A DNA stretch of 64,000 nucleotides from Prorocentrum cordatum (GCA_963575745.1 CAUYUJ010000131.1:1-64000), one strand, 5' to 3'. Positions 1-64,000 are shown, counted from the first letter of the stretch. Notes: a model not told the origin generated them from the sequence alone. Made by a program: numbers and translations.

Positions 1-1500
1 CTACTCCTCCTCCTCCGCCTCCTCCTCCTCCCCTCCTTCTCCTCCTCCTCCTCCTCCTCATCATCATCAGCATCATCCTCCTCTTATCAGTAGTAGTAGT
101 AGTAGTAATATTAGTAATATTATTAGTATCAATAGTATTAGTATTGTTGTTAATGGTAGTATTATCATTAGTAGTAGTAGTATTATGAGTATTCGTATTA
201 TTATTATGGAAAATATAGTCATAAGTGGTATTAGTGTGATTAGTAGTAGTATGAATACTATTATTATGAGTATTACTAGTGTTATTGTTGTTATTATTGG
301 TAGTATTAGTTTTGTTGATACTTTCGTATTATTTGTATTAGTGATATTACGGTTATTCTTAATATGAAAATCATTGTTATGCTTAGTAGTAGCATTCGCA
401 ATTATATTCTTATTCGTATGACCATCAGTATTGTTATTATCAAGTAGTAGTATCAATGGCATTTTTAGTATTACGCACATTCCTAGGAGCACTAGTATTA
501 TTATTTACATTGGTATTAATAGTGTTAGTAGTAGTATCATGGGTGTTAATATAATGAATAATGATCATATTATGAGTAATGCTAATAATGATAACACGAA
601 TATCAGTAGTATTAGTAGGATTCCTAATATTAGTAGTAGCCGTATTAGTAGTATGATTAGCATTAGGAATAATATTAGTAGTATTAATAATATTATGTGG
701 TGTAGTATTACTGGTACTACTACCAGTATTACTACTATTGTTAGTAGTATTCGTGTCACTAGTATTAGTAGTAGTAGTGTTACCAGTTTTATTCGCATCA
801 TTAGTAGTACTAATCATAACAATAATATCAGTAGTACTAGTCTTGTTAGTAATATGAGTAGTATTACCATTAGTAGTAGTAGTAGTAGTAGTAGGAGTAG
901 TGTTATTATTAGCAGCATTAAGAATACTAGTGTTAGTGGTAGTATTAGTATTAGTATCATTGTTATTAGTAGTAGTCTGTTTTATTATTCGTATTAGTAG
1001 CATTAGTAGTAGCAGTAGTAGTAGTAGTAGTACCAGCCGTACTTGTATTAGTAATAGTAGTAGTAGTAGTAGCATTTTGTTTATTTAAAGTAAAAATAAT
1101 AGTTTCAATAATCGCATTCTTAATTGTATTAGTATTATTGATACTATCAGTAGTACGATTATTATTATTTGCATTATCAACATAAGTCTTAGTAATATTA
1201 ACCTGGTTCTTAATATTATTATCATTATTACTGATAATAATATTCGTATTAGTGGTCCTTCTCCTCCTCCTCCTCCTCCTCCTCCTCCTCCTCCTCCTCT
1301 TCCTCCTACTCCTTCCCTCCTCCTTGTTCTCCTCCTCCTCCGCCTCCTCCTCCTCATCTTCCTCCTCATCATCATCCTCCTCCCCCCCGCTCCTCCTCCT
1401 CCTCCTCTTTCTCCTCCTCCTACGCCTCCGCCTCCGCCGCCGCCTCCGCAACCTCTTCCTCCTCCTCCTCCTCCTCCTCCTTGTCCTTCTTCTCCTCCTC
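1..1500. repeat. Compound microsatellite/low-complexity block: (CTC)n, degenerate (TAG/TAT)n, (CTC)n
   Basis: CTC runs at 1-60 and 1256-1500 flank ~1.2 kb of degenerate TAG/TAT triplets; ORFs here are poly-S/I/L/T artefacts. Confidence 0.95.
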
Positions 1501-2442
1501 CATTATTTCTCCTTATATTTAGCTCCTCCCTGCCGCACCCCGAGGCCAGCTTTTAGGGCGGGTCGGGCGTTTCGCCTGAGCATTACCGTTTATGAGTGAC
1601 AACAGCTTCACATACGGAGGGCGGGTCGTTTTCAAAATGTGGCTCTCGCCTGAGCGCCGCGCGCATTCGTTCCCAAAAGTTACAAGGGCTTCACGGATTG
1701 AGGGCGGGTGGTGTTCAAAATGTGGTTCTCGCCGTAGCGCAGCGCATATTCGTTTTAAGAATTTGCAAGAGCTTCATGGATTGAGGGCGGATCGTCTTCA
1801 AAATGTGGCTCTCGCCTTGGCGCAGCGCACATCCGTTTCAAAACATCGCAAGAGCTTCACGGATTGAGGGCGGATCGTTTTCAACATGTGACTCTCGCCT
1901 TAGCACCGCGCACATTCGTTAAATTCACAAAGAGTTTCACAGATTGAGGGCGGTTGGTTTTCAAAATGTGATTCTCGCCTCAGCGCCGCGCCTATCCGTT
2001 CTTTATCATTTGCAAGAGCTTCACGGATTGAGGGCGGTTCCTTTTCAAAATGTGGCTCTCGCCCTAGCGCCGCGCACATTCCTTTCAAAAACATGCAAGA
2101 GATTCACAGATTCCCATGATCAACGTACTAGAAATTAGAAATGGTGCGTTGAAAGGATTCAGGATTACGATGGCGCAGCAGTTATGTTGATTCGCTGTGT
2201 TGGCGTCCCAAAAATGGCGTTCTGGTACGATTCTGGATCGTCAAGACGCAGCAGTAAGGTGGATACGTGGCGTTGAAATCCCGAGAACAATACTTTGGCA
2301 CGCTTCAGGATCTTCAAACTGTTGTCTTCCAACGAGTCCGTTTCCTCAATGGAAATGAACCGTTGTAAGGGCCAATGAAGAGGGAGCTTGGAGGAAGGGT
2401 GAATTCCAACATCGTAGATGACTCTAGGGTTCCCACTGGTCC
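1500..2442 (+). mobile_element. Dispersed non-coding element family 'R83', copy 1 (six ~83-bp internal units)
   Basis: Leader CCCTGCCGCACCCCGAGGCCAG...CGTTTCGCCTGAG, tandem units containing AATGTGGCTCTCGCCTTAGCGCCGCGCACATTCG, ~330-bp unique tail ending CACTGGTCC; the same modules recur at 30003, 53463 and 56240. Confidence 0.88.
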
Positions 2443-2998
2443 TCCTCCTCCTCCTCCTCCTCCTCCTCCTCCTCCTCCTCTTCCTCCTCCTCCTTCCCAT
2501 CCTTCCCTTACTCCATCCCTCCCTCCCTCTCTCCTCCTCCTCCTCCTCCTCCTGCTCCTCCTCTTCCTCCTCCTCCTCCTCACTGATCCGTATGAGAAGG
2601 CGACGGGACTTCTCAGAGGCCCTCGCGCCGTCTGAAAAGTTTTCGGCGTCTTCGGGCCAGGCTTGGGAAACTTCTCAGAAGGCTGGGGGACTTCTGAGCC
2701 TTCTGAAAAGCTTCGGGGGCGGCCAAGAGGGGGGCGTCCAAAAGGGGGGGGACGCAAATCATGGCCGGCGGCATGTGCGCGGCCCAAGGGGGGGTCAGGG
2801 ACGTAATGAAACAAGAAAAAGCGCCACGAAATCTGGGGAAAGATCATGGCCCACGCCATGATATCCACCCCTCCCTTGTGATCACTCCCCTCTGTGCCGC
2901 CCACGAGGAGAGGGCCCGCCCCTTCTCACTTCCCGCCCTCACTCGCCGCCGACCATCCCCCCTCGCCCTCGGCTGCAAGATTGAGGGGCTCCCTGGAC

Positions 2999-3224
2999 GC
3001 CTCCTAGATGGGGCCCGAGTAGATCTGGAGTCGGAGGACCCCGCCGCATCGCCGATACGTCGGCAATGCATCGGCGACACACCGGCGATGCACCAGCGAC
3101 GTCGCCGGTGCACCGGCGACGTCGGCGTGGAGAACGCCGGGCTCCACATTGAGCCGCATCGCGGATGCATCGGCGATGCGGCGCGATCCTCCGACCCCAT
3201 CTACTCGGGCCCCATCCAGGAGGC
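2999..3224. mobile_element. Fold-back (MITE-like) element with ~57-bp imperfect terminal inverted repeats
   Basis: Left arm GCCTCCTAGATGGGGCCCGAGTAGAT...GCCGCATCGCCGAT is the near reverse complement of right arm ATCGGCGATGCGGC...ATCTACTCGGGCCCCATCCAGGAGGC. Confidence 0.75.
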
Positions 3225-3313
3225 CCACGCTCCCGGAAGTGCTTCGCCGCTGTGCCGGGCCCCCAGGACAGGACCTGGGGCCGTCAACAGAAACGGCGCG
3301 GGCTGAAGAAGCA

Positions 3314-3462
3314 CAGGGATCGACCGAAACGGTGCCCTGCGCGTTCGTTCTGTTGTCGTTTTCCCTCGTGTCGTCTCCAGAAGAGAGAGAAAAAAAAGAG
3401 AGAGAGGAAAAAAAAAAAAAAAAAAAACGAAATCGCCAAGACACCGTGTCGGTCGACCCCTG
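3314..3462. mobile_element. Small MITE with CAGGG-type TIRs and an A-rich interior
   Basis: CAGGGATCGACCGAAACGGTG ... CACCGTGTCGGTCGACCCCTG; direct repeat CTGAAGAAG at 3303-3311 and 3463-3471 (left copy offset 2 bp from the TIR). Confidence 0.7.
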
Positions 3463-3536
3463 CTGAAGAAGGACCCCCCAGGACACCCTTCGCCCCTGGG
3501 GCGCGGCCCGCGCGCGCCGGCGCGCCGCGGCACCTC

Positions 3537-5378
3537 CTAGTCGCCAGCGAGCAGCTCCTGCAGCGAGCCGTCGACGCAGGGGCCCCCGTGCCCCCTCGGG
3601 CGGACGCACCCCGCCGCCCTGTGGCAGGCGAGGCCGGTCAGCCTCCGCGCGAGGCTGGCGTCCTCCCGCAGCGAGCCGTCCACGCAGGGGCCGTCGTGCC
3701 CCCGCGGGCGGATGCACCCGGCCGCCCTGTCGCAGGCCACGCCAGTGGAGCTCCTCCGCGGGAGGCCCGCGCCCTCCCCGGGCTCGTCGTCGTCGGCGGA
3801 GGGGCCGCCGTGGTCCTCCAGCAGCGGGGGAGGCGGGAAGGCCGGCTCCCCCTGTGCGGAGCCTTCGGCGTCCTGGCCGCTCTCCTCCCGGCAGGGGGCG
3901 GCCTGCGCGGCGGACGCCGCTGCGCCGCTGGGCGACTGCGGGCCGACGAACGGGTCCGCCTGCGCTCCTGGCGCCACGCGGATCCCGCATACGTCGTCGC
4001 TGTTGCGCCGCTGCAGCCGTTGGTCTGGCGGCCGCCGCAGCAGCAGCTCCCGCGCGGTCAGCCCCTCCCGGTTACGCAGGTCGCGGGCCGGCCGCGGCGC
4101 GCGCTGCTCCAGCCAGGAGAGGGCCTCGCTGTAGCCGTTGCGGCCCGCGCAGTGCAGCGCCGTCTCGCCCTGCTTGCTGACCGCTGCGGGATCACTGCGC
4201 CGCTCAACCAGCACCCTACACACGTCCTTGGAAGGAGCCAAGAACAGCGGCGTCCGCGCGAAGCGGTCGAGGATGTCCACCTCCGCGCGCGCCATGAGCA
4301 AGCTCGCACTGACCTGCGCATGTCCCCCCAGAGCCGCCAGGTGCAGCGCGCTGACGCCCAGCTCGTCCCTCTCGTTGGGATCTGCGCGATGCTGCAGCAG
4401 CAGGCGTGCGAGGTCAAGGCGCCCTGCCTCGGCGGCCAGCCCGAGCAGCGTCCTGCCGCCAGAGCAGGTAGCCAGGGCCCCGGCGCCCTCGTCGCGGAGG
4501 AGGCGCTGCGCGCTGGCCAAGGCACGGCGGTGCTCCTCCGGCGACTTCGCCGGGTCCAGGACCTCCTGGGCCAACTCGCGCAGCTCGGCCGCCCCCCTGC
4601 CGGCCGCCGCCCTGAGCCTGGGGCGGCCCGTGCCGCCCGCCGGGGCGGCGAGGGCAGCGCCCGCCTCCCGCGGGCTGGTCGCCCGGGCGCAGGCAGCCGG
4701 CTCGGCCTTGAGCCTGGGCCGGCCTGTGCCGCTCGCCGGGCCCGCCTCCCGCGGGCTGGTCGCCCGGGCGCAGGCAGCGGGCTCGGCCTCTGCGCCGATG
4801 GTGTGCACGCCGGCCCGCCCCCGCGCGCGCTCGGCGGTGCGCAGCTGCGGCGCGGCGCCCTCGGTGGTGGGGCCGCGCGCGGATCGGGGGCCGCGTGCCG
4901 ACAGCTGCGGGAAGACCGGGAAGGACACCGAGTGGCCCAGCGGCGCAGGCTTTCGCGGCTCGTGGACGCTGGTGCTTCGCCGCACGTCTGGCGTGCAGTC
5001 CGCCTGCGCGATTCTCGTGCGCCGGCCGCTCCTGGCGGGGGAGCTGCACGGGGAACTCGGCGCCGAGGCCTTTGCCTTCACGCCCTCACCGCAGCTGCCC
5101 TGTGCGTTGCTCTCCACGTCCCTGCTGGGCAGCAAGCCTGCGATCTCCAGGCTCGCGCGCATGGCAGCCACATCCGCCCTCAGAGCGTCGTGATCGGCGC
5201 GCAGCAACCTGAGCTCCTCCCCGAAGGCGCGCGAGATCTCCGTGAGCCTGGAGCCCACGTCCCTGTAGTCGGCGGCCTCGGAAGCGATCGTCTTGATCTG
5301 CTGCATGACCTGCTTGGCCCGGGGACTCGGCGGCTCGGGGCTCGGGCTCATGGTAATGGAGCGGCGATTGTCCGCCAT
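3537..5378 (-). CDS. Ankyrin-repeat protein (~613 aa; short N-terminal coiled coil, ~4 ankyrin repeats at ~4040-4465)
   Basis: Uninterrupted ORF with GRTLLGLAAEAGRLDLARLLLQHRADPN, GVSALHLAALGGHAQVSASLLMARAEVD, RTPLFLA, GETALHCAGRNGYSEAL and GLTAREL; first ATG at 5378 (the track starts at an upstream TTG). Confidence 0.85.
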   Translation of the reverse strand: MADNRRSITMSPSPEPPSPRAKQVMQQIKTIASEAADYRDVGSRLTEISRAFGEELRLLRADHDALRADVAAMRASLEIAGLLPSRDVESNAQGSCGEGVKAKASAPSSPCSSPARSGRRTRIAQADCTPDVRRSTSVHEPRKPAPLGHSVSFPVFPQLSARGPRSARGPTTEGAAPQLRTAERARGRAGVHTIGAEAEPAACARATSPREAGPASGTGRPRLKAEPAACARATSPREAGAALAAPAGGTGRPRLRAAAGRGAAELRELAQEVLDPAKSPEEHRRALASAQRLLRDEGAGALATCSGGRTLLGLAAEAGRLDLARLLLQHRADPNERDELGVSALHLAALGGHAQVSASLLMARAEVDILDRFARTPLFLAPSKDVCRVLVERRSDPAAVSKQGETALHCAGRNGYSEALSWLEQRAPRPARDLRNREGLTARELLLRRPPDQRLQRRNSDDVCGIRVAPGAQADPFVGPQSPSGAAASAAQAAPCREESGQDAEGSAQGEPAFPPPPLLEDHGGPSADDDEPGEGAGLPRRSSTGVACDRAAGCIRPRGHDGPCVDGSLREDASLARRLTGLACHRAAGCVRPRGHGGPCVDGSLQELLAGD

Positions 5379-5809
5379 TCTTCGGCACAAGCGCTAGCCG
5401 CCGCGCGGAGCCCCTTCCCACCGCGGCCCCTGGCCGAAGAAGAAAGCAGAAGCAAATCTTGGCAAACGCGAACATCCGAGAGTACATTATTGCACTGTGG
5501 ATGTGCAAGCTATGTGGTGCAAGCCACGTGCTGCAGCGGTTCATTTTGGGACACTCATGTTCTGTTAGCTCCTCTGCTCGCGCAATCATTCCACCATGCC
5601 ACCCGCAACTTGGTTTGCAAAACCCAAGCGGCGGAAAGTGCGATAACTGCTCGGCCTTGACTGGCGCATCCCTGCGGCCGCGCTAGCGCGCGCAAGCTCG
5701 CGCGCAAAGCGGCCAGCTGGTTAGGAGCAACCGATGCGGCCGCGATGGCGCTTACAGATAGCAAAAAACGCGCTGGCGCGCGGGCCCATGAATGCGGGTC
5801 AGTGACTCG

Positions 5810-6530
5810 GGCGGGCGCATTACCATGATGACGTCGACAACGGCGGTAACGATGATGATAGTAGCGATGGTGGTGGCGGAAATGACGATGGCAATGGTAA
5901 TGCCGTTGACAGCGCCGATGCTGGTAGCGCCGATGACGATGATGATGTCCATGTGTCGATGATGAAGCTGCTTGAGTGGTGAAGGCGGCAACTGCTGCGA
6001 TTGTCGATGTCGATTTGTGATGCGGCGGCGCTGGTGAGGATGACGGCGAGGAAGCGCGCGCGGGAACCCCGGCAAACTGCTTGTTGAAAAACATGTGTTC
6101 TTGTCATAGGGTATTGAAAAGCTGAATTTGGAAATGGTTCGACAGCCTCTGGTTGTGAAGAGAGCTCGACACCTTCGCGTGGTGGCGCGCGCGAGTGTGA
6201 CCCGAGTGGTATTATTTGGTACGGATTTGCGCACTGAGCGCATGCTGGATCAACGCGGATGCGGCGCGCGTTGAGATGAGATTGCGTGTTCAGGATCAGA
6301 TCGCTAAAATCATCTTGCTTTCTTGTGATTCGGCAAATGCGCGCGGGCAGAGAGTGTGCAAGATCTGCGGCGGAAAACATACGGGTAATTTCGCTCTTGT
6401 ATTGAACTCCTTGCCAAAATAATGTGTTTGGTGTGATTTGGACATGTGCGCGCGCGTGTGGACGTTGTGCTTTTGTTTGCAAGAGATGATTCGAATATCC
6501 ATTTTAGTGATAAACAAGTGCGCGCCCATA
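5810..6530 (-). repeat. Diverged inverted relative of the ~300-bp repeat family at 47390-48450
   Basis: Reverse complement of 6184-6222 (GTACCAAATAATACCACTCGGGTCACACTCGCGCGCGCC) matches GTCAAATAATACCATGCGGGACACATGCGCGCGCGCC at ~48065-48100; both adjoin a GAC/GTC-type triplet tract. Confidence 0.55.
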
Positions 6531-8419
6531 GCATTAATTGACAGTGATGAGGGGGGCGAGACCTGGCGTGCCTGGGAGAACATGAATTCATGTGGGAAAC
6601 GACCGACGAGGCAGTGTCCCAAGGGGGGGCGATAAGTCTCGGGAGAAGAAAGTGGTAGACTCTACTCTCATTTACAAAGAATAAACATGATGCAACCTAG
6701 AGGCGGCCACGACGTGGCCACGGGCGGCAACGTGAAAAAATCCTCGCCGGAAAGGACCACCGCTTTTGGCCAAACGAGGGACGAGCGCTACAAAGATATG
6801 TGGCCACGTGTGCATCGAACTCTCGCACAGGCCAGCCACGTCATGTATACCCAGCTTCCTGGTAAGTGCGAGCACTGTTTGCCAGAAAAACACTCGGATT
6901 GGGAGGATGGGGTTTGGGAGATACGGGGCACGACTGTGTAATAACCACGCTCGACATACGTGGTAATACGGATGATCTGGTCATCTTCCGGCTGCAATTT
7001 TCCAGCCAGATCGACCTGTGATGGCACCGAAGCCCGACACCAGGCGAAAACGCCCAGCGTGAAGAAAATTGCATCGTCCGGATCTGAGAGAGCGGGAAGG
7101 CGGGCGGAGGACCGAGAGGACGACGACGAGGACGGGGAGGAGGGAGACAGAGAGGACGACGGCGAGAGACAGCGCGCGGAGCTCGGCCTGCGAGGCGCAG
7201 GCTGGTGGCGCCTGCACCCCGCCTTCACAATCCGAGAAGGGCGCGCTCGCGCGAGGGGGAGGAGGGCGAGGTGGAGGAGGAGGAGGAGGAGGAGGAGGAG
7301 GCGGAGGAGGCAGAGGAGGCGAAGGAGGAGGACGAGGAGGAGGAGGGCGAAGGAGGAGGAAGGCGAAGGAGGAGGAGGAGGAGGAGGAGGAGGAGGAAAC
7401 TGCCTCTCGGAGTTTGCGGAAGGCTGGCCGCGGTCCGCACGCACTTCCTGGGTCGGCGCCGGCCCCCCACGAGGCGGCGCGTCCTCCTCCCCCCTTCTGG
7501 AGATCGGACGCTGCGGAGAAAGGTGCGCCATCGCAGAGAATCACGACCGAAGCCCACTCGACGTATGGATCTGGAACATTTCACGCTTGTGCACGACAAC
7601 CACTACTAGCCCTTGGCAACAAAAAACAAAGCAGGGGAAACATAAAAGGCGTTGAAAACAACTACAAAGAACAAACCAAATAAGAAAACCATAACAATAC
7701 AGAAACAATAACAAACAAAAAAAGAGCGATGAGACACTCCAACATTGCAGTATCCTGTCTGCGCCATGTTCCGGGCCAGACCGACCTGTGTTGGTCCCCG
7801 GGGCCCCGGGCGGAAACGCCCGCTGTGAAAAAAACTGCAGCGCCAGGCTCTCATGTCGCGCCCTCCGAGAAGTGTTACGCTCACGGGCCGCTTTCCTCTT
7901 CGGGGTGCGAGGCCCCCTCGCGGGCCCAGCCCGAGGCCTGCAAGCCGACGCGGGCGCGCAAGCGCGCACCAGCGCGCGCGCGCCCGCGGGCCGCGGCCTG
8001 TCCGCCAGAGCCGAAGCGATTGCGGATGAGGGGGCTTCAGGACTCTGGCGTCCGCGACGGAGCACCATAATGGAGGAAAGCGCGCCAGTGGATCACCCTG
8101 AATACGCAAAAGAAGGGGGGTGCTCGCAAACCCCCCCCCCACCCCTCCCCCCCTTCAAAGAGGGGGTGAGATTTTCGAACCCTCCCCCCACCCTCCCCCC
8201 ATTAAGGGAGAGGGGGGGTCCGAACCCCCCCCGTTCCCCCTCCCCCCCCCCTTGAATGGGGGGGGGTCAGAGGGGGGGGTCAGAACCCCCCCCCCCCCCC
8301 CTTGGCGCTGGAAAGGGAGGGGGTTCGACCCCCCCCCCCCCTCGTGCCCCCTTTGCGCCGAACAGGGGGCCGGGGAGAGGACCTCTCCCGCAAGGGGGGG
8401 GCCTGGCCTCGGGATAATG

Positions 8420-9778
8420 AGAAGTGAATAGTGAAAAGTGAGTAGTGAATAGTGAGTAGTGAATAGTGAGTAGATAGTAGCGAGTAGTGAGGAGTGAGGA
8501 GTGAGTAGTGCGCAGTGAGTAGTGGATAGTGAATAGTGAGTAGTGAATAGTGGGTTGTGGGGAGTGGGTAGTGACTAGTGAGTAGCGAATAGGGAGCAGC
8601 GAGTAGTGAATAGCGAGACGCGAAAAGGGGATTGTGAGTTGTGGGTAGCGAAGAGGGAGTAGTCAGCAGTGACTAGCGAGTAGGGGGCAGCGAGTAGTGA
8701 TTAGTGAGTAGTGAGTAGTGAGTGCTGAGTAGGGAGCAGTGAGTGGTGAGTACTGAGAAGGGAGAAGTGGGCATTGAGTAGTGGGTACTGGGTAGTGCGT
8801 AGAGAATAGCAAATAGTAATAGTGAGTAGTGAGTAGTGGGCAGTAAGTCGTGAGTAATGAGTAGTGAGTACTGAAGAGCGAGTAGTGAGTAGCGACTTGT
8901 GACTAGTGACTACTGAATAGGGAGTAGGGAGTAGGGGGTAGTGAATAGGGAGTAGTGAGTAGTGCGTAGTGTGTACTGCATCTTGCGTATTGGGTAGCGA
9001 GTAGCGAGTAGGGAGTAGCGAGTAGTGAGTAGTGAGTAGTGCGCAGCGAGTACTGTGTAGGGAGTAGGGAGTAGCGGGTAGCGAGCAGCGGATAGTGAGT
9101 AGTGAGTTGTGGGCAGTGAGTTGTGAGTAGTGAACTGTGCGTTCTCAATAGTGAGTAGTGGATAGTGATCCGTGGGTAACGAATAGGTGCTTAGTGAGTA
9201 CTGAGTCGTGGGCAATGAGTAGTGTTTGACATGTAATGAATATTGCGTACAGGGTAGTGGGCAGTGAGTAGTGAGTAATGAGTTGGGAGTAGTGAGTAGG
9301 AGTAGTGAGTAGGGGAGCGCAGTGAATAGTGAGAACTGGGTACTGAATTGTGCGTGTTGGGTAGCGGATAGGGTGTAGGGAATAGCGAGTAGTGAATAGT
9401 GAGAAGTGAGTACTGTGTAAAAGGGGGTAGGGAGTAGCGAATAGCAGGTAGTGGATAGTGAGTAGTGAGTTGTGGGCAGTGAGTAGTGAGTAGTGAGTAG
9501 TGAGTATAGTGGTTAGCGGGTATTGAGTCATGATTTGTGAATAGTGAGTAGTGGGTAGTGAGTTGTGTTTAGTGAGGAGTGAGTTTTGAATAGTGGGTAG
9601 TGAATAGTGAGTAGATTGTAGTGAGCAGCGAGTAGTGAGTAGGGAGTAGGGGCTAGCGGGTAGTGGTTACTGAGTAGTGGGTATGGAGTAGTGAGTCGTG
9701 AGTAGTGAGTTGTGAGTAGTGAATAGCGACTAATGGGTAGTGGGTAGTGAGTAGTGCGTAATGAGTACTGAGTACTGT
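8420..9778. repeat. Degenerate heptamer satellite (TAGTGAG)n
   Basis: ~1.35 kb of GAGTAGT/GAATAGT/GGGTAGT variants. Confidence 0.93.
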
Positions 9779-9847
9779 TTGGGGCTAGGATTAAGGTTTG
9801 GGGCTAGGGCTAGGGGTTAGGGTTAGGGTGAAGATTAGTGTTAGGGG
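9779..9847 (+). repeat. Short degenerate telomere-like (TTAGGG-type) tract
   Basis: GGGCTAGGGCTAGGGGTTAGGGTTAGGGTGAAGATTAGTGTTAGGGG. Confidence 0.55.
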
Positions 9848-10519
9848 TGGTACGGTTGGTTTCCGAAGCTCGGAGGCGCCGTGGCGAAAGGGGGGGGGGC
9901 TTTGATTGTGGCGGCCAAAGGGGGGGGAGAGGGGGGGGGGGTCGGACTCCCCCCCCTGTTGAAATGGGGGAAGGGGAGGGGGGTTTCAGACGACGGATCG
10001 GGAAAGGGGGGGGAGGGGGGGGGGTTCCCCGACGACGGATCGGAAAAGGGGAGGGAGGGGGTCCCCGACGATGGATCGGGAAAAGGGGGGGGGGAAGGGG
10101 TTCCCACCAACCCCCCTTTGGGGGATCCAACGGCGCACCCTCGGAAACTCTGCCAGGGACGTACTGCCGGCCCATATCATAAGGATGCGCGATAAGGACG
10201 CAAGCGCCTTGGACGCCCATGTCGAAGCGTCTCGAGCGGAGCGCGGCCAACGAAAGTGGCCAAGCATGGACCGAGGAGGCAAGGACGCAAGGGTACCCTT
10301 GGGGAGGTTGCCCATCCTTACAAATCGGGTTGACTGTACAGCACACGCATGCGGGGTGCAGGCCAATGGATGAGGAGGAGCTGGCGAGGGGCAGGCCCGA
10401 GGTGATCGGCCTTTCGGCATGCCAGCGGACGTGTCGGCCTCGTCCGCTCGGCCCATGCTGCAGGCTTCTGAGTCTCTGGGCGAGGCTGTCCTGGTAGGAC
10501 ATCGCTGTGGCATGATCTG

Positions 10520-10575
10520 CTCGTCATCGTCGTCGTCGGCGTCGTCGTCATCGGCATCGTCATCACTATCATCAT

Positions 10576-10625
<50 letters not shown>

Positions 10626-10644
10626 GCATCATCAGCAGCAGCGG

Positions 10645-10708
<64 letters not shown>

Positions 10709-11125
10709 GTCGTTGTCGTCGTCATCGTCATCATCATCAGCATGAGCATCATCATCAGCAGCAGCATCATCAGCATCATCATCATCGTTGTCATCAGCAT
10801 CATCACCAGCCGCAGCATCAGTATCAGCATCAGCATCAGCAACAGTACCGTCGTCATCATCATCAACATCGTCATCCTCGTCATCATCATCACCATCATC
10901 ATCAGCATCATCAACATCATCGTCGTCATCATCATCACCACCAGCCGCAGCATCAGCATCAGCATCAGTATCGTCGTCATCATCCTCAACGTCGTCATCC
11001 TCGTCATCAGCATCACCATCATCATCAGCATCATCAACATCATCAACATCGTTCATCATCAGCAGCAGCAGCAGCTTCAGCATCACCATCACCATTATCA
11101 TTATCAGTATCATCGTCATCATCAT
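10520..11125. repeat. (CAT/CAG/CGT)n microsatellite
   Basis: Directly visible triplet runs. Confidence 0.95.
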
Positions 11126-11953
11126 GGGACCCCCCTGCCCGTGACCATGGTGCGAGGAGATGTGCTGCCAAGGTTTTCCGATGTTCGCTGGGGTTAAACA
11201 CCCAGACCGACCAATCGATCCTCTCAAGTAACCAGCCTCCTGACCCTCAGACCACTTCCCTGGGGCCTGGTTCTCGTCCAGGGCGCTTCTTGACGAACAG
11301 TCCGTGGGCCGAGATACGGCCGCCCGAAAATTGCAGCAAAAGACCTCGAGCGAGATTTCCAAAAAAAACTTGGGAAGTCTGGGTTCCTCGGATGTAAAGC
11401 AGGTGTGAAGACTTCCGATCCCCGACGTCGAGGACACCGACGACGACAACGACGACGACGACGCCGACGCCGGCGCCGACGACGACAACGAGGACGACGA
11501 CGACGGCGGCGGCCGCGGCGGTGGCGGCAGCGACCGCGGCGGCTGCGGCGGCTGCGACGGCTGCGGTGACCACGGCTCGGCGCGGGCTCCCCTGGGAGCG
11601 GCGGCGACGGTCGCGGGACGGGGAGTCCTGGGTCGAGCCGTTCGGCACATCGTTCGAAGATCCGTGCGCTCGTCGTCGTCGAGCGATCGAGGATCGATCG
11701 ATCGACGCTTGAGCTTCGAGTATCAAGGGTCTCGTTGAGTATATGTGTCCTCGTCGTCTCCCTCGTGCTGCTCCCCTTTCTTCCCCGCCCTCGCCCTCGG
11801 AAACGAGCTGCTGCTCCTCCTGCTCTTCCTCGTGATCGGTTCTCTTCATCTCGAGGCTGACGCTCCTGACCATCTTGCCCTCACCGAGCACCGCCGCAGC
11901 CTCTCCCCGTCCTCTCGTTGCAGCCTCTGGCTGCCTGCGCCAAAATAATAATA

Positions 11954-12028
<75 letters not shown>
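11954..12028 (+). repeat. Poly(A) tract (~75 nt)
   Basis: Homopolymer preceded by (AAT)n. Confidence 0.95.
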
Positions 12029-12029
<1 letters not shown>

Positions 12030-12807
12030 GAATGGCTGTCCCCTTCCTCCCGCCCTGCTCGTAGAGGGAACCAGAAAGCATGAACGTTCGGAAATCCGAG
12101 CGGATTCTTCTGGGAACCGCCCTCGCGGCGCGCCGACCCCGGCGCGCGCTTCGCGCGCCAATGATGAGGGGGGCCGAGCACCGATCCGAGAACCCCCCGC
12201 GCGGATCTCGGGAAGCTTCTGCCCGTGTGGTTTGCTCGTCCTCGACCTCCGTCCTCTCCTCGCTGTCCTCCTCCCTCCCCGGCGGATCCCTCTCCGCCTC
12301 GCCCCACCCCCTCGCCAGCGGCAGCCAGGGGCAGCAGCACCCCATGGAGAGACGGTGACGGCCACGGCGCCGGCAGCAGCCGCGGCGGCGGCAGCGGCGG
12401 CAGCGGCGGCACCGAGGGACCAGGCCGACCGACAACTGCCAGGAGGCCGGAAGCCCACACGGCTGGATTCGCATGCGGAAGGGCAGGAGGAGGAGGAGGA
12501 AGAGAGGCGTTGGGGCCTGGAGGCCCCCCACTCCCCATACCGTAACCTGCTCCCCACATTCATTGTATCCTTCAGGCCCGCGACATTCATTGCGTCCTTC
12601 AGGACTGCGGCATCGGCTTCCTGGGCTACTTCTTCCTCGCCGACTTCGTCTACCACGACCTGCTCTACACGCCATCGCAGTCCTGCCTGATATCGACGAC
12701 TACGACAGGAAGGCGCCGACGCACGAGTACTACTACAACTGGACCGAGCACGACTACTCCAAGTCCACCACAGCGCCCAACAACCACCCCGACCACCCGC
12801 CACCACC

Positions 12808-14846
12808 ATGGCGCCCAAGATGGCACAGACTCCAGTCGGCAGCTACCACAACAAACAGTGGCACCAGCAGCAGTACCAGCACCGACACCAGCAATACCAA
12901 GGGGACACCACAGGACCCCCTCGGACACAATGGCGCGCCCGCAGCCGTGACGACACCCGCGGCACGGGCAGCAGCACCTCCATGGGACAGCAGCACCAGC
13001 AGCAAGCACAAAAGCAACCACAGCACAGCCTCAACGTGAAGCGCAGACAGGAGGAGAGAAAAGAGACGGCTGCCAACATCGTCCCCATGACCCTCACCGA
13101 AGCCAGAAGAAAGCAGCATTGGAACGAGCTACCCCCAATGCACCGCTTCGACAGAGTCAAGGAGTACCTCCAGACTTGCAAATCAGACGTCGACTACCTC
13201 ATTACCACCATCCAGCGGCACGCCAACGACGACTACGACTTCGACGGAATCGTCACCAAGATCCGTCTACAGAAGTCCATGCTACTATACCCGTACGACG
13301 CAAAGGACCAGCGAAGAGAGGTCGAGAGCATGATCAACGACACAATTACCCAGATGGACGACTCACAACAACAGCTGGAGGAGCTCCAGCAAAAGGCCAC
13401 AGTATTGGGAGATCGGCATCGCCAACTTCGAAGGCTTGACGACAGCATCAGGGGGGCCGACTCGGATGACGATGCGGACGCCGAGTCAGCAACAACACCC
13501 AGGAGGCGCACAAAGCAACAACGCTCCGACACCCCTGCACCCAACATGGGGAGACGTCACCGAGGATGCATCGGGGAAATGTCACCAGCACCACCAGCGA
13601 CTCAAGTACCCACGGAGGCCTCCACCGTCAATAAGCTGCGACAAGAGCTACAAGAAGCACAGCAGAAAGCTGAAGCACAACGAAGTCATGCTGCACGGCA
13701 AAAAGCCATCATCAACCAGCTCGGGGAAGCGAAGGAGTCCCACTACAAGAACGAAAAGGAAAGCTACCGCAGGCTCCAGCGCTGCGAGAACGACCAGATG
13801 GAGGAGCACAAGAAAGAGATCCACACAATCAGGAACGCAACCGAGAAGATCGCAGAGCACAGCGCGCACAAGACCGAGAAAGACAGCATCACCAACGAGA
13901 ACCTCAGGAACGAGCTCCGCGAGGCCAACAACATCATGCGCCAGAGCGTCGACCACAACAGCAAAATCTCCCAGGAATCAAGACAATACTACGAGAGCCA
14001 CCAGGAGATAGCCACCACCAGCGAGTACCTACAAAGAGCCTTGGAAGAAGCACGACTACAAATACATCAACCACGGCAGCCACGCGCTTCGGACACGCTC
14101 ATCCAGTACAAGAACCTAGACAAGAGCTTAGAAGAGAAAGACGAAGCCATACAGCACCTAGAGCACCAACAACAGATCATCACCAACGACCTACAGCAGA
14201 CAAGGAACGCAGCCCATCAACCCCACGACCAACAGCAGGCACAAGAACAACTGCGACAAAAACTCGCAACAGCGGAAGCCAGGAACGCGAACATCGAGGA
14301 TCTGGCCCGAAAGCACATCCAGCAAAACTACAACCTCCCAGAGCAAAGGATCAACTACCTCGAGAACGAGATCTACGGGCAAAAGCAGATCATGCATACC
14401 GAAGAAAATTGCACCAGAACAAGACCGAGATCATCCGGGTACTAGAGGGACGGACCGAGGACACGCAGAGCCACATCACCCAGCTCTACCGGCACAAAGA
14501 GGCTTACGCGGCGACAGCGGAGCTACAAGCGAAACGCATACACTACGACCAACACCAGCTCAACGCTGCAAAGACCTCCATAGAGTCGCAGGGGCAACTC
14601 CTCCAGCAGCTACACAACAAGCAACATGTCACAAAGACACAAATGCAGCAACAAGCAAAACAGCTCGAGGACGCCCGCTCAGAGATCCACGCTATGCAGA
14701 ATGAACGAAAAAGCAGACTTCGCCCACGACTTCGCCAACCAGCTCAGGGACGACGACCACCACTCCATTGGTACCTTCCCTCAGGCGCCACAATGAACAG
14801 GACTACAAGAAGTCGACCAAGGAGCTCAGCTCATCGTCATCCCTGA
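12808..14846 (+). pseudogene. LINE-A ORF1-like coiled-coil protein (frameshifted near 14410-14445)
   Basis: 545-aa ORF rich in Q/E/K/H heptads (KLRQELQEAQQKAEAQ..., NLRNELREANNIMRQ), continued by overlapping ORF 14409-14846; lies upstream of pol domains. Confidence 0.6.
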
Positions 14847-16267
14847 CTCCGAGATATCCGACTTCCGGGACCAGGGCACCCAGACCCAAAGGGACGACTA
14901 CCAACGCGAGAAGGATCTGTTCAACCTCACGAAGACGACACCCGAAAGCGAGCACTCAGCCACCTTACCATACGCTGACAGTGCTACTCAAATTTCACGA
15001 CCTGTGCGGTTCATAGAACAGATGCTACCTCAAGTTGAGCCGTGGGAACCAGCTTCAACGCAGCCGAGGACAGACGACTACTACCTCAGCTGAACGGAAA
15101 AGTTCCACATCCAGCGCAGCGACTAAGAAGGAGACGGAGCCCCGACACCGATAGCAAACGAACAGGGACTACTAGACCAACCAACCAACAGGAACAGCCG
15201 AAACGACACCACGCACACCGCCAAGGGAAGCAAGCATATCACCAACGGAGTGCATGACACCGATCGGCCTCCGACCAGCACCGACCTTCCATATGGGCAC
15301 CCCACCGAACAGATCAGCATCAATGCCACCGAAATCTCCCGCCCAGCCAAAGAAAGCAGTTCGCATGCACCGCAAGCGCGCAGAACCAAACCGATCTCAG
15401 TCAGCACCACGACGTTCAATACGCTTCGCCGCGGACAACGGCCAGGGCGCAGTTGACCCAGCAGATGAGAGGAACATCATCCCAGTGAACCACCACGACG
15501 ACAGCGATAGCAGCGGCATCGACGGGGGTGCCAGCGACCAAACCGCAAAAACTCACGAGGGACGGCGGCATTGGGGACACCACCACCACTGAGGCCAACA
15601 GGGCCAATATAGCAACAACCAATAGACTCAACGACACCTCACTAGGAGGGTCAACGCCAGAGCACGTCACACATGGAACGACTAGCTTCACGACAGACGC
15701 GCACGGCCCAATGCACGATCCCTCTACCAACGCCGAACTGCAATTCGACGAGCAGCAGTGCTCCCTTTTTTACCAGCGCCGCACAGACAGCCGACGGCGC
15801 ATCTCCTCGGACAACCCCTGCAGCAACGCACTGAATACACGTGCGAGCAGGGAAACCGAGACAACGCCATCAGTAGCTAACCTCCAGGGGGATGGAGATA
15901 GCTCAGAAAGCCTGTCTGTTGAGAGGGACGGCGGGGCAGCCATAGACCTCACAACACCTGCTTCAACCAGATACATAGCCCGGGCTCCGTGCGAGGCGAC
16001 CTGGACATCAACGCGGAGGGCGCGACATCTGCAGACCGACGCTCCTACAGAGGAGGAGCCACTCCCCCCCCGAAGTGCACAGCAAGGACGGAACTTTACA
16101 GTGACAATTCCGTTCCCCCCCACGGAGCCGACAGCGGCCGTCCTGAGGCGCACATTGCCACCCACTCCCCAGCACCAACATGACCTCGCTGACGTACCCG
16201 ACCTCCACCCAGCCGCCGCCATGGCGCATGTTCTGCGCCCACCTCGACCCCATCAACAGGTCAAAAG

Positions 16268-16700
16268 ATGGCACTATACACAGACTGCACACATCAGCGT
16301 GACTGCACCCAAGACTGACTCATGGGCCCTGGTTATCACCACCGAAGACGAACAAGGTTACATCTACCAGGGAAGCATCGGATCCCACAACAACCTATCA
16401 TTTAGGCATGACAACGTTCCCTGTAACTCGACCACGTCAGAACTAGCAGCTCTTATATGGGCGCATACACGGATATGTGCACACTTCCACAACGCCACTC
16501 ACAAGCCTGATGACACTATACACACCGATTCCAGGATCGCCAGAGGATTCGCTAAGTGCAATTTCCCACCAAAGAAACCCAATCAGATGACCGACTTAGG
16601 ACGACTACTACACGACCTCACTTCCGCAGCGGTCAACCTCAGCACTGACCAGTACGAGCACACACAGGACACCCCTGGAATAAGCTCGCAGACAATATCG
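16268..16700 (+). pseudogene. RNase H domain of LINE-A (N-terminal to the endonuclease)
   Basis: Across frameshifts: LYTDCT (YTDGS-like, 16274), SWALVI, STTSELAALIWA, IHTDSRIA, VRAHTGHPWNKLAD (16652-16693), i.e. the D-E-D-H-D RNase HI motif series. Confidence 0.85.
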
Positions 16701-16934
16701 TCAAGATGTACGCAGCTACGCCCAGCAAGTACCAGCAATGTCCACAAGAAGAATGGACAAGAGCCTTCCACGCCGACAGAGAACGACAATGGGAGTGGCT
16801 ACAAGAAGCAGACAGCGAAACCACGGACGCCTACCCCAACATGAACCAACACGGACTGGAGGCACCTCAAGCCAACATACAAGCTCGACCGATCCACTTT
16901 GTACCGAGGCACACCGAGACTTCCACCGACAGGA

Positions 16935-17675
16935 AGATCGACATCCGCATCTGCACCTAAACGCGCGCGCCTTCAAGATCCCCGAGAAGCAGGGACGCGA
17001 CAAAAAAAGAAAATAGCAAGACTCACAGCCATCCGACAACAGCTCTCCGACATCGCAATACACATCATCGGCATGCAGGAGCCAAGACTACCACGTGGAA
17101 CCCACACCGCCGACCAATACACCATCATTGCAAGCTGACACGACAAACACATATTGGATTGCTCGGACAACAGCTATACTGCAAACCCAGCCACTGGACA
17201 ATAATGACCCAGAACCCCAGGCTACTGATAGTCAAATGCACAGCAGCTGGGCTCAACAGAACAATAGTGGTCGCACACCCACCACACTCACATGCCGGCG
17301 ACCTTGCGCGCAACCAGTAGTGGGACAACATCAGCGCTGAGACGGAAAAATGTAACGGCGACATCATCCTCATCGATGCCAACGGTACTACTGGGAGCAT
17401 CACCTGTCCTCATTTTGGAAATCAAGGTCAACCTGAAGAAGAAAACAGAGGAGGAAAGTACTGCCACGCCTACCTGCAGCAGCACAACCTCTTCGCCGCC
17501 AACACTGATATACAGACACCTGGACCCAGTCACGGAAAGAACATCCAGCAGCGCATCGGTTACATCCGCCTACCATGCGGACAAGAGACGACCATCAAGC
17601 ACATAGAAGTCCTCGACGACTTCGATACCCACCAGGAAGACGAAGACCATTACCCGATCATCGCTGACTTGACCT
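16935..17675 (+). pseudogene. APE/EEP endonuclease domain of LINE-A
   Basis: IRICT*/NARA, IIGMQEPRL, ILIDANG, NLFAANT, RIGYI (RIDY-like), EDHYPIIADL (SDH-like). Confidence 0.85.
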
Positions 17676-18559
17676 ACACCGGGAAGACCGACATCAAGAG
17701 ATGTGGCATACCCATGGACCGCGCAAAGCTGCGAGACCCAGGAGCTCAACAGAAGTTCAAGGACGAGATCGCTATGATCCCACTACCACCCTACCAAGAG
17801 CAGATGAACGACCACGCTAGCTGCCTCGCACAACAAGTACATGAGGCAGGCATCGAGACTTTAAAAACCGACAAGGTCCACCCAAGGAAGCCATACCTAC
17901 AAACAACAGCTTTCGCCCTCATCCGCGTACGGAAGGCAGCCCAACGGCCACCACGACGCTTACGACAAAAGAGGCGACAACATCAAGACACGGGTAGGCC
18001 TCATCACCTTAGTCTACCAGATCTACGAAGCCAGCACCCGCGGCATCAGCGCGCACGAGGCCCTGACAAACCCAGAAACCCTATTTGCACTTCAACGCGT
18101 AGCTGAAGACATCATGCACATCAACGCCCAGCTCGAGGAGATAGCACTGGCAGCGATCACATTCCCACGCGGATCATCACCCCAGCTTGCAAGCACCATC
18201 GAGACTGACCGCTCCATTTACCTCGCGGGCATTGCCAACCGCACAGGGGACGCCTACATCAACAACGACCCCAGAAGAGCATGGGTTGACATCAAGAGGC
18301 TCCTGAGGTATGGAGGCGGACCAGGACGCGTCACAGCTGAACACCTACACGTCATCGGCCCTGGCGGACAGCCACTACATGATCAACTACAACAGGCGGA
18401 AGCAGAACTAGACCACTTCGCCATCGCCGAGCACTTAAGACCATGAGCCCGCAAGAGATTACCGACAAGTGCAACAGGCACGCCAACTACGCAGCCACAA
18501 TCAGAACGCTGCACAACACACCACTCCGCAACGTCATCACCAAAGAAGAGACAAAGCGA

Positions 18560-20141
18560 CAGTTCACACTGGCAAAACAAGGAGTGGAGGCCCTGACACC
18601 CTCATCGATGACTACTGCAAGATCGCTCCGAAAAGGATGACCAGGATCTACCACCCACTCCTGGTAAAGGTGCACCTTGCGACCGTGGAGCCACCATCTC
18701 ACAAAGGAGGATGGCAAATGTCGCTCTCCAAGCCCAACGCAACTAAACCTGACCTACAAGCGGGACGGGTGATACTACTCAACAGTATTATAGCTATGCA
18801 CCACCACCGCTTCCTACGACGCACCAGGCTCAAGAGCATCACGGCTCAACTACTACGAGGCGCACAATACGGGGCGCGACCACGCCAGCCCACCAACTTC
18901 ATCACGCATGTGACCCTGGGCGTCATGGACTACCTCGGAGAAAGAGGAGAATCAGCTATGTTACTTTTCTTGGACCCGAAGGACGCCCTTTACAGAGCGG
19001 TACTTCATGTTGTCTTCCAGCTCCCGCATACACCAGATGAGCTTAACGAACTGCTACACGACATCAGTATACCCGAACCATGCCTTCGTGCACTACAGAT
19101 GGCCACGGAAGGAGCGCCCAGATTCAACCACATCGTGGACGACGAGCACCGATGCGCAGTGCTACAAGACGAGCACACGGACACGCGGGCCACCACGAAA
19201 GAATCCACCAGACTAGCGCCGCCACGTACTGGCACGCGACCTGGAGTACCAGCGTCAGGCCTCACCGTGAACTACCTCTTTGCAAAGGCTACGCGGCACA
19301 TTGCAGAGGACACGATCGACAGCATCCTTAAGATAGACATCGACACATGACAGCAGGAAGTCATCTTCCCCAAGGGCAGACAAGCAAGAGACGGGGAGGA
19401 TGGAGGAGCACAAATTGCAAACGCATCCTCCTTAGACGACATGAACGCGCACACACGTATACGACAGAACACGTTACACGACATCATCGACACGGCCAAG
19501 GCGCTCTCCAACATCATAGTCAAATGGACCCTGACCCATGGCATGGGACTCCACGCCCCCAAAAGAAACAGATGATGCTATTCCTACATGGACGCCAGAG
19601 CAGAACAGCGAAGATGCAACTCGCCAAACCCAACATCACGAACATAGAGAACGAGCACCTCAGCGAGCCAATCGAGTTCGTCAACTACCAGATATCGCTG
19701 GGCACAGCAAAATACAACGGAGGACAAGGTCCAGAGATACAGCAGTTAATCTCAAAGGCTACACCGATCAGGGCTCCACTACGCATGGAAGTCTACAAGC
19801 GAAGACAGCTGAGCATGGACAACAAGACCTTCCTCAACGATGCGCTCACCAACTCGGCCCTCTTCTACAACTCACACATCTGGAACCCTCTGAACCAGGG
19901 GCAGCCCCATGGCATCGAGACAGAGTACCTGGAGGGGTACAGGATGGCAGCTGGATGCAAGGCCAACAACCACGACCACCAAAAGGTAAACAACGGCAAG
20001 GTGCTGACTGAAGCTAGACGACCAGATGCGAACCTCGCCATGCGCATCTTCAGGCTACGATACTTACCGAGACTACTACAACACGCGCCAACCATAATAT
20101 CACGAATAATCGACGCCAACCTCAGCCGAGACTCATCATGA
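18560..20141 (+). pseudogene. Reverse transcriptase and thumb region of LINE-A
   Basis: SGGPDTL, KGGWQMSLSKP, RVILLNS, QYGARP, LFLDPKDALYRA, GTRPGVP, SLDDM (decayed YxDD, ~19430), then SALFYNSHIW and LRYLPRLL. Confidence 0.88.
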
Positions 20142-20424
20142 GGACAGATGATATACGACGATCTACAGTGGATGTGGACATACCTCGACGACGAGCACAA
20201 GCTACAAGCTACACCCTACCGTAGACCTCGACCCTGTCCTCAGCGCAATTCGCGGGAAGCCCCAGATCTTCACGGCTCAGGTTAAGACCGTGACACGGCG
20301 CTACATACGACGCAATCTTGACCAAGAGCACATACGACCATGGCACAACAACTTGCGACTTTACCAAGACAACAACCTTGTCCCACAATTCATTTTGGAC
20401 GACAAACACAACGACTAGACGATA

Positions 20425-20590
20425 ATGTGTTACGAATGTGGAGCCAGCTTTACAGAGATCAACTCATTCTACGTCCACATGGAAACATCACCCAATAGAC
20501 GACCACCAAGCCAGATAGGTCCATGGGACAATGTGCCTGACATGCCCCAACGAATACCGCACATTTGGATGACTCGTCAAGCACCTACTC
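20425..20590 (+). pseudogene. Two C2H2-like zinc fingers of LINE-A
   Basis: CYECGASFTEINSFYVHM and CLTCPNEYRTFG*LVKHL. Confidence 0.7.
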
Positions 20591-20864
20591 GCGTGAATCG
20601 CATGCGCGGCACCCTGGAGACGAAACACAGAGAGGCATGACGAAGCAACCACGGAAGCAAACACAGAAGCCAGACGAGACGAGCAAAAAGCCAACATCAA
20701 GGTTGGACTACCCCCACTGCACGCACACATAGCCAGCTACACGACTGACATACCGCCGCTGTACATCAAGGACTACAAGGCTACAAGGGAAGTACTCATA
20801 CCTGCTATAGCACCGGTGGAACCAAGGCCTGACCCGACGCCGATGCCAAGACCGACAGGTACAA

Positions 20865-21704
20865 GGATACAGGTCATACTACACCCCAGCAGCGGACACA
20901 GAAGCAATGGCGATGTGCAGCAATGGATAGAATACCTCAACCCTTACGACAACAGCATCACAGCACTCCCCATTGACATCACCTGCGACGAGAACAAGGG
21001 CGACCTCACGAAATGGGACACCATACACTTCTGGAGAGACCACCTACTACGCGGCCGCGTGGCCGCCATCATAGCGGGACCATCGCGCGAGACATGGAGC
21101 GGGTATCAAGAGCGACCTCTGAAGAGCCGACACCAAGCTTGGGGACTACAGCACCTGTCTCTGAAGCAGTTCGAACAACTACACATTGACGACAAGCTAC
21201 TGCGCACAAATATTCTGCTTGCATACATATCCATCAACAAGAAGGTCCCAATGATCATGGAGTAGCCCGCCAGTCAACGATGGGAGAAATACAGCAAGCT
21301 GCTGGCTACTGACGGAAATCACAAACATGGTTGGCATTGATGGTGTGGACCATATTACTTTCGACCATTGCATGACTGGACACACAGCCGAGAGACCGAC
21401 TACATTACTCACGATACAGGCCCCAGCAGCAGAAGCACGACGGACGATAGCACTACTACCCAAACTCGGAAGATGCAACCACGGCACAGGACACCACTAC
21501 CACTCAACTGGACGGAGCAACCATGGCTATGGGGAAAGAGCTAGCGCCAGGACCCACACCACCGAGATGTGCACACGACTGGCCCATGCCAGCATGGACG
21601 CCATCCACCACAAATGGACACAACCAAAAGACCGCGAAACCTGGGACATGAAAGGCGGCATGATGAAGTTCTACGTCCCGCTGGACCCGTACTACTACGT
21701 TTAA
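20865..21704 (+). pseudogene. C5-cytosine DNA methyltransferase domain at the C-terminus of LINE-A pol (inactivated)
   Basis: Motif I-like VILHPSSGHRSNGD, PIDI, GDLT, motif IV-like IIAGPSRETWS (from GPPCETWS), motif VI-like IME*P, FDHCMTGHTAERPTTLL (DQC.FG...KPT.LL-like), motif X-like ARTHTTEMCTRLA. Confidence 0.8.
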
Positions 21705-21947
21705 GGCACCCAAATACTGCACGATCAAGCACCGCAGGGGGCAACGAGCACACCAGGCTGACGACTGGTGGTGCCCACCCCGCACTGCGCGGGCCAAGGC
21801 GGTCCATTGCTCAGGATACAAGCAGCGTCCTCAGCAGTGGTTCTGGCACGCCCCACTGTGGCGCCCGATCGCCTACCCTGTAAAAAAAAAGCCACCCCCC
21901 ACCCCCCACCTGCACATCCCCCGATAACAACACCTGACACATCACTA

Positions 21948-21971
21948 ACCGTAGCGCAGCCATGGCTCAAG
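21948..21971 (+). other. Dinoflagellate spliced-leader relic
   Basis: ACCGTAGC-GCAGC-CATGGCTCAAG versus DinoSL DCCGTAGCCATTTTGGCTCAAG: both 8-nt ends exact, with a 5-nt insertion and 3-nt deletion; lies just 5' of a coding region. Confidence 0.65.
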
Positions 21972-22030
21972 AGCTAAGCCAAAGCTGGCCAGCGCGCCCT
22001 TGGCGCACCCATTGCCAAGCGCAGCACACC

Positions 22031-24170
22031 ATGAAGTCTCCTCTGGATCTACATCCTCAGCGGCTTACAATACCTCAACAAGATCAAGACGAATGCATCC
22101 GGATACCTGCAGACGTCTTTGACAAACTACCGAAGTTCATCGACATCAACAAGGTCAAGCTTCACTGCACCAACGGAGTCAAGGACCTGGACTACGCCAA
22201 CCAGCAACGAGTTGCAGTCATCAACGCAACCCCACGCAAGACACGGAGCGGTGCCCCGCCTGAGTACAAACAAGAAAGAATGCAGACATTAATGTCCTAC
22301 AGCAAGGGCTACGACAACAAGCAGGCGCCCATATACACTCTTGAAGACCCCCAACCAGAACACAAGAAGCTGTTCCGTGCACAGGCATCGTCAGGCCATC
22401 GCAAGGAGTCAACACGCATGAAGCCCTTGAGCGTTACTACACGCACGTCTACCTTGACCTGGGTTACATCTACGTCCCCGCGGCAGTGAAGGGCGGCTTC
22501 GTCCGCGCCCTCTATCGGCACCACATCACCATCGCCTACCCCGCCGCAAGTGGGGAGTGTTGGAAGGACAAGGTCAAGGAGAGCTGGGCTACCATGCTAG
22601 ACAACTCCGTGGTACATTCCATCAACGAGATGTGGACCGATACAGACCATTAGATGGACCGACCTGGTAACTACCCGCATTACCGCTCCGCCGCAAAGTG
22701 CCGCACACTAGAAGACGCCGCTAACGACCGCGACCCCAAAAAGATACCAGCCCCCAGTCTGGAGTGGCCCGACAACAGCTGACAAGTACTGACCACTACT
22801 GCTACAAGCACCACCGCGGAAGAATAAGGACGAAGAGCCCTTCACGAACCTCCAGACTTCACACGTCCTCAAAAAGAATGACATGGAAAAGCTTCACAAC
22901 TTCGAAGAGATAGAGCGCACAGCCATTCACAGCAACATCGAGAGATACAGCCCGAAGGTATACATCGCGGCGGTCACCGACATCTACGGCACACTGCACC
23001 CTACCTCCGAGATTGGAACACTAGCCGCCTACGCAAGAGACATCGTGGAAACCCGCGGAGGAGGAACACTACATCCATATACGGACAACTACATCCCCGC
23101 TGTCGGTCGCCACCACATTACCTCACAAACGATCGGTGGATTGCACTGCGACGAGACGAACCTCGGAGGACAGCGAGTATCAGTACATCTATGCCACCAA
23201 CGGGAACTCGCACTCCTACCAACATGGACGGGCACCTACCGAACGCCACCACTACCTCCAAAGGAGATCGACCACGTGACGCCACCCACCAGCGACCTCC
23301 CCAAATGACCCGCCATCATCGACAACGCCCTCATCGAATACCCAGCTCAGGCGCTGCAGGGGATCTCCGCTACCTCGGAGACATGCACAACAAGAATCGA
23401 CGGAACCACAAACGTCCACGCGGAGGCCAACAAGCGGGAGATCATCGTGCACCAGGCCGAGATTACCCCAGACGTAGATGCACTACCCGAGGTAAGACCG
23501 CGACCTGGCTCCGAAGCACCAGGATACAAGCAACCCACCCGCGTCCAGCTTGGTGGAGCCACGAAGATAAAGGTCACCGACATCGATAAACTACCCGAGC
23601 AAGATGCACACAAAGCAAGACAGTACCTCGTCGAGGACGAGGACAGCCACAGCACGCGTCATCTGCTTCAACACTGCTAAAAACTACGCAACGCAGGCTT
23701 TCAGCCCATCATCTGGACACAGAGCTACTTCCCCGATTGGCATACGGCTTTTCCAGAAACCACACCACAACAAGCACAACGGCTAGCTCGCACGATCCCA
23801 ACAAATACTTACCTACAGCTCTCACGGAGAAGATCTACACCACAGGTCCAACAAACCATCCCATTATCTATGCCGATTGCCTCCCAGCCCATATATGGTC
23901 CAGGGCTTGGGCCCCCACCCCTCCCCCCCAATGCTGATGCCATTGGGCCCCCCCCCCCCCGCGCGATGGTCCCCCCCGCCCCCCCCTGTGGGCGTGGCGT
24001 GGTGCTGCGCTGCGGTGCCCCCCTCCCCCCCCCCTGTGGATGTGGTGTGGTGCTGTGGTGGTTCAGAGGTGGGCGTGGCGTGGTGCTGCGCTGCGGTGCC
24101 CCCCTCCCCCCCCCTGTGGATGTGGTGTGGTGCTGTGGTGGATCAGAGGTCGTCGTCGTCGTCGTCGTCC

Positions 24171-24205
<35 letters not shown>

Positions 24206-26560
24206 ATCGTCGTCATCGTCGTCGTCGCCGCCGCCGCCGCCGCCGGCGTCGTCGCCGCCGCAGCCGTCATCGTCGTCGTGGTCGTCGTCGTCGCCGTCGT
24301 CGTACTCGTCGCCGTCGCCGTCGTCGTCGTCGTCGTCGTCGTCGTCCTCGTCCTCGTCGTCTCTGGGACCATACCATCTGGGGGGGGGCCCGAGGAATAC
24401 TGGGACCATACCATCTGGGGGGGGGGGGGGGCCCGTGGGCCCGGAGCCCGGGATCATATACAACCAGAACGCGACTCCGACGCCGAACCAGCCGCCACCG
24501 CCGCCTGGACAACCCCCAGGCAGAGCCCCATTACAAACAACTACAACGACGCAGGGGCCCAAACGACACGTCCGCAACCCATTGGCCCCACCAATGTACA
24601 ACCAAGGGGACACCCGACGACCCTACCCATCCCGCAACGCGAAGCTGCCACCAGGCTGGACTGCGCACGCTGACACAAACAGAAGCCTCGCGTACCACCA
24701 CAACCTGCAGACAGGCACCACGAAGTGGAAGTTCCCAGGCGACGTCAACTACGATCCATGCTGCACCCGGCAGCTAACCGACCAGAACGTCAAGGCCTTC
24801 AGCATCAACAAGGACGGCTGCTTCTACTACAGCCTCAGGCCGATACTCCCTCCATCCCTAAACGACCACCCTCCCATGCCAGAGTTCCCAGTCAAACGAG
24901 AGAAGGCCGACAAAGCCATGACACAAGCCATCCACGACCTACCCGACAAGCTGCGGACCGAAAACCAACGGGAACCAGACGCACACGAATGGGTTGACCG
25001 AGCACATCTATGGTACAGCGATCTCGCAGGAGGCACTTTCTTCTCCCACCTCAAGGTCAACCAGGACCCCAGGCCATTCCTCATCCTCGGCAACAACATG
25101 CTCGTGGTCGCACCCATACGAGAGGGAGGCCCACACCCTCCACGCGCAAGCCACATCGTCCGCCGTATCAAGCAGCTGCGCGAGATGCACATCGATATAC
25201 CACCGACGCGAGAACCAGCCCCACAGGGAGAGACAACGCACAAGGAGGAAACCATGGTGTTGACCGCAATCAACAATACAGCCCACCTATCGGACAATGA
25301 TACACCTACGGGCAGTGGCGACAGAACCACTAGCACAACGCCAGTAATCACACCCTCACAAATGACTCCCAATCAAGACCACCGATCACTCCCTCAAAGC
25401 GGGCACATCGCAAGAACGAATCCAGTGAGATACAAAACCCCACCTACTTTGCCGACCGTCAGAAAAGAAACAGCAGAACAGTCCACTTGTATGATCGACT
25501 AACAAAGCAAGATCACACAGCAGGAGCACGATTCAGGGGAGCAACATGCCTATTACCGAATCCAGCAGCTCCGACCCGACGTTCAGCGACAGCACCTCAG
25601 CAGCAAACGGCAACCAACCACCTGCCATACAAATCGAAGCACTGAAGCCCACTGGATGGTTCCCCATCGCGACGATCACACACGAGAAGGCCAATCCCGA
25701 CACAAACACCTTCCCCATGGGAGCAACCATACGTCACCCGTACCACACAAAGCTTGAGGACTCCATCGCACACGGCACCATCACGGTGAACGAGGGCGAC
25801 GAGGTCACAATCCCGAGCACGTCCTACAACAGCAATAACGACCTATGGGCACGGGGCACCATGACTCAGACCAAGAACATCCGAAGTACCAAACAAGCCC
25901 TGTTATCAGATACCATCACCGAATACCACTCCCAACACAACGACATTTATGAGGAGCTCGACACCCTCACCACGATGGTAGGGGGGACATCATGTCAGGT
26001 ACAACCACGCCCTCGACATCCAGAAGGAAACCACCACGGCCAAAGACTCCGCGTCCAAATTCCTCGACAGCCTCACGAGCCCAGCAACCAACTACGCCCC
26101 TAACCACCGGCGATAGCCATCCCCGCCATCACCCACACAGGCCTGGACGGCCGAACGTGGTGCCAACGTTCCCGACGCCGTCACAACACAACCTACCATG
26201 CCCTTCCAACCTTCCGGTCGACGCTCCAACCGACCTCTCCCACTCACACTCTGAATCTCTACACGACTCCCATGACTCGACCTTCTCCGAGCGAACCAGG
26301 ATCACCCCACCTGGACGCCACTACACTAAAGCCATGCCTCAGGGTCGGACCGACCTCACAGCGGCTGACCGTACTATCCCGTCATCTTCGAATGCGCCCA
26401 CCTACTCATCTCCCTCACATGCGGCAGTGTGCGGACAAATGGCGGCAATACCTTGGATACAGCGCCTACTTCCATTGCACCGCCTACAGGGACCTGGTCC
26501 CACCTTGCCCCCCCACAACCTTCACCACCTTCCTGGCCCTCGTGCCTCGTCCTGCTAACC
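22031..26560 (+). pseudogene. Decayed multidomain ORF: 2H-phosphoesterase-like HxT pair, Pro-rich tract, WW domain, SH3-like segment
   Basis: RHHITIAYP (HITIAY 22522-22539), GRHHITSQ (HIT 23114-23122), QPPPPPPGQPP, LPPGWTAHADTNRSLAYHHNLQTGTTKWKFP (24645-24737), TGWFP...ATIRHPY...ITVNEGDEVTI...LWARGT (25654-25860); several stops and frameshifts; 3' end uncertain. Confidence 0.6.
23896..24456. mobile_element. MITE with TIRs and TATA (or TA) target duplication, containing a (GTC)n microsatellite
   Basis: TATA|TGGTCCAGGGCTTGGGCCC ... GGGCCCGGAGCCCGGGATCA|TATA; removing the element plus one TATA restores the frame MPIASQPIYNQNATPTPNQPPPPPP. Confidence 0.85.
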
Positions 26561-27631
26561 TAACCCCCCCTACCCCCCCCCCCTGCATGCATGTGGAGTC
26601 GGGAGGGCGGGGATGCCATGGGGGGGGGCTGGGGGGAGGGACGTTCTGCGGCGCGCTCTGACCCACGCACCCACCAGCGTCTAGGCTTCAGATCGCACTG
26701 CCATGTCTACCAGTACCTCTTCTTTTTCACCTGTTCTGTCTCCATGTCACCGCAGTCCGCCCCCCGAGGCTTTCCCCGTCCATAGCCAACTCCGTGGACC
26801 AAGGCCCTTAGGCAACCCGTTGGGTAGACCTTTTACAGAAGGTTCGACTGGACCTCCCCCCACTTCAAAAGAGCGACCCTACTGCTGGGACCTCCAAAAG
26901 AGCTTGCCACTGCGGCCCTCTGCCTCCACCCTAAGAGCATGCCAACCGCAGCTTACCAGCCGACCCAGTTAGGCACCAGGACCTCCACTTCCTCTTTCAT
27001 GCTTCCCCACCCTCACGTCCAGGTGCCATTGCCCATCGTTTCTGCTCGACCTCACGTCCTCCGACCGCAGTCGCCGCTGTTCCCCGACCGTCGCTGTGCC
27101 CACGGTCATCCCACCTTCCCCTTCTGTACGTTCCCTCCTTACCTCCTCCGCGACCAGGCGCACGGAACTAATACCGCCTCCAGCGTCACGCCTTCGCTTT
27201 CGAGCCCGCGTACCCACCTACCCACCCACCTCCGCCGTTCCTCGCTCCTCTCCTTATACACCTTTTTTGTTTTCGTCCTTCCCCTTTCCTGTTCCTCGCG
27301 CCACGGCGACCAAACCACCCCAAGGGCCTAGAGGCGAACCCCCTTCTCTCTCCTTCTCTCTTCCTTTCCCCCTCCCTCTCTTTGCCTCGCTCTTCCGCTT
27401 CTGCCTCTAGGGGCTTGCCTTCTCGCCCTTGGGGTACGTTGGCCCTCCGTCTGTGCTGTTTTACATCAGGCGCCTCCCACTTCCCCCCCCCTCATTGTTA
27501 GTGATCGGTTGCTCTCTATATTATTATAACCTTTTCCCTAATGAGCCCCCCCTCCCTCACTGGGTTTTGCCAGGTGGGAGGGGCTGGACAGGTTTGCATG
27601 GCGACAGACTTTTCGATCGCCATTAGCCGCA

Positions 27632-27738
27632 GCAGGAGGAAGAGGAGGAGGAGGAGGAGGAGGAGGAGGAGGAGAAGGAGGGAGAGGAGGAGGAGGAGGA
27701 GGAGGAGAAGAAGAAGAAGAAGGGCGAGGAGGAGAAGA

Positions 27739-27769
<31 letters not shown>

Positions 27770-27812
27770 AGAGCAGGAGGAGCAGGAGGAGGACGCGTGG
27801 AGGCCACGCGCT

Positions 27813-27852
<40 letters not shown>
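27632..27852. repeat. (GAG/AAG)n and (CA)n microsatellites
   Basis: Directly visible. Confidence 0.95.
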
Positions 27853-27854
<2 letters not shown>

Positions 27855-28454
27855 TGCGGGGGGGGGATGGGGGCCGCGCGTCCGGCCATGCGAGGGCCGA
27901 GCGCTGTGGGGGGGCATGCGGCCACGTGCGTGATCCAACGCTCGCCTCAGGCCTGCCACGTCATGTCTGCGTACCCAGACCCCCTCGCGCTGTGGAAAAA
28001 AACACGACGGAATGTTCGTCGCGATGTTTGGTCTCGGGGGGCACTCACCAGCCCTCGGGAGCGTCACAAAATGATTCAGAATGAAAAAAAACAGTCCTGG
28101 GGAATGGGTCGAGACCTCTGAGGGTCGACGTCATGAAAAAAACATAACGTCGGGGGTTTTTGGTATCTGGCTTCCTGGCACGAGGGGATGATCGAGGCAA
28201 AGAAAAACAGCAGACAAGCACTGGGCGGGGCGGAGGGTCCCAAGTCTTGTCGGGCCGCGACCACGCCACGACAGCGCTCACGGACGAACTTCTTGTATCA
28301 CACCTGGAGAAAGAGGAAGCGGGCGAGGCTGCCACTACTCAGCACTTCAGAGAAGCAACAGGCACTGATCAAATCAAACAGAAGGGAAATGGAGCGCACA
28401 GGCAGCAGAAGGATCGGAGGAAGCGGCGGTCACAAATAGGACGTGAATCGGGCG

Positions 28455-28607
28455 AAGAGAAGGGTGCACATGCACCGATCCTGGTCAGGCTTATCCTGGG
28501 CCCGGGATCGGGGCATAGGCTTTCCTGGCCAAGGCAGGAGGTCGTATGCACAGATCCTGGGCTCAGGATGGGCCTGGCCAGAATCGGTGCATGCGCATAC
28601 TTCTCTT
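28455..28607. mobile_element. Fold-back element (~70-bp arms, very short loop)
   Basis: AAGAGAAGGGTGCACATGCACCGATCCTGGTCAGGC... pairs with ...GCCTGGCCAGAATCGGTGCATGCGCATACTTCTCTT. Confidence 0.75.
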
Positions 28608-29099
28608 TCCTCGAGTGAAGAGAGGCACACCGAGAGGGGAGAGGAGGGAGATAGAGGGGGAGGGAGGAGGACCGCACATCCCACGATGAGCAACTTCGCC
28701 AAACGGCGGATGGTTCAGTCCATTTGGTGATTATCGCACTTCTTGTCTGTGGAGTTATCATGGTGTGCTCGTCGCTGGTGCTGCGGACGCAGTTCATGAA
28801 GCCAAACGACGCAATCTCGGTGAAGAGCACAAGCCATGAAGTGGCGGGCGGTCAACGCTGGCCTCCCGGACTCGCCGGCCGCACTGGGCGTACCCTCGCG
28901 CTTTGTCCGGCAGGTTCTCGCGGCCTGGTGCGGCAGTGCCACCTGCTCAAACTTCGCGGAGCCGGCAATCCTGGGCAAGACGCTCCGCCGCACAGGGCTC
29001 AGAATTTGTTCGTCGGCACGCATGAGACCTGCGCTCGGCCTGCGTCGTAGCGCTACGAAGCGTAGGCTATGGCATATTGACTAATCTGGATTGGCTGAC

Positions 29100-29131
<32 letters not shown>

Positions 29132-30002
29132 CGACGACGACGACAGCGGCGACGACGGCGAACTCATTGTGAACACGCTCGCCACGGAGAGCTTGTCCTC
29201 CCGAAGTGTCAAAGCGATCAGTGCGCGCGAAAGGATGCACGCCTGTGCAGCGATGCTGGCACGCGAGGGGGCAAGACCACGGACGCAGGGGAAGCGGTGG
29301 TGCGCGAGTCGGGGGAGGCACGAGGCTTAGGGGCCACACTTTCGCCTGCGGGCAGCGAAGGAAACTCCACGGGTTGGATGCTGATGGCGGGTCGCGCCAA
29401 AGACGAGCTGCACCCATGAAAGAGCCAGGAGGCGGGAGGAGGGGCATCGTCGGCGCCACAAGGTGCGGCAAGTATGAAGCAAACCCACGTATGGTGCGCC
29501 TGGCCCGTTGACCGACGCATACCCTTGTTTGATTCGAGCTCCGCCCTCCTGTGATCCCGAAGTGCCTCGCAGGACGCCAGGAATTGACCACCCTGCTATC
29601 CGGAGGGTGGTCAACCTCGCCGGCTGTGGGTTCTAGTTGGCAAATTGTACCTCCACCGTGCCCACACTGCGTGCAGAATTCCGTCAGGAACACGGCCTGG
29701 CCATACGGCTCGTCCGACGCTCCCGCCCCACACGCCATCCGAACGAGAAACGTGGGCCTCTCAGCGGCGCCCTCACACTCACCGTAGCTACCGCTCCCCA
29801 TCGCGTCTGACTCATCCTTGCTGCGCTCCAACCCGTTGCCGCAGTTCTCCCACCGACCAAGAGGGTATCCATACCTCGGGATCGTCGCACCCACGGCAGC
29901 GGATGTCACTTGCAGTGTTTGCCGGCGCCTCGTCCTCCTCCTCCTCCTCCTCCTCCAACTCCTCCTCTTCCTCCCCCTCCTCCTCCTCCTCCTACTCCTC
30001 CT

Positions 30003-30709
30003 CCATTCTTTCTCCTTATAAATAAATTCTCCCTGTCGCACCCCGTAGCCAGTTTCTAGGGCGGGCCGGGCGTTTCGCCTGAGATTTCCTCACCACTTAT
30101 GACCCTGAAGCTAAAAATTGACAACAGTTTCCCAGATGGAGGGCGGGTGGATTTCGGAATGTGGCTCTCGCCTCAGCGCCGCGCACATTCGTTTTAAAGG
30201 TTGTAAGAGTTTCACGGGTTGAGGGCGCGTCGTTTTCAAAATGTGGCTCTCGCCTGAGCGCCGCGCACATACGTTGTAACAATTAGCAAAAGTTTCACGT
30301 ATTGAGAGCGGTTCCTTTTCAACATGTGGCTCTCGCCTTAGCGCCGCGCACATTTGTTTCTATAATTCGACATAGTTTCACGGATCCCATGATCAACAAA
30401 CCAGAAATGGTGCTTGGGAAAGATTCTAGATTATGAGGGTGCAACAGTTACGCTGGTTCGCGGTGTGGAAGTCACAGTCATGAAGTTCTGGCACAATTCA
30501 AGATCGTTAAGACGCAAACAGTCAGGTTAATCCGTGGCGTTGAAATCCCGAGAACAATGCGTTGGCATGCTTCAGGGTCTTCAAATGGTTGTCTTCCAAC
30601 GGAGCAGTTCCCCCAGTGGAAATCAACCGTTGTAGGGGCCTATGAAGAGGAAGCTTGGAGGGAGGGTTTATTCCAACATCATTGATGACTCTTGGGTTTC
30701 CACTGGTCC
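30003..30709 (+). mobile_element. R83 element copy 2 (three internal units)
   Basis: Same leader, unit and tail as 1500-2442; ends CACTGGTCC into a CTC-like tract. Confidence 0.88.
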
Positions 30710-31381
30710 TCCTTCTCCTTCTCCTCCCCTCGCTGTCGTTCCCCCACACCCTCGGTTTTGGAGGCATACTTCTTCGCGTCAGCCTGCACGTACTTGGTAT
30801 TCAGGGTGTGGAAAATGTTGAACAGCAGCCCGTTCGAAATTTCTCCGGCGGCAGACCTGAATCGCGATAGCGTGATCGCCTTTATGGAGCTTGGTGGTCG
30901 ATCTCCTCTCCAGCAGCATGGAGCACACGAGGTCAAGTAAGGTCTCGTCAGGCGTCTCAAGGTCGCCGTCGTTAGGATCCTACTGGCCTTCTTCCCATAG
31001 GGCTGCCTCACTGTTTCAACCCCAGCCTTCACAAGAGCATTGGCTGGCCCACTTCCTCAGCCTGTGCATGTCCCCCCCCACCCACCCACCCCTGCGGCAG
31101 CTCTGCAGACTCCGCTGCCCCCGCCGCGGCCCTCGAGCTTCGAGCCGCGGGGGGGGTGCTGCAGAGAGCTGCGCACGCTTCTGCTCGAGCGGCGTCTTGG
31201 CCAGCCCGCTGGAGCAGCGGAGGGGGCGACTGCAGCCCCTGCTCCTCGCCTGCCCCCGCCCCCCCCATGTGCCTTCCAGCCCTGCACGCCCCCCGCCAGC
31301 CTTGCCCCGCCAGCCCTGGCCTCCCGCCTGCGCCCTCGCCCTCGTCTGCTCCCTTGTCGCTCCCCATCTCTCCGCCTCTCT

Positions 31382-31538
31382 TAGGGGGCCGCATGCGAGC
31401 CCTACCCCCACCCCCCCAATGATTTCCAAGGGGGGAGGGCGGGGTTCCCCTCGTGCGGGAGCTCCCGAGCGAAGTGAACCCCGCCCTCCCCCTCGGAAAT
31501 CGTGGGGGGTAGGGGTAGGGCTCGCGTGTGGCCCCCTA
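31382..31538. mobile_element. Palindromic MITE flanked by TA
   Basis: TA-GGGGGCCGCATGCGAGCCCTACCCC...GGGGTAGGGCTCGCGTGTGGCCCCC-TA; arms ~70 bp with central GGGAGCTCCC. Confidence 0.8.
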
Positions 31539-31627
<89 letters not shown>

Positions 31628-31844
31628 CTCTCTCTCTCTCTCTCTCTCCCTTCGGCTACACGCAAGAGCGGCCCCTCGCAGGAGCGACCTCCCGTGCGCG
31701 CCCCTCGGGGCGCCGCGGGGGAGGCCGCACCCCGGAGCGCGCAGGCCGCTGGGCACCGCCTCGCGCCGCACTGTGGCCTCTGGTGCGGGCACGCCGGGGC
31801 ACCCCTGCGAAAGGTCACTCTCCCGTGTAGCGCCGATCTCTCTG

Positions 31845-32010
31845 ACTACCTACCAGGCCACCCCAACCCAACCCGAAGACCCGAATTTCGGGTTGGGGGG
31901 GGTACGGGTTCCATGTGTGTTTTCTCGATGTTTCCCGACCCCCCCCCCAACTGGAAATCGAGGGTCAATCTGAGCCTTCGGGTTGGGTTGGGGTGGTGTG
32001 GTGGGTGGTG
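31845..32010. mobile_element. MITE-like element with ~33-bp TIRs in a (CT)n context
   Basis: ACTACCTACCAGGCCACCCCAACCCAACCCGAAG ... CTTCGGGTTGGGTTGGGGTGGTGTGGTGGGTGGT. Confidence 0.72.
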
Positions 32011-32302
32011 ACTCTCCCCCTCTCTCCCTCCCTCTCCCTCTCTCTCTCGCTTTCTCTCGCTTTCTCTGGTACGACTCTCGGTGCCTCTCGACGTCCGTTC
32101 TATAGCTCCAGCGCTTTCGGGGCCCCGAGCCGCGCCCGCCGGGCCTCGGAGCGGCGGACGGCGCCGTCGTTGCCGCTTGCGGCGGGGAGGCTCTCTCCGT
32201 CTCTCTCTCGCTCTCTCGGCCCCAGCCGGGCAGCACCACCTGCGCATGGAGAGCCCGCCCCGCGCGGGGCGCGGGGCGAGGGGCCGCCTCAGGAAGAGCT
32301 CC

Positions 32303-32586
32303 AGGAGGAGGAGGAGGAGGAGGAGGAGGAGGAGGAGCAGAAGGAGAAGAAGAAGAAGAACGAGGAGGAGGAGGAGGAGGAGGAGGAGGAGGAGGGGGAG
32401 AGGAGGGGGGAGGAGGAGGAGGAGGAGGAGGAGGAGCAGAAGGAGAAGGAGGAGCAGAAGGAGAAGAAGAAGAAGAAGAAGAAGAAGAACGAGGAGGAGG
32501 AGGAGGAGGAGGAGGAGAAGGAGGAGGAGCAGAAGGAGAAGGAGAAGAAGAAGAAGAACGAGGAGGAGGAGGAGGAGGAGGAGGAG
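32303..32586. repeat. (GAG/AAG)n microsatellite
   Basis: Directly visible. Confidence 0.95.
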
Positions 32587-33499
32587 TGGTTTGTGCGGGA
32601 GCCGCGCCGAGCACATCCAGAACGGCGCACCGGTCAGCCTGCAAAGGGGGCGAGCCCTGGAGCCCGGCTTGCTCCACGTCTTCTTACGGTGGGCTGGGCG
32701 GTCGGCAGAAGCGAAACGGCGTCACGTCACGGTCGCCCGCGGCCTGGGCTGCCTTTGCTCCCTCGTCTTGGCTTTCTCAGGAAGGAGCCCATCCTATGAT
32801 TCACTCTGGAAGCCGAAGCGGCTTAGACCGTCTGGCGAGTCCACGACTCGCTCCTCACGCTGGAGGAAAAGCAGCAGCAGCAGGAGAAGACAGAGGAGGA
32901 GCGACCTGGAAAAAGAATGGGAGAGATGATGGCCACGACGAGGTGGCAAAAAGACAACGAGGGAGGTGACGGAGAAACGGGGGGGATAAAGAGAGAGAGA
33001 GAGAGATAAACCAAACAAAAAAAACGGCAACTGATGCGCACAGTGTGTGTGTGTAAGCCCTGGCCTCGAGTTGAGAGCTCTCCTCAGTTTCTGGCCGCTG
33101 CACGTTTCGTTTGGGCTTACAGCTCCCTCTTTCACACTACGTACCTGTTGCTGCACGTTTCAGGGTGCGACGCTTCGTAGACTGTGCCTTCGGCAATGCT
33201 CGATCGCGATTAGCACTTCCATCTGCTGCCCGCGCTTGAGGACCCTCTGCGCCGCCGACTCACAAGTGTGTGTCCTGGCGACCGGCGGGCCAGCGGCCGT
33301 TACGCCCACCCCTACGGCCGGGGCGCCAGCATGCGAAGCAAGGGACGAACAGACGACCCTTGGCGCACGACGAGGCGCGCGACAGAAGAAGGGGATCCGA
33401 AACACCGAGCGACACGCATATTTTTCCCCCTCGGCGGCGAGGCGGAGGCGATCCGCACCAGCGTCGGGCTAATCGGGGGCACCGCTAGTTGGCGGCGCG

Positions 33500-33612
33500 G
33501 AGGGGAGAGGGCTTCTTAGAAGGAGGCTGCTTCTTAGAAGGCGCCGGCCTCACATCTGTAGAGAAGGCCCGCGCCTTCCAAGAAGCAGGGGTGCTTCTAA
33601 GAAGACCTCCCC
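33500..33612. repeat. Fold-back built from nested CTTCTTAGAAG palindromes
   Basis: GGGGAGAGGGCTTCTTAGAAGGAGGCTGCTTCTTAGAAGGCGCCGGCCT ... AGGCCCGCGCCTTCCAAGAAGCAGGGGTGCTTCTAAGAAGACCTCCCC. Confidence 0.7.
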
Positions 33613-34184
33613 CCTCCCCCCTCCCCCCTCTGCGCGTGGCTGAGCTAAGCATACTGTCCAGAGCGCAAGAGAACGAGAGGGACCCCGAGCGACACGCGGG
33701 CGCCACCCGAAGGATCTGCCGCGGGCACGCGCCCACCCCGGGGGGGGCCGCAGGCGAGGCGACCCGGGGGCTTGCATCAGGTCGGGCATGTCATCCTGCG
33801 GGCGGATTGAGAGAACAAAAAAAAACTGCTCAAACATTGTCATAAGGAGTCGAGCACTCGTCCCCAGACGATGTCTGGCCATTCTGGATCCATCCTCCTG
33901 TAGAGGGATGCGCCCGACGTGAGGCCTGCAGTCCGAGGCGGCAGCGCCTCCGGGCGGCGGCCGCGGCGAGGCGCCTGCCCGGAGGGCGCGGCGGCCCCCC
34001 TCCCGGCACGGTGTTTACGCCCCGATGCGGAGGGCGGTGGCGAGGCGCGGCGAGGCGAGCCGCGCCGCTGTGACGGCACGCGCGGCGGCCACGCGGCGGC
34101 ACCGGGGCGCCGGCGGCCCGATGCCCGGCTCGACGCGCCACGGCACACGGCCGCGTGCGCGGCGAGGGGCTGCTTGAGAGTGGC

Positions 34185-34304
34185 GAGAGGAGAGGGGGAG
34201 ACAGGAAGGGAGAGCGAGAGCGTGAGAGGGAGGGAGATGGGAGAGGATACACATATATATATACATATATATATGTGTGAATATGAACAGATGTATATGT
34301 GTGT

Positions 34305-34343
<39 letters not shown>

Positions 34344-34925
34344 CATACATACATACATACATACAGCGATGTACATCTATCCGAAGAAAGAGATGGAGAA
34401 AGATACAGGGGGAGCAAGAGAGAGAGAGAGACAGGGGGAGAACGAGAGAGAGAGAGATAGGATGTGTGAGGATATGTGCATAAATGCATGCACGTATACA
34501 TCTATGTGGATATATGGAGAGTATGGGGAGAGACAAAAGGGAGTGTGTTTATGTGACAGGAGGGAAAGAGAGAAAGAGTGAGAGATAGGCCAACAAAACT
34601 TACAAACCAAAAAGAGAAAGAGAGAGAGAGAGAGAGAAAGATGGAGAGAAATGGAGATACTATAGAGAAAAGGCACACCAAATAAGGTAGGGAAGAAAAT
34701 ATAGAGAAGAGAAGAGAGCAAGAGAGAGAAGAGAAAGATATCTGGAAAAGAAGCGAGAGAGAGAACAAAAAAAGACTGAGGGAGAAATAGAGAGTCAGTG
34801 AGGTCAGGGAGACTGAGAGAGGGAAAGATGGAGAGAGAGGGATAAGAAGACGATTCACAACGATGAGGAAGGCTGGAGGAACTCGTGAGAAGAGAAACCG
34901 AGAGCGGAGAACAGAGAGACTGAGA
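34185..34925. repeat. (TA)n/(TACA)n/(GA)n low-complexity block
   Basis: Directly visible. Confidence 0.9.
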
Positions 34926-35579
34926 TAAGCTGGACGCAGTGCTCCCATGGTGCATGCTTTTCTGCTGCTGCCGCTGCTTGGCCCACTGATGCCCATGCTG
35001 GCTGGGTGGCCAGCTTGATCGCTCGCTCGCCATGGGCCTAATCGGTGCAGTTGCATGGTTGCTGCAGGGTGTTTGTACGTATGACGGTTTACCTTTTCTG
35101 CTTCATTGTTCACCTGGATGCTGCAAGTGCATATACAGGCATAAAGATACATTGATATACATATATATATATATATATAAATATGTAGTATTATAGATAT
35201 GGAGTTCCGAAAGGAGCTTTGCCTTCGAGGATTCGAAGAGTTGTTATCTCGTCCTCGGCGGAAGGCGGCGAAGGGCGGCGGAAGCTCGGCGAAGACCGGC
35301 GGAAATAAAAGATGCGCCCCGAAAGATGAAAACGTTGTTGGTTCAGGGTTTCCAAAAACGCCCATGTGACTATCTATATATATATGTATATGTATTCCCT
35401 CGTGTCGTTCCTTGCTGCTGCTTGCCTTAGCACTCCTCACGTACCCCTTCTCCTTGCTTCCTCTTCCTCTTCCCTTCTTCCACACTCCTCCTCACCTCAT
35501 TCTCCTGGCAGCCCCCCGTCATCCTCCCTCCTGCTTCCCTTCATCTTTACCCTCCTTCTTTCTCGTCTTACTCGAACTC

Positions 35580-36240
35580 CTTTTCCTCCTCCTCCTCCTC
35601 CTCCTCATCCTCCTCCTCATTCTCCTCCTCCTCTTTCTCCTCCTCCTCCTCCTCCTCCTCCTCCTCCTCCTCCTCCTCCTCCTCCTCCGCCTCACTTCCC
35701 CTCTCTTTCCATCCTCCCATTCCCCTCTTCAGTTTCCTCCTTGTCGTCCCCCCTCCCTCCTTCCGCCACTCTCCCTCTCTTCCGTCTCTCCTTCGCTCGC
35801 TCAAGGTGGTCGCGACACCTATTGCCACGGCGCACCCCCTCCCCCGCCAGGCCACGCGGACGGAGGCCCCAATCACCGCCTGCGGCTGACACTAACCGGG
35901 AGGAGCAGGAGGAGGAGGTGGAGGAGGAGGAGGAGGAGCAGGAGGAGGAGGGGGAGAAGGAGGAGAAGGAGGAGAAGGAGGAGGAGGAGGGGGAGGAGGA
36001 GGAGGAGGAGGAGGAGGGGGGGAGGAGGTGGAGGAGGTGGAGGTGGAGGAGCAGCAGGAGAAGGAGCAGGGTCAAGTCTGTTCCCCGCCGAAAGAAACAG
36101 GGAGCGGCAGCATCAAAACCAAAGACCCTCCGAAGTCAGTTGCCGCCTGCGGTCGCATCCTCTCTATGGCACGACGCCCAAACTCCACTCCCCGTCTTGC
36201 CTCCCACTCAATCCGTGCCTCCTCCTCCTCCTCCTCCTCC

Positions 36241-36300
<60 letters not shown>

Positions 36301-36320
36301 CCATCATCACCATGATCATC

Positions 36321-36356
<36 letters not shown>

Positions 36357-37176
36357 GATCATCATCATCATCATCATCAATCATCATCAATCATCATCTC
36401 ATCATCATCATCATCAGCATCATCATCATCATCATCATCATCATCGTCCTCCTCCTCTTCCTCCTCCGCCTCCTCCGCCTCCTCCCCCTTCCCCTCCTCC
36501 TTCTCCTCCTCCTCCTCCTCCTCCTTCTCCTCCTCCTCCTCCTCCTCCTCCTGCATATCCTCCTCCATTTCTCCTCCTCCTCCTCCTCTCCTCCTCCTCT
36601 CCTCCTCCTGCTCCTCCTCCTCCTGCATGTCCTCCTACATGTCCTCCTCCTCCTCCTTCTCCTCCTCCTCCTCCTCCTCCTCTCCGCCTCCTCCGCCTCC
36701 TCCTCCTCCTCCTCCTCCTCCTCCTCCTCTCCTCATCTTCCTCCTCCAACTCCTCCTCCTCCTCCTCCACCTCCTCCTCCTCCCCTCCCCCCTCCTCCTC
36801 CTCCTCCTCTCCTCCTCCTCCTCCTCCTCCTCCTCCTCCTCCTCCTCCTCCTCAGTCCTCCTCCGCTTCCTCATCCTCCTCCTCCTCCTCCTCCTCCTCC
36901 TCCTCCTCCTCCTCCTCCTCCTCCTCCTCCTCCTCCTCCTCCTTCTCCTCCTCCTCCTTCTCCTCCTTTTCCTCCTCCTCCTCCTCCTCCTCTTCTTATT
37001 CTTCTTACTATTATCTAGTTCTTCTCATTGTGTTGATTAATCATATTCTTATTATTATGAATAATCATGTTATTATTGTGTGTCTTCTTCTTTGTATTAA
37101 TATTAGTTGTCGCCTCATGAGCAGCAATCGTATTATTAGTATTATGATTCGTAATCATCCTCATCATCATCAGCAG

Positions 37177-37238
<62 letters not shown>

Positions 37239-37239
37239 G

Positions 37240-37293
<54 letters not shown>

Positions 37294-37359
37294 CACCATC
37301 ATCAGCCGCAGCATCACCATCGTCGGCGCTATCGGCATCATCATCATCATCAGCAGCAG

Positions 37360-37441
<82 letters not shown>

Positions 37442-37865
37442 TCCATCAGCATCAGCAGCATCATCACTGTCATCATCATCAGCAGCATCATCATCATCAG
37501 CATCATCATCATCAGCATCATCATCAGCATCATCATCATCTCACCATCATCATCATCCTCATCAGCATCAGCATCATCAGCATCATCATAATCAGCATGA
37601 TCATCATCATCATTAGCAGCATCATCTTCAGCAGCAGCTACAACAGCATCATCATCATCAGCAGCATCATCAGCATCAGCATCAGCATCATCAGCACTAT
37701 TATTATCATCATCATCATCATCATCATCATCAGCAGCAGCATCATCATCATCACCATCACCATCTATCATCATCGTCATCACCAACATAATCCCCCTCCT
37801 CCTCCTCCTCCGCCTCCTCCTCCTTCTCCTCCTCCTCCATCTCCTCGTCCTCCTCCATCTCCTTC
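35580..37865. repeat. Compound (CTC)n/(GAG)n/(CAT)n microsatellite block
   Basis: Directly visible; source of the poly-P/L/H/S ORFs. Confidence 0.95.
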
Positions 37866-38739
37866 TCCCATCGTCCAGGCCTCCCTCACGCACACGAGCT
37901 AAAGGGGCGGAAGGACGACAGCCTGACGACAAAGATGCCGCCGACATCACAGCAGGCGATGCGGTGCTCAGGGCTCGTCGGGCGTTCAATGCACTATACG
38001 AAAGCTCGGCTTGGCCGACGACTCCACGCTCCTCATCCAGGCCACGAAGGACCTGCAGGCGGCCGAGGCAGAGGAGCAGTCCCATGGCACACCAGACGAC
38101 ATGTTGCGACGTAGCCTCGACCGCCTCGACCACAAGTGCGAGGAGGTGGACGAGCTCACTGCCGGTGTCGCCGACATGGAGTCCAAGCTCACCGCAGGGC
38201 GAACACTGCTGGAGACGGCCACAGCCGAGCTCACCGCCATCCAGCATGAGGTTCACCCGGCACGAGCTGCGGTCATGGCGCCAACAGGATCCGGCACGGT
38301 GGGCCCCCCACGTCTACTATCCGACGCAGCTCAGCGGGAGCCTTGCTGGCGGGCGACCAGAAGGCCATGCTCGACTCCCTGGAGCAGCAGGCCAAAGAGC
38401 TCTCGGGCTTGGTGGCGACCGTGGGAGGACCTGCGGGCAGCGGAGCGGGCGCGCGGGCGCCGCGACAGCGGCGGCTACTACTCCGACGCCGGCCCCTTCG
38501 ACGCCGTACGACTTCGCCTCACTCCCCGCAGGAGCGGCTCACGATCCGACCACTCGACCACACCCATGGGACACGGTGCTCTCACGCGGTACGATGGATA
38601 CTATGGGAAGCTGGTTGGGCCTTCAAATACCACAGATACTGGGTGCCGTGTTGGGTGGGAGGTTTCAGTCACTACGGCCCCCGCACAACGCATGCCACCG
38701 AGAGCTGCTCGGCGCGCTCCCAGGAGGGCGTTTCGCAAA

Positions 38740-39420
38740 GAATTTACCATCTCCACCTGCAACGCTCATGGATGGGCACGCCGCAAGGACTACCTGGAGG
38801 ATGGTGCTGGTGGCTCTTTACTCGCGGCATCTCAGGAGGTGCGCCTCGCAGGGGATGCTAAGCTACAAGCCGAAGAATGGTGTCATCGCCACGGGTGAAG
38901 GCATTCATTACTGATTGCGTTTTGGGCCCAACTGGTAAGCCGATGTCTGGTGCAGGCTTGTTCATACGACATCACATTGGTACGACCTACCTCGACTCCA
39001 TGGCAGGTATTCGCGACCACGTGATCGTGCCGAGCTGGTGCGTGGGTGTTTTTGTCCACACAGGCCCTCGCGGCAGTTTTGTGGCCTGCTTAGAGCAAGG
39101 CCTAGCGCTGCGAGGGGACAATGCTTCTCGACTGGAGAGGCTTGGCACGATGCTACGTTTCTACCACGCCCCATACATCGTCGCGGCGGACTGGAACATC
39201 AGCCCGACTAAGCTGAGCGAGTCCAATTTTGTCGGGAAGATTGACGGCCATCTGGTCGCGGCTTCCCAGGGCTCGCACAGAGTGGCAAAGACGGGTGAAC
39301 ATACTTTCCTAGATTACTGGGTTGCCAGCAGCAGCCTGGCGGCGGAGATGACACACGCTCGCCGAGTTGCGGATTACCCTGCCCGCCCACACTCCCCGAT
39401 GGATGTGGATGTCGGGTCCC
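38740..39420 (+). pseudogene. APE/EEP endonuclease of LINE-B
   Basis: FTISTCNAHG, ASQEVRL, SGAGLFIR, YIVAADWNISP, FLDYWVAS, RPHSPM; in-frame TGA at 38896-38898. Confidence 0.85.
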
Positions 39421-40339
39421 GACCCAGAGCACGACGGGTCGTCAGGCTAAAGGCCCCGTGCCCATACGCGCCCAAGCCAGCATACCCACCACTGTTGGAA
39501 AGTGACGACGACCCTCCTGCGAATGCGGTTGAGCGGGGGCATCCTGGTTGTTCTTGGATTGGACTCATGGAGGCCGATGCACATCTCGGACCTGGGACGG
39601 ATGACACGAGACAAGATCGCCTTGATAACATGTGTCAAGCAGTAAACCGTGGGGTAAAGAAGGAGCTGCTCCCGCTCTTCACGACCGACGATTCCTCCAG
39701 GCATGCTGGGCGCGGAAGTGGGCACAAATACCATCACAGCACCGCTGGCAGAGCTTTATCGCAGCGTAAGCCCGCTGGCACTACATACTCTCGTGTTCTA
39801 CGGACACTACAGCATCGAGTTGAGGACCTTGCTCACACGGTGTGCAAGCACGGGTCGATTTCCGAAGCCAAACATCATTCAGTGTGGCAACCGCTACGAG
39901 ACCTTATTGCTGGGAAAGGACGGCTTGCGCGTTTGGCGCAAGTGATGCCAGCAATACTCCTGGACGAGCTGGTACACTACCTCATTGCTATCTTCTCTCA
40001 ACCCACTTGGATGCATGTTCCGATGCTTCAAGCGGTTGCAGCGAGCCTTGCGACGCTAGCGGGTCAGGAGGAGCAACGCGTGGCACGTGCTCGCGGCAAA
40101 GGTTCTTCGCAGTGGCTACGAGACAGCTTGAGCAATCGTCCGAAGCCAGCTCATAGCTGGACGAAACCGGATGGTGGCAGCTCAGTCAGGTGGACACCTC
40201 CTTGGGCCCCTCCAGCTACGACGACGACGTGGCCAATGCACAACGAGATTTTTGGGAAGGCATCTGGGACGGGGGGGCACCCCGACCTCGCTGGAGCCCC
40301 TGCGAAAGGAACTCAACCGTCTGCGGGACATTGGGCCTC

Positions 40340-41330
40340 GCATGCCGCCGATCGGGACCTCCAGGCTCCGCAAGGCCGCCAAGTCCTTCCCCATCAGGAC
40401 CGCTGTAGGAGCGGACTCTTGGAGACCTCGTCATTGGGCCCTTGTGTCGGATCAGGCTTTGGCTGTCTTGGGATATCTACTCTACATGTGTGAACAGTGG
40501 GGAGCATGGCCGAGGTACATGCAGCAGGTACACATAGTCCTACTACAGAAGCCTGCAGGTGGCTACCGACCGGTCGCCTTACTGGTTTCGCTATGTCGCC
40601 TGTGGGCCAAGGCGCGATTGGATTTTGTGAGAGACTGGGCGAATCAGCTCGGTCGCGACTACTTGGCGCCGGGCGCCAACCGTGCGACGACAGACGTTGC
40701 AGCACGGGTCTTGCTTCATGGAGAGACCCGCTCAGAAAAAGATGTGATGTGACGACCTTGTGTGTGCATGCCATTGTTGACCTTGAAAAGCACATCGATC
40801 GCGTGGGATGGGCTATCGTAGCACGTGCGGGGCTCCAACACGGGCCCCCTGGGCCCCTACTGGTCCTCGCTTTACAAATGTATACCGCCTCTCGTGGACT
40901 TTCGCGGTCAGGAGTTTACTCAGAAGGTGTTTGGGCATCTCGGGGAGTCTTGCCTGGATGTAGCTTTGCGATGTACATACTACAGCTGGTCATGCTCACC
41001 CCCCTCGACGATCTGGTGACATCCTCGGTCCCTATGGTATGGCTTTACATGCGTATGCTGACGATCTTACGATACAGATCGTGGCCAGTCGGGAAAGGAT
41101 ACTGAAACATGCCTGTCAGATTTTGCAAGGGGTCGCCGATGCATTAAAGTCTTTAAAACTGGATCCTGCCAAGAGGAAGATGACAGTCACAGCAACTGAC
41201 ATGCCGATTGCAAAGCGGGTGTGACGCGTATTGTTTGATCTGGGATGTCGTGCCCTCGATTATTTGGAGGTCCTGGGCGTGGAGGTATCATCAGGGACGC
41301 GCTCAAGTTCTCACGCCTGCGTAGTCGACT
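40340..41330 (+). pseudogene. Reverse transcriptase of LINE-B
   Basis: AVGADSWRP, LLQKPAGGYRPVALL..CRLWAKAR, VDLEKHIDRV, RGVLPGCSFA, HAYADDLTI (~41050). Confidence 0.92.
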
Positions 41331-42344
41331 ACGCAAGATGCAGAGGCGCCAAAAACAACTCCGACGTATCAAGAGGGCAGGACAGTTCACCTGCCGACTT
41401 GCTAAGGCTGCGATCCAATCTGCTCTCGCGCATGGCGCGGGCGTACACGGAGCACCGCAACAACTGGCACGGGCTATGCGCGCGGCCCTCAGGGGCTCGG
41501 GGCATGAACCTGGGAAGGAGGGATCCGCTTGGCTATCGTCTTTCGTGGGGGGTCGCAGGACCCACAAATCACGGCTTGGGTCGACCCTATATACCAGTGG
41601 GGCCTTCTATGTTGGGACTCGGGGCTTCACGGTACTCTACAACAGGCGTGGAAGCGCACGGCGCCAGCGGTGCTTCAATCTGCTCATCCTTGGGGGCGCG
41701 GTGGAGGACCTGCAGGGGCCACAGTCCTTGCTATGAAAGAGCTCGGATGGGTTGTGTCTTCGGCCTTCCATGTTCAGACTGACCTTGGGGACGTCTTGGC
41801 CCTAAGGACTTTCTCTCCTCGTGCGCTCAAGGACCTTGCTCGCGAAGCCGCAGCGCGGAGGTCGCGGGTCGACTGGGCCAGCAGGCCCAACCGAGGTTTT
41901 GAGCACCTGGGCCCCAAGACTCCAACAGGCTACTGGCCGGCCCCCGTACTGGCCGTCCTCCAACGGGCCCGCGGAGATGAGGACCCCGAGCGCCCTCTCA
42001 AGTTCTGTCTCTCCAGCAGGCGGGCACACTTCCCGCATTGGTCATGGGTGGAGTATGGCCGCCTGTCCGTCGCCGTTCCCTCGGCTATGTTGACAGTCCC
42101 ACATGTACTTTATGCACCCGCAATATAGCTGCTTATTTCCATATTCCTTGGGTATGCGATGCGACGGGGAGACGGGAGGAATTCGCTCTACAACGACGCA
42201 GACATCGAGGTTTTGCCTCATCCTACCACCACTGCTTGGTTTTGGAACCGCGGCCTCTACTGCAAGGCTCTGCTGCCCAGAGCGCCACCACGTGACGACT
42301 CGAAGGAGTGGCATTCTATATACGGGGATTGTTCGGCTGTGTCA

Positions 42345-42790
42345 GGAGTTGTCTTTACGGGCGGGGCGTGCCACAGGTATCACTACTGGAAGGAGGCCAC
42401 CCGTGCGGGGCGGAGTCTCGCCCAAGTCACAGAATCGACCGTCGAGCTGTGCGTCTTTGGGGCTCTGCCTGGCCCAACACAGACCTGCCCGCGAGCCGAG
42501 ATGCATGCGGCTGCCCAGCTCCTCAAGGCGGCTCTGCTTCAATTGTGTCAGTGTACACCGACCTCACCGAGCTGCCGCGAGGCCTTGCCAGAGGCAGACG
42601 TTGGTGCTGCTGGCCACGCCGACCGGACGCAGATCTGTTGACCGAGATTGGGACCAGAATCGAGGATCTTGGAGGACTGAGCCCAGACTTGAGGATTCTT
42701 TTCACGCCAGGCCACCAGACAGGTCGATCTTTGGAGGCCCGAGGGAATCGATGGGCCGATTTTGCTGCCACCCAAGGCAGGGACCTCCAC
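42345..42790 (+). pseudogene. RNase H of LINE-B (C-terminal to RT)
   Basis: VFTGGA (FTDGS-like), GPTQTCPRAEMHA, VYTDL, DADL, PGHQ...GNRWADFAA. Confidence 0.85.
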
Positions 42791-43967
42791 GCTGTTCCGC
42801 AGGCCCAAGTGAAGGCAATGAAAGCTCGTTTCAGCGCTGTCAAGAAAACACTTGCCTGGATGGCCAAAGCACACACTTTATATATGGAACGGACCGCCCC
42901 CCCTGGCCAGAAACATTTTGACGAACCTCGTCGCCGTCGGTTGTCGCAGGCGGAGGGGAGTGCTGGTCGAGTTCAAAACTACTTGCATAACATGTATGCT
43001 GGGCGTGGCGGCTGGAGTTGTTGCACTTACGGACGCAACACTCGTTGCACTTACGGACGCAACACTCGCTCCGAGGCCCAACGCAAGATGCTGGTGCGCC
43101 GAGTATGTCCTGCTAAGCTCGCTGCTCACGATAGATTGGGCGGGGGGGAGGACCCGCGGGAAGGACTTGTGGACAGGATCCGAGCGCGCTCGAGGTTTCC
43201 TGAGGGGTACCCAGAGCCGCTTCGGAGCCGAGCGCGGAGACAGTCCCCTCCGCGCATGCGTCATGCTCGCCTCGCCTCTGATGTTTGTCCGCTCGAAGGC
43301 GAGAGGAGGGTGCGTTTCCAAAGCGACGTCGACGCTGCCGCCTCTGCTGCTGCCGATCGAATTCGCCCTCGCTCCTCCGACGAGCCTAAGCCACCGTGCA
43401 AGGCCCGCCGCCTGGCCCCCCGTGGGGGCTCGACTGCGCCGAGTGCGCGCCCTTTGGCCGAGCTGCCCGAGCAAGGTGACCTTCCTCCTTGTGCGGCCAG
43501 CGGGCACGAACTCTTCGTGGCCCCAGGCAAGGTTGCCCTGTGTCTGTTGTGTGGAGGGAGTTCTACGGGGAGAGCGTCCTCACTTTTGGACCCGTGCCCC
43601 CCACCCCCAGTTTCCAAGCGAGGTCACTCCCACATCCACAGGTTTAATACTAACAGGCATCCTGCCGATCTGCACCGATTTGAGAGTATCTCGGGGCAGA
43701 GACGTTTGCAAGTTGCCGACCCAGAGGTCGCCTGGCTTCGCCTAGACGCCTAATGCCTATTGATTAAGTCGCGAATGAATCACAAGTCTGAGCTCTTCAC
43801 TTTCATTTAGTTGTTGCTCAGCTGCGCTGTGGCGCCTCTCCGCCGCGATCCCCCTTGGGTGGGCATCGAGTGGTGCCGCGAGCAGCGCTTGGCCCGCTGC
43901 CAAGGCAGTGGGCCCCTTTGAAAGTGGCCTGTTGTGCTATACGCGACGGTTCCCTTCTATGCTGCGT

Positions 43968-44195
43968 ACTCCTCCTTCACCTCCTCCTCCTCCTCCTCCT
44001 CATCCTCCTCCTCCTCCTCCTCCTCCTCCTCCGCCTCCTCCGCCTCCTCCTCACCATCCTCCTCCTCCTCCTCCTCCTCCGCCTCCTCCTCCTCCTCCTC
44101 CGCCTCCTCCTCACCCTCCTCCTCCTCCTCCTCCTCCTCCTCCTCCTCCTCCTCCTCCTCCTCCTCCTCCTCCTCCTCCTCCTCCTCCTCCTCCT

Positions 44196-44226
<31 letters not shown>

Positions 44227-44237
44227 TCCTCCTCCTC

Positions 44238-44268
<31 letters not shown>

Positions 44269-44292
44269 CTCCTCATCATCATCATCATCATC

Positions 44293-44358
<66 letters not shown>

Positions 44359-44389
44359 GCAGCATCATCATCATCATCATCACCATCAC

Positions 44390-44488
<99 letters not shown>

Positions 44489-44662
44489 CTCATCCTCTCC
44501 TTCATCCTCCTCCTCCTCCTCCTCCTCCCTCCTCCTCATTCCGCCTCCTTCCTCTCCTCCCTTCTCTCTCCTCCTTCCTTCCTCCTCCTCCTCCTTTTCC
44601 TCCTCCTCTTCCTGTTTCCTCCTCCTCCTCCTCCTCCTGTTTCCTTCTCCTCCTCCTCCTCC
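43968..44662. repeat. (CTC)n/(CAT)n microsatellite
   Basis: Directly visible. Confidence 0.95.
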
Positions 44663-45949
44663 AGAAGACGAAGCCAGGACGAGGATAAGTTCGGGTGAGG
44701 ATAGATCGAGAATCTCTGAGATCCGTCGGCTCCAGAGAAGGTCTCGGGCGCCGCGGCCTTCCCAGAGCGCTCGGGAACGCTCTGAGAGCGTCCCCGAACG
44801 CTCTGGAACGGATTTCTCCTCGTCCTCGCCCCGCCAGATTCCATACATCCCGCCCTCCTCCCCCTTCATCTCAGCCTCCCCTTCCCGCCCACCGGGAGAC
44901 TCTCGGTCTCCAGAGGTCCCTGGAGGGTTCCGGAGGTCCCAGAAATCAGAAAAATCAAGAATGCCCCGAAGCGTCGGTCCTCAATCCCCCCATCAGCCAT
45001 ACGTGAACCCCTGCCCCCCTGATCCCCTGATGAAATCCGACGCCGAGAAAAAACCGCGACCGTGGCCCGCGGCCCCACCCGTGTGCGGAATGTCTCGTGC
45101 TGAATCGTTCCGTGAGGGTGCACAACAACCGTCGTGTCTTGAAACGACGCCACGAGAAAATCTGGAAGCTCAATAAAAGCCAAAAGCGTCCAAGATCGTT
45201 CGCCCTCGACGCTCGAAACTCGAACGCTGGTGTCGCACGACGCCAAGACGTCAGGGCTCAAAAAGAAAGAAGTGCGACGCAGACGCCGGCCTTGCTGACT
45301 CCCGGAGGCCCGGGGACTGCAACGGCGTTTCCACACACGCCCCAGTAGAAGCCGTCGTTCCTTTGCATCCCTCGAGCTGGGAGCGGCCCACCTGGAGGAG
45401 GCGGCGGCGGCGGCGGAGCGGGCGGTAACGGGCCGAAGCGATCAAAATCCGACAGAAGATTGTAGCACACAGCCCTGAACGTGGAGGGGAAGGAGAGTGG
45501 AATCAGACTCTCGACGACACGCAGGAGTGACCCTGGGCAAGAGTGACCTTTGGTGCGCGGCTTTCGCGGGGCTGCGGGGAGGCCAAATCCAGGCGCGCCA
45601 GCCAGTGCTGGGGGGACCCCTGTCGGCCTGCACCGAAGGTCACTCCGGCGAGGTCGGGGATGCTTTCGGATCTGTCCAGCGGCTCACTGGAGCGATCAAA
45701 AGCTTTCGCTAGTCTTCGGATGCATCTGGTGATTCTTCAGAAGTCTTCGGCAGCACTTCGGAAGTGTCGGCGGGGATCTGGAGAGATACATTCAATTGTT
45801 ACACATATGCAAAACCGCTCCGACGGTAGGACAACACATGACAATACGTTCGGCTTGTCTGGATATACCCTGCTGCCTCTTATTCCTACCCCCTCCTGCA
45901 TCCTCCTTCTCCACTTGCCTGCTCTTCCTGTCCCATCCTCCTACATCCT

Positions 45950-46145
45950 CCTTTTCCTGCCTCCTCCTCATCCTTCTTCTGCCTCCTCCTTGGGCATCCT
46001 GGTTCCTCCTCCTCCTCCTTTTCCTGCTCGCTGCCTCCTCCTCCCTCCTCCTCCTCCTCCTCCTCCTCCTCCTCCTCCTCCTCTTCCTCCTCCTCCTTCC
46101 TCCTCCTCCTCCTCCTCCTCCTCCTCCTCCTCCTCCTCCTCCTCC

Positions 46146-46180
<35 letters not shown>

Positions 46181-46620
46181 CTCCTCCTCCTCCTCCTTTT
46201 ACTCCTACCCTTTCTGCCTCCTCCTCCTCCCCCTGCACCCTCCTGCCCCATCATTGGACATCCTAGAACCCCCTGGACAATTCTCGGGCCTCCTGGAGGC
46301 TTCTGCAAGAATCCACGGGCACTCCTCCTCCTCCTCCTCCTCGTCCTCCTCCTTTTTTCCCTCCTCCTCCTCCTCCACGTCCTCCTCCTCCTCCACCTCC
46401 ATATCATCCTCTTCCTCCTTATCCCAATCCCTATTCCTTCATTCCTTCCTCCTTCTCCACTCATCATTAATCCTTCCTCCTTCGTCCTTCCTCCCCCTTC
46501 CTTTCCCTCCTCCTCGTCATCGTGTTGCCTCATCTCTGGGTCGCTTCATCATCCTCCTCCACCTCCTCCTCATCCTTTTCCTGCTCCTCCTCCCCCTCCT
46601 CTTCCTACTCCTCCGCTTCC
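45950..46620. repeat. (CTC)n-rich low-complexity block
   Basis: Directly visible. Confidence 0.92.
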
Positions 46621-46679
46621 CGAAGCAGACCGAAGTTGGGCATGGGCTGTTTGGGCTTTCCCGAAACGAGCAAGGAGCC

Positions 46680-47230
46680 ACTGGTAAAGAATCGTTGGTA
46701 GGGAGTCTTTTTTTGTCAGGGATCCGTGTGAAAAAAGTCTTGTGTAGTAAATCTACAACCAGGCCATCAAACTGGAGATAAAAATCGAAACGAACATATC
46801 CTCTGTGAAGAAGCATGAGTAAGTAATCGTTAATAACGGCTCCTCCGTCGGAAGTCCTTCGGGGAGGATCCTTAGTATGAGCTTCTTACGCAGGGATCCT
46901 GAGTCAGAGGCCGTTGTTTTCCCGCATGATCCCGTAATTCGGAACCATTCGTAAGGATTCGTTGGGAAGGACTCCCTGATTCCTGCGTAAGGAACGCTAA
47001 GCAGGGACGTCTCGATAAGAAAGCTGTACTAGGTCATCCTTCTTCAGGAGCCACTAGCAAAAAAAACATTACGATGGGCTCCTTATTAAGGAGTCCATTG
47101 TGTAAAGACCCCTGACTAAAGGGTCCGTCGTAATAAATCCGCAACTGGGATCCGTAGTAAGGACTCTATGCTAAGGAATGCTGAATAGAACATGTTTGGT
47201 GAAGATTCCGTATTAGAAGAACATTAATTC
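46680..47230. repeat. Highly degenerate satellite of quasi-palindromic TAAGGAATCCTTA-like units (block 1)
   Basis: Recurrent GGATCCTTAG, GTAAGGATTC, TAAGGAGTCC, TAAGGACTC, TAAGGAATGC. Confidence 0.65.
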
Positions 47231-47389
47231 TCCTTTCTAAAAAAATAATAGATTCTACCCCCCCCCCCCCGGACTTATCGGCTCCCCCGCGCGTGCTGTA
47301 AATCACATACGATTCTGACCACATGTCCATCCTAATTATGAATTCATACCATCCCAGCCAAGCCGGTATCCCCCCCCCTGCGGTTCCCT

Positions 47390-47577
47390 GTCAAATAACA
47401 CTATGCGGGGACATTTTTCTCTCTAACATAACACTTTTTCGCGAACCCCTTTCAAATAGTACCATGCGGGACACATTCGCGCGCGCAAGACGAAATCCTT
47501 CCAAAACCTTAGTGTTCGTAACGAGTTTCACATAAAAAACATCAAAAACCCAATGGTTTTTCAAAAAAACAAAAAAA

Positions 47578-47633
<56 letters not shown>

Positions 47634-48100
47634 ACCCCGCGCGCTCTTGCGGATTCCTAGGAAACCCACTACTTTTTCAACATGTCTGTCAAAAGGGCTC
47701 TTGCGAGCAACTTTTTCCTGTGCTTCGAACTTCTTCAACAACGGCTGCGCGCCTGCCAGGGGCATCATCCTTGTCAAATAATGCCATGCGGGACACATTC
47801 GTTTTTTCTTCGCGCGCGCGCCGAAATCTTCAAAAACCTTTGGGTTTCTTGAGCTTTTCATCACTGCGTATCATAAAAACACACGAATCGCACCGTAGGT
47901 CCTCGAAAAAAACCTCCACGCATTTTCAAAATTTTGCCCGCTCGCGCTGTCCGAACCTTAAAAAACCTATGTCTGTTTCAACATTTCGGTCGCACGAGCT
48001 CCTGCGAGCTACTTTCGCGCGCTCCTTCAACGACGTTCGCGCGCCTGCCAGGGCCACTGTCCGTGTCAAATAATACCATGCGGGACACATGCGCGCGCGC

Positions 48101-48199
<99 letters not shown>

Positions 48200-48200
48200 T

Positions 48201-48238
<38 letters not shown>

Positions 48239-48450
48239 TTTTTCTCCTCCCTCGTCGTCGTCTCCGTTGGCGACGTCGTCGTCGTCTTCGTCGTCGTCGT
48301 CGGCGTCGTTGTCGTCGTCGTCGTCGGTGTCGTCGTCGTCGTTGTCGTCGTCGAAAACATTGGAGACGTCGTCGGTGTCGTCGCAGTCGGTGTCGGCGGC
48401 GCCGTCGTCGTCGATGTCGCTGTCGTCGTCGGCGTCGGTGTCGTGGCCAA
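47390..48450 (+). repeat. ~300-bp degenerate tandem repeat with internal poly(A) and terminal (GTC)n
   Basis: CAAATARTRCCATGCGGGACACAT recurs at ~47452, ~47775 and ~48067, with a partial copy at ~47392. Confidence 0.75.
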
Positions 48451-48699
48451 GTGCCATGTGGTACCTACCGTCACGGTCTTGTCTGAAGAGGTTTTGCGAC
48501 CAAGTTGCGGGTGGGAGGGTGGGATGTTTGCACGAGCAGCGGAGAGGACAGCTTCAAGACGGTCAAGATTAGTAAGGAATCCTTAGTAGAGAGTCCTACG
48601 GGGGGAATATTTCGCGAGGACTCTATCATAAAGAATGCCCAACACGGAATCATTGATAACACTTATCATGCTTCTTTTTTGGGGGGACATACAAGAATT

Positions 48700-51600
48700 A
48701 GAAGACGGTGACCAGGCGCAATCCATCGGTCATAACGAAGAGGGCGGCCGCCGGCGGGCAGGCGGAAGGTGAAGGCGAAAGAAAAAAGGAAAAGACCCCC
48801 TTTGTCGCCGGGCACAAAGCCCTGATATTCTGAGAAAAAGCTTCTGGAAGCAGAGGGCTAAAGCGCTTGAGGAGAAAAGTACGCGACCAGGTGCAATCCA
48901 TCAGCCGCCGGTGAGAGATTAAGCCGCCACGCGCTATCAATCCACGGAGTGGGGATAGGAAGGGGGAACTACTTGGTCGAGCAGCCTAAGCACACATGGG
49001 CCTCCTAGGGCAATGGATTCAACAAGATTACAGAGACATTAAGTCGCCACGACAAAGTCGCCAAAATCCAATCTGCGCCGAAGCAGGGGAGAGCGCGCAT
49101 GGCGGGCATCAGCAGGCAGCGATATTCGCCCGCGGAACACCAACAGTAAGGAAATTCCAGGAACTGGCTCCACCATGGCGCCGGGCTTGAGCCAAAAGCT
49201 CCAAGTTTGACATGGTAGGGCGGGGATGCACGGCAGCCTCACGTCGCAGGGCAGCCCAACGAGCAAGTGGATATCTTCGCGGCACAATCGCTCCACCCAA
49301 AACGCCCTGCAAACCTCAACTCGATAAGCGCTAGGCTGCGCTATCTCACGGAGCAACCACCTGCCCTCAGGCTCAGGCCGCGACATTACCAGCGCCCGCA
49401 CAAGCTGCGCGCCAGCGGGCGCCGACGCACCCCCCGTCGGACTCGACCTTGCGCGACGGGGGCGCCGGCGGAGCATCGCGGAGCCAAACGGCCTGGCCAT
49501 CGCCATCACCGCCCTCCTTCTTGTCCAGATCCTGCCAGACAACGCGGAAAAAAATCCAGGCACTGCCCTTGATGGCACTCGACCGGTTGGCTGAGAAACC
49601 CCAGAGCGGCGCCCGAGCTGCCCGCCGCTGCGCGGCCGACCAGCTCTGCAGCCCAGGCCCTCCCTGGAAGGGCACGGGAAGAATGGCGCGCCCCCTGCCG
49701 CCCCGGCGGCAGACGCGGATGGCGAACCCAATCTCGCCATCGCGCCCTGGAGAGCAACGGCAGTTCCTGACGCGCCAGAAACCCCCAGAACTGCAAGAGA
49801 CCACGTCGAGTCCGACGCCCACTTCAAGTCTGCGGAGCACTGCCCCTGAAAAGCCTCCCGAAACAATGAACCTCACACATTGTGATTGGCTGGCACAGCC
49901 TGGACAGATGCGGCGCCATTTCCGGCGGGGCCCACCGCAATCAGAACCACATTGTCCACGCGCGCAGACAGCCCGCACCGCGATGGCGCACGGGAAGTCC
50001 TCGCCTTCGCAATCGCGCGCCACCACGAGCAGCGCCCCCCAGACCCCAAGCGGGGCCCAAGGCGGAGGAAGATCACCTCTCCATCAGACACAGCGCCAGG
50101 TCTCTTCTCGAAACTGCGAAGGGAGTACGACCAGAAGGTCGTCAACGAGCACAGTCGCGCAACATCTCGAAACGCCGGCGGCTCTAAGAATCAGGCAGCT
50201 GACACCGCGGGCCCACGTGCGACGCGCCGAAGTCCCGTCGGCGATGTCCAGGCATATCAACCCGCGCGGCGGCCGCGAGATAGCGCTCATCAGAGGTTTG
50301 AACACGAAGGACTCCGCGACCGCCTTTAGCGATGGAAACGCTCGCAGTGCATTCACGACCTTCTTCGCTGCTCCTGCGGTGGTCTTCCGCGCCATAACTT
50401 GATCGCCAGAGAAAGTCACGTCTCTGTTGATGACGCGTAGACCTGAAGGCGCTTCCGCAATCGAACCCGCAGCGGCAACACTCCTCGCCTTCTGGTCATT
50501 AGATTCAAGGTGCTCCGCGTGGATCGCGTCTTCGACGCCCACCCAAGCACGATGGCCCCCGCCGTAGTCGACCTGGATAATAACTGCCTGCCCCTGGACG
50601 TTGGCAACCGCAACTGCCCTCCCAAACGCGTGCCTGCGGATCTCTGAAATCCGAAAACTAAGGCGATACAGAGGAGGGTCACTGGGCAAAAGAGCAGCAA
50701 GAGACGCAGAACGAGAATACCCACGCGCGGGCACCATCGCCATCTGGCCCCTCTTCGCGGGAGAGCTCCACAAGAGCCTCAGAGCCGCCCCGAAGAGGCG
50801 CCAGAAGGCGCGCCTCGACATTCTCATCACGAAGCTTGCACTATTGGGCACGAGGGGGGACCCCAAACATCTGGACGCCCATCGCAAGGAGCAAAGGGAA
50901 GCCGTGGAATATACTCCTGAAGAGACCAACTACGCCAAACCCCCGAACAACCCAGAAGATGATCAGGCACAACTGGCAACCACACCGAGTATTGACGAGG
51001 GAGCGCACAGCATTCGAAGTCCTTCGCGTCGACAAGAAGAACTTCACAAGGTGTCTACGGGCGCGCATGCGAGCGACCATCCGCCCCAGAAGCATGGAGA
51101 TCACAATTGCGCATCGCCGTCAGCAGAAAGATCAACGATTCATTGCTCGACACATCCGCGAAAGCAATGCAAGCGACAAATGGGAAAGCCACCATCCGTT
51201 CCATTGGGCTCATAGCATCGCGCCTCAGCAAAGGATCCATCAGGCTCATGCTGACGGCGTTAGCGCCCCACTGCCAATACGTAAGGTTCAGCTCACAGAA
51301 GAACACCGTAGCCAACAGCACGGAAATGACCAAGACGAGGGAATAGTTCGATAGTGCCGTCACGGACGTCGGATGACACAGCGCCCATCCATAAGCATTT
51401 AGCGCCACCAACAACAAAAAAAAGTATTCAGACGAGTGGTCTTACACAGCCCTCTTCATCCCGTTGGTCAACCCAATCACCTTTTGAATCGAATCCGCGA
51501 GTCCTGTCCACAACTGCATGCCAACCATGCTGCCGAGAGCACTCCACTTCTGAGATGGCGCAGCGAACAGCTCAGTAGAGTATGGTCCCAGTGACGCGGC

Positions 51601-52080
51601 ACCGAGCAGATCCATGCCTCGGCATGCTTCATTCGGACAGGAGTCTGCGATGCGCTGCTGGCCCTCCAAATCTTGAACGTCCCAATTGACCCTAGTGGGC
51701 GTGAGTTGCAGGTGAACAGACTCACCGTGATTCGAAGCAGCTCCCTCAAACAAGCTCGACATCACATCCCTCCGAATATTTCCATCCAGCGCGCGGGTCC
51801 AGTCGTAGAGATCCGCGCGAACATCCGCGGCTGCGCTTGCGAGGAGCTCTGCGCCAGTATACTCACGCCTGCTGGCCATATCGCCTGGACACATCCAGGC
51901 TCCTACCCACTGCGACTGGCCCCAAATCTTCTCGCATACGAAGGTTGGTGACCACCACTGCGTTGGAGGCGACGCATATTTAAAGATCAAAAAACCCTGT
52001 GGCGCCAGCCCCAAGCTCGCTTGGGAGAAAGCTCCGCTCGTCAGAAAGAAATTCTTCTGTGTATTGAACTGACTGCACGT
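48700..52080 (-). other. Unidentified decayed coding-like insert (probable mobile-element or retrogene remnant)
   Basis: 3.4 kb of non-repetitive sequence with fragmentary minus-strand ORFs (51442-52014, 50084-50929) and an SL-like 12-mer; no recognisable domain. Confidence 0.35.
49186..49197 (-). other. Spliced-leader 3' relic TTTTGGCTCAAG
   Basis: Exact match to the last 12 nt of DinoSL, followed 9 nt later by an ATG in GCCATGG context. Confidence 0.6.
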
Positions 52081-52094
52081 TTTGCGACGGACCC

Positions 52095-52870
52095 TATAGT
52101 AAGGAATTCCCTGTAATAAATTGCTAGTAAGGGTTTTAGTAGGGAAGCCAGGCTAAGGAACCCTGGGTAAAAAAAATCCTGAATAGGGAACCCGTAGAAG
52201 AGATTCTTTTCCGCGAAATCCTACAGACTGATTTCATAAATATAAACCCTTAGTCCAGATACTAGATCCGGGATCTTCCGTAAGAGATCCTTCGCAGGGA
52301 ACCCTGCACAGGAAAGCCTTCGCAGGGAGTTCTTGGCTGGGAACCCTCAAAGAGGAACCATTCATAAGGAGCCCTTAATTAAAAAAACTCTTGGAATGGA
52401 GTCCGTAGAATCCCTGTTGCAAGGAAAATCCTCGGTCACGGCTCCTTACTGGGACATCCTGCATGGGGAATCGGTTGTAAGGAACCCTCTGTATTGATCA
52501 CTTACTGGAGAATCCAGCGCAAAGGATTGTTTGTACGGGGTTCCTTGTCGTAGACATCAGTAAGGAGTGCGTCTTCGGAACTCCTTCGTAAAGAATCCTG
52601 AATCGGGAATCCTTATCAAGGGTTCCTTAATAAGACATCCTTGTTCGGTGGTCCTTCTCTGAGAACCCCCATGACCGAACCCTTGACTACGGCATCTGTA
52701 GTAAGGAGGCTGTCAGGGGGTACTGTCATGAGAAACCTTCCGTTCGGAATCCGTAGACACGAATCCTCTGTAAAGGTTCGGGAAATCTGATTCCGTACTA
52801 ACGAACCAGGATCTCCCAGTAAGGAATCCTGCATCCAGCTCTGGTTGCATCCTGTAGAGGTGGATCCAGT
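52095..52870. repeat. Degenerate TAAGGAATCCTTA-like satellite (block 2)
   Basis: GTAAGGAATTCC, CTAAGGAACCC, GGAATCCTTATC, GTAAGGAATCCT etc.; a small block also occurs at 48570-48660. Confidence 0.7.
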
Positions 52871-53462
52871 ATTGTTACGTTCCGAATGAAACTGGGCCCA
52901 GCTGTCGAAAGGTTTTATTAGAGCTGAACCAGCTGCAACGGGAATCTAATAGAGTCTGATATGGCTGTAATGGTACTGTATAAGATCTTGCTCCAGCTGT
53001 AGACGGATTGTGTGCATGCTCGCGCGCACCCTCTGCGCTAGCTCTCCTCTTCCATTCCTTGATATCCTCCTCCTCATCCTTCTCATCCTCCTCATTATAT
53101 TCCTCCGCTTCCTCCTCATTATCCTCCTCCGCTCCCTCCTCCTCCTCCACAACCGCCTCCCCCCCTCCACCCACCGCCCCACCAAAAAAGACTACAGCTT
53201 CGGTTTTTCAGGCCTGGATCACCCTAAGTATTGTGGTTGGATGGTTTGGTAGTGTTGTCGGGGTTTGGTGTTTGATTGTTTCATCTTGCCTTGTGCTTCT
53301 CAAGCGTTTTTGACTTGAGGGGCTCAAAACGCTGACACCGCCCAGGCCTTTTATCGGGTCTGCCGCCTCTCCTCTTCCTTATCCTCCTCCTCCTCGTTCT
53401 CCTCCTCCTCCTCTTCCTCCTCCTCCTCCTCCTGCTGCTCTTCCTCCTCGTCCTCCTCCTCA

Positions 53463-54417
53463 TCCATCCCTTCTCCTGAAAAAGAATTTCCCCCTGTCGC
53501 GCCACGAGGCCAGTTTTGAGGGCGGGCCGGGAGTTTCGCCTCAGACTTCCTCACACATTATGAGCCTGACGCTTAAATAGTGACCACAGCTTCACAAATG
53601 GAGGGCGGGTCGTTTTCAACATGTGGCTCTTGCCTGAGCGCCGCGCACATTCGTTTTCAAAATTTGCAAAAGTTTAACGGATTGAGGGCGGATCGTTTTA
53701 TGTGGCTATCGCCTGAGCGCCGCGCACATTCGTTTTAAGAATTTGCCAGAGCTTCACGGATTGAGGGAGGTTCCTTTTTCAGAATGTGGCTCTCGCCTTA
53801 GCGCCGCGCACATTCGTTTTCAAAATTTGAAGGGTTTCACGGATTGAAAGCGGTTCATTTTCATAATGTGGCTCTCAGCTTAGCGCCGCGCACATTCGTT
53901 TTCCAAATCTCCAAGAGTTTCACGGACTCGGGGCGGTTCCTTTTCAATATGTGGCTCTCGCCTTAGCGCCGCGAACACTCATTTCAAGAATTTGCCAGAG
54001 CTTCACGGATTGAGGGCGGTTCCTTTTCAAAATGTGGCTCTCGCCTTAGCGCCGCGCACATTCGTCTTGAAAATTTCCCAGAGTTTCACGGATTCCCATG
54101 CTCAACGTACCAAACATGGTGTGTGGGAAAGATTCAGGAACATGCGGGTGCAACACTTATGTTGATTCGCGGTGTTGAAGTTCCGAAAACGGCGCTCTGG
54201 CACGATTCCGGATCGTCAAGACGCAGCAGTGGGTTTGATACGTGGCGTTGAAATCCCGAGAACAATGTTTTGGGCATGCTTCAGGGTTTTCAACCTGTGT
54301 CTTCCAACGAGGCAATTCCCTCAATGGAAATGAACCGTTGTAGGGGCCTATGAAGAGGGAGCTTGGACGGAGGGTTAATTCCAACATCGTTGATGGCTCT
54401 TGGATTTACACTGGTCC
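53463..54417 (+). mobile_element. R83 element copy 3 (six internal units)
   Basis: Same leader, units and tail; ends CACTGGTCC into a CTC tract. Confidence 0.88.
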
Positions 54418-54654
54418 TCGTCCTCCTCCTCCTCCTCCTCCTTGTCCTTCCCCCTCCTGGCTTCTCCAAGGGCCTCCTGCCTTCTCATGGGGCATCCTGG
54501 GGCCTCCTGTTGCCTCCTGGAGCCTCCTCCTCCTGAAGTCTTCTGGGGATTCGGGGGGGGCCTTCTCGGGCCTCTGGTGGAATCCTCCTTTGACTCATCC
54601 TCCTCCTGCCTTATCCTCCTCCTCCGCCTCCTCGTCCTGCTCCTGCTGGGTGCG

Positions 54655-55185
54655 AAGCTCCTGCTCGAGACTTCCTCCAGATTGATGCCGCAGGAGGTTC
54701 CCAGGAGAGTCTCCAAACCTGTGTTTGTCAGGGGTTGCCAGATGGCCGTCTCCGAATACCAACATGAGCTGCGGGCCACATCGGGAAAGGGCTCCCTCTC
54801 GAGACGTCCTCGCAATTCACTGACAGACGAAGCTTCCGCTCGAGACTTCCTCTGGACTCATGCTGCCAGGTGTCATCAAACCTGTGTCAGATTCAGTGCT
54901 TGCCGATGTTCACCTCCGGTTACCAACATTATCTGCGGGCCCCATAGCGAGGGGGCTCCCGCTCGAGACGTCCTCGCAATTCACTCACAAACTAGGCTTC
55001 CGCTCGAGACTTCCTCTGGATTCAGGCTTCCAGGTGGCACCAAGCCTGTGTTTTACAGGGTTTGCCGATGGACACCTCGGATTACAAACATGAGCTGGGG
55101 GGCCCCATAGGGAGGGGGCTCCCGCCTGAGACATCCTTGCAAATCGCTCACAGGCGATGCTATCGCTCGAGACCTCCTGGCTATG
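54655..55185. repeat. ~164-bp tandem repeat, about 3 copies
   Basis: CTCGAGACGTCCTCGCAATTCACT at ~54798 and ~54962 (diverged at ~55126); GCTTCCGCTCGAGACTTCCTCTGGA at ~54832 and ~54997. Confidence 0.85.
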
Positions 55186-55217
55186 ACAGTGTGACCGCGC
55201 GAGTGTGTGTATGCGCA

Positions 55218-55382
55218 ATGATGTTGATGGTGATGAGAAAGATGGTGATGATGTTCCTGATGATGATGTTGATGGTCATGATGATGAGCATGATGGTGAT
55301 GATGATAATGTTGATGCTGATGTTGAAGACGGTGATGATGATGATGATGATGATGATGCTGATGCTGATGCTGATGATGATA

Positions 55383-55413
<31 letters not shown>

Positions 55414-55531
55414 CGATGACGATGATGATGACGATGATTGTGATTATGACAATGATGATGATGATGACGATGATGATGGCGATGATGTTGCTGATGATGA
55501 TGATGACGATGATGATGATGATGATGATGAA

Positions 55532-55584
<53 letters not shown>

Positions 55585-55743
55585 GGATGATGATGATGAT
55601 GATGATGATGATCATGATGATGATGATGATGGTGCTGCTGATGATGATGACTGTGGTGGTGGTGATGGTGGTGGTTGTTATGAGGATGATGATCATGGCG
55701 ATGATCATGGTGATGATGACGATGCTGCTGATGATGATGATGA
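55218..55743. repeat. (GAT)n microsatellite
   Basis: Directly visible. Confidence 0.95.
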
Positions 55744-56239
55744 GCGGGAAGGAATAGGACTGCGCGTGGTGTCCAGAACCTAAAAACAGAGATACGGGGA
55801 GTAAGTCCTCAACATGAACTTTCGAAGCCCCTCACGGAGTTCTTGCCTCTGCGCGGACCCCCTCTGGTCGCGCCCCCATCACATCCTCCACAGCTGCAGC
55901 CACCCCGTGCCCGTCTTCCCTCGCCTCGCTCCCTCCCTCGCCTTGCCTTCCCTCCCCTACCCTGCCAACTCCTCCCTGCCGCCCCTCCCGTACCCTCCCT
56001 TTCTCCTCTCCCTCCCCTCCGCCTCCCGTCTGCGTCCAACCCCGCCGCCCCCTCTCTCTCTCGTGTCCTCCGCAGTTGCACGAAGTGCGATTCGCCCCGA
56101 AGTCCTGGTCCACTCAGAAGTCCTCCTCCAACCTCCTCCTCCTCCTCCTCCTCCTCCTCCTCCTCCTCCAACCTCCTCCAACCTCCTCCTCCTCCTCCTC
56201 CTCCTCCTTCTCGCCCTCGTCCTCCTCCCCCTCCTGTCC

Positions 56240-56953
56240 CATCCCGTCCTTCTAAGTAACTCCTTCCAGTCGCACACCCGGACGTGTCGGTAGGGCGGGC
56301 CAGGCGTTTCGTGTGAGACTTCCTCACTACTTATGATCCTGAAGCTTCACATTTGCAACAGCTTGAAAAGATGGAGGGCGGTTCCATTTCAAAATGCGAT
56401 TCCCAACTTAGCGCCACGCCATCTGCAACCGCTTCACGGATGGAGGACATTTCCTTTTTCAAATGTGGCTTTCGCCATTAGAGCCGCGCACATTCGACTC
56501 AAAAGTTTACAAACACTGCAAGGATGGAGGGCGGGTCCTTTTCAAGATGTGGCCCTCGCCTTAGCGCCGCGCACGTTTGTCTTAAAAATGTACAAAAGTC
56601 CCGAGGATCAAAGGCGGTTCGTTTTCGAAGTGTGGCTCTCGTCTGAACGCCGCGCACGTTCCTGTCAGATGTTTGCGACTCTGTGGAAGACTCGTATTGT
56701 TGAACTACCAGGAATGGAATTACGGTACGATTTAGGAGTGTCCGGACGCAACAGTCACGTTGACTCGCGGAGCCGGAGTGCAAGGAGTTTCAAGACCAAG
56801 GAATTTTGCTTGGGCAAGATTGAGGATTCTCCGACTCCTTCCAATGGGGCACCTCCCGCACTGAAAATACATCCTTATAGGGACCTAGAAGACGGGAACT
56901 TGGAGGGTGGGTTTGTTGCAGAACCGTTGCTGCACCTTGGGTTTACACTGGTC
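56240..56953 (+). mobile_element. R83 element copy 4 (older, diverged; about four units)
   Basis: AGGGCGGGCCAGGCGTTTCG leader, TGTGGCCCTCGCCTTAGCGCCGCGCAC unit, tail ending GGGTTTACACTGGTC. Confidence 0.75.
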
Positions 56954-57529
56954 TTCCTCCTCCTCTCTCTCTTTCTCGGCCTGTGGCTTCGTCGAACGCC
57001 GCCATCCCACCATCCCGCAGAGCGGGGTCGGCCCTGGGGGTGGTGCTCAAACCGGTGTCCCTCGGAACGTTAAAGGGAAAAAGACAAAAAACAAAAAAAA
57101 AAAAAAAAAAAAACGTGACGGACGTGAAGGAAAAGAAGGGGAGGGAGAAGGAGAGCTCATCAGGACCTCGGAGGGGGAATAACGGAGGTATGCGGGCACG
57201 TGGCTGCACAGAGGCGGCTGTTGCTGTTCAAAGTGGGGAAGACGGAATAGAATGTTGGAGAGCGCGGGACTGTACTAACTGCTGCGCTGCAGATTGCTCA
57301 GAGCGCTGTGAGCTGCTGAACGGTCACTGCAGTCCCTGACACTGGCTGCCAGGCCTGTTGAACCGTTCGTGCGGTGAAAAAAGTAGCGGCTGATGTGAGG
57401 CCTGGTGCAGCGGGTGTGGCCAGGGCCACACTCGCCAGGATAGGAAGTCGCAAGGGCCTCTTCCCGTAGCCGTAGGACATCCCGACAGGACGGCCCCCAA
57501 TCACCGACAGGGGACCGTCGCCAGCCGGT

Positions 57530-57671
57530 CCTTTTCCTTCTTCTCCTTCTCCTTCGTTTCCTTCTCCTCCTCTTCTTCCTCCTCTTCCTCCTCCTTCCTC
57601 CTTCTCCTCCTCATGTTCCTCCTCCTGCTCCTCCTCATCGTCATCATTACCACCATCACCCCCCCCAGCAT

Positions 57672-57751
<80 letters not shown>

Positions 57752-57919
57752 TCATCACCATGATCATCACCACCCCCATCACCATCATCACATCATCACC
57801 ATCACCACCACCATCACCATCACCACCATCATACCAGCAAAGAGAACAACAGCAACCACAACCTCAACATCATCATCATCATCATCACCACCATCATCAT
57901 CATCATCATCACCACCACC

Positions 57920-57965
<46 letters not shown>

Positions 57966-58078
57966 CAATCGCCATCATCACCATCACACCATCACCATCA
58001 TCATTATTATTAGCAGCATCATCATCATCAGCATCATCATCTGCAGCATCTGCAGCAGCAGCCAGCATCATCATCACC

Positions 58079-58112
<34 letters not shown>

Positions 58113-58175
58113 TCAGCATCGTCGTCGTCATCGTCGTTGTCATTCCCCCTCCTCCTCCTCCTCCTCCTCCCCTCT
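57530..58175. repeat. (CTC)n/(CAT/CAC)n microsatellite
   Basis: Directly visible. Confidence 0.95.
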
Positions 58176-60224
58176 TCCGCTCCACCTGTGAGAATGTAAA
58201 GATGTGAAGGATTTCTGTTGTGTCGCGCACCACTTTCACAGCACCTGACATACAACAGCCACCGCGCCGTGATCGCAAGCAGCCCCCTCGGAGGCGCCGT
58301 TGAAAACAAAAGTCAAGGGTACAGTGCGACGACACATGGCCCAATCGGCCGTTCATAGAATGACAAGTTAAGCCGTGACAAAACAGCCCAGAACGAGAGA
58401 GAGAGAGGGAAAGAGAGAGAGCGAGAGAGAAGGAGAAAGAGAGAGAGAGAGAGACGAGCGAAGGAGCGAGGACGACGAGACGCATCGGACAGGGGCGCCC
58501 GGTGAGAGCAGCATCAGAATCTCGAGCAGCCCCGCGGCAGACGAGGAGACGCGAGGAAAGGGCAGAGGAGGCGTGCGGAAGGGACCAACGCCCGTCGTCG
58601 GACCGAAGCGCGAGGCTCCACTGGCGGGCCAGGCCGGCGGCAGGACGGCGCGGAGACAACGGCCGCACGGCCCCCCGGAAGCCCTGCGAGTGCATCGGCC
58701 CCGGTCGCCCTGCAGAGGCAGGGCGACGAGCGAGGCCAAACAGCGCGACGGACCGGCGCGGCCGGGTGCCTGCCTGGGCGACCCCCGCCCTGTCATGAAG
58801 CTCCCCGGCGCCGGTCGCCGAGCACGGGCCTGGACGCCAGCATGAAGCTGCAGTCGGAGCTCGACCACGAGAAACCCTCCACAAGAAGCCCAACCCTGAG
58901 ACCCCAGGACGTCCCTTGACTTTTGGTGTGGGAGCGTCACGCTTTCCATGGCGAAGGCATCGAAACCCCAGAACCCCAGGGCACCCTGGAGGCAAGCAGG
59001 GTGTCTCCTGGCATGGGTTCCCACTGCACGAGGAAAGGAGGGAGGCAGGAGCGAAGGGCAAGCGGCGGGGGGGGAATGAGGACAGAAGAACAGGAGAGAA
59101 ACAGAAACAGCACAGGCCCACGGCCCGCCCGCCCCTCGGCCAGGCGAGGAGGGAGGGAGGGAGGGAGGAAGCGGAGCATCAGCAGGGCGTCTGACGAGAG
59201 CGGGCCCAGGACGGGAGGGAGAGGGGCAGGGAAACTCCATACACACACACACACACACCTCAGCGAGCAGCGTGACTCCGCAGAGCCCCCGCGAAGGACG
59301 AGGCGCTGGCCTGGCACTGCGAAGCTGGACCGCCGTGCTCGTCGGCTGGCTCGACTGCCTCTGATCGAGGAGGCATCCCTGCCCCCTCTTCGGCTTCTCT
59401 CCGCCGCCCGAGCCCGCAGACGCAGCAGCCGCTGGGAACGGCACCTGCGCACCTGACTTCGCAAGACCTGGGCGGATGGCGTGTGGCGACGGGGACACGA
59501 GGCACGAAAGAGAGAGAGAGAGAGACTCGGATCTCCGACGACTCGTTCTGTTGAAGGGGCCCTGGGACACACAAACACATGGACACAAATCACAGGATTC
59601 TCCATGTCTTCTGCTGTGTTCTGGGTCTTTCTCTTCCCCCCCCCCCCAGTTCCCATATTTTCCCATACCTTCCTGGGAGTCGGCGATGAATTGTGTCTGT
59701 GTGTGTTTTTTCCCCTGCTGATCTGCTCGCTTCACCAGCCCCCCTGACGCCCCGACCCCCCATTTGTTGCTCCCGGCCGAGAGCCGGGCCCCGACGGCCT
59801 TCCCTCGGGCCTGGAGGCGGCCCCCCGGACGCCGAGCAGGCCAACGACCGAGGCGAGCTTCTGCTCCAGCGAGGAGGAGGAGGAGGAGGAGGAGGAGGAG
59901 GAGGAGGACAGGGAGGAGGAGCAGCAGGAGGAGGAGGAGGACGAGCAGGAGGAGGAGGCTGGCCCCAACGCTCGGATGGCGGATGCCAGAAACCTTGAAA
60001 ACCCAAATAATGCTGTCGTCTCTTCCCAGACCTCCAACGCATTGAAAAAATCAAGACGGAGGTTTTTCTCGATGTTCGACCTCTAGCGGCCGCGGCGACA
60101 CCGACAGCGACCCTTGCTCAAAATGAACAGGAACTGCTGTTGGGCATTGTACCCCCCCTCCTGGGGAGGTGGGCACGAGGCAGGGGTGGAGGGAGGGGAG
60201 AGGGGAAGGGGGGATGAGCAGTAG

Positions 60225-60460
60225 AAGGAGGAGGAGGAGGAGGAGGAGGAGCAGGAGGAGGAGGAGGAAAAGGAGGAGAGGGAGGAGGAGGAGGAGGAGG
60301 AGGAGGAGGAGGAGGAGGAGGAGGAGGAGCAGGAGGAGGAGGAGGAGGAGGAGGAGGAGGAGGAGGAGGAGGGAGTCCCATTCAGGAGGAGAGGGAGGAG
60401 GAGGAGGAGGAGGAGGAGGAGGAGGAGGAGGAGGAGGAGGAGGAGGAGGAGGAGGAGGGA
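60225..60460. repeat. (GAG)n microsatellite
   Basis: Directly visible. Confidence 0.95.
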
Positions 60461-60819
60461 GCCCCATTCTTTCCGTACCCACTTCGTTCGTGCCGAGCCT
60501 ACGATCTCTGCCTCCAGATGCCACCGCCCGACTGGCCGAGCGCCCAGAAGCGGCGGCCGCGGATCCCGACGCTCCGGGGCCTCGGCGGCCGCGAAACACT
60601 GCACGGAGAGCGTCCCCGGGCACGGGCGCGGGCGCCCCCCCGAAAAGAAAAAAAAAAAAAAAAAAAAAATCGTGCGAGCTGCTCGCGCTCCGGCACAAGT
60701 CTGTTTTTCCCCACCATCCTGTGGCGCTGGGCCCTCGCTTTGAAGACACGGTGCCAAGCGCTCCTCTCCTCTACTCCCCCCTCCCCCATTCTCCCCCTCC
60801 TCCCTCCTCCCTGCGTTTC

Positions 60820-61480
60820 ACCCACCCCGTACAGCGTTTCGTGATCCCGTAGGGAGCTCCACCGAAGGCCCCAGTGGCAGGGTTCGCATGGCGGCCCCGC
60901 CCCAGTTTGGCGCATCCTTCACACGCTTCGTGGCCCCATAGGGAGCTCCACCGAAGGCCCCGGTGGCAGGGTTCGCATGGCGGCCCCGCCCCATTTTGGC
61001 GCACCCCTCACACGGTTCGTGGCCCCAAAGGGAGCTCCACCGAAGGCCCCAGTGGCAGGGTTCGCATGGCGGCCCTGCCCCATTTTGGCGCACCACTCAC
61101 ACGGTTCGTGGCCCCATAGTGGACCAGGGAGCTCCACCGAAAGCCCCAGTGGCAGGGTTCGCATGGCGGTCCCGCCCAAATTTGGCGCACCCCTCACACG
61201 GTTCACGGCCCCATAGGGAGCTCCACTGAAGGCCCCAGTGGTAGAATTCCCATGGCGGCCCAGCCCCATTTGGGCGCACCTCTCACACGGTTCGCGGCCC
61301 CATAGGGAGCTCCACCGAGGCCCCGGTGGCAGGGTTCGCATGGCGGCCCCGCCCCAGTTTGGCGCATCCTTCACACGCTTCGTGGCCCCATAAGGGGGCT
61401 CCACCCAAGGCCCTAGTGGCAGGGTTCGCATGCGGCCCCGCCCCATTTTGGCGCACCTCTCACACGGTTCGTGGCCCATT
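60820..61480. repeat. ~90-bp GC-rich minisatellite, 7 copies
   Basis: GGAGCTCCACCGAAGGCCCCAGTGGCAGGGTTCGCATGGCGGCCCCGCCCCATTTTGGCGCACCCCTCACACGGTTCGTGGCCCCATAG, starting at ~60852, 60942, 61032, 61128, 61217, 61306 and 61395. Confidence 0.95.
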
Positions 61481-61943
61481 GGGAATTCCCCTTGCTTCGT
61501 CCCACCTGCCATGCGGTTCTCACACTTGCGTATGGTTGGGTCCTTCACCAGGATAATTGTTGGGCAGGCTCTCTGGGAGGAGGAGGACAAGGAGGACCAC
61601 GAGGAGGAGGAGGAGGAGGAGGAGGAGGAGGAGGAGGACAGGGAGACGGAGGAGGACAAGGAGCAGGAGGAGGAGGAGAAGGAGGAGGAGGACAGGGAGA
61701 CGTAGGAGGACAAGGAGAAGGGAACAAGGAGAAGGAGGAGGAGGAGGAGGAGGAGAAGGACGGGGAGAAGGAGAAAGACAAGGAGAAGGAGGAGGAGGAG
61801 AAGAAGGACCTCTCTGGCAGCCTCCGCGGAACTCGCGGGGGCCTCTACACAGCCGCGGCAAAAGCTCCGTCGATTTGCTATGGTGACGTCCTCCTCCATC
61901 CCTCTGAAGGTTGCTACCATGGCACGATGCTTGTGTCATTCGA

Positions 61944-62090
61944 CGGAGTAGTTTCCGATCCGCCTGATGCTATAACTCGGTGACCCCAAAACCGAATCGG
62001 AAACTACTCCGCGCCACGCCCTATAATAGATTTAGATGGGATGCGCCCGCGAGCGGAGTAGTTGGAGTAGTTTTACTCCGAACTACTCCA
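61944..62090. repeat. Pair of GGAGTAGTT/AACTACTCC hairpins
   Basis: Perfect 16-bp IR CGGAGTAGTTTCCGAT (61944-61959) / ATCGGAAACTACTCCG (61996-62011), then GGAGTAGTTGGAGTA-GTTT-TACTCCGAACTACTCC. Confidence 0.75.
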
Positions 62091-62956
62091 CATTGCTGCT
62101 CTATTGGCGAAGGCTGATTGAAGAAACTTTCGTAACAGTGATGTAGTTGCCACCCCTGGAAGGCCAAAGAACGAGGAACCTGGGGGCCGAAAATCCTCAG
62201 GACCCTTGAGGCAAAATACGGGCAAAAACTGCACCAGCATCAGCGTTCAGAGGCCCGACGGATTTCTTCGGTCGGCGCTCGACCAAAACCCGTACGGACG
62301 TCCGAAAGTCCATGCTTACGCCTTCCGTTGTCATCCGATGGGGCACGTCTGACCGCCACCTGGGCCCAGGGAGGGTACAAGGAGGCAGAGCGCTGCAGAC
62401 AGCCTCGAGGCCCATTTCCTTCGTGGCGGGCTGCTTCGTCCTCGAGGCGGCACGGCAACGCTTGTCGAGCGAGCGGATCTGCCCTCTGCCGCCGTCCGAG
62501 GGGAGGACAACGGGGACCACGACCAAGACTGAACGCGGAAACGTCGCGTCCATCTGGGTCCCCGTCGATCCTGGTCGGCGTCCATTCGCGGACAGTCCTC
62601 CAGAACGGGCGACGGCCGACGTGGAGCATGACCGAGATCGACGTCGACGGAGTCCCGCGACACCTCTCCCCCGAACTGTCGAGATTGGCGAGCCGGCGGG
62701 AGAGGGGGAGCGCCGGCGCCGGCCAGAGCAGGCCACGCGGGCGTCAAGAAGGAGGTGCCCCTCGGGGGCCCGTTCGTCCGCGGCCAGGGGCCCTGCGAGA
62801 GAGGGGAGAGGGAGAGGGCTCGCCTGCTCTGGCCACGCCGTGGTCGGCGGGTGCGCGGCGATCTGCTGCGGCCCTCGTGCGCGGCAGGGGCGCCGCAGGA
62901 GGGACGGCGACGACAACGACGACGACGACGATGACGACGACGACGACGACAACGAC

Positions 62957-62987
<31 letters not shown>

Positions 62988-63505
62988 GCGGCGACGACGA
63001 CGACGGCGGCGGCAGTGGCAGCGGCGGCGGCGACGGCGACAGTAGCAGGCACCAAGCAGTCGCGCGCGTCACTCTCGGCGCCGTAGGTGCGATGGCAGCG
63101 GCGGCGACGCAGACGACAATGACGGTGGTCATCTTGTGAAACAGCATGGTCTTTGTCGACGGCCCTCACGCCACTATCTGAATTCACGGTGAGGGCACTG
63201 GACGAGGAAACATTGGACAACTCATCCAGGGCATTGAAGCCATTGGAACTCCAATCGTGGAGCGGCCATGGATATCGCCGCAGCCAGATTGCACATGCTT
63301 TCACGAACGCCACCACCCTAAACTCCGCCATCCTGGCACCGTCTATACTCGCTCCCTTATCCTGGCGCCCCGCCCATCTGCGGAATACCATATTCTGCTG
63401 ACCGGGGGGCTGACCACGATGGAGCAAGGTGAATGAATGAGGGAGGGGGTAGGAACGAGGAGGGAGGGTCCGAGGAGAAAGGATTGGGGGAGGACGCATC
63501 AGACT

Positions 63506-63507
<2 letters not shown>

Positions 63508-63549
<42 letters not shown>

Positions 63550-63960
63550 CGTGCTGGCTTCCAAGTGCAAAAATCTGACCCGCACTCACCAAATCTGACG
63601 CCTGAGACAATCGTTACACGAATACCTTATGTGTACACACATGCACCTTTTTAACATCGTTTTGTGGGTGACGAAGACTTCGGGGGGGGTCATCCTGCGC
63701 GGTTAGCACTGGACGACCAAAACATCCACGAGAGGAAACGCATCCGGACATCAACCTTGATGAGTACATGAATATACATGTACATACATCTGTATATATA
63801 TACACATATACATACATGTGTATATAGACAGACAGACTGACATACAGACAGACCGACAGAAAGGCAGAGAAATGTAAGTATGTACGTACATGCATGCATG
63901 CAAGCATGCATGCATGCATACATACATATACACACATACATGCATACATGCAAACATACA
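63508..63960. repeat. (TA)n and (TACA/TGCA)n microsatellites
   Basis: Directly visible at 63508-63548 and 63770-63960. Confidence 0.9.
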
Positions 63961-64000
63961 AGTGCGTCCTTCTGTGAACCTCAGGAGCTGATGGCCTCGA

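What the first reader, a model, noticed from the sequence alone, without database searches (positions are those of the whole stretch)
12500..26560. Possible ~14-kb composite retroelement: methyltransferase LINE plus spliced-leader-led 2H/WW/SH3 cargo
Seen: LINE-A (ORF1, RNase H, APE, RT, ZnF, DNMT) is followed within ~250 bp of its last stop by an SL-like relic and a second long coding region on the same strand. That region shares the A/C-rich strand bias and a similar level of decay, and no microsatellite separates the two, although microsatellites punctuate the rest of the window. Known: dinoflagellate LINEs carrying Dnmt domains were described by de Mendoza et al. 2018. Inference: this family may carry an extra gene captured from a trans-spliced mRNA, combining an RNA-end-processing enzyme with protein-interaction modules. 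I do not know of a described LINE with such cargo.
Basis: partly seen in the sequence, partly recalled or inferred. Interest (0 to 1): 0.88.

Follow-up and report, generated by a model that had tools for sequence, protein, structure and literature searches.

The report
Long dinoflagellate LINE with extra gene
A decayed 14-kb jumping-gene copy in a dinoflagellate-type genome carries, behind its normal genes, an extra gene that seems to have been copied from a spliced messenger RNA; other copies appear to share the pairing, but most of the proposed enzyme functions could not be confirmed.

Summary
The observation largely holds. From about 12.7 to 26.2 kb the + strand is one A/C-rich, T-poor block of decayed reading frames. 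The last stop of the first part is at 21702-21704, and an A9 run lies at 21882-21890. A spliced-leader-like 24-mer lies at 21948-21971, and an ATG at 22031 opens a second coding region. No tandem repeat separates the two parts.

The one public DNA run that holds the stretch (X1) carries the whole 12.5-26.5 kb as diverged repeats. Depth falls at both ends of that span. One contig runs collinearly over 21747-22217, across the A9 run and the leader relic. So the relic is internal to a repeated unit, and the second region is not single-copy.

I read this as a composite non-LTR retrotransposon family with a 3' ORF taken from a trans-spliced mRNA (confidence 0.5).

Not supported: the methyltransferase, 2H and SH3 calls, which have no profile, PDB or fold support. 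RNase H, endonuclease and RT rest on motif reading only. Only the WW domain is confirmed. The element is not a SymbioLINE-Dnmt as published. I could not count how many copies carry both parts.

The parts
12540..12808 (+). Putative 5' UTR. The true 5' end is not defined.
   Evidence: The A-rich skew starts near 12690. Repeat coverage in X1 is seen from the bin that starts at 12536. No target-site duplication was found.
12809..14843 (+). ORF1, a long helical or coiled-coil protein with one frame change near 14400
   Evidence: A 584-aa open frame spans 12691-14442 with its first Met at 12809, and continues in frame 2 to 14843. The only Pfam hit is weak: OVT1 helical domain, E 0.0029.
16311..16693 (+). 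RNase H-like motifs (acidic residues plus a His...Asp end motif), split by a frameshift
   Evidence: Read by eye in the translations (frame 2 ORF 15489-16841 and frame 1 ORF 16649-16957). Pfam, NCBIfam and PDB searches were negative. The motif rule is recalled, not from a call.
16935..17662 (+). Apurinic-type endonuclease-like motifs
   Evidence: Four motif positions lie in order across frames 1, 0, 2 and 1. Pfam Exo_endo_phos was not detected. PDB found nothing.
18583..19443 (+). Reverse-transcriptase motifs 0 to 5. The coding region continues to about 20140.
   Evidence: Read by eye in frame 0 ORFs 18439-19347 and 19351-19572, which are separated by one in-frame stop. Pfam RVT_1 was not detected even in the read-through. 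PDB found nothing.
20428..20481 (+). C2H2-like zinc finger
   Evidence: Pfam zf-C2H2_4, E 0.0078, 17.3 bits, below the cut-off of 27.
20865..21704 (+). The stop is at 21702-21704.
   Evidence: Open frames 20597-21262 and 21255-21701. There were no Pfam, NCBIfam or PDB hits. A search among longer proteins found no homologue, 0 of 976 candidates. The AF2 model had pLDDT 33.
21705..21890 (+). 3' UTR-like stretch ending in the A9 run (21882-21890)
   Evidence: A9 is the only A run of 8 or more in 12.5-26.5 kb. The stretch 21747-21890 is covered by the bridging X1 contig (record 4).
21891..21947 (+). 57-nt C-rich spacer between A9 and the leader relic
   Evidence: It is covered by X1 record 4.
21948..21971 (+). 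Dinoflagellate spliced-leader-like relic (24 nt)
   Evidence: It is the best leader alignment on the + strand, score 13. Six X1 contigs read T at 21962, which brings the 3' part closer to the relic form printed in PMC12014239.
22031..23680 (+). N-terminal third of the 3' ORF.
   Evidence: ATG at 22031. P0001 (190 aa, 70% identical) starts at the same Met and runs across the window's frame break. Three X1 contigs have an extra C after 22360, which joins the two frames. No 2H family was found by Pfam and PDB found nothing.
23988..24361 (+). Tandem arrays inside the 3' ORF (80-nt unit x2, then a GTC run), probably expanded in this copy
   Evidence: X1 contigs join 23868 to 24454 and 23895 to 24477 with only 15-21 other letters between (table 5c).
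24645..24737 (+). WW domain
   Evidence: Pfam PF00397, E 4.4e-4, full-length match 1-31 of 31. Of 139 phmmer hits, all but 5 have their best stretch on this part.
24816..25250 (+). Conserved region of unknown fold, matched only by short fragments of other copies
   Evidence: P0003, P0010, P0014, P0020 and P0030 are 47-72% identical. AF2 on the 5-row alignment gave pLDDT 43.
25720..25899 (+).
   Evidence: Frame 0 ORF 25495-26100. There were no SH3 hits in Pfam and PDB found nothing relevant.
26100..26560 (+). Pro/Thr/Ser-rich tail or 3' UTR, and the approximate 3' end of the repeated unit. There is no A tail.
   Evidence: The A skew fades from about 26150. X1 depth is 15.9 in 25850-26483 and 1.72 in 26484-27117.

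Best explanation
This is a dead copy of a roughly 14-kb composite non-LTR retrotransposon family of a dinoflagellate-type genome.

The first 9.3 kb is a LINE. It has a coiled-coil ORF1 and a very long ORF2 with RNase H-like, endonuclease-like and RT motifs, a zinc finger and an unidentified C-terminal domain. It ends in a short 3' UTR with an A9 remnant.

Behind it lie a 57-nt spacer, a spliced-leader relic, a 59-nt leader and a third ORF of about 1,400 codons. That ORF encodes a WW-domain protein with otherwise unidentified domains.

Inferred history:
1. A cDNA of a trans-spliced mRNA came to lie just behind the A tail of a master LINE. This happened either by insertion there or by template switching of the RT.
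2. Transcription ran through the LINE's own end.
3. The joint RNA was then copied as one unit, as in 3' transduction.
4. Many rounds of copying gave the extra ORF the same A-rich, T-poor strand composition as the LINE.

Shown: the anatomy, the shared composition and decay, the multi-copy state of both parts, and one collinear junction in another copy. Inferred: the route of capture, unit-wise retrotransposition, and any function of the third ORF.
For: - Composition and skew are the same in both parts and differ from the flanks.
- Frame decay is similar: 18 segments over 9.0 kb against 11 over 4.5 kb.
- The junction anatomy is as described.
- In run X1, 2476 contigs were laid at 80% or more. 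By likeness they split 30 / 254 / 846 / 1346 (99+ / 95-99 / 90-95 / under 90).
- Summed depth is 11-50 in every bin from 12536 to 26483 except the microsatellite bin. It is 0.5-3.7 in 10634-11901 and 1.7 in 26484-27117.
- Record 4 (553 nt) lies on 21747-22217 with 64 differences and 1 gap, across A9 and the relic. Record 5 lies on 21907-22475. One contig joins 21898 to 22101.
- The listed long pieces are 82-86% alike in both the LINE and the second part (table 8).
- An extra C after 22360 in 3 contigs, together with P0001, shows that the 3' ORF was continuous where the window copy is broken.
- Other copies read T at 21962, closer to the leader relic form.
- Other leader-like relics in the window (49186-49200 and 62205-62221, minus strand) and five long + strand A tails show that mRNA-type retroposition was frequent here.
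Against: - No listed contig runs from ORF2 coding sequence (left of 21704) into the third ORF. Record 4 has 76 unlaid letters at its left end, so a boundary near 21747 cannot be excluded.
- Depth does not rise towards 26.5 kb, as 5' truncation of one unit would predict. It peaks in 22046-22679 (50) and is 16-18 at the 3' end. The tool warns that contig depth cannot rank parts.
- There is no A tail at the composite's 3' end and no target-site duplication was found.
- The leader-like match is not significant window-wide.
- RT, endonuclease and RNase H were found by no profile.
- No second copy lies in the window. No DNA locus was found in the metagenome, viral or prokaryote collections.
- X1 may be the same organism as the window or a relative, and it is only one study.
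Confidence: 0.5

Rival explanations
1. There are two separate repeat families. The LINE ends at the A9 run. The second region, with about 200 nt of leader upstream of the relic, is a non-autonomous retroposed unit that tends to land behind A tails. The two are therefore often neighbours but are not copied as one.
For: Record 4 stops matching at 21747 with 76 unlaid letters. Depth is higher on 22046-22679 (50) than on the LINE 3' end (30-34). A9 looks like a LINE tail. The LINE itself starts about 500 nt behind another element's A73 tail, so insertion behind A tails is plausible here.
Against: A retroposed trans-spliced mRNA should start at its leader, but another copy shares at least 200 nt upstream of the relic, including A9 (record 4). 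Composition, decay and likeness to X1 contigs are the same in both parts. There is no A tail at 26.56 kb.
Confidence: 0.2
2. One LINE family has a native third ORF. The leader-like 24-mer is a chance match or a functional motif, and no mRNA capture took place.
For: The leader match is not significant window-wide, with 4 of 20 shuffles reaching its score. The third ORF has the LINE's composition, not that of the flanks. Beyond the WW domain it has no relatives other than fragments of the same family.
Against: The match lies on the coding strand in the 326-nt gap between two ORFs, 59 nt before the ATG, exactly where a relic is expected. Other copies are closer to the relic form at 21962. A9 lies 178 nt after the ORF2 stop.
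Confidence: 0.15
3. The 14 kb is a DNA-level segmental or tandem duplicate of a locus where a LINE and a retrocopy happened to lie together, not a retrotransposing unit.
For: No target-site duplication or terminal A tail was found. Dinoflagellate genomes are rich in duplicated arrays (general knowledge).
Against: Likeness to X1 contigs spans from 99+ to under 90% with most under 95%, and coverage falls sharply at both ends. That pattern is typical of a dispersed, aged repeat family. No tandem copy lies in the 64-kb window.
Confidence: 0.08

Closest known systems
L1-type 3' transduction and template-switch chimeric retrocopies (recalled knowledge; no paper read here)
   Same: The order is LINE body, remnant A tail, then foreign sequence on the same strand, and the joint is repeated in another copy. 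This is what read-through past a weak LINE end, or RT switching from the 5' end of one RNA to the 3' end of another, would give.
   Different: Here the carried piece is a whole leader-tagged ORF of about 4.5 kb that seems to persist in a family. The composite has no terminal A tail or target-site duplication in this copy.
SymbioLINE-Dnmt (de Mendoza et al. 2018, PMC5890265; passages read)
   Same: It is a dinoflagellate LINE family with an accessory coding module and no poly-A tail at the element's end.
   Different: In the published family the DNMT (PF00145) is ORF1, upstream of the RT ORF, and the domains are found by Pfam. Here ORF1 is a coiled-coil protein and no DNMT is detected in any frame. 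The extra module lies 3' of ORF2 behind a leader relic.
DinoSL-tagged retrogenes (PMC12014239, passages read; PMC5585692 and PMC6050394 seen in the search listing only)
   Same: A leader relic lies just upstream of an intronless ORF.
   Different: The relic is internal to a repeated unit that extends at least 200 nt upstream. There is no A tail at the 3' end. The ORF has TE-like composition and many diverged copies.
LINEs that took up foreign domains, such as the viral SF1 helicase in TRAS and Jockey elements (PMC6338049, passages read)
   Same: A non-LTR retrotransposon carries an accessory protein module of outside origin.
   Different: Those modules are fused into the element's polyprotein. 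Here the module is a separate downstream ORF with its own leader relic and start codon.

Membership tests
APE-type non-LTR retrotransposon (LINE) | Reverse transcriptase domain | tested here: inconclusive
   Pfam RVT_1 was not detected in pieces or in read-through frames, and PDB phmmer found nothing. RT motifs 0-5 are readable in order at 18583-19443. The motif rules are recalled.
APE-type non-LTR retrotransposon (LINE) | Apurinic-type endonuclease N-terminal to the RT | tested here: inconclusive
   Exo_endo_phos was not detected and PDB found nothing. Four motif positions are readable in order at 16935-17662.
APE-type non-LTR retrotransposon (LINE) | Dispersed multi-copy family with diverged copies | tested here: met
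   2476 contigs of run X1 were laid at 80% or more, most under 95% alike, covering 12.5-26.5 kb.
APE-type non-LTR retrotransposon (LINE) | Target-site duplication and a defined 3' tail | tested here: not met
   No flank repeat beyond 8-10 nt C-runs was found. A9 lies at 21882-21890, but there is no tail at 26.56 kb. A single decayed copy makes this a weak test.
SymbioLINE-Dnmt | C5 DNA methyltransferase (PF00145) encoded in ORF1, upstream of the RT ORF | tested here: not met
   ORF1 (12809-14843) is helical with no DNMT hit. PF00145 was not found in any of the three frames. The definition comes from PMC5890265.
SymbioLINE-Dnmt | Flanking target-site duplications, conserved UTRs and no poly-A tail | tested here: inconclusive
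   There is no poly-A at 26.56 kb and no duplication was found. UTR conservation cannot be tested without other full copies.
DinoSL-tagged retrocopy | Leader relic at the 5' end of the copied unit | tested here: not met
   A relic-like 24-mer is present, but X1 record 4 shares 200 nt upstream of it. It is therefore not the 5' end of the repeated unit.
DinoSL-tagged retrocopy | Poly-A tail at the 3' end | tested here: not met
   There is no A run of 7 or more between 21890 and 27996.
WW domain proteins | Match to PF00397 over its full length | tested here: met
   E 4.4e-4, profile positions 1-31 of 31, 20.7 bits, below the gathering score of 26.9. phmmer gave 139 hits, of which 134 have their best stretch on this part.
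2H phosphoesterase | Two His-x-Thr/Ser motifs in a duplicated alpha/beta fold | tested here: inconclusive
   Two His-x-Thr tetrads with the same two preceding residues lie at 22519-22539 and 23111-23128. They are about 197 codons apart and in different frames. No 2H family was found by Pfam and PDB found nothing. No fold was obtained.
SH3 domain | Match to an SH3 profile | tested here: not met
   No SH3 family appeared at E up to 5 on 25495-26100 or in read-through frames. PDB found nothing relevant.

The most novel reading that the evidence does not exclude
An autonomous dinoflagellate LINE family has permanently taken up a gene from a trans-spliced host or foreign mRNA as a third cistron. 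It expresses that gene by spliced-leader trans-splicing of its own long transcript. This would be a polycistronic retrotransposon whose WW-domain protein, possibly with a 2H-like RNA-end enzyme, serves the element's RNA or its docking to host proteins.
Probability: 0.25. Interest if true: 0.7.

Novelty: new variant of a known kind. Interest (0 to 1): 0.45.

Why it matters
Dinoflagellate genomes are shaped by massive retroposition of leader-tagged mRNAs, and the elements that drive it are poorly described. A LINE family that carries a leader-tagged ORF would show a direct route by which an mRNA-derived gene becomes a passenger and is multiplied. It would also raise a testable idea: trans-splicing may let a retrotransposon express a downstream cistron.

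It would add a second kind of accessory module to dinoflagellate LINEs besides the published DNMT. As it stands, the copy is dead and the functions are mostly unknown, so the value lies in pointing to a family worth reconstructing from full assemblies.

Tried and rejected
Sources that were unavailable or closed:
- No whole genome is held for this window.

Searches for other copies:
- Self-comparison of the window found no second copy. blastn gave none; tblastn gave only one low-complexity hit.
- The look-up of sequencing runs listed one DNA run (share 0.06) and no RNA holder, so there is no evidence on expression from runs.
- The search for related loci with two alignments found nothing in metagenome contigs, viral contigs or prokaryote genomes.

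Protein searches:
- 20597-21262 among longer proteins: 0 of 976 candidates.
- 22793-23305: 0 of 25 candidates.
- 21938-22486: 1 of 20 candidates, namely P0001.

Family, structure and RNA searches:
- Pfam, NCBIfam and PDB gave only the WW domain and weak noise.
- AF2 on 20597-21262 alone gave pLDDT 33.2. AF2 on the 5-row alignment of 24816-25190 gave pLDDT 43.3. No fold search was run on such models.
- Rfam found no family in the window.

End and flank comparisons:
- I considered a shared C-rich motif after A9 and after 26.56 kb as a common tail or duplication. It scored 23 against a shuffle mean of 19.8 (sd 2.5), so I rejected it.
- Exact-word comparison of the flanks gave only 8-10 nt C-runs.

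Earlier notes of this scan and literature:
- Nothing relevant was found in earlier notes.
- Literature searches found 0 papers for '2H phosphoesterase' plus retrotransposon. Nothing described a leader-led cargo in a dinoflagellate LINE. Supplements of PMC5890265 were not opened and could hold element consensus data.

I then counted the coordinates by hand.


Full report
**What is in the sequence**

The + strand from about 12.7 to 26.2 kb is one block of A-rich, C-rich, T-poor DNA.
- AT skew is 0.28-0.54 and GC skew is -0.10 to -0.25 in every 1-kb bin from 12 to 24 kb and from 25 to 26 kb.
- The flanks are near zero (fine scale).
- The LINE part has A 0.30-0.35 and T 0.10-0.15. The second part has A 0.27-0.30 and T 0.12-0.15. 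The flanks have A about 0.21 and T about 0.19.

Stop-to-stop frames show a chain of long open pieces that change frame about twice per kb in both parts. There are 18 pieces over 9.0 kb and 11 over 4.5 kb.

Tandem Repeats Finder gave 76 rows for the window. None falls between 12412 and 23987, so nothing separates the two parts. Two arrays (23988-24150 and 24149-24361) lie inside the second part.

**The junction**

The junction reads as follows (leader match):
- ORF2 stops at 21702-21704.
- An A9 run lies at 21882-21890, the only A run of 8 or more within the block.
- A 57-nt C-rich spacer follows.
- A 24-mer, ACCGTAGCGCAGCCATGGCTCAAG, lies at 21948-21971.
- After 59 nt more, an ATG at 22031 opens the second coding region.

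**The leader relic**

The 24-mer is the best match to the dinoflagellate spliced leader on the + strand. The leader sequence I used was recalled. Its relic form, CCATTTTGGCTCAAG, is printed in PMC12014239 (passages).

The match needs two gaps. Its score of 13 is reached by 4 of 20 block shuffles of the whole window, so it does not stand on its own. It counts only because it lies on the coding strand in the 326-nt gap between two ORFs, just ahead of a start codon.

Six contigs of run X1 read T at 21962, which brings the 3' part closer to the relic form.

Other leader-like relics lie in the window:
- An exact 12-mer at 49186-49197 on the minus strand, ahead of an ATG.
- A further match at 62205-62221.
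- Sources.

Five long A tails all lie on the + strand. Together these mark a dinoflagellate-type genome with frequent mRNA-type retroposition.

**Domains**

Only the WW domain is confirmed.
- Pfam PF00397 covers the full profile at E 4.4e-4, below its gathering score.
- A HMMER scan of 1.84 billion representatives with 24621-25499 gave 139 hits. Of these, 134 have their best stretch on the WW part.
- Five short fragments, 47-72% identical, cover the rest.

No RT, endonuclease, RNase H, DNMT, 2H or SH3 signal came from any of these searches:
- Pfam on 24 and on 15 pieces.
- Pfam on three read-through frames of the whole 14 kb.
- NCBIfam.
- PDB phmmer on six pieces.

In the translations I can read the following in order:
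- RNase H-type residues at 16311-16693.
- Four endonuclease motif positions at 16935-17662.
- RT motifs 0-5 at 18583-19443.
- A C2H2-like finger at 20428-20481 (Pfam E 0.0078).

The motif rules are recalled, not from a call. With the multi-copy state (below), this makes a LINE the sensible reading, but it is not a profile-level result.

The three remaining domain calls are weaker:
- **DNMT (20865-21704):** it rests on two loosely matching motifs. AF2 gave pLDDT 33. No longer homologue was found, 0 of 976 candidates.
- **2H:** it rests on two His-x-Thr tetrads about 197 codons apart.
- **SH3:** it has no support.

**Other copies**

No genome is held for this window. The window has no second copy.

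The one run that holds part of the stretch (X1, DNA contigs, word share 0.06) was laid at 80% likeness on 10000-29000.
- 2476 contigs were laid. By likeness they split 30 / 254 / 846 / 1346 (99+ / 95-99 / 90-95 / under 90%).
- Summed depth is 11-50 in every bin from 12536 to 26483, except the microsatellite bin at 23948-24581.
- Depth is 0.5-3.7 in 10634-11901 and 1.7 in 26484-27117.

So the whole 14 kb, and little beyond it, is a diverged repeat family.

Among the 8 of 2585 pieces that were listed:
- Record 4 (553 nt) lies on 21747-22217 with 64 differences and one gap. That spans 135 nt of the 3' UTR, A9, the spacer, the relic and the start of the second ORF.
- Record 5 lies on 21907-22475.
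- One contig joins 21898 to 22101 with 10 other letters between.
- Listed pieces are 82-86% alike in both parts.

Three contigs have an extra C after 22360. In window coordinates this joins frame 1 (open to 22486) to frame 0 (open from 22345).

P0001 (190 aa, 70% identical) is the only hit of 20 candidates. It starts at the same Met and also runs across that break. The second ORF was therefore continuous where the window copy is broken.

Contigs that join 23868 to 24454 and 23895 to 24477 show that the internal tandem arrays are an expansion of this copy or subfamily.

**What this does and does not show**

It shows three things:
- The second region is not single-copy.
- The leader relic is inside, not at the start of, the repeated unit.
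- Both parts have the same composition, decay and divergence.

It does not show how many copies carry both parts.
- No listed contig runs from ORF2 coding sequence into the second ORF.
- Record 4 has 76 unlaid letters at its left end.
- Only 6 of 988 loose ends were printed.
- Depth peaks at 22046-22679 and is lower at the 3' end, which one unit with 5' truncation would not predict. The tool warns against ranking parts by contig depth.
- X1 is one study, and it may be the same organism as the window.

**Mechanism**

The best-supported reading (0.5) is a composite LINE family. In this reading, a cDNA of a trans-spliced mRNA came to lie just behind the A tail of a master LINE, either by insertion there or by RT template switching. 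Read-through then made a joint RNA, which was copied as one unit, as in L1 3' transduction (recalled knowledge). Repeated copying would explain why the passenger has the LINE's strand composition.

The rivals are:
- Two families that often land next to each other (0.2).
- A native third ORF with a chance leader-like string (0.15).
- DNA-level duplication (0.08).

Missing for the composite reading are a terminal A tail and a target-site duplication. One decayed copy is a weak test of either.

**Comparison with what is known**

SymbioLINE-Dnmt has its DNMT in ORF1 upstream of the RT ORF. It has target-site duplications, conserved UTRs and no poly-A tail (PMC5890265, passages). Here ORF1 is a coiled-coil protein and PF00145 is absent from all frames, so this element is not a member as tested.

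It differs from ordinary leader-tagged retrogenes (PMC12014239, passages) in three ways. The relic is internal, there is no A tail, and the ORF has TE-like composition.

It resembles LINEs that took up outside modules (PMC6338049, passages), but the module here is a separate downstream ORF.

My searches found no paper on a leader-led cargo in a dinoflagellate LINE, or on a 2H domain in a retrotransposon. bioRxiv supplements are closed, and the supplements of PMC5890265 were not opened.

**Verdict**

It is a new variant of a known kind if the composite holds up in full assemblies. Interest is moderate, because the copy is dead and the exciting enzyme labels are unproven.

Noticed in passing
window 11944-12029: A long A tract (73 pure A after an AAT-rich lead-in) on the + strand lies about 500 nt upstream of the LINE's start. 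It looks like the tail of another retro-insertion. Further long + strand A tails lie at 3408-3427, 47579-47632, 57093-57113 and 60648-60669, and no long T runs were seen.
   Followed up: partly
window 49186-49200 (minus strand) and 62205-62221 (minus strand): Two more spliced-leader-like relics. The first is an exact 12-mer of the leader's 3' part, 19 nt ahead of an ATG. They suggest retroposed mRNA copies on the minus strand.
   Followed up: partly
window 1617-2112, 30122-30385, 53601-54094, 56456-56661: The same 83-nt unit occurs as short tandem arrays at four separate places, so it is an interspersed minisatellite-like repeat.
   Followed up: no
window 60838-61484: A tandem array of an 89-nt unit (about 7 copies). 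The unit contains a 13-nt stretch that resembles the middle of the spliced leader. Its meaning is unknown.
   Followed up: no
window 3537-5390 (minus strand): An open frame of 617 aa in very GC-rich DNA carries ankyrin repeats (Pfam Ank_4, E 4.4e-20). It was the only Pfam hit among 20 other long frames tested.
   Followed up: partly
window 38862-43750 (+ strand): A run of long open frames (543, 206, 203, 206, 275 and 485 aa) has no Pfam hit and no strand skew. It may be another decayed element or gene.
   Followed up: no
protein P0001: The only database relative of the second ORF's start carries a source label of a green alga (Pyramimonas sp., EukProt), although the window has dinoflagellate-type leader relics. 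This could be contamination of that transcriptome or a wider host range of the family.
   Followed up: partly
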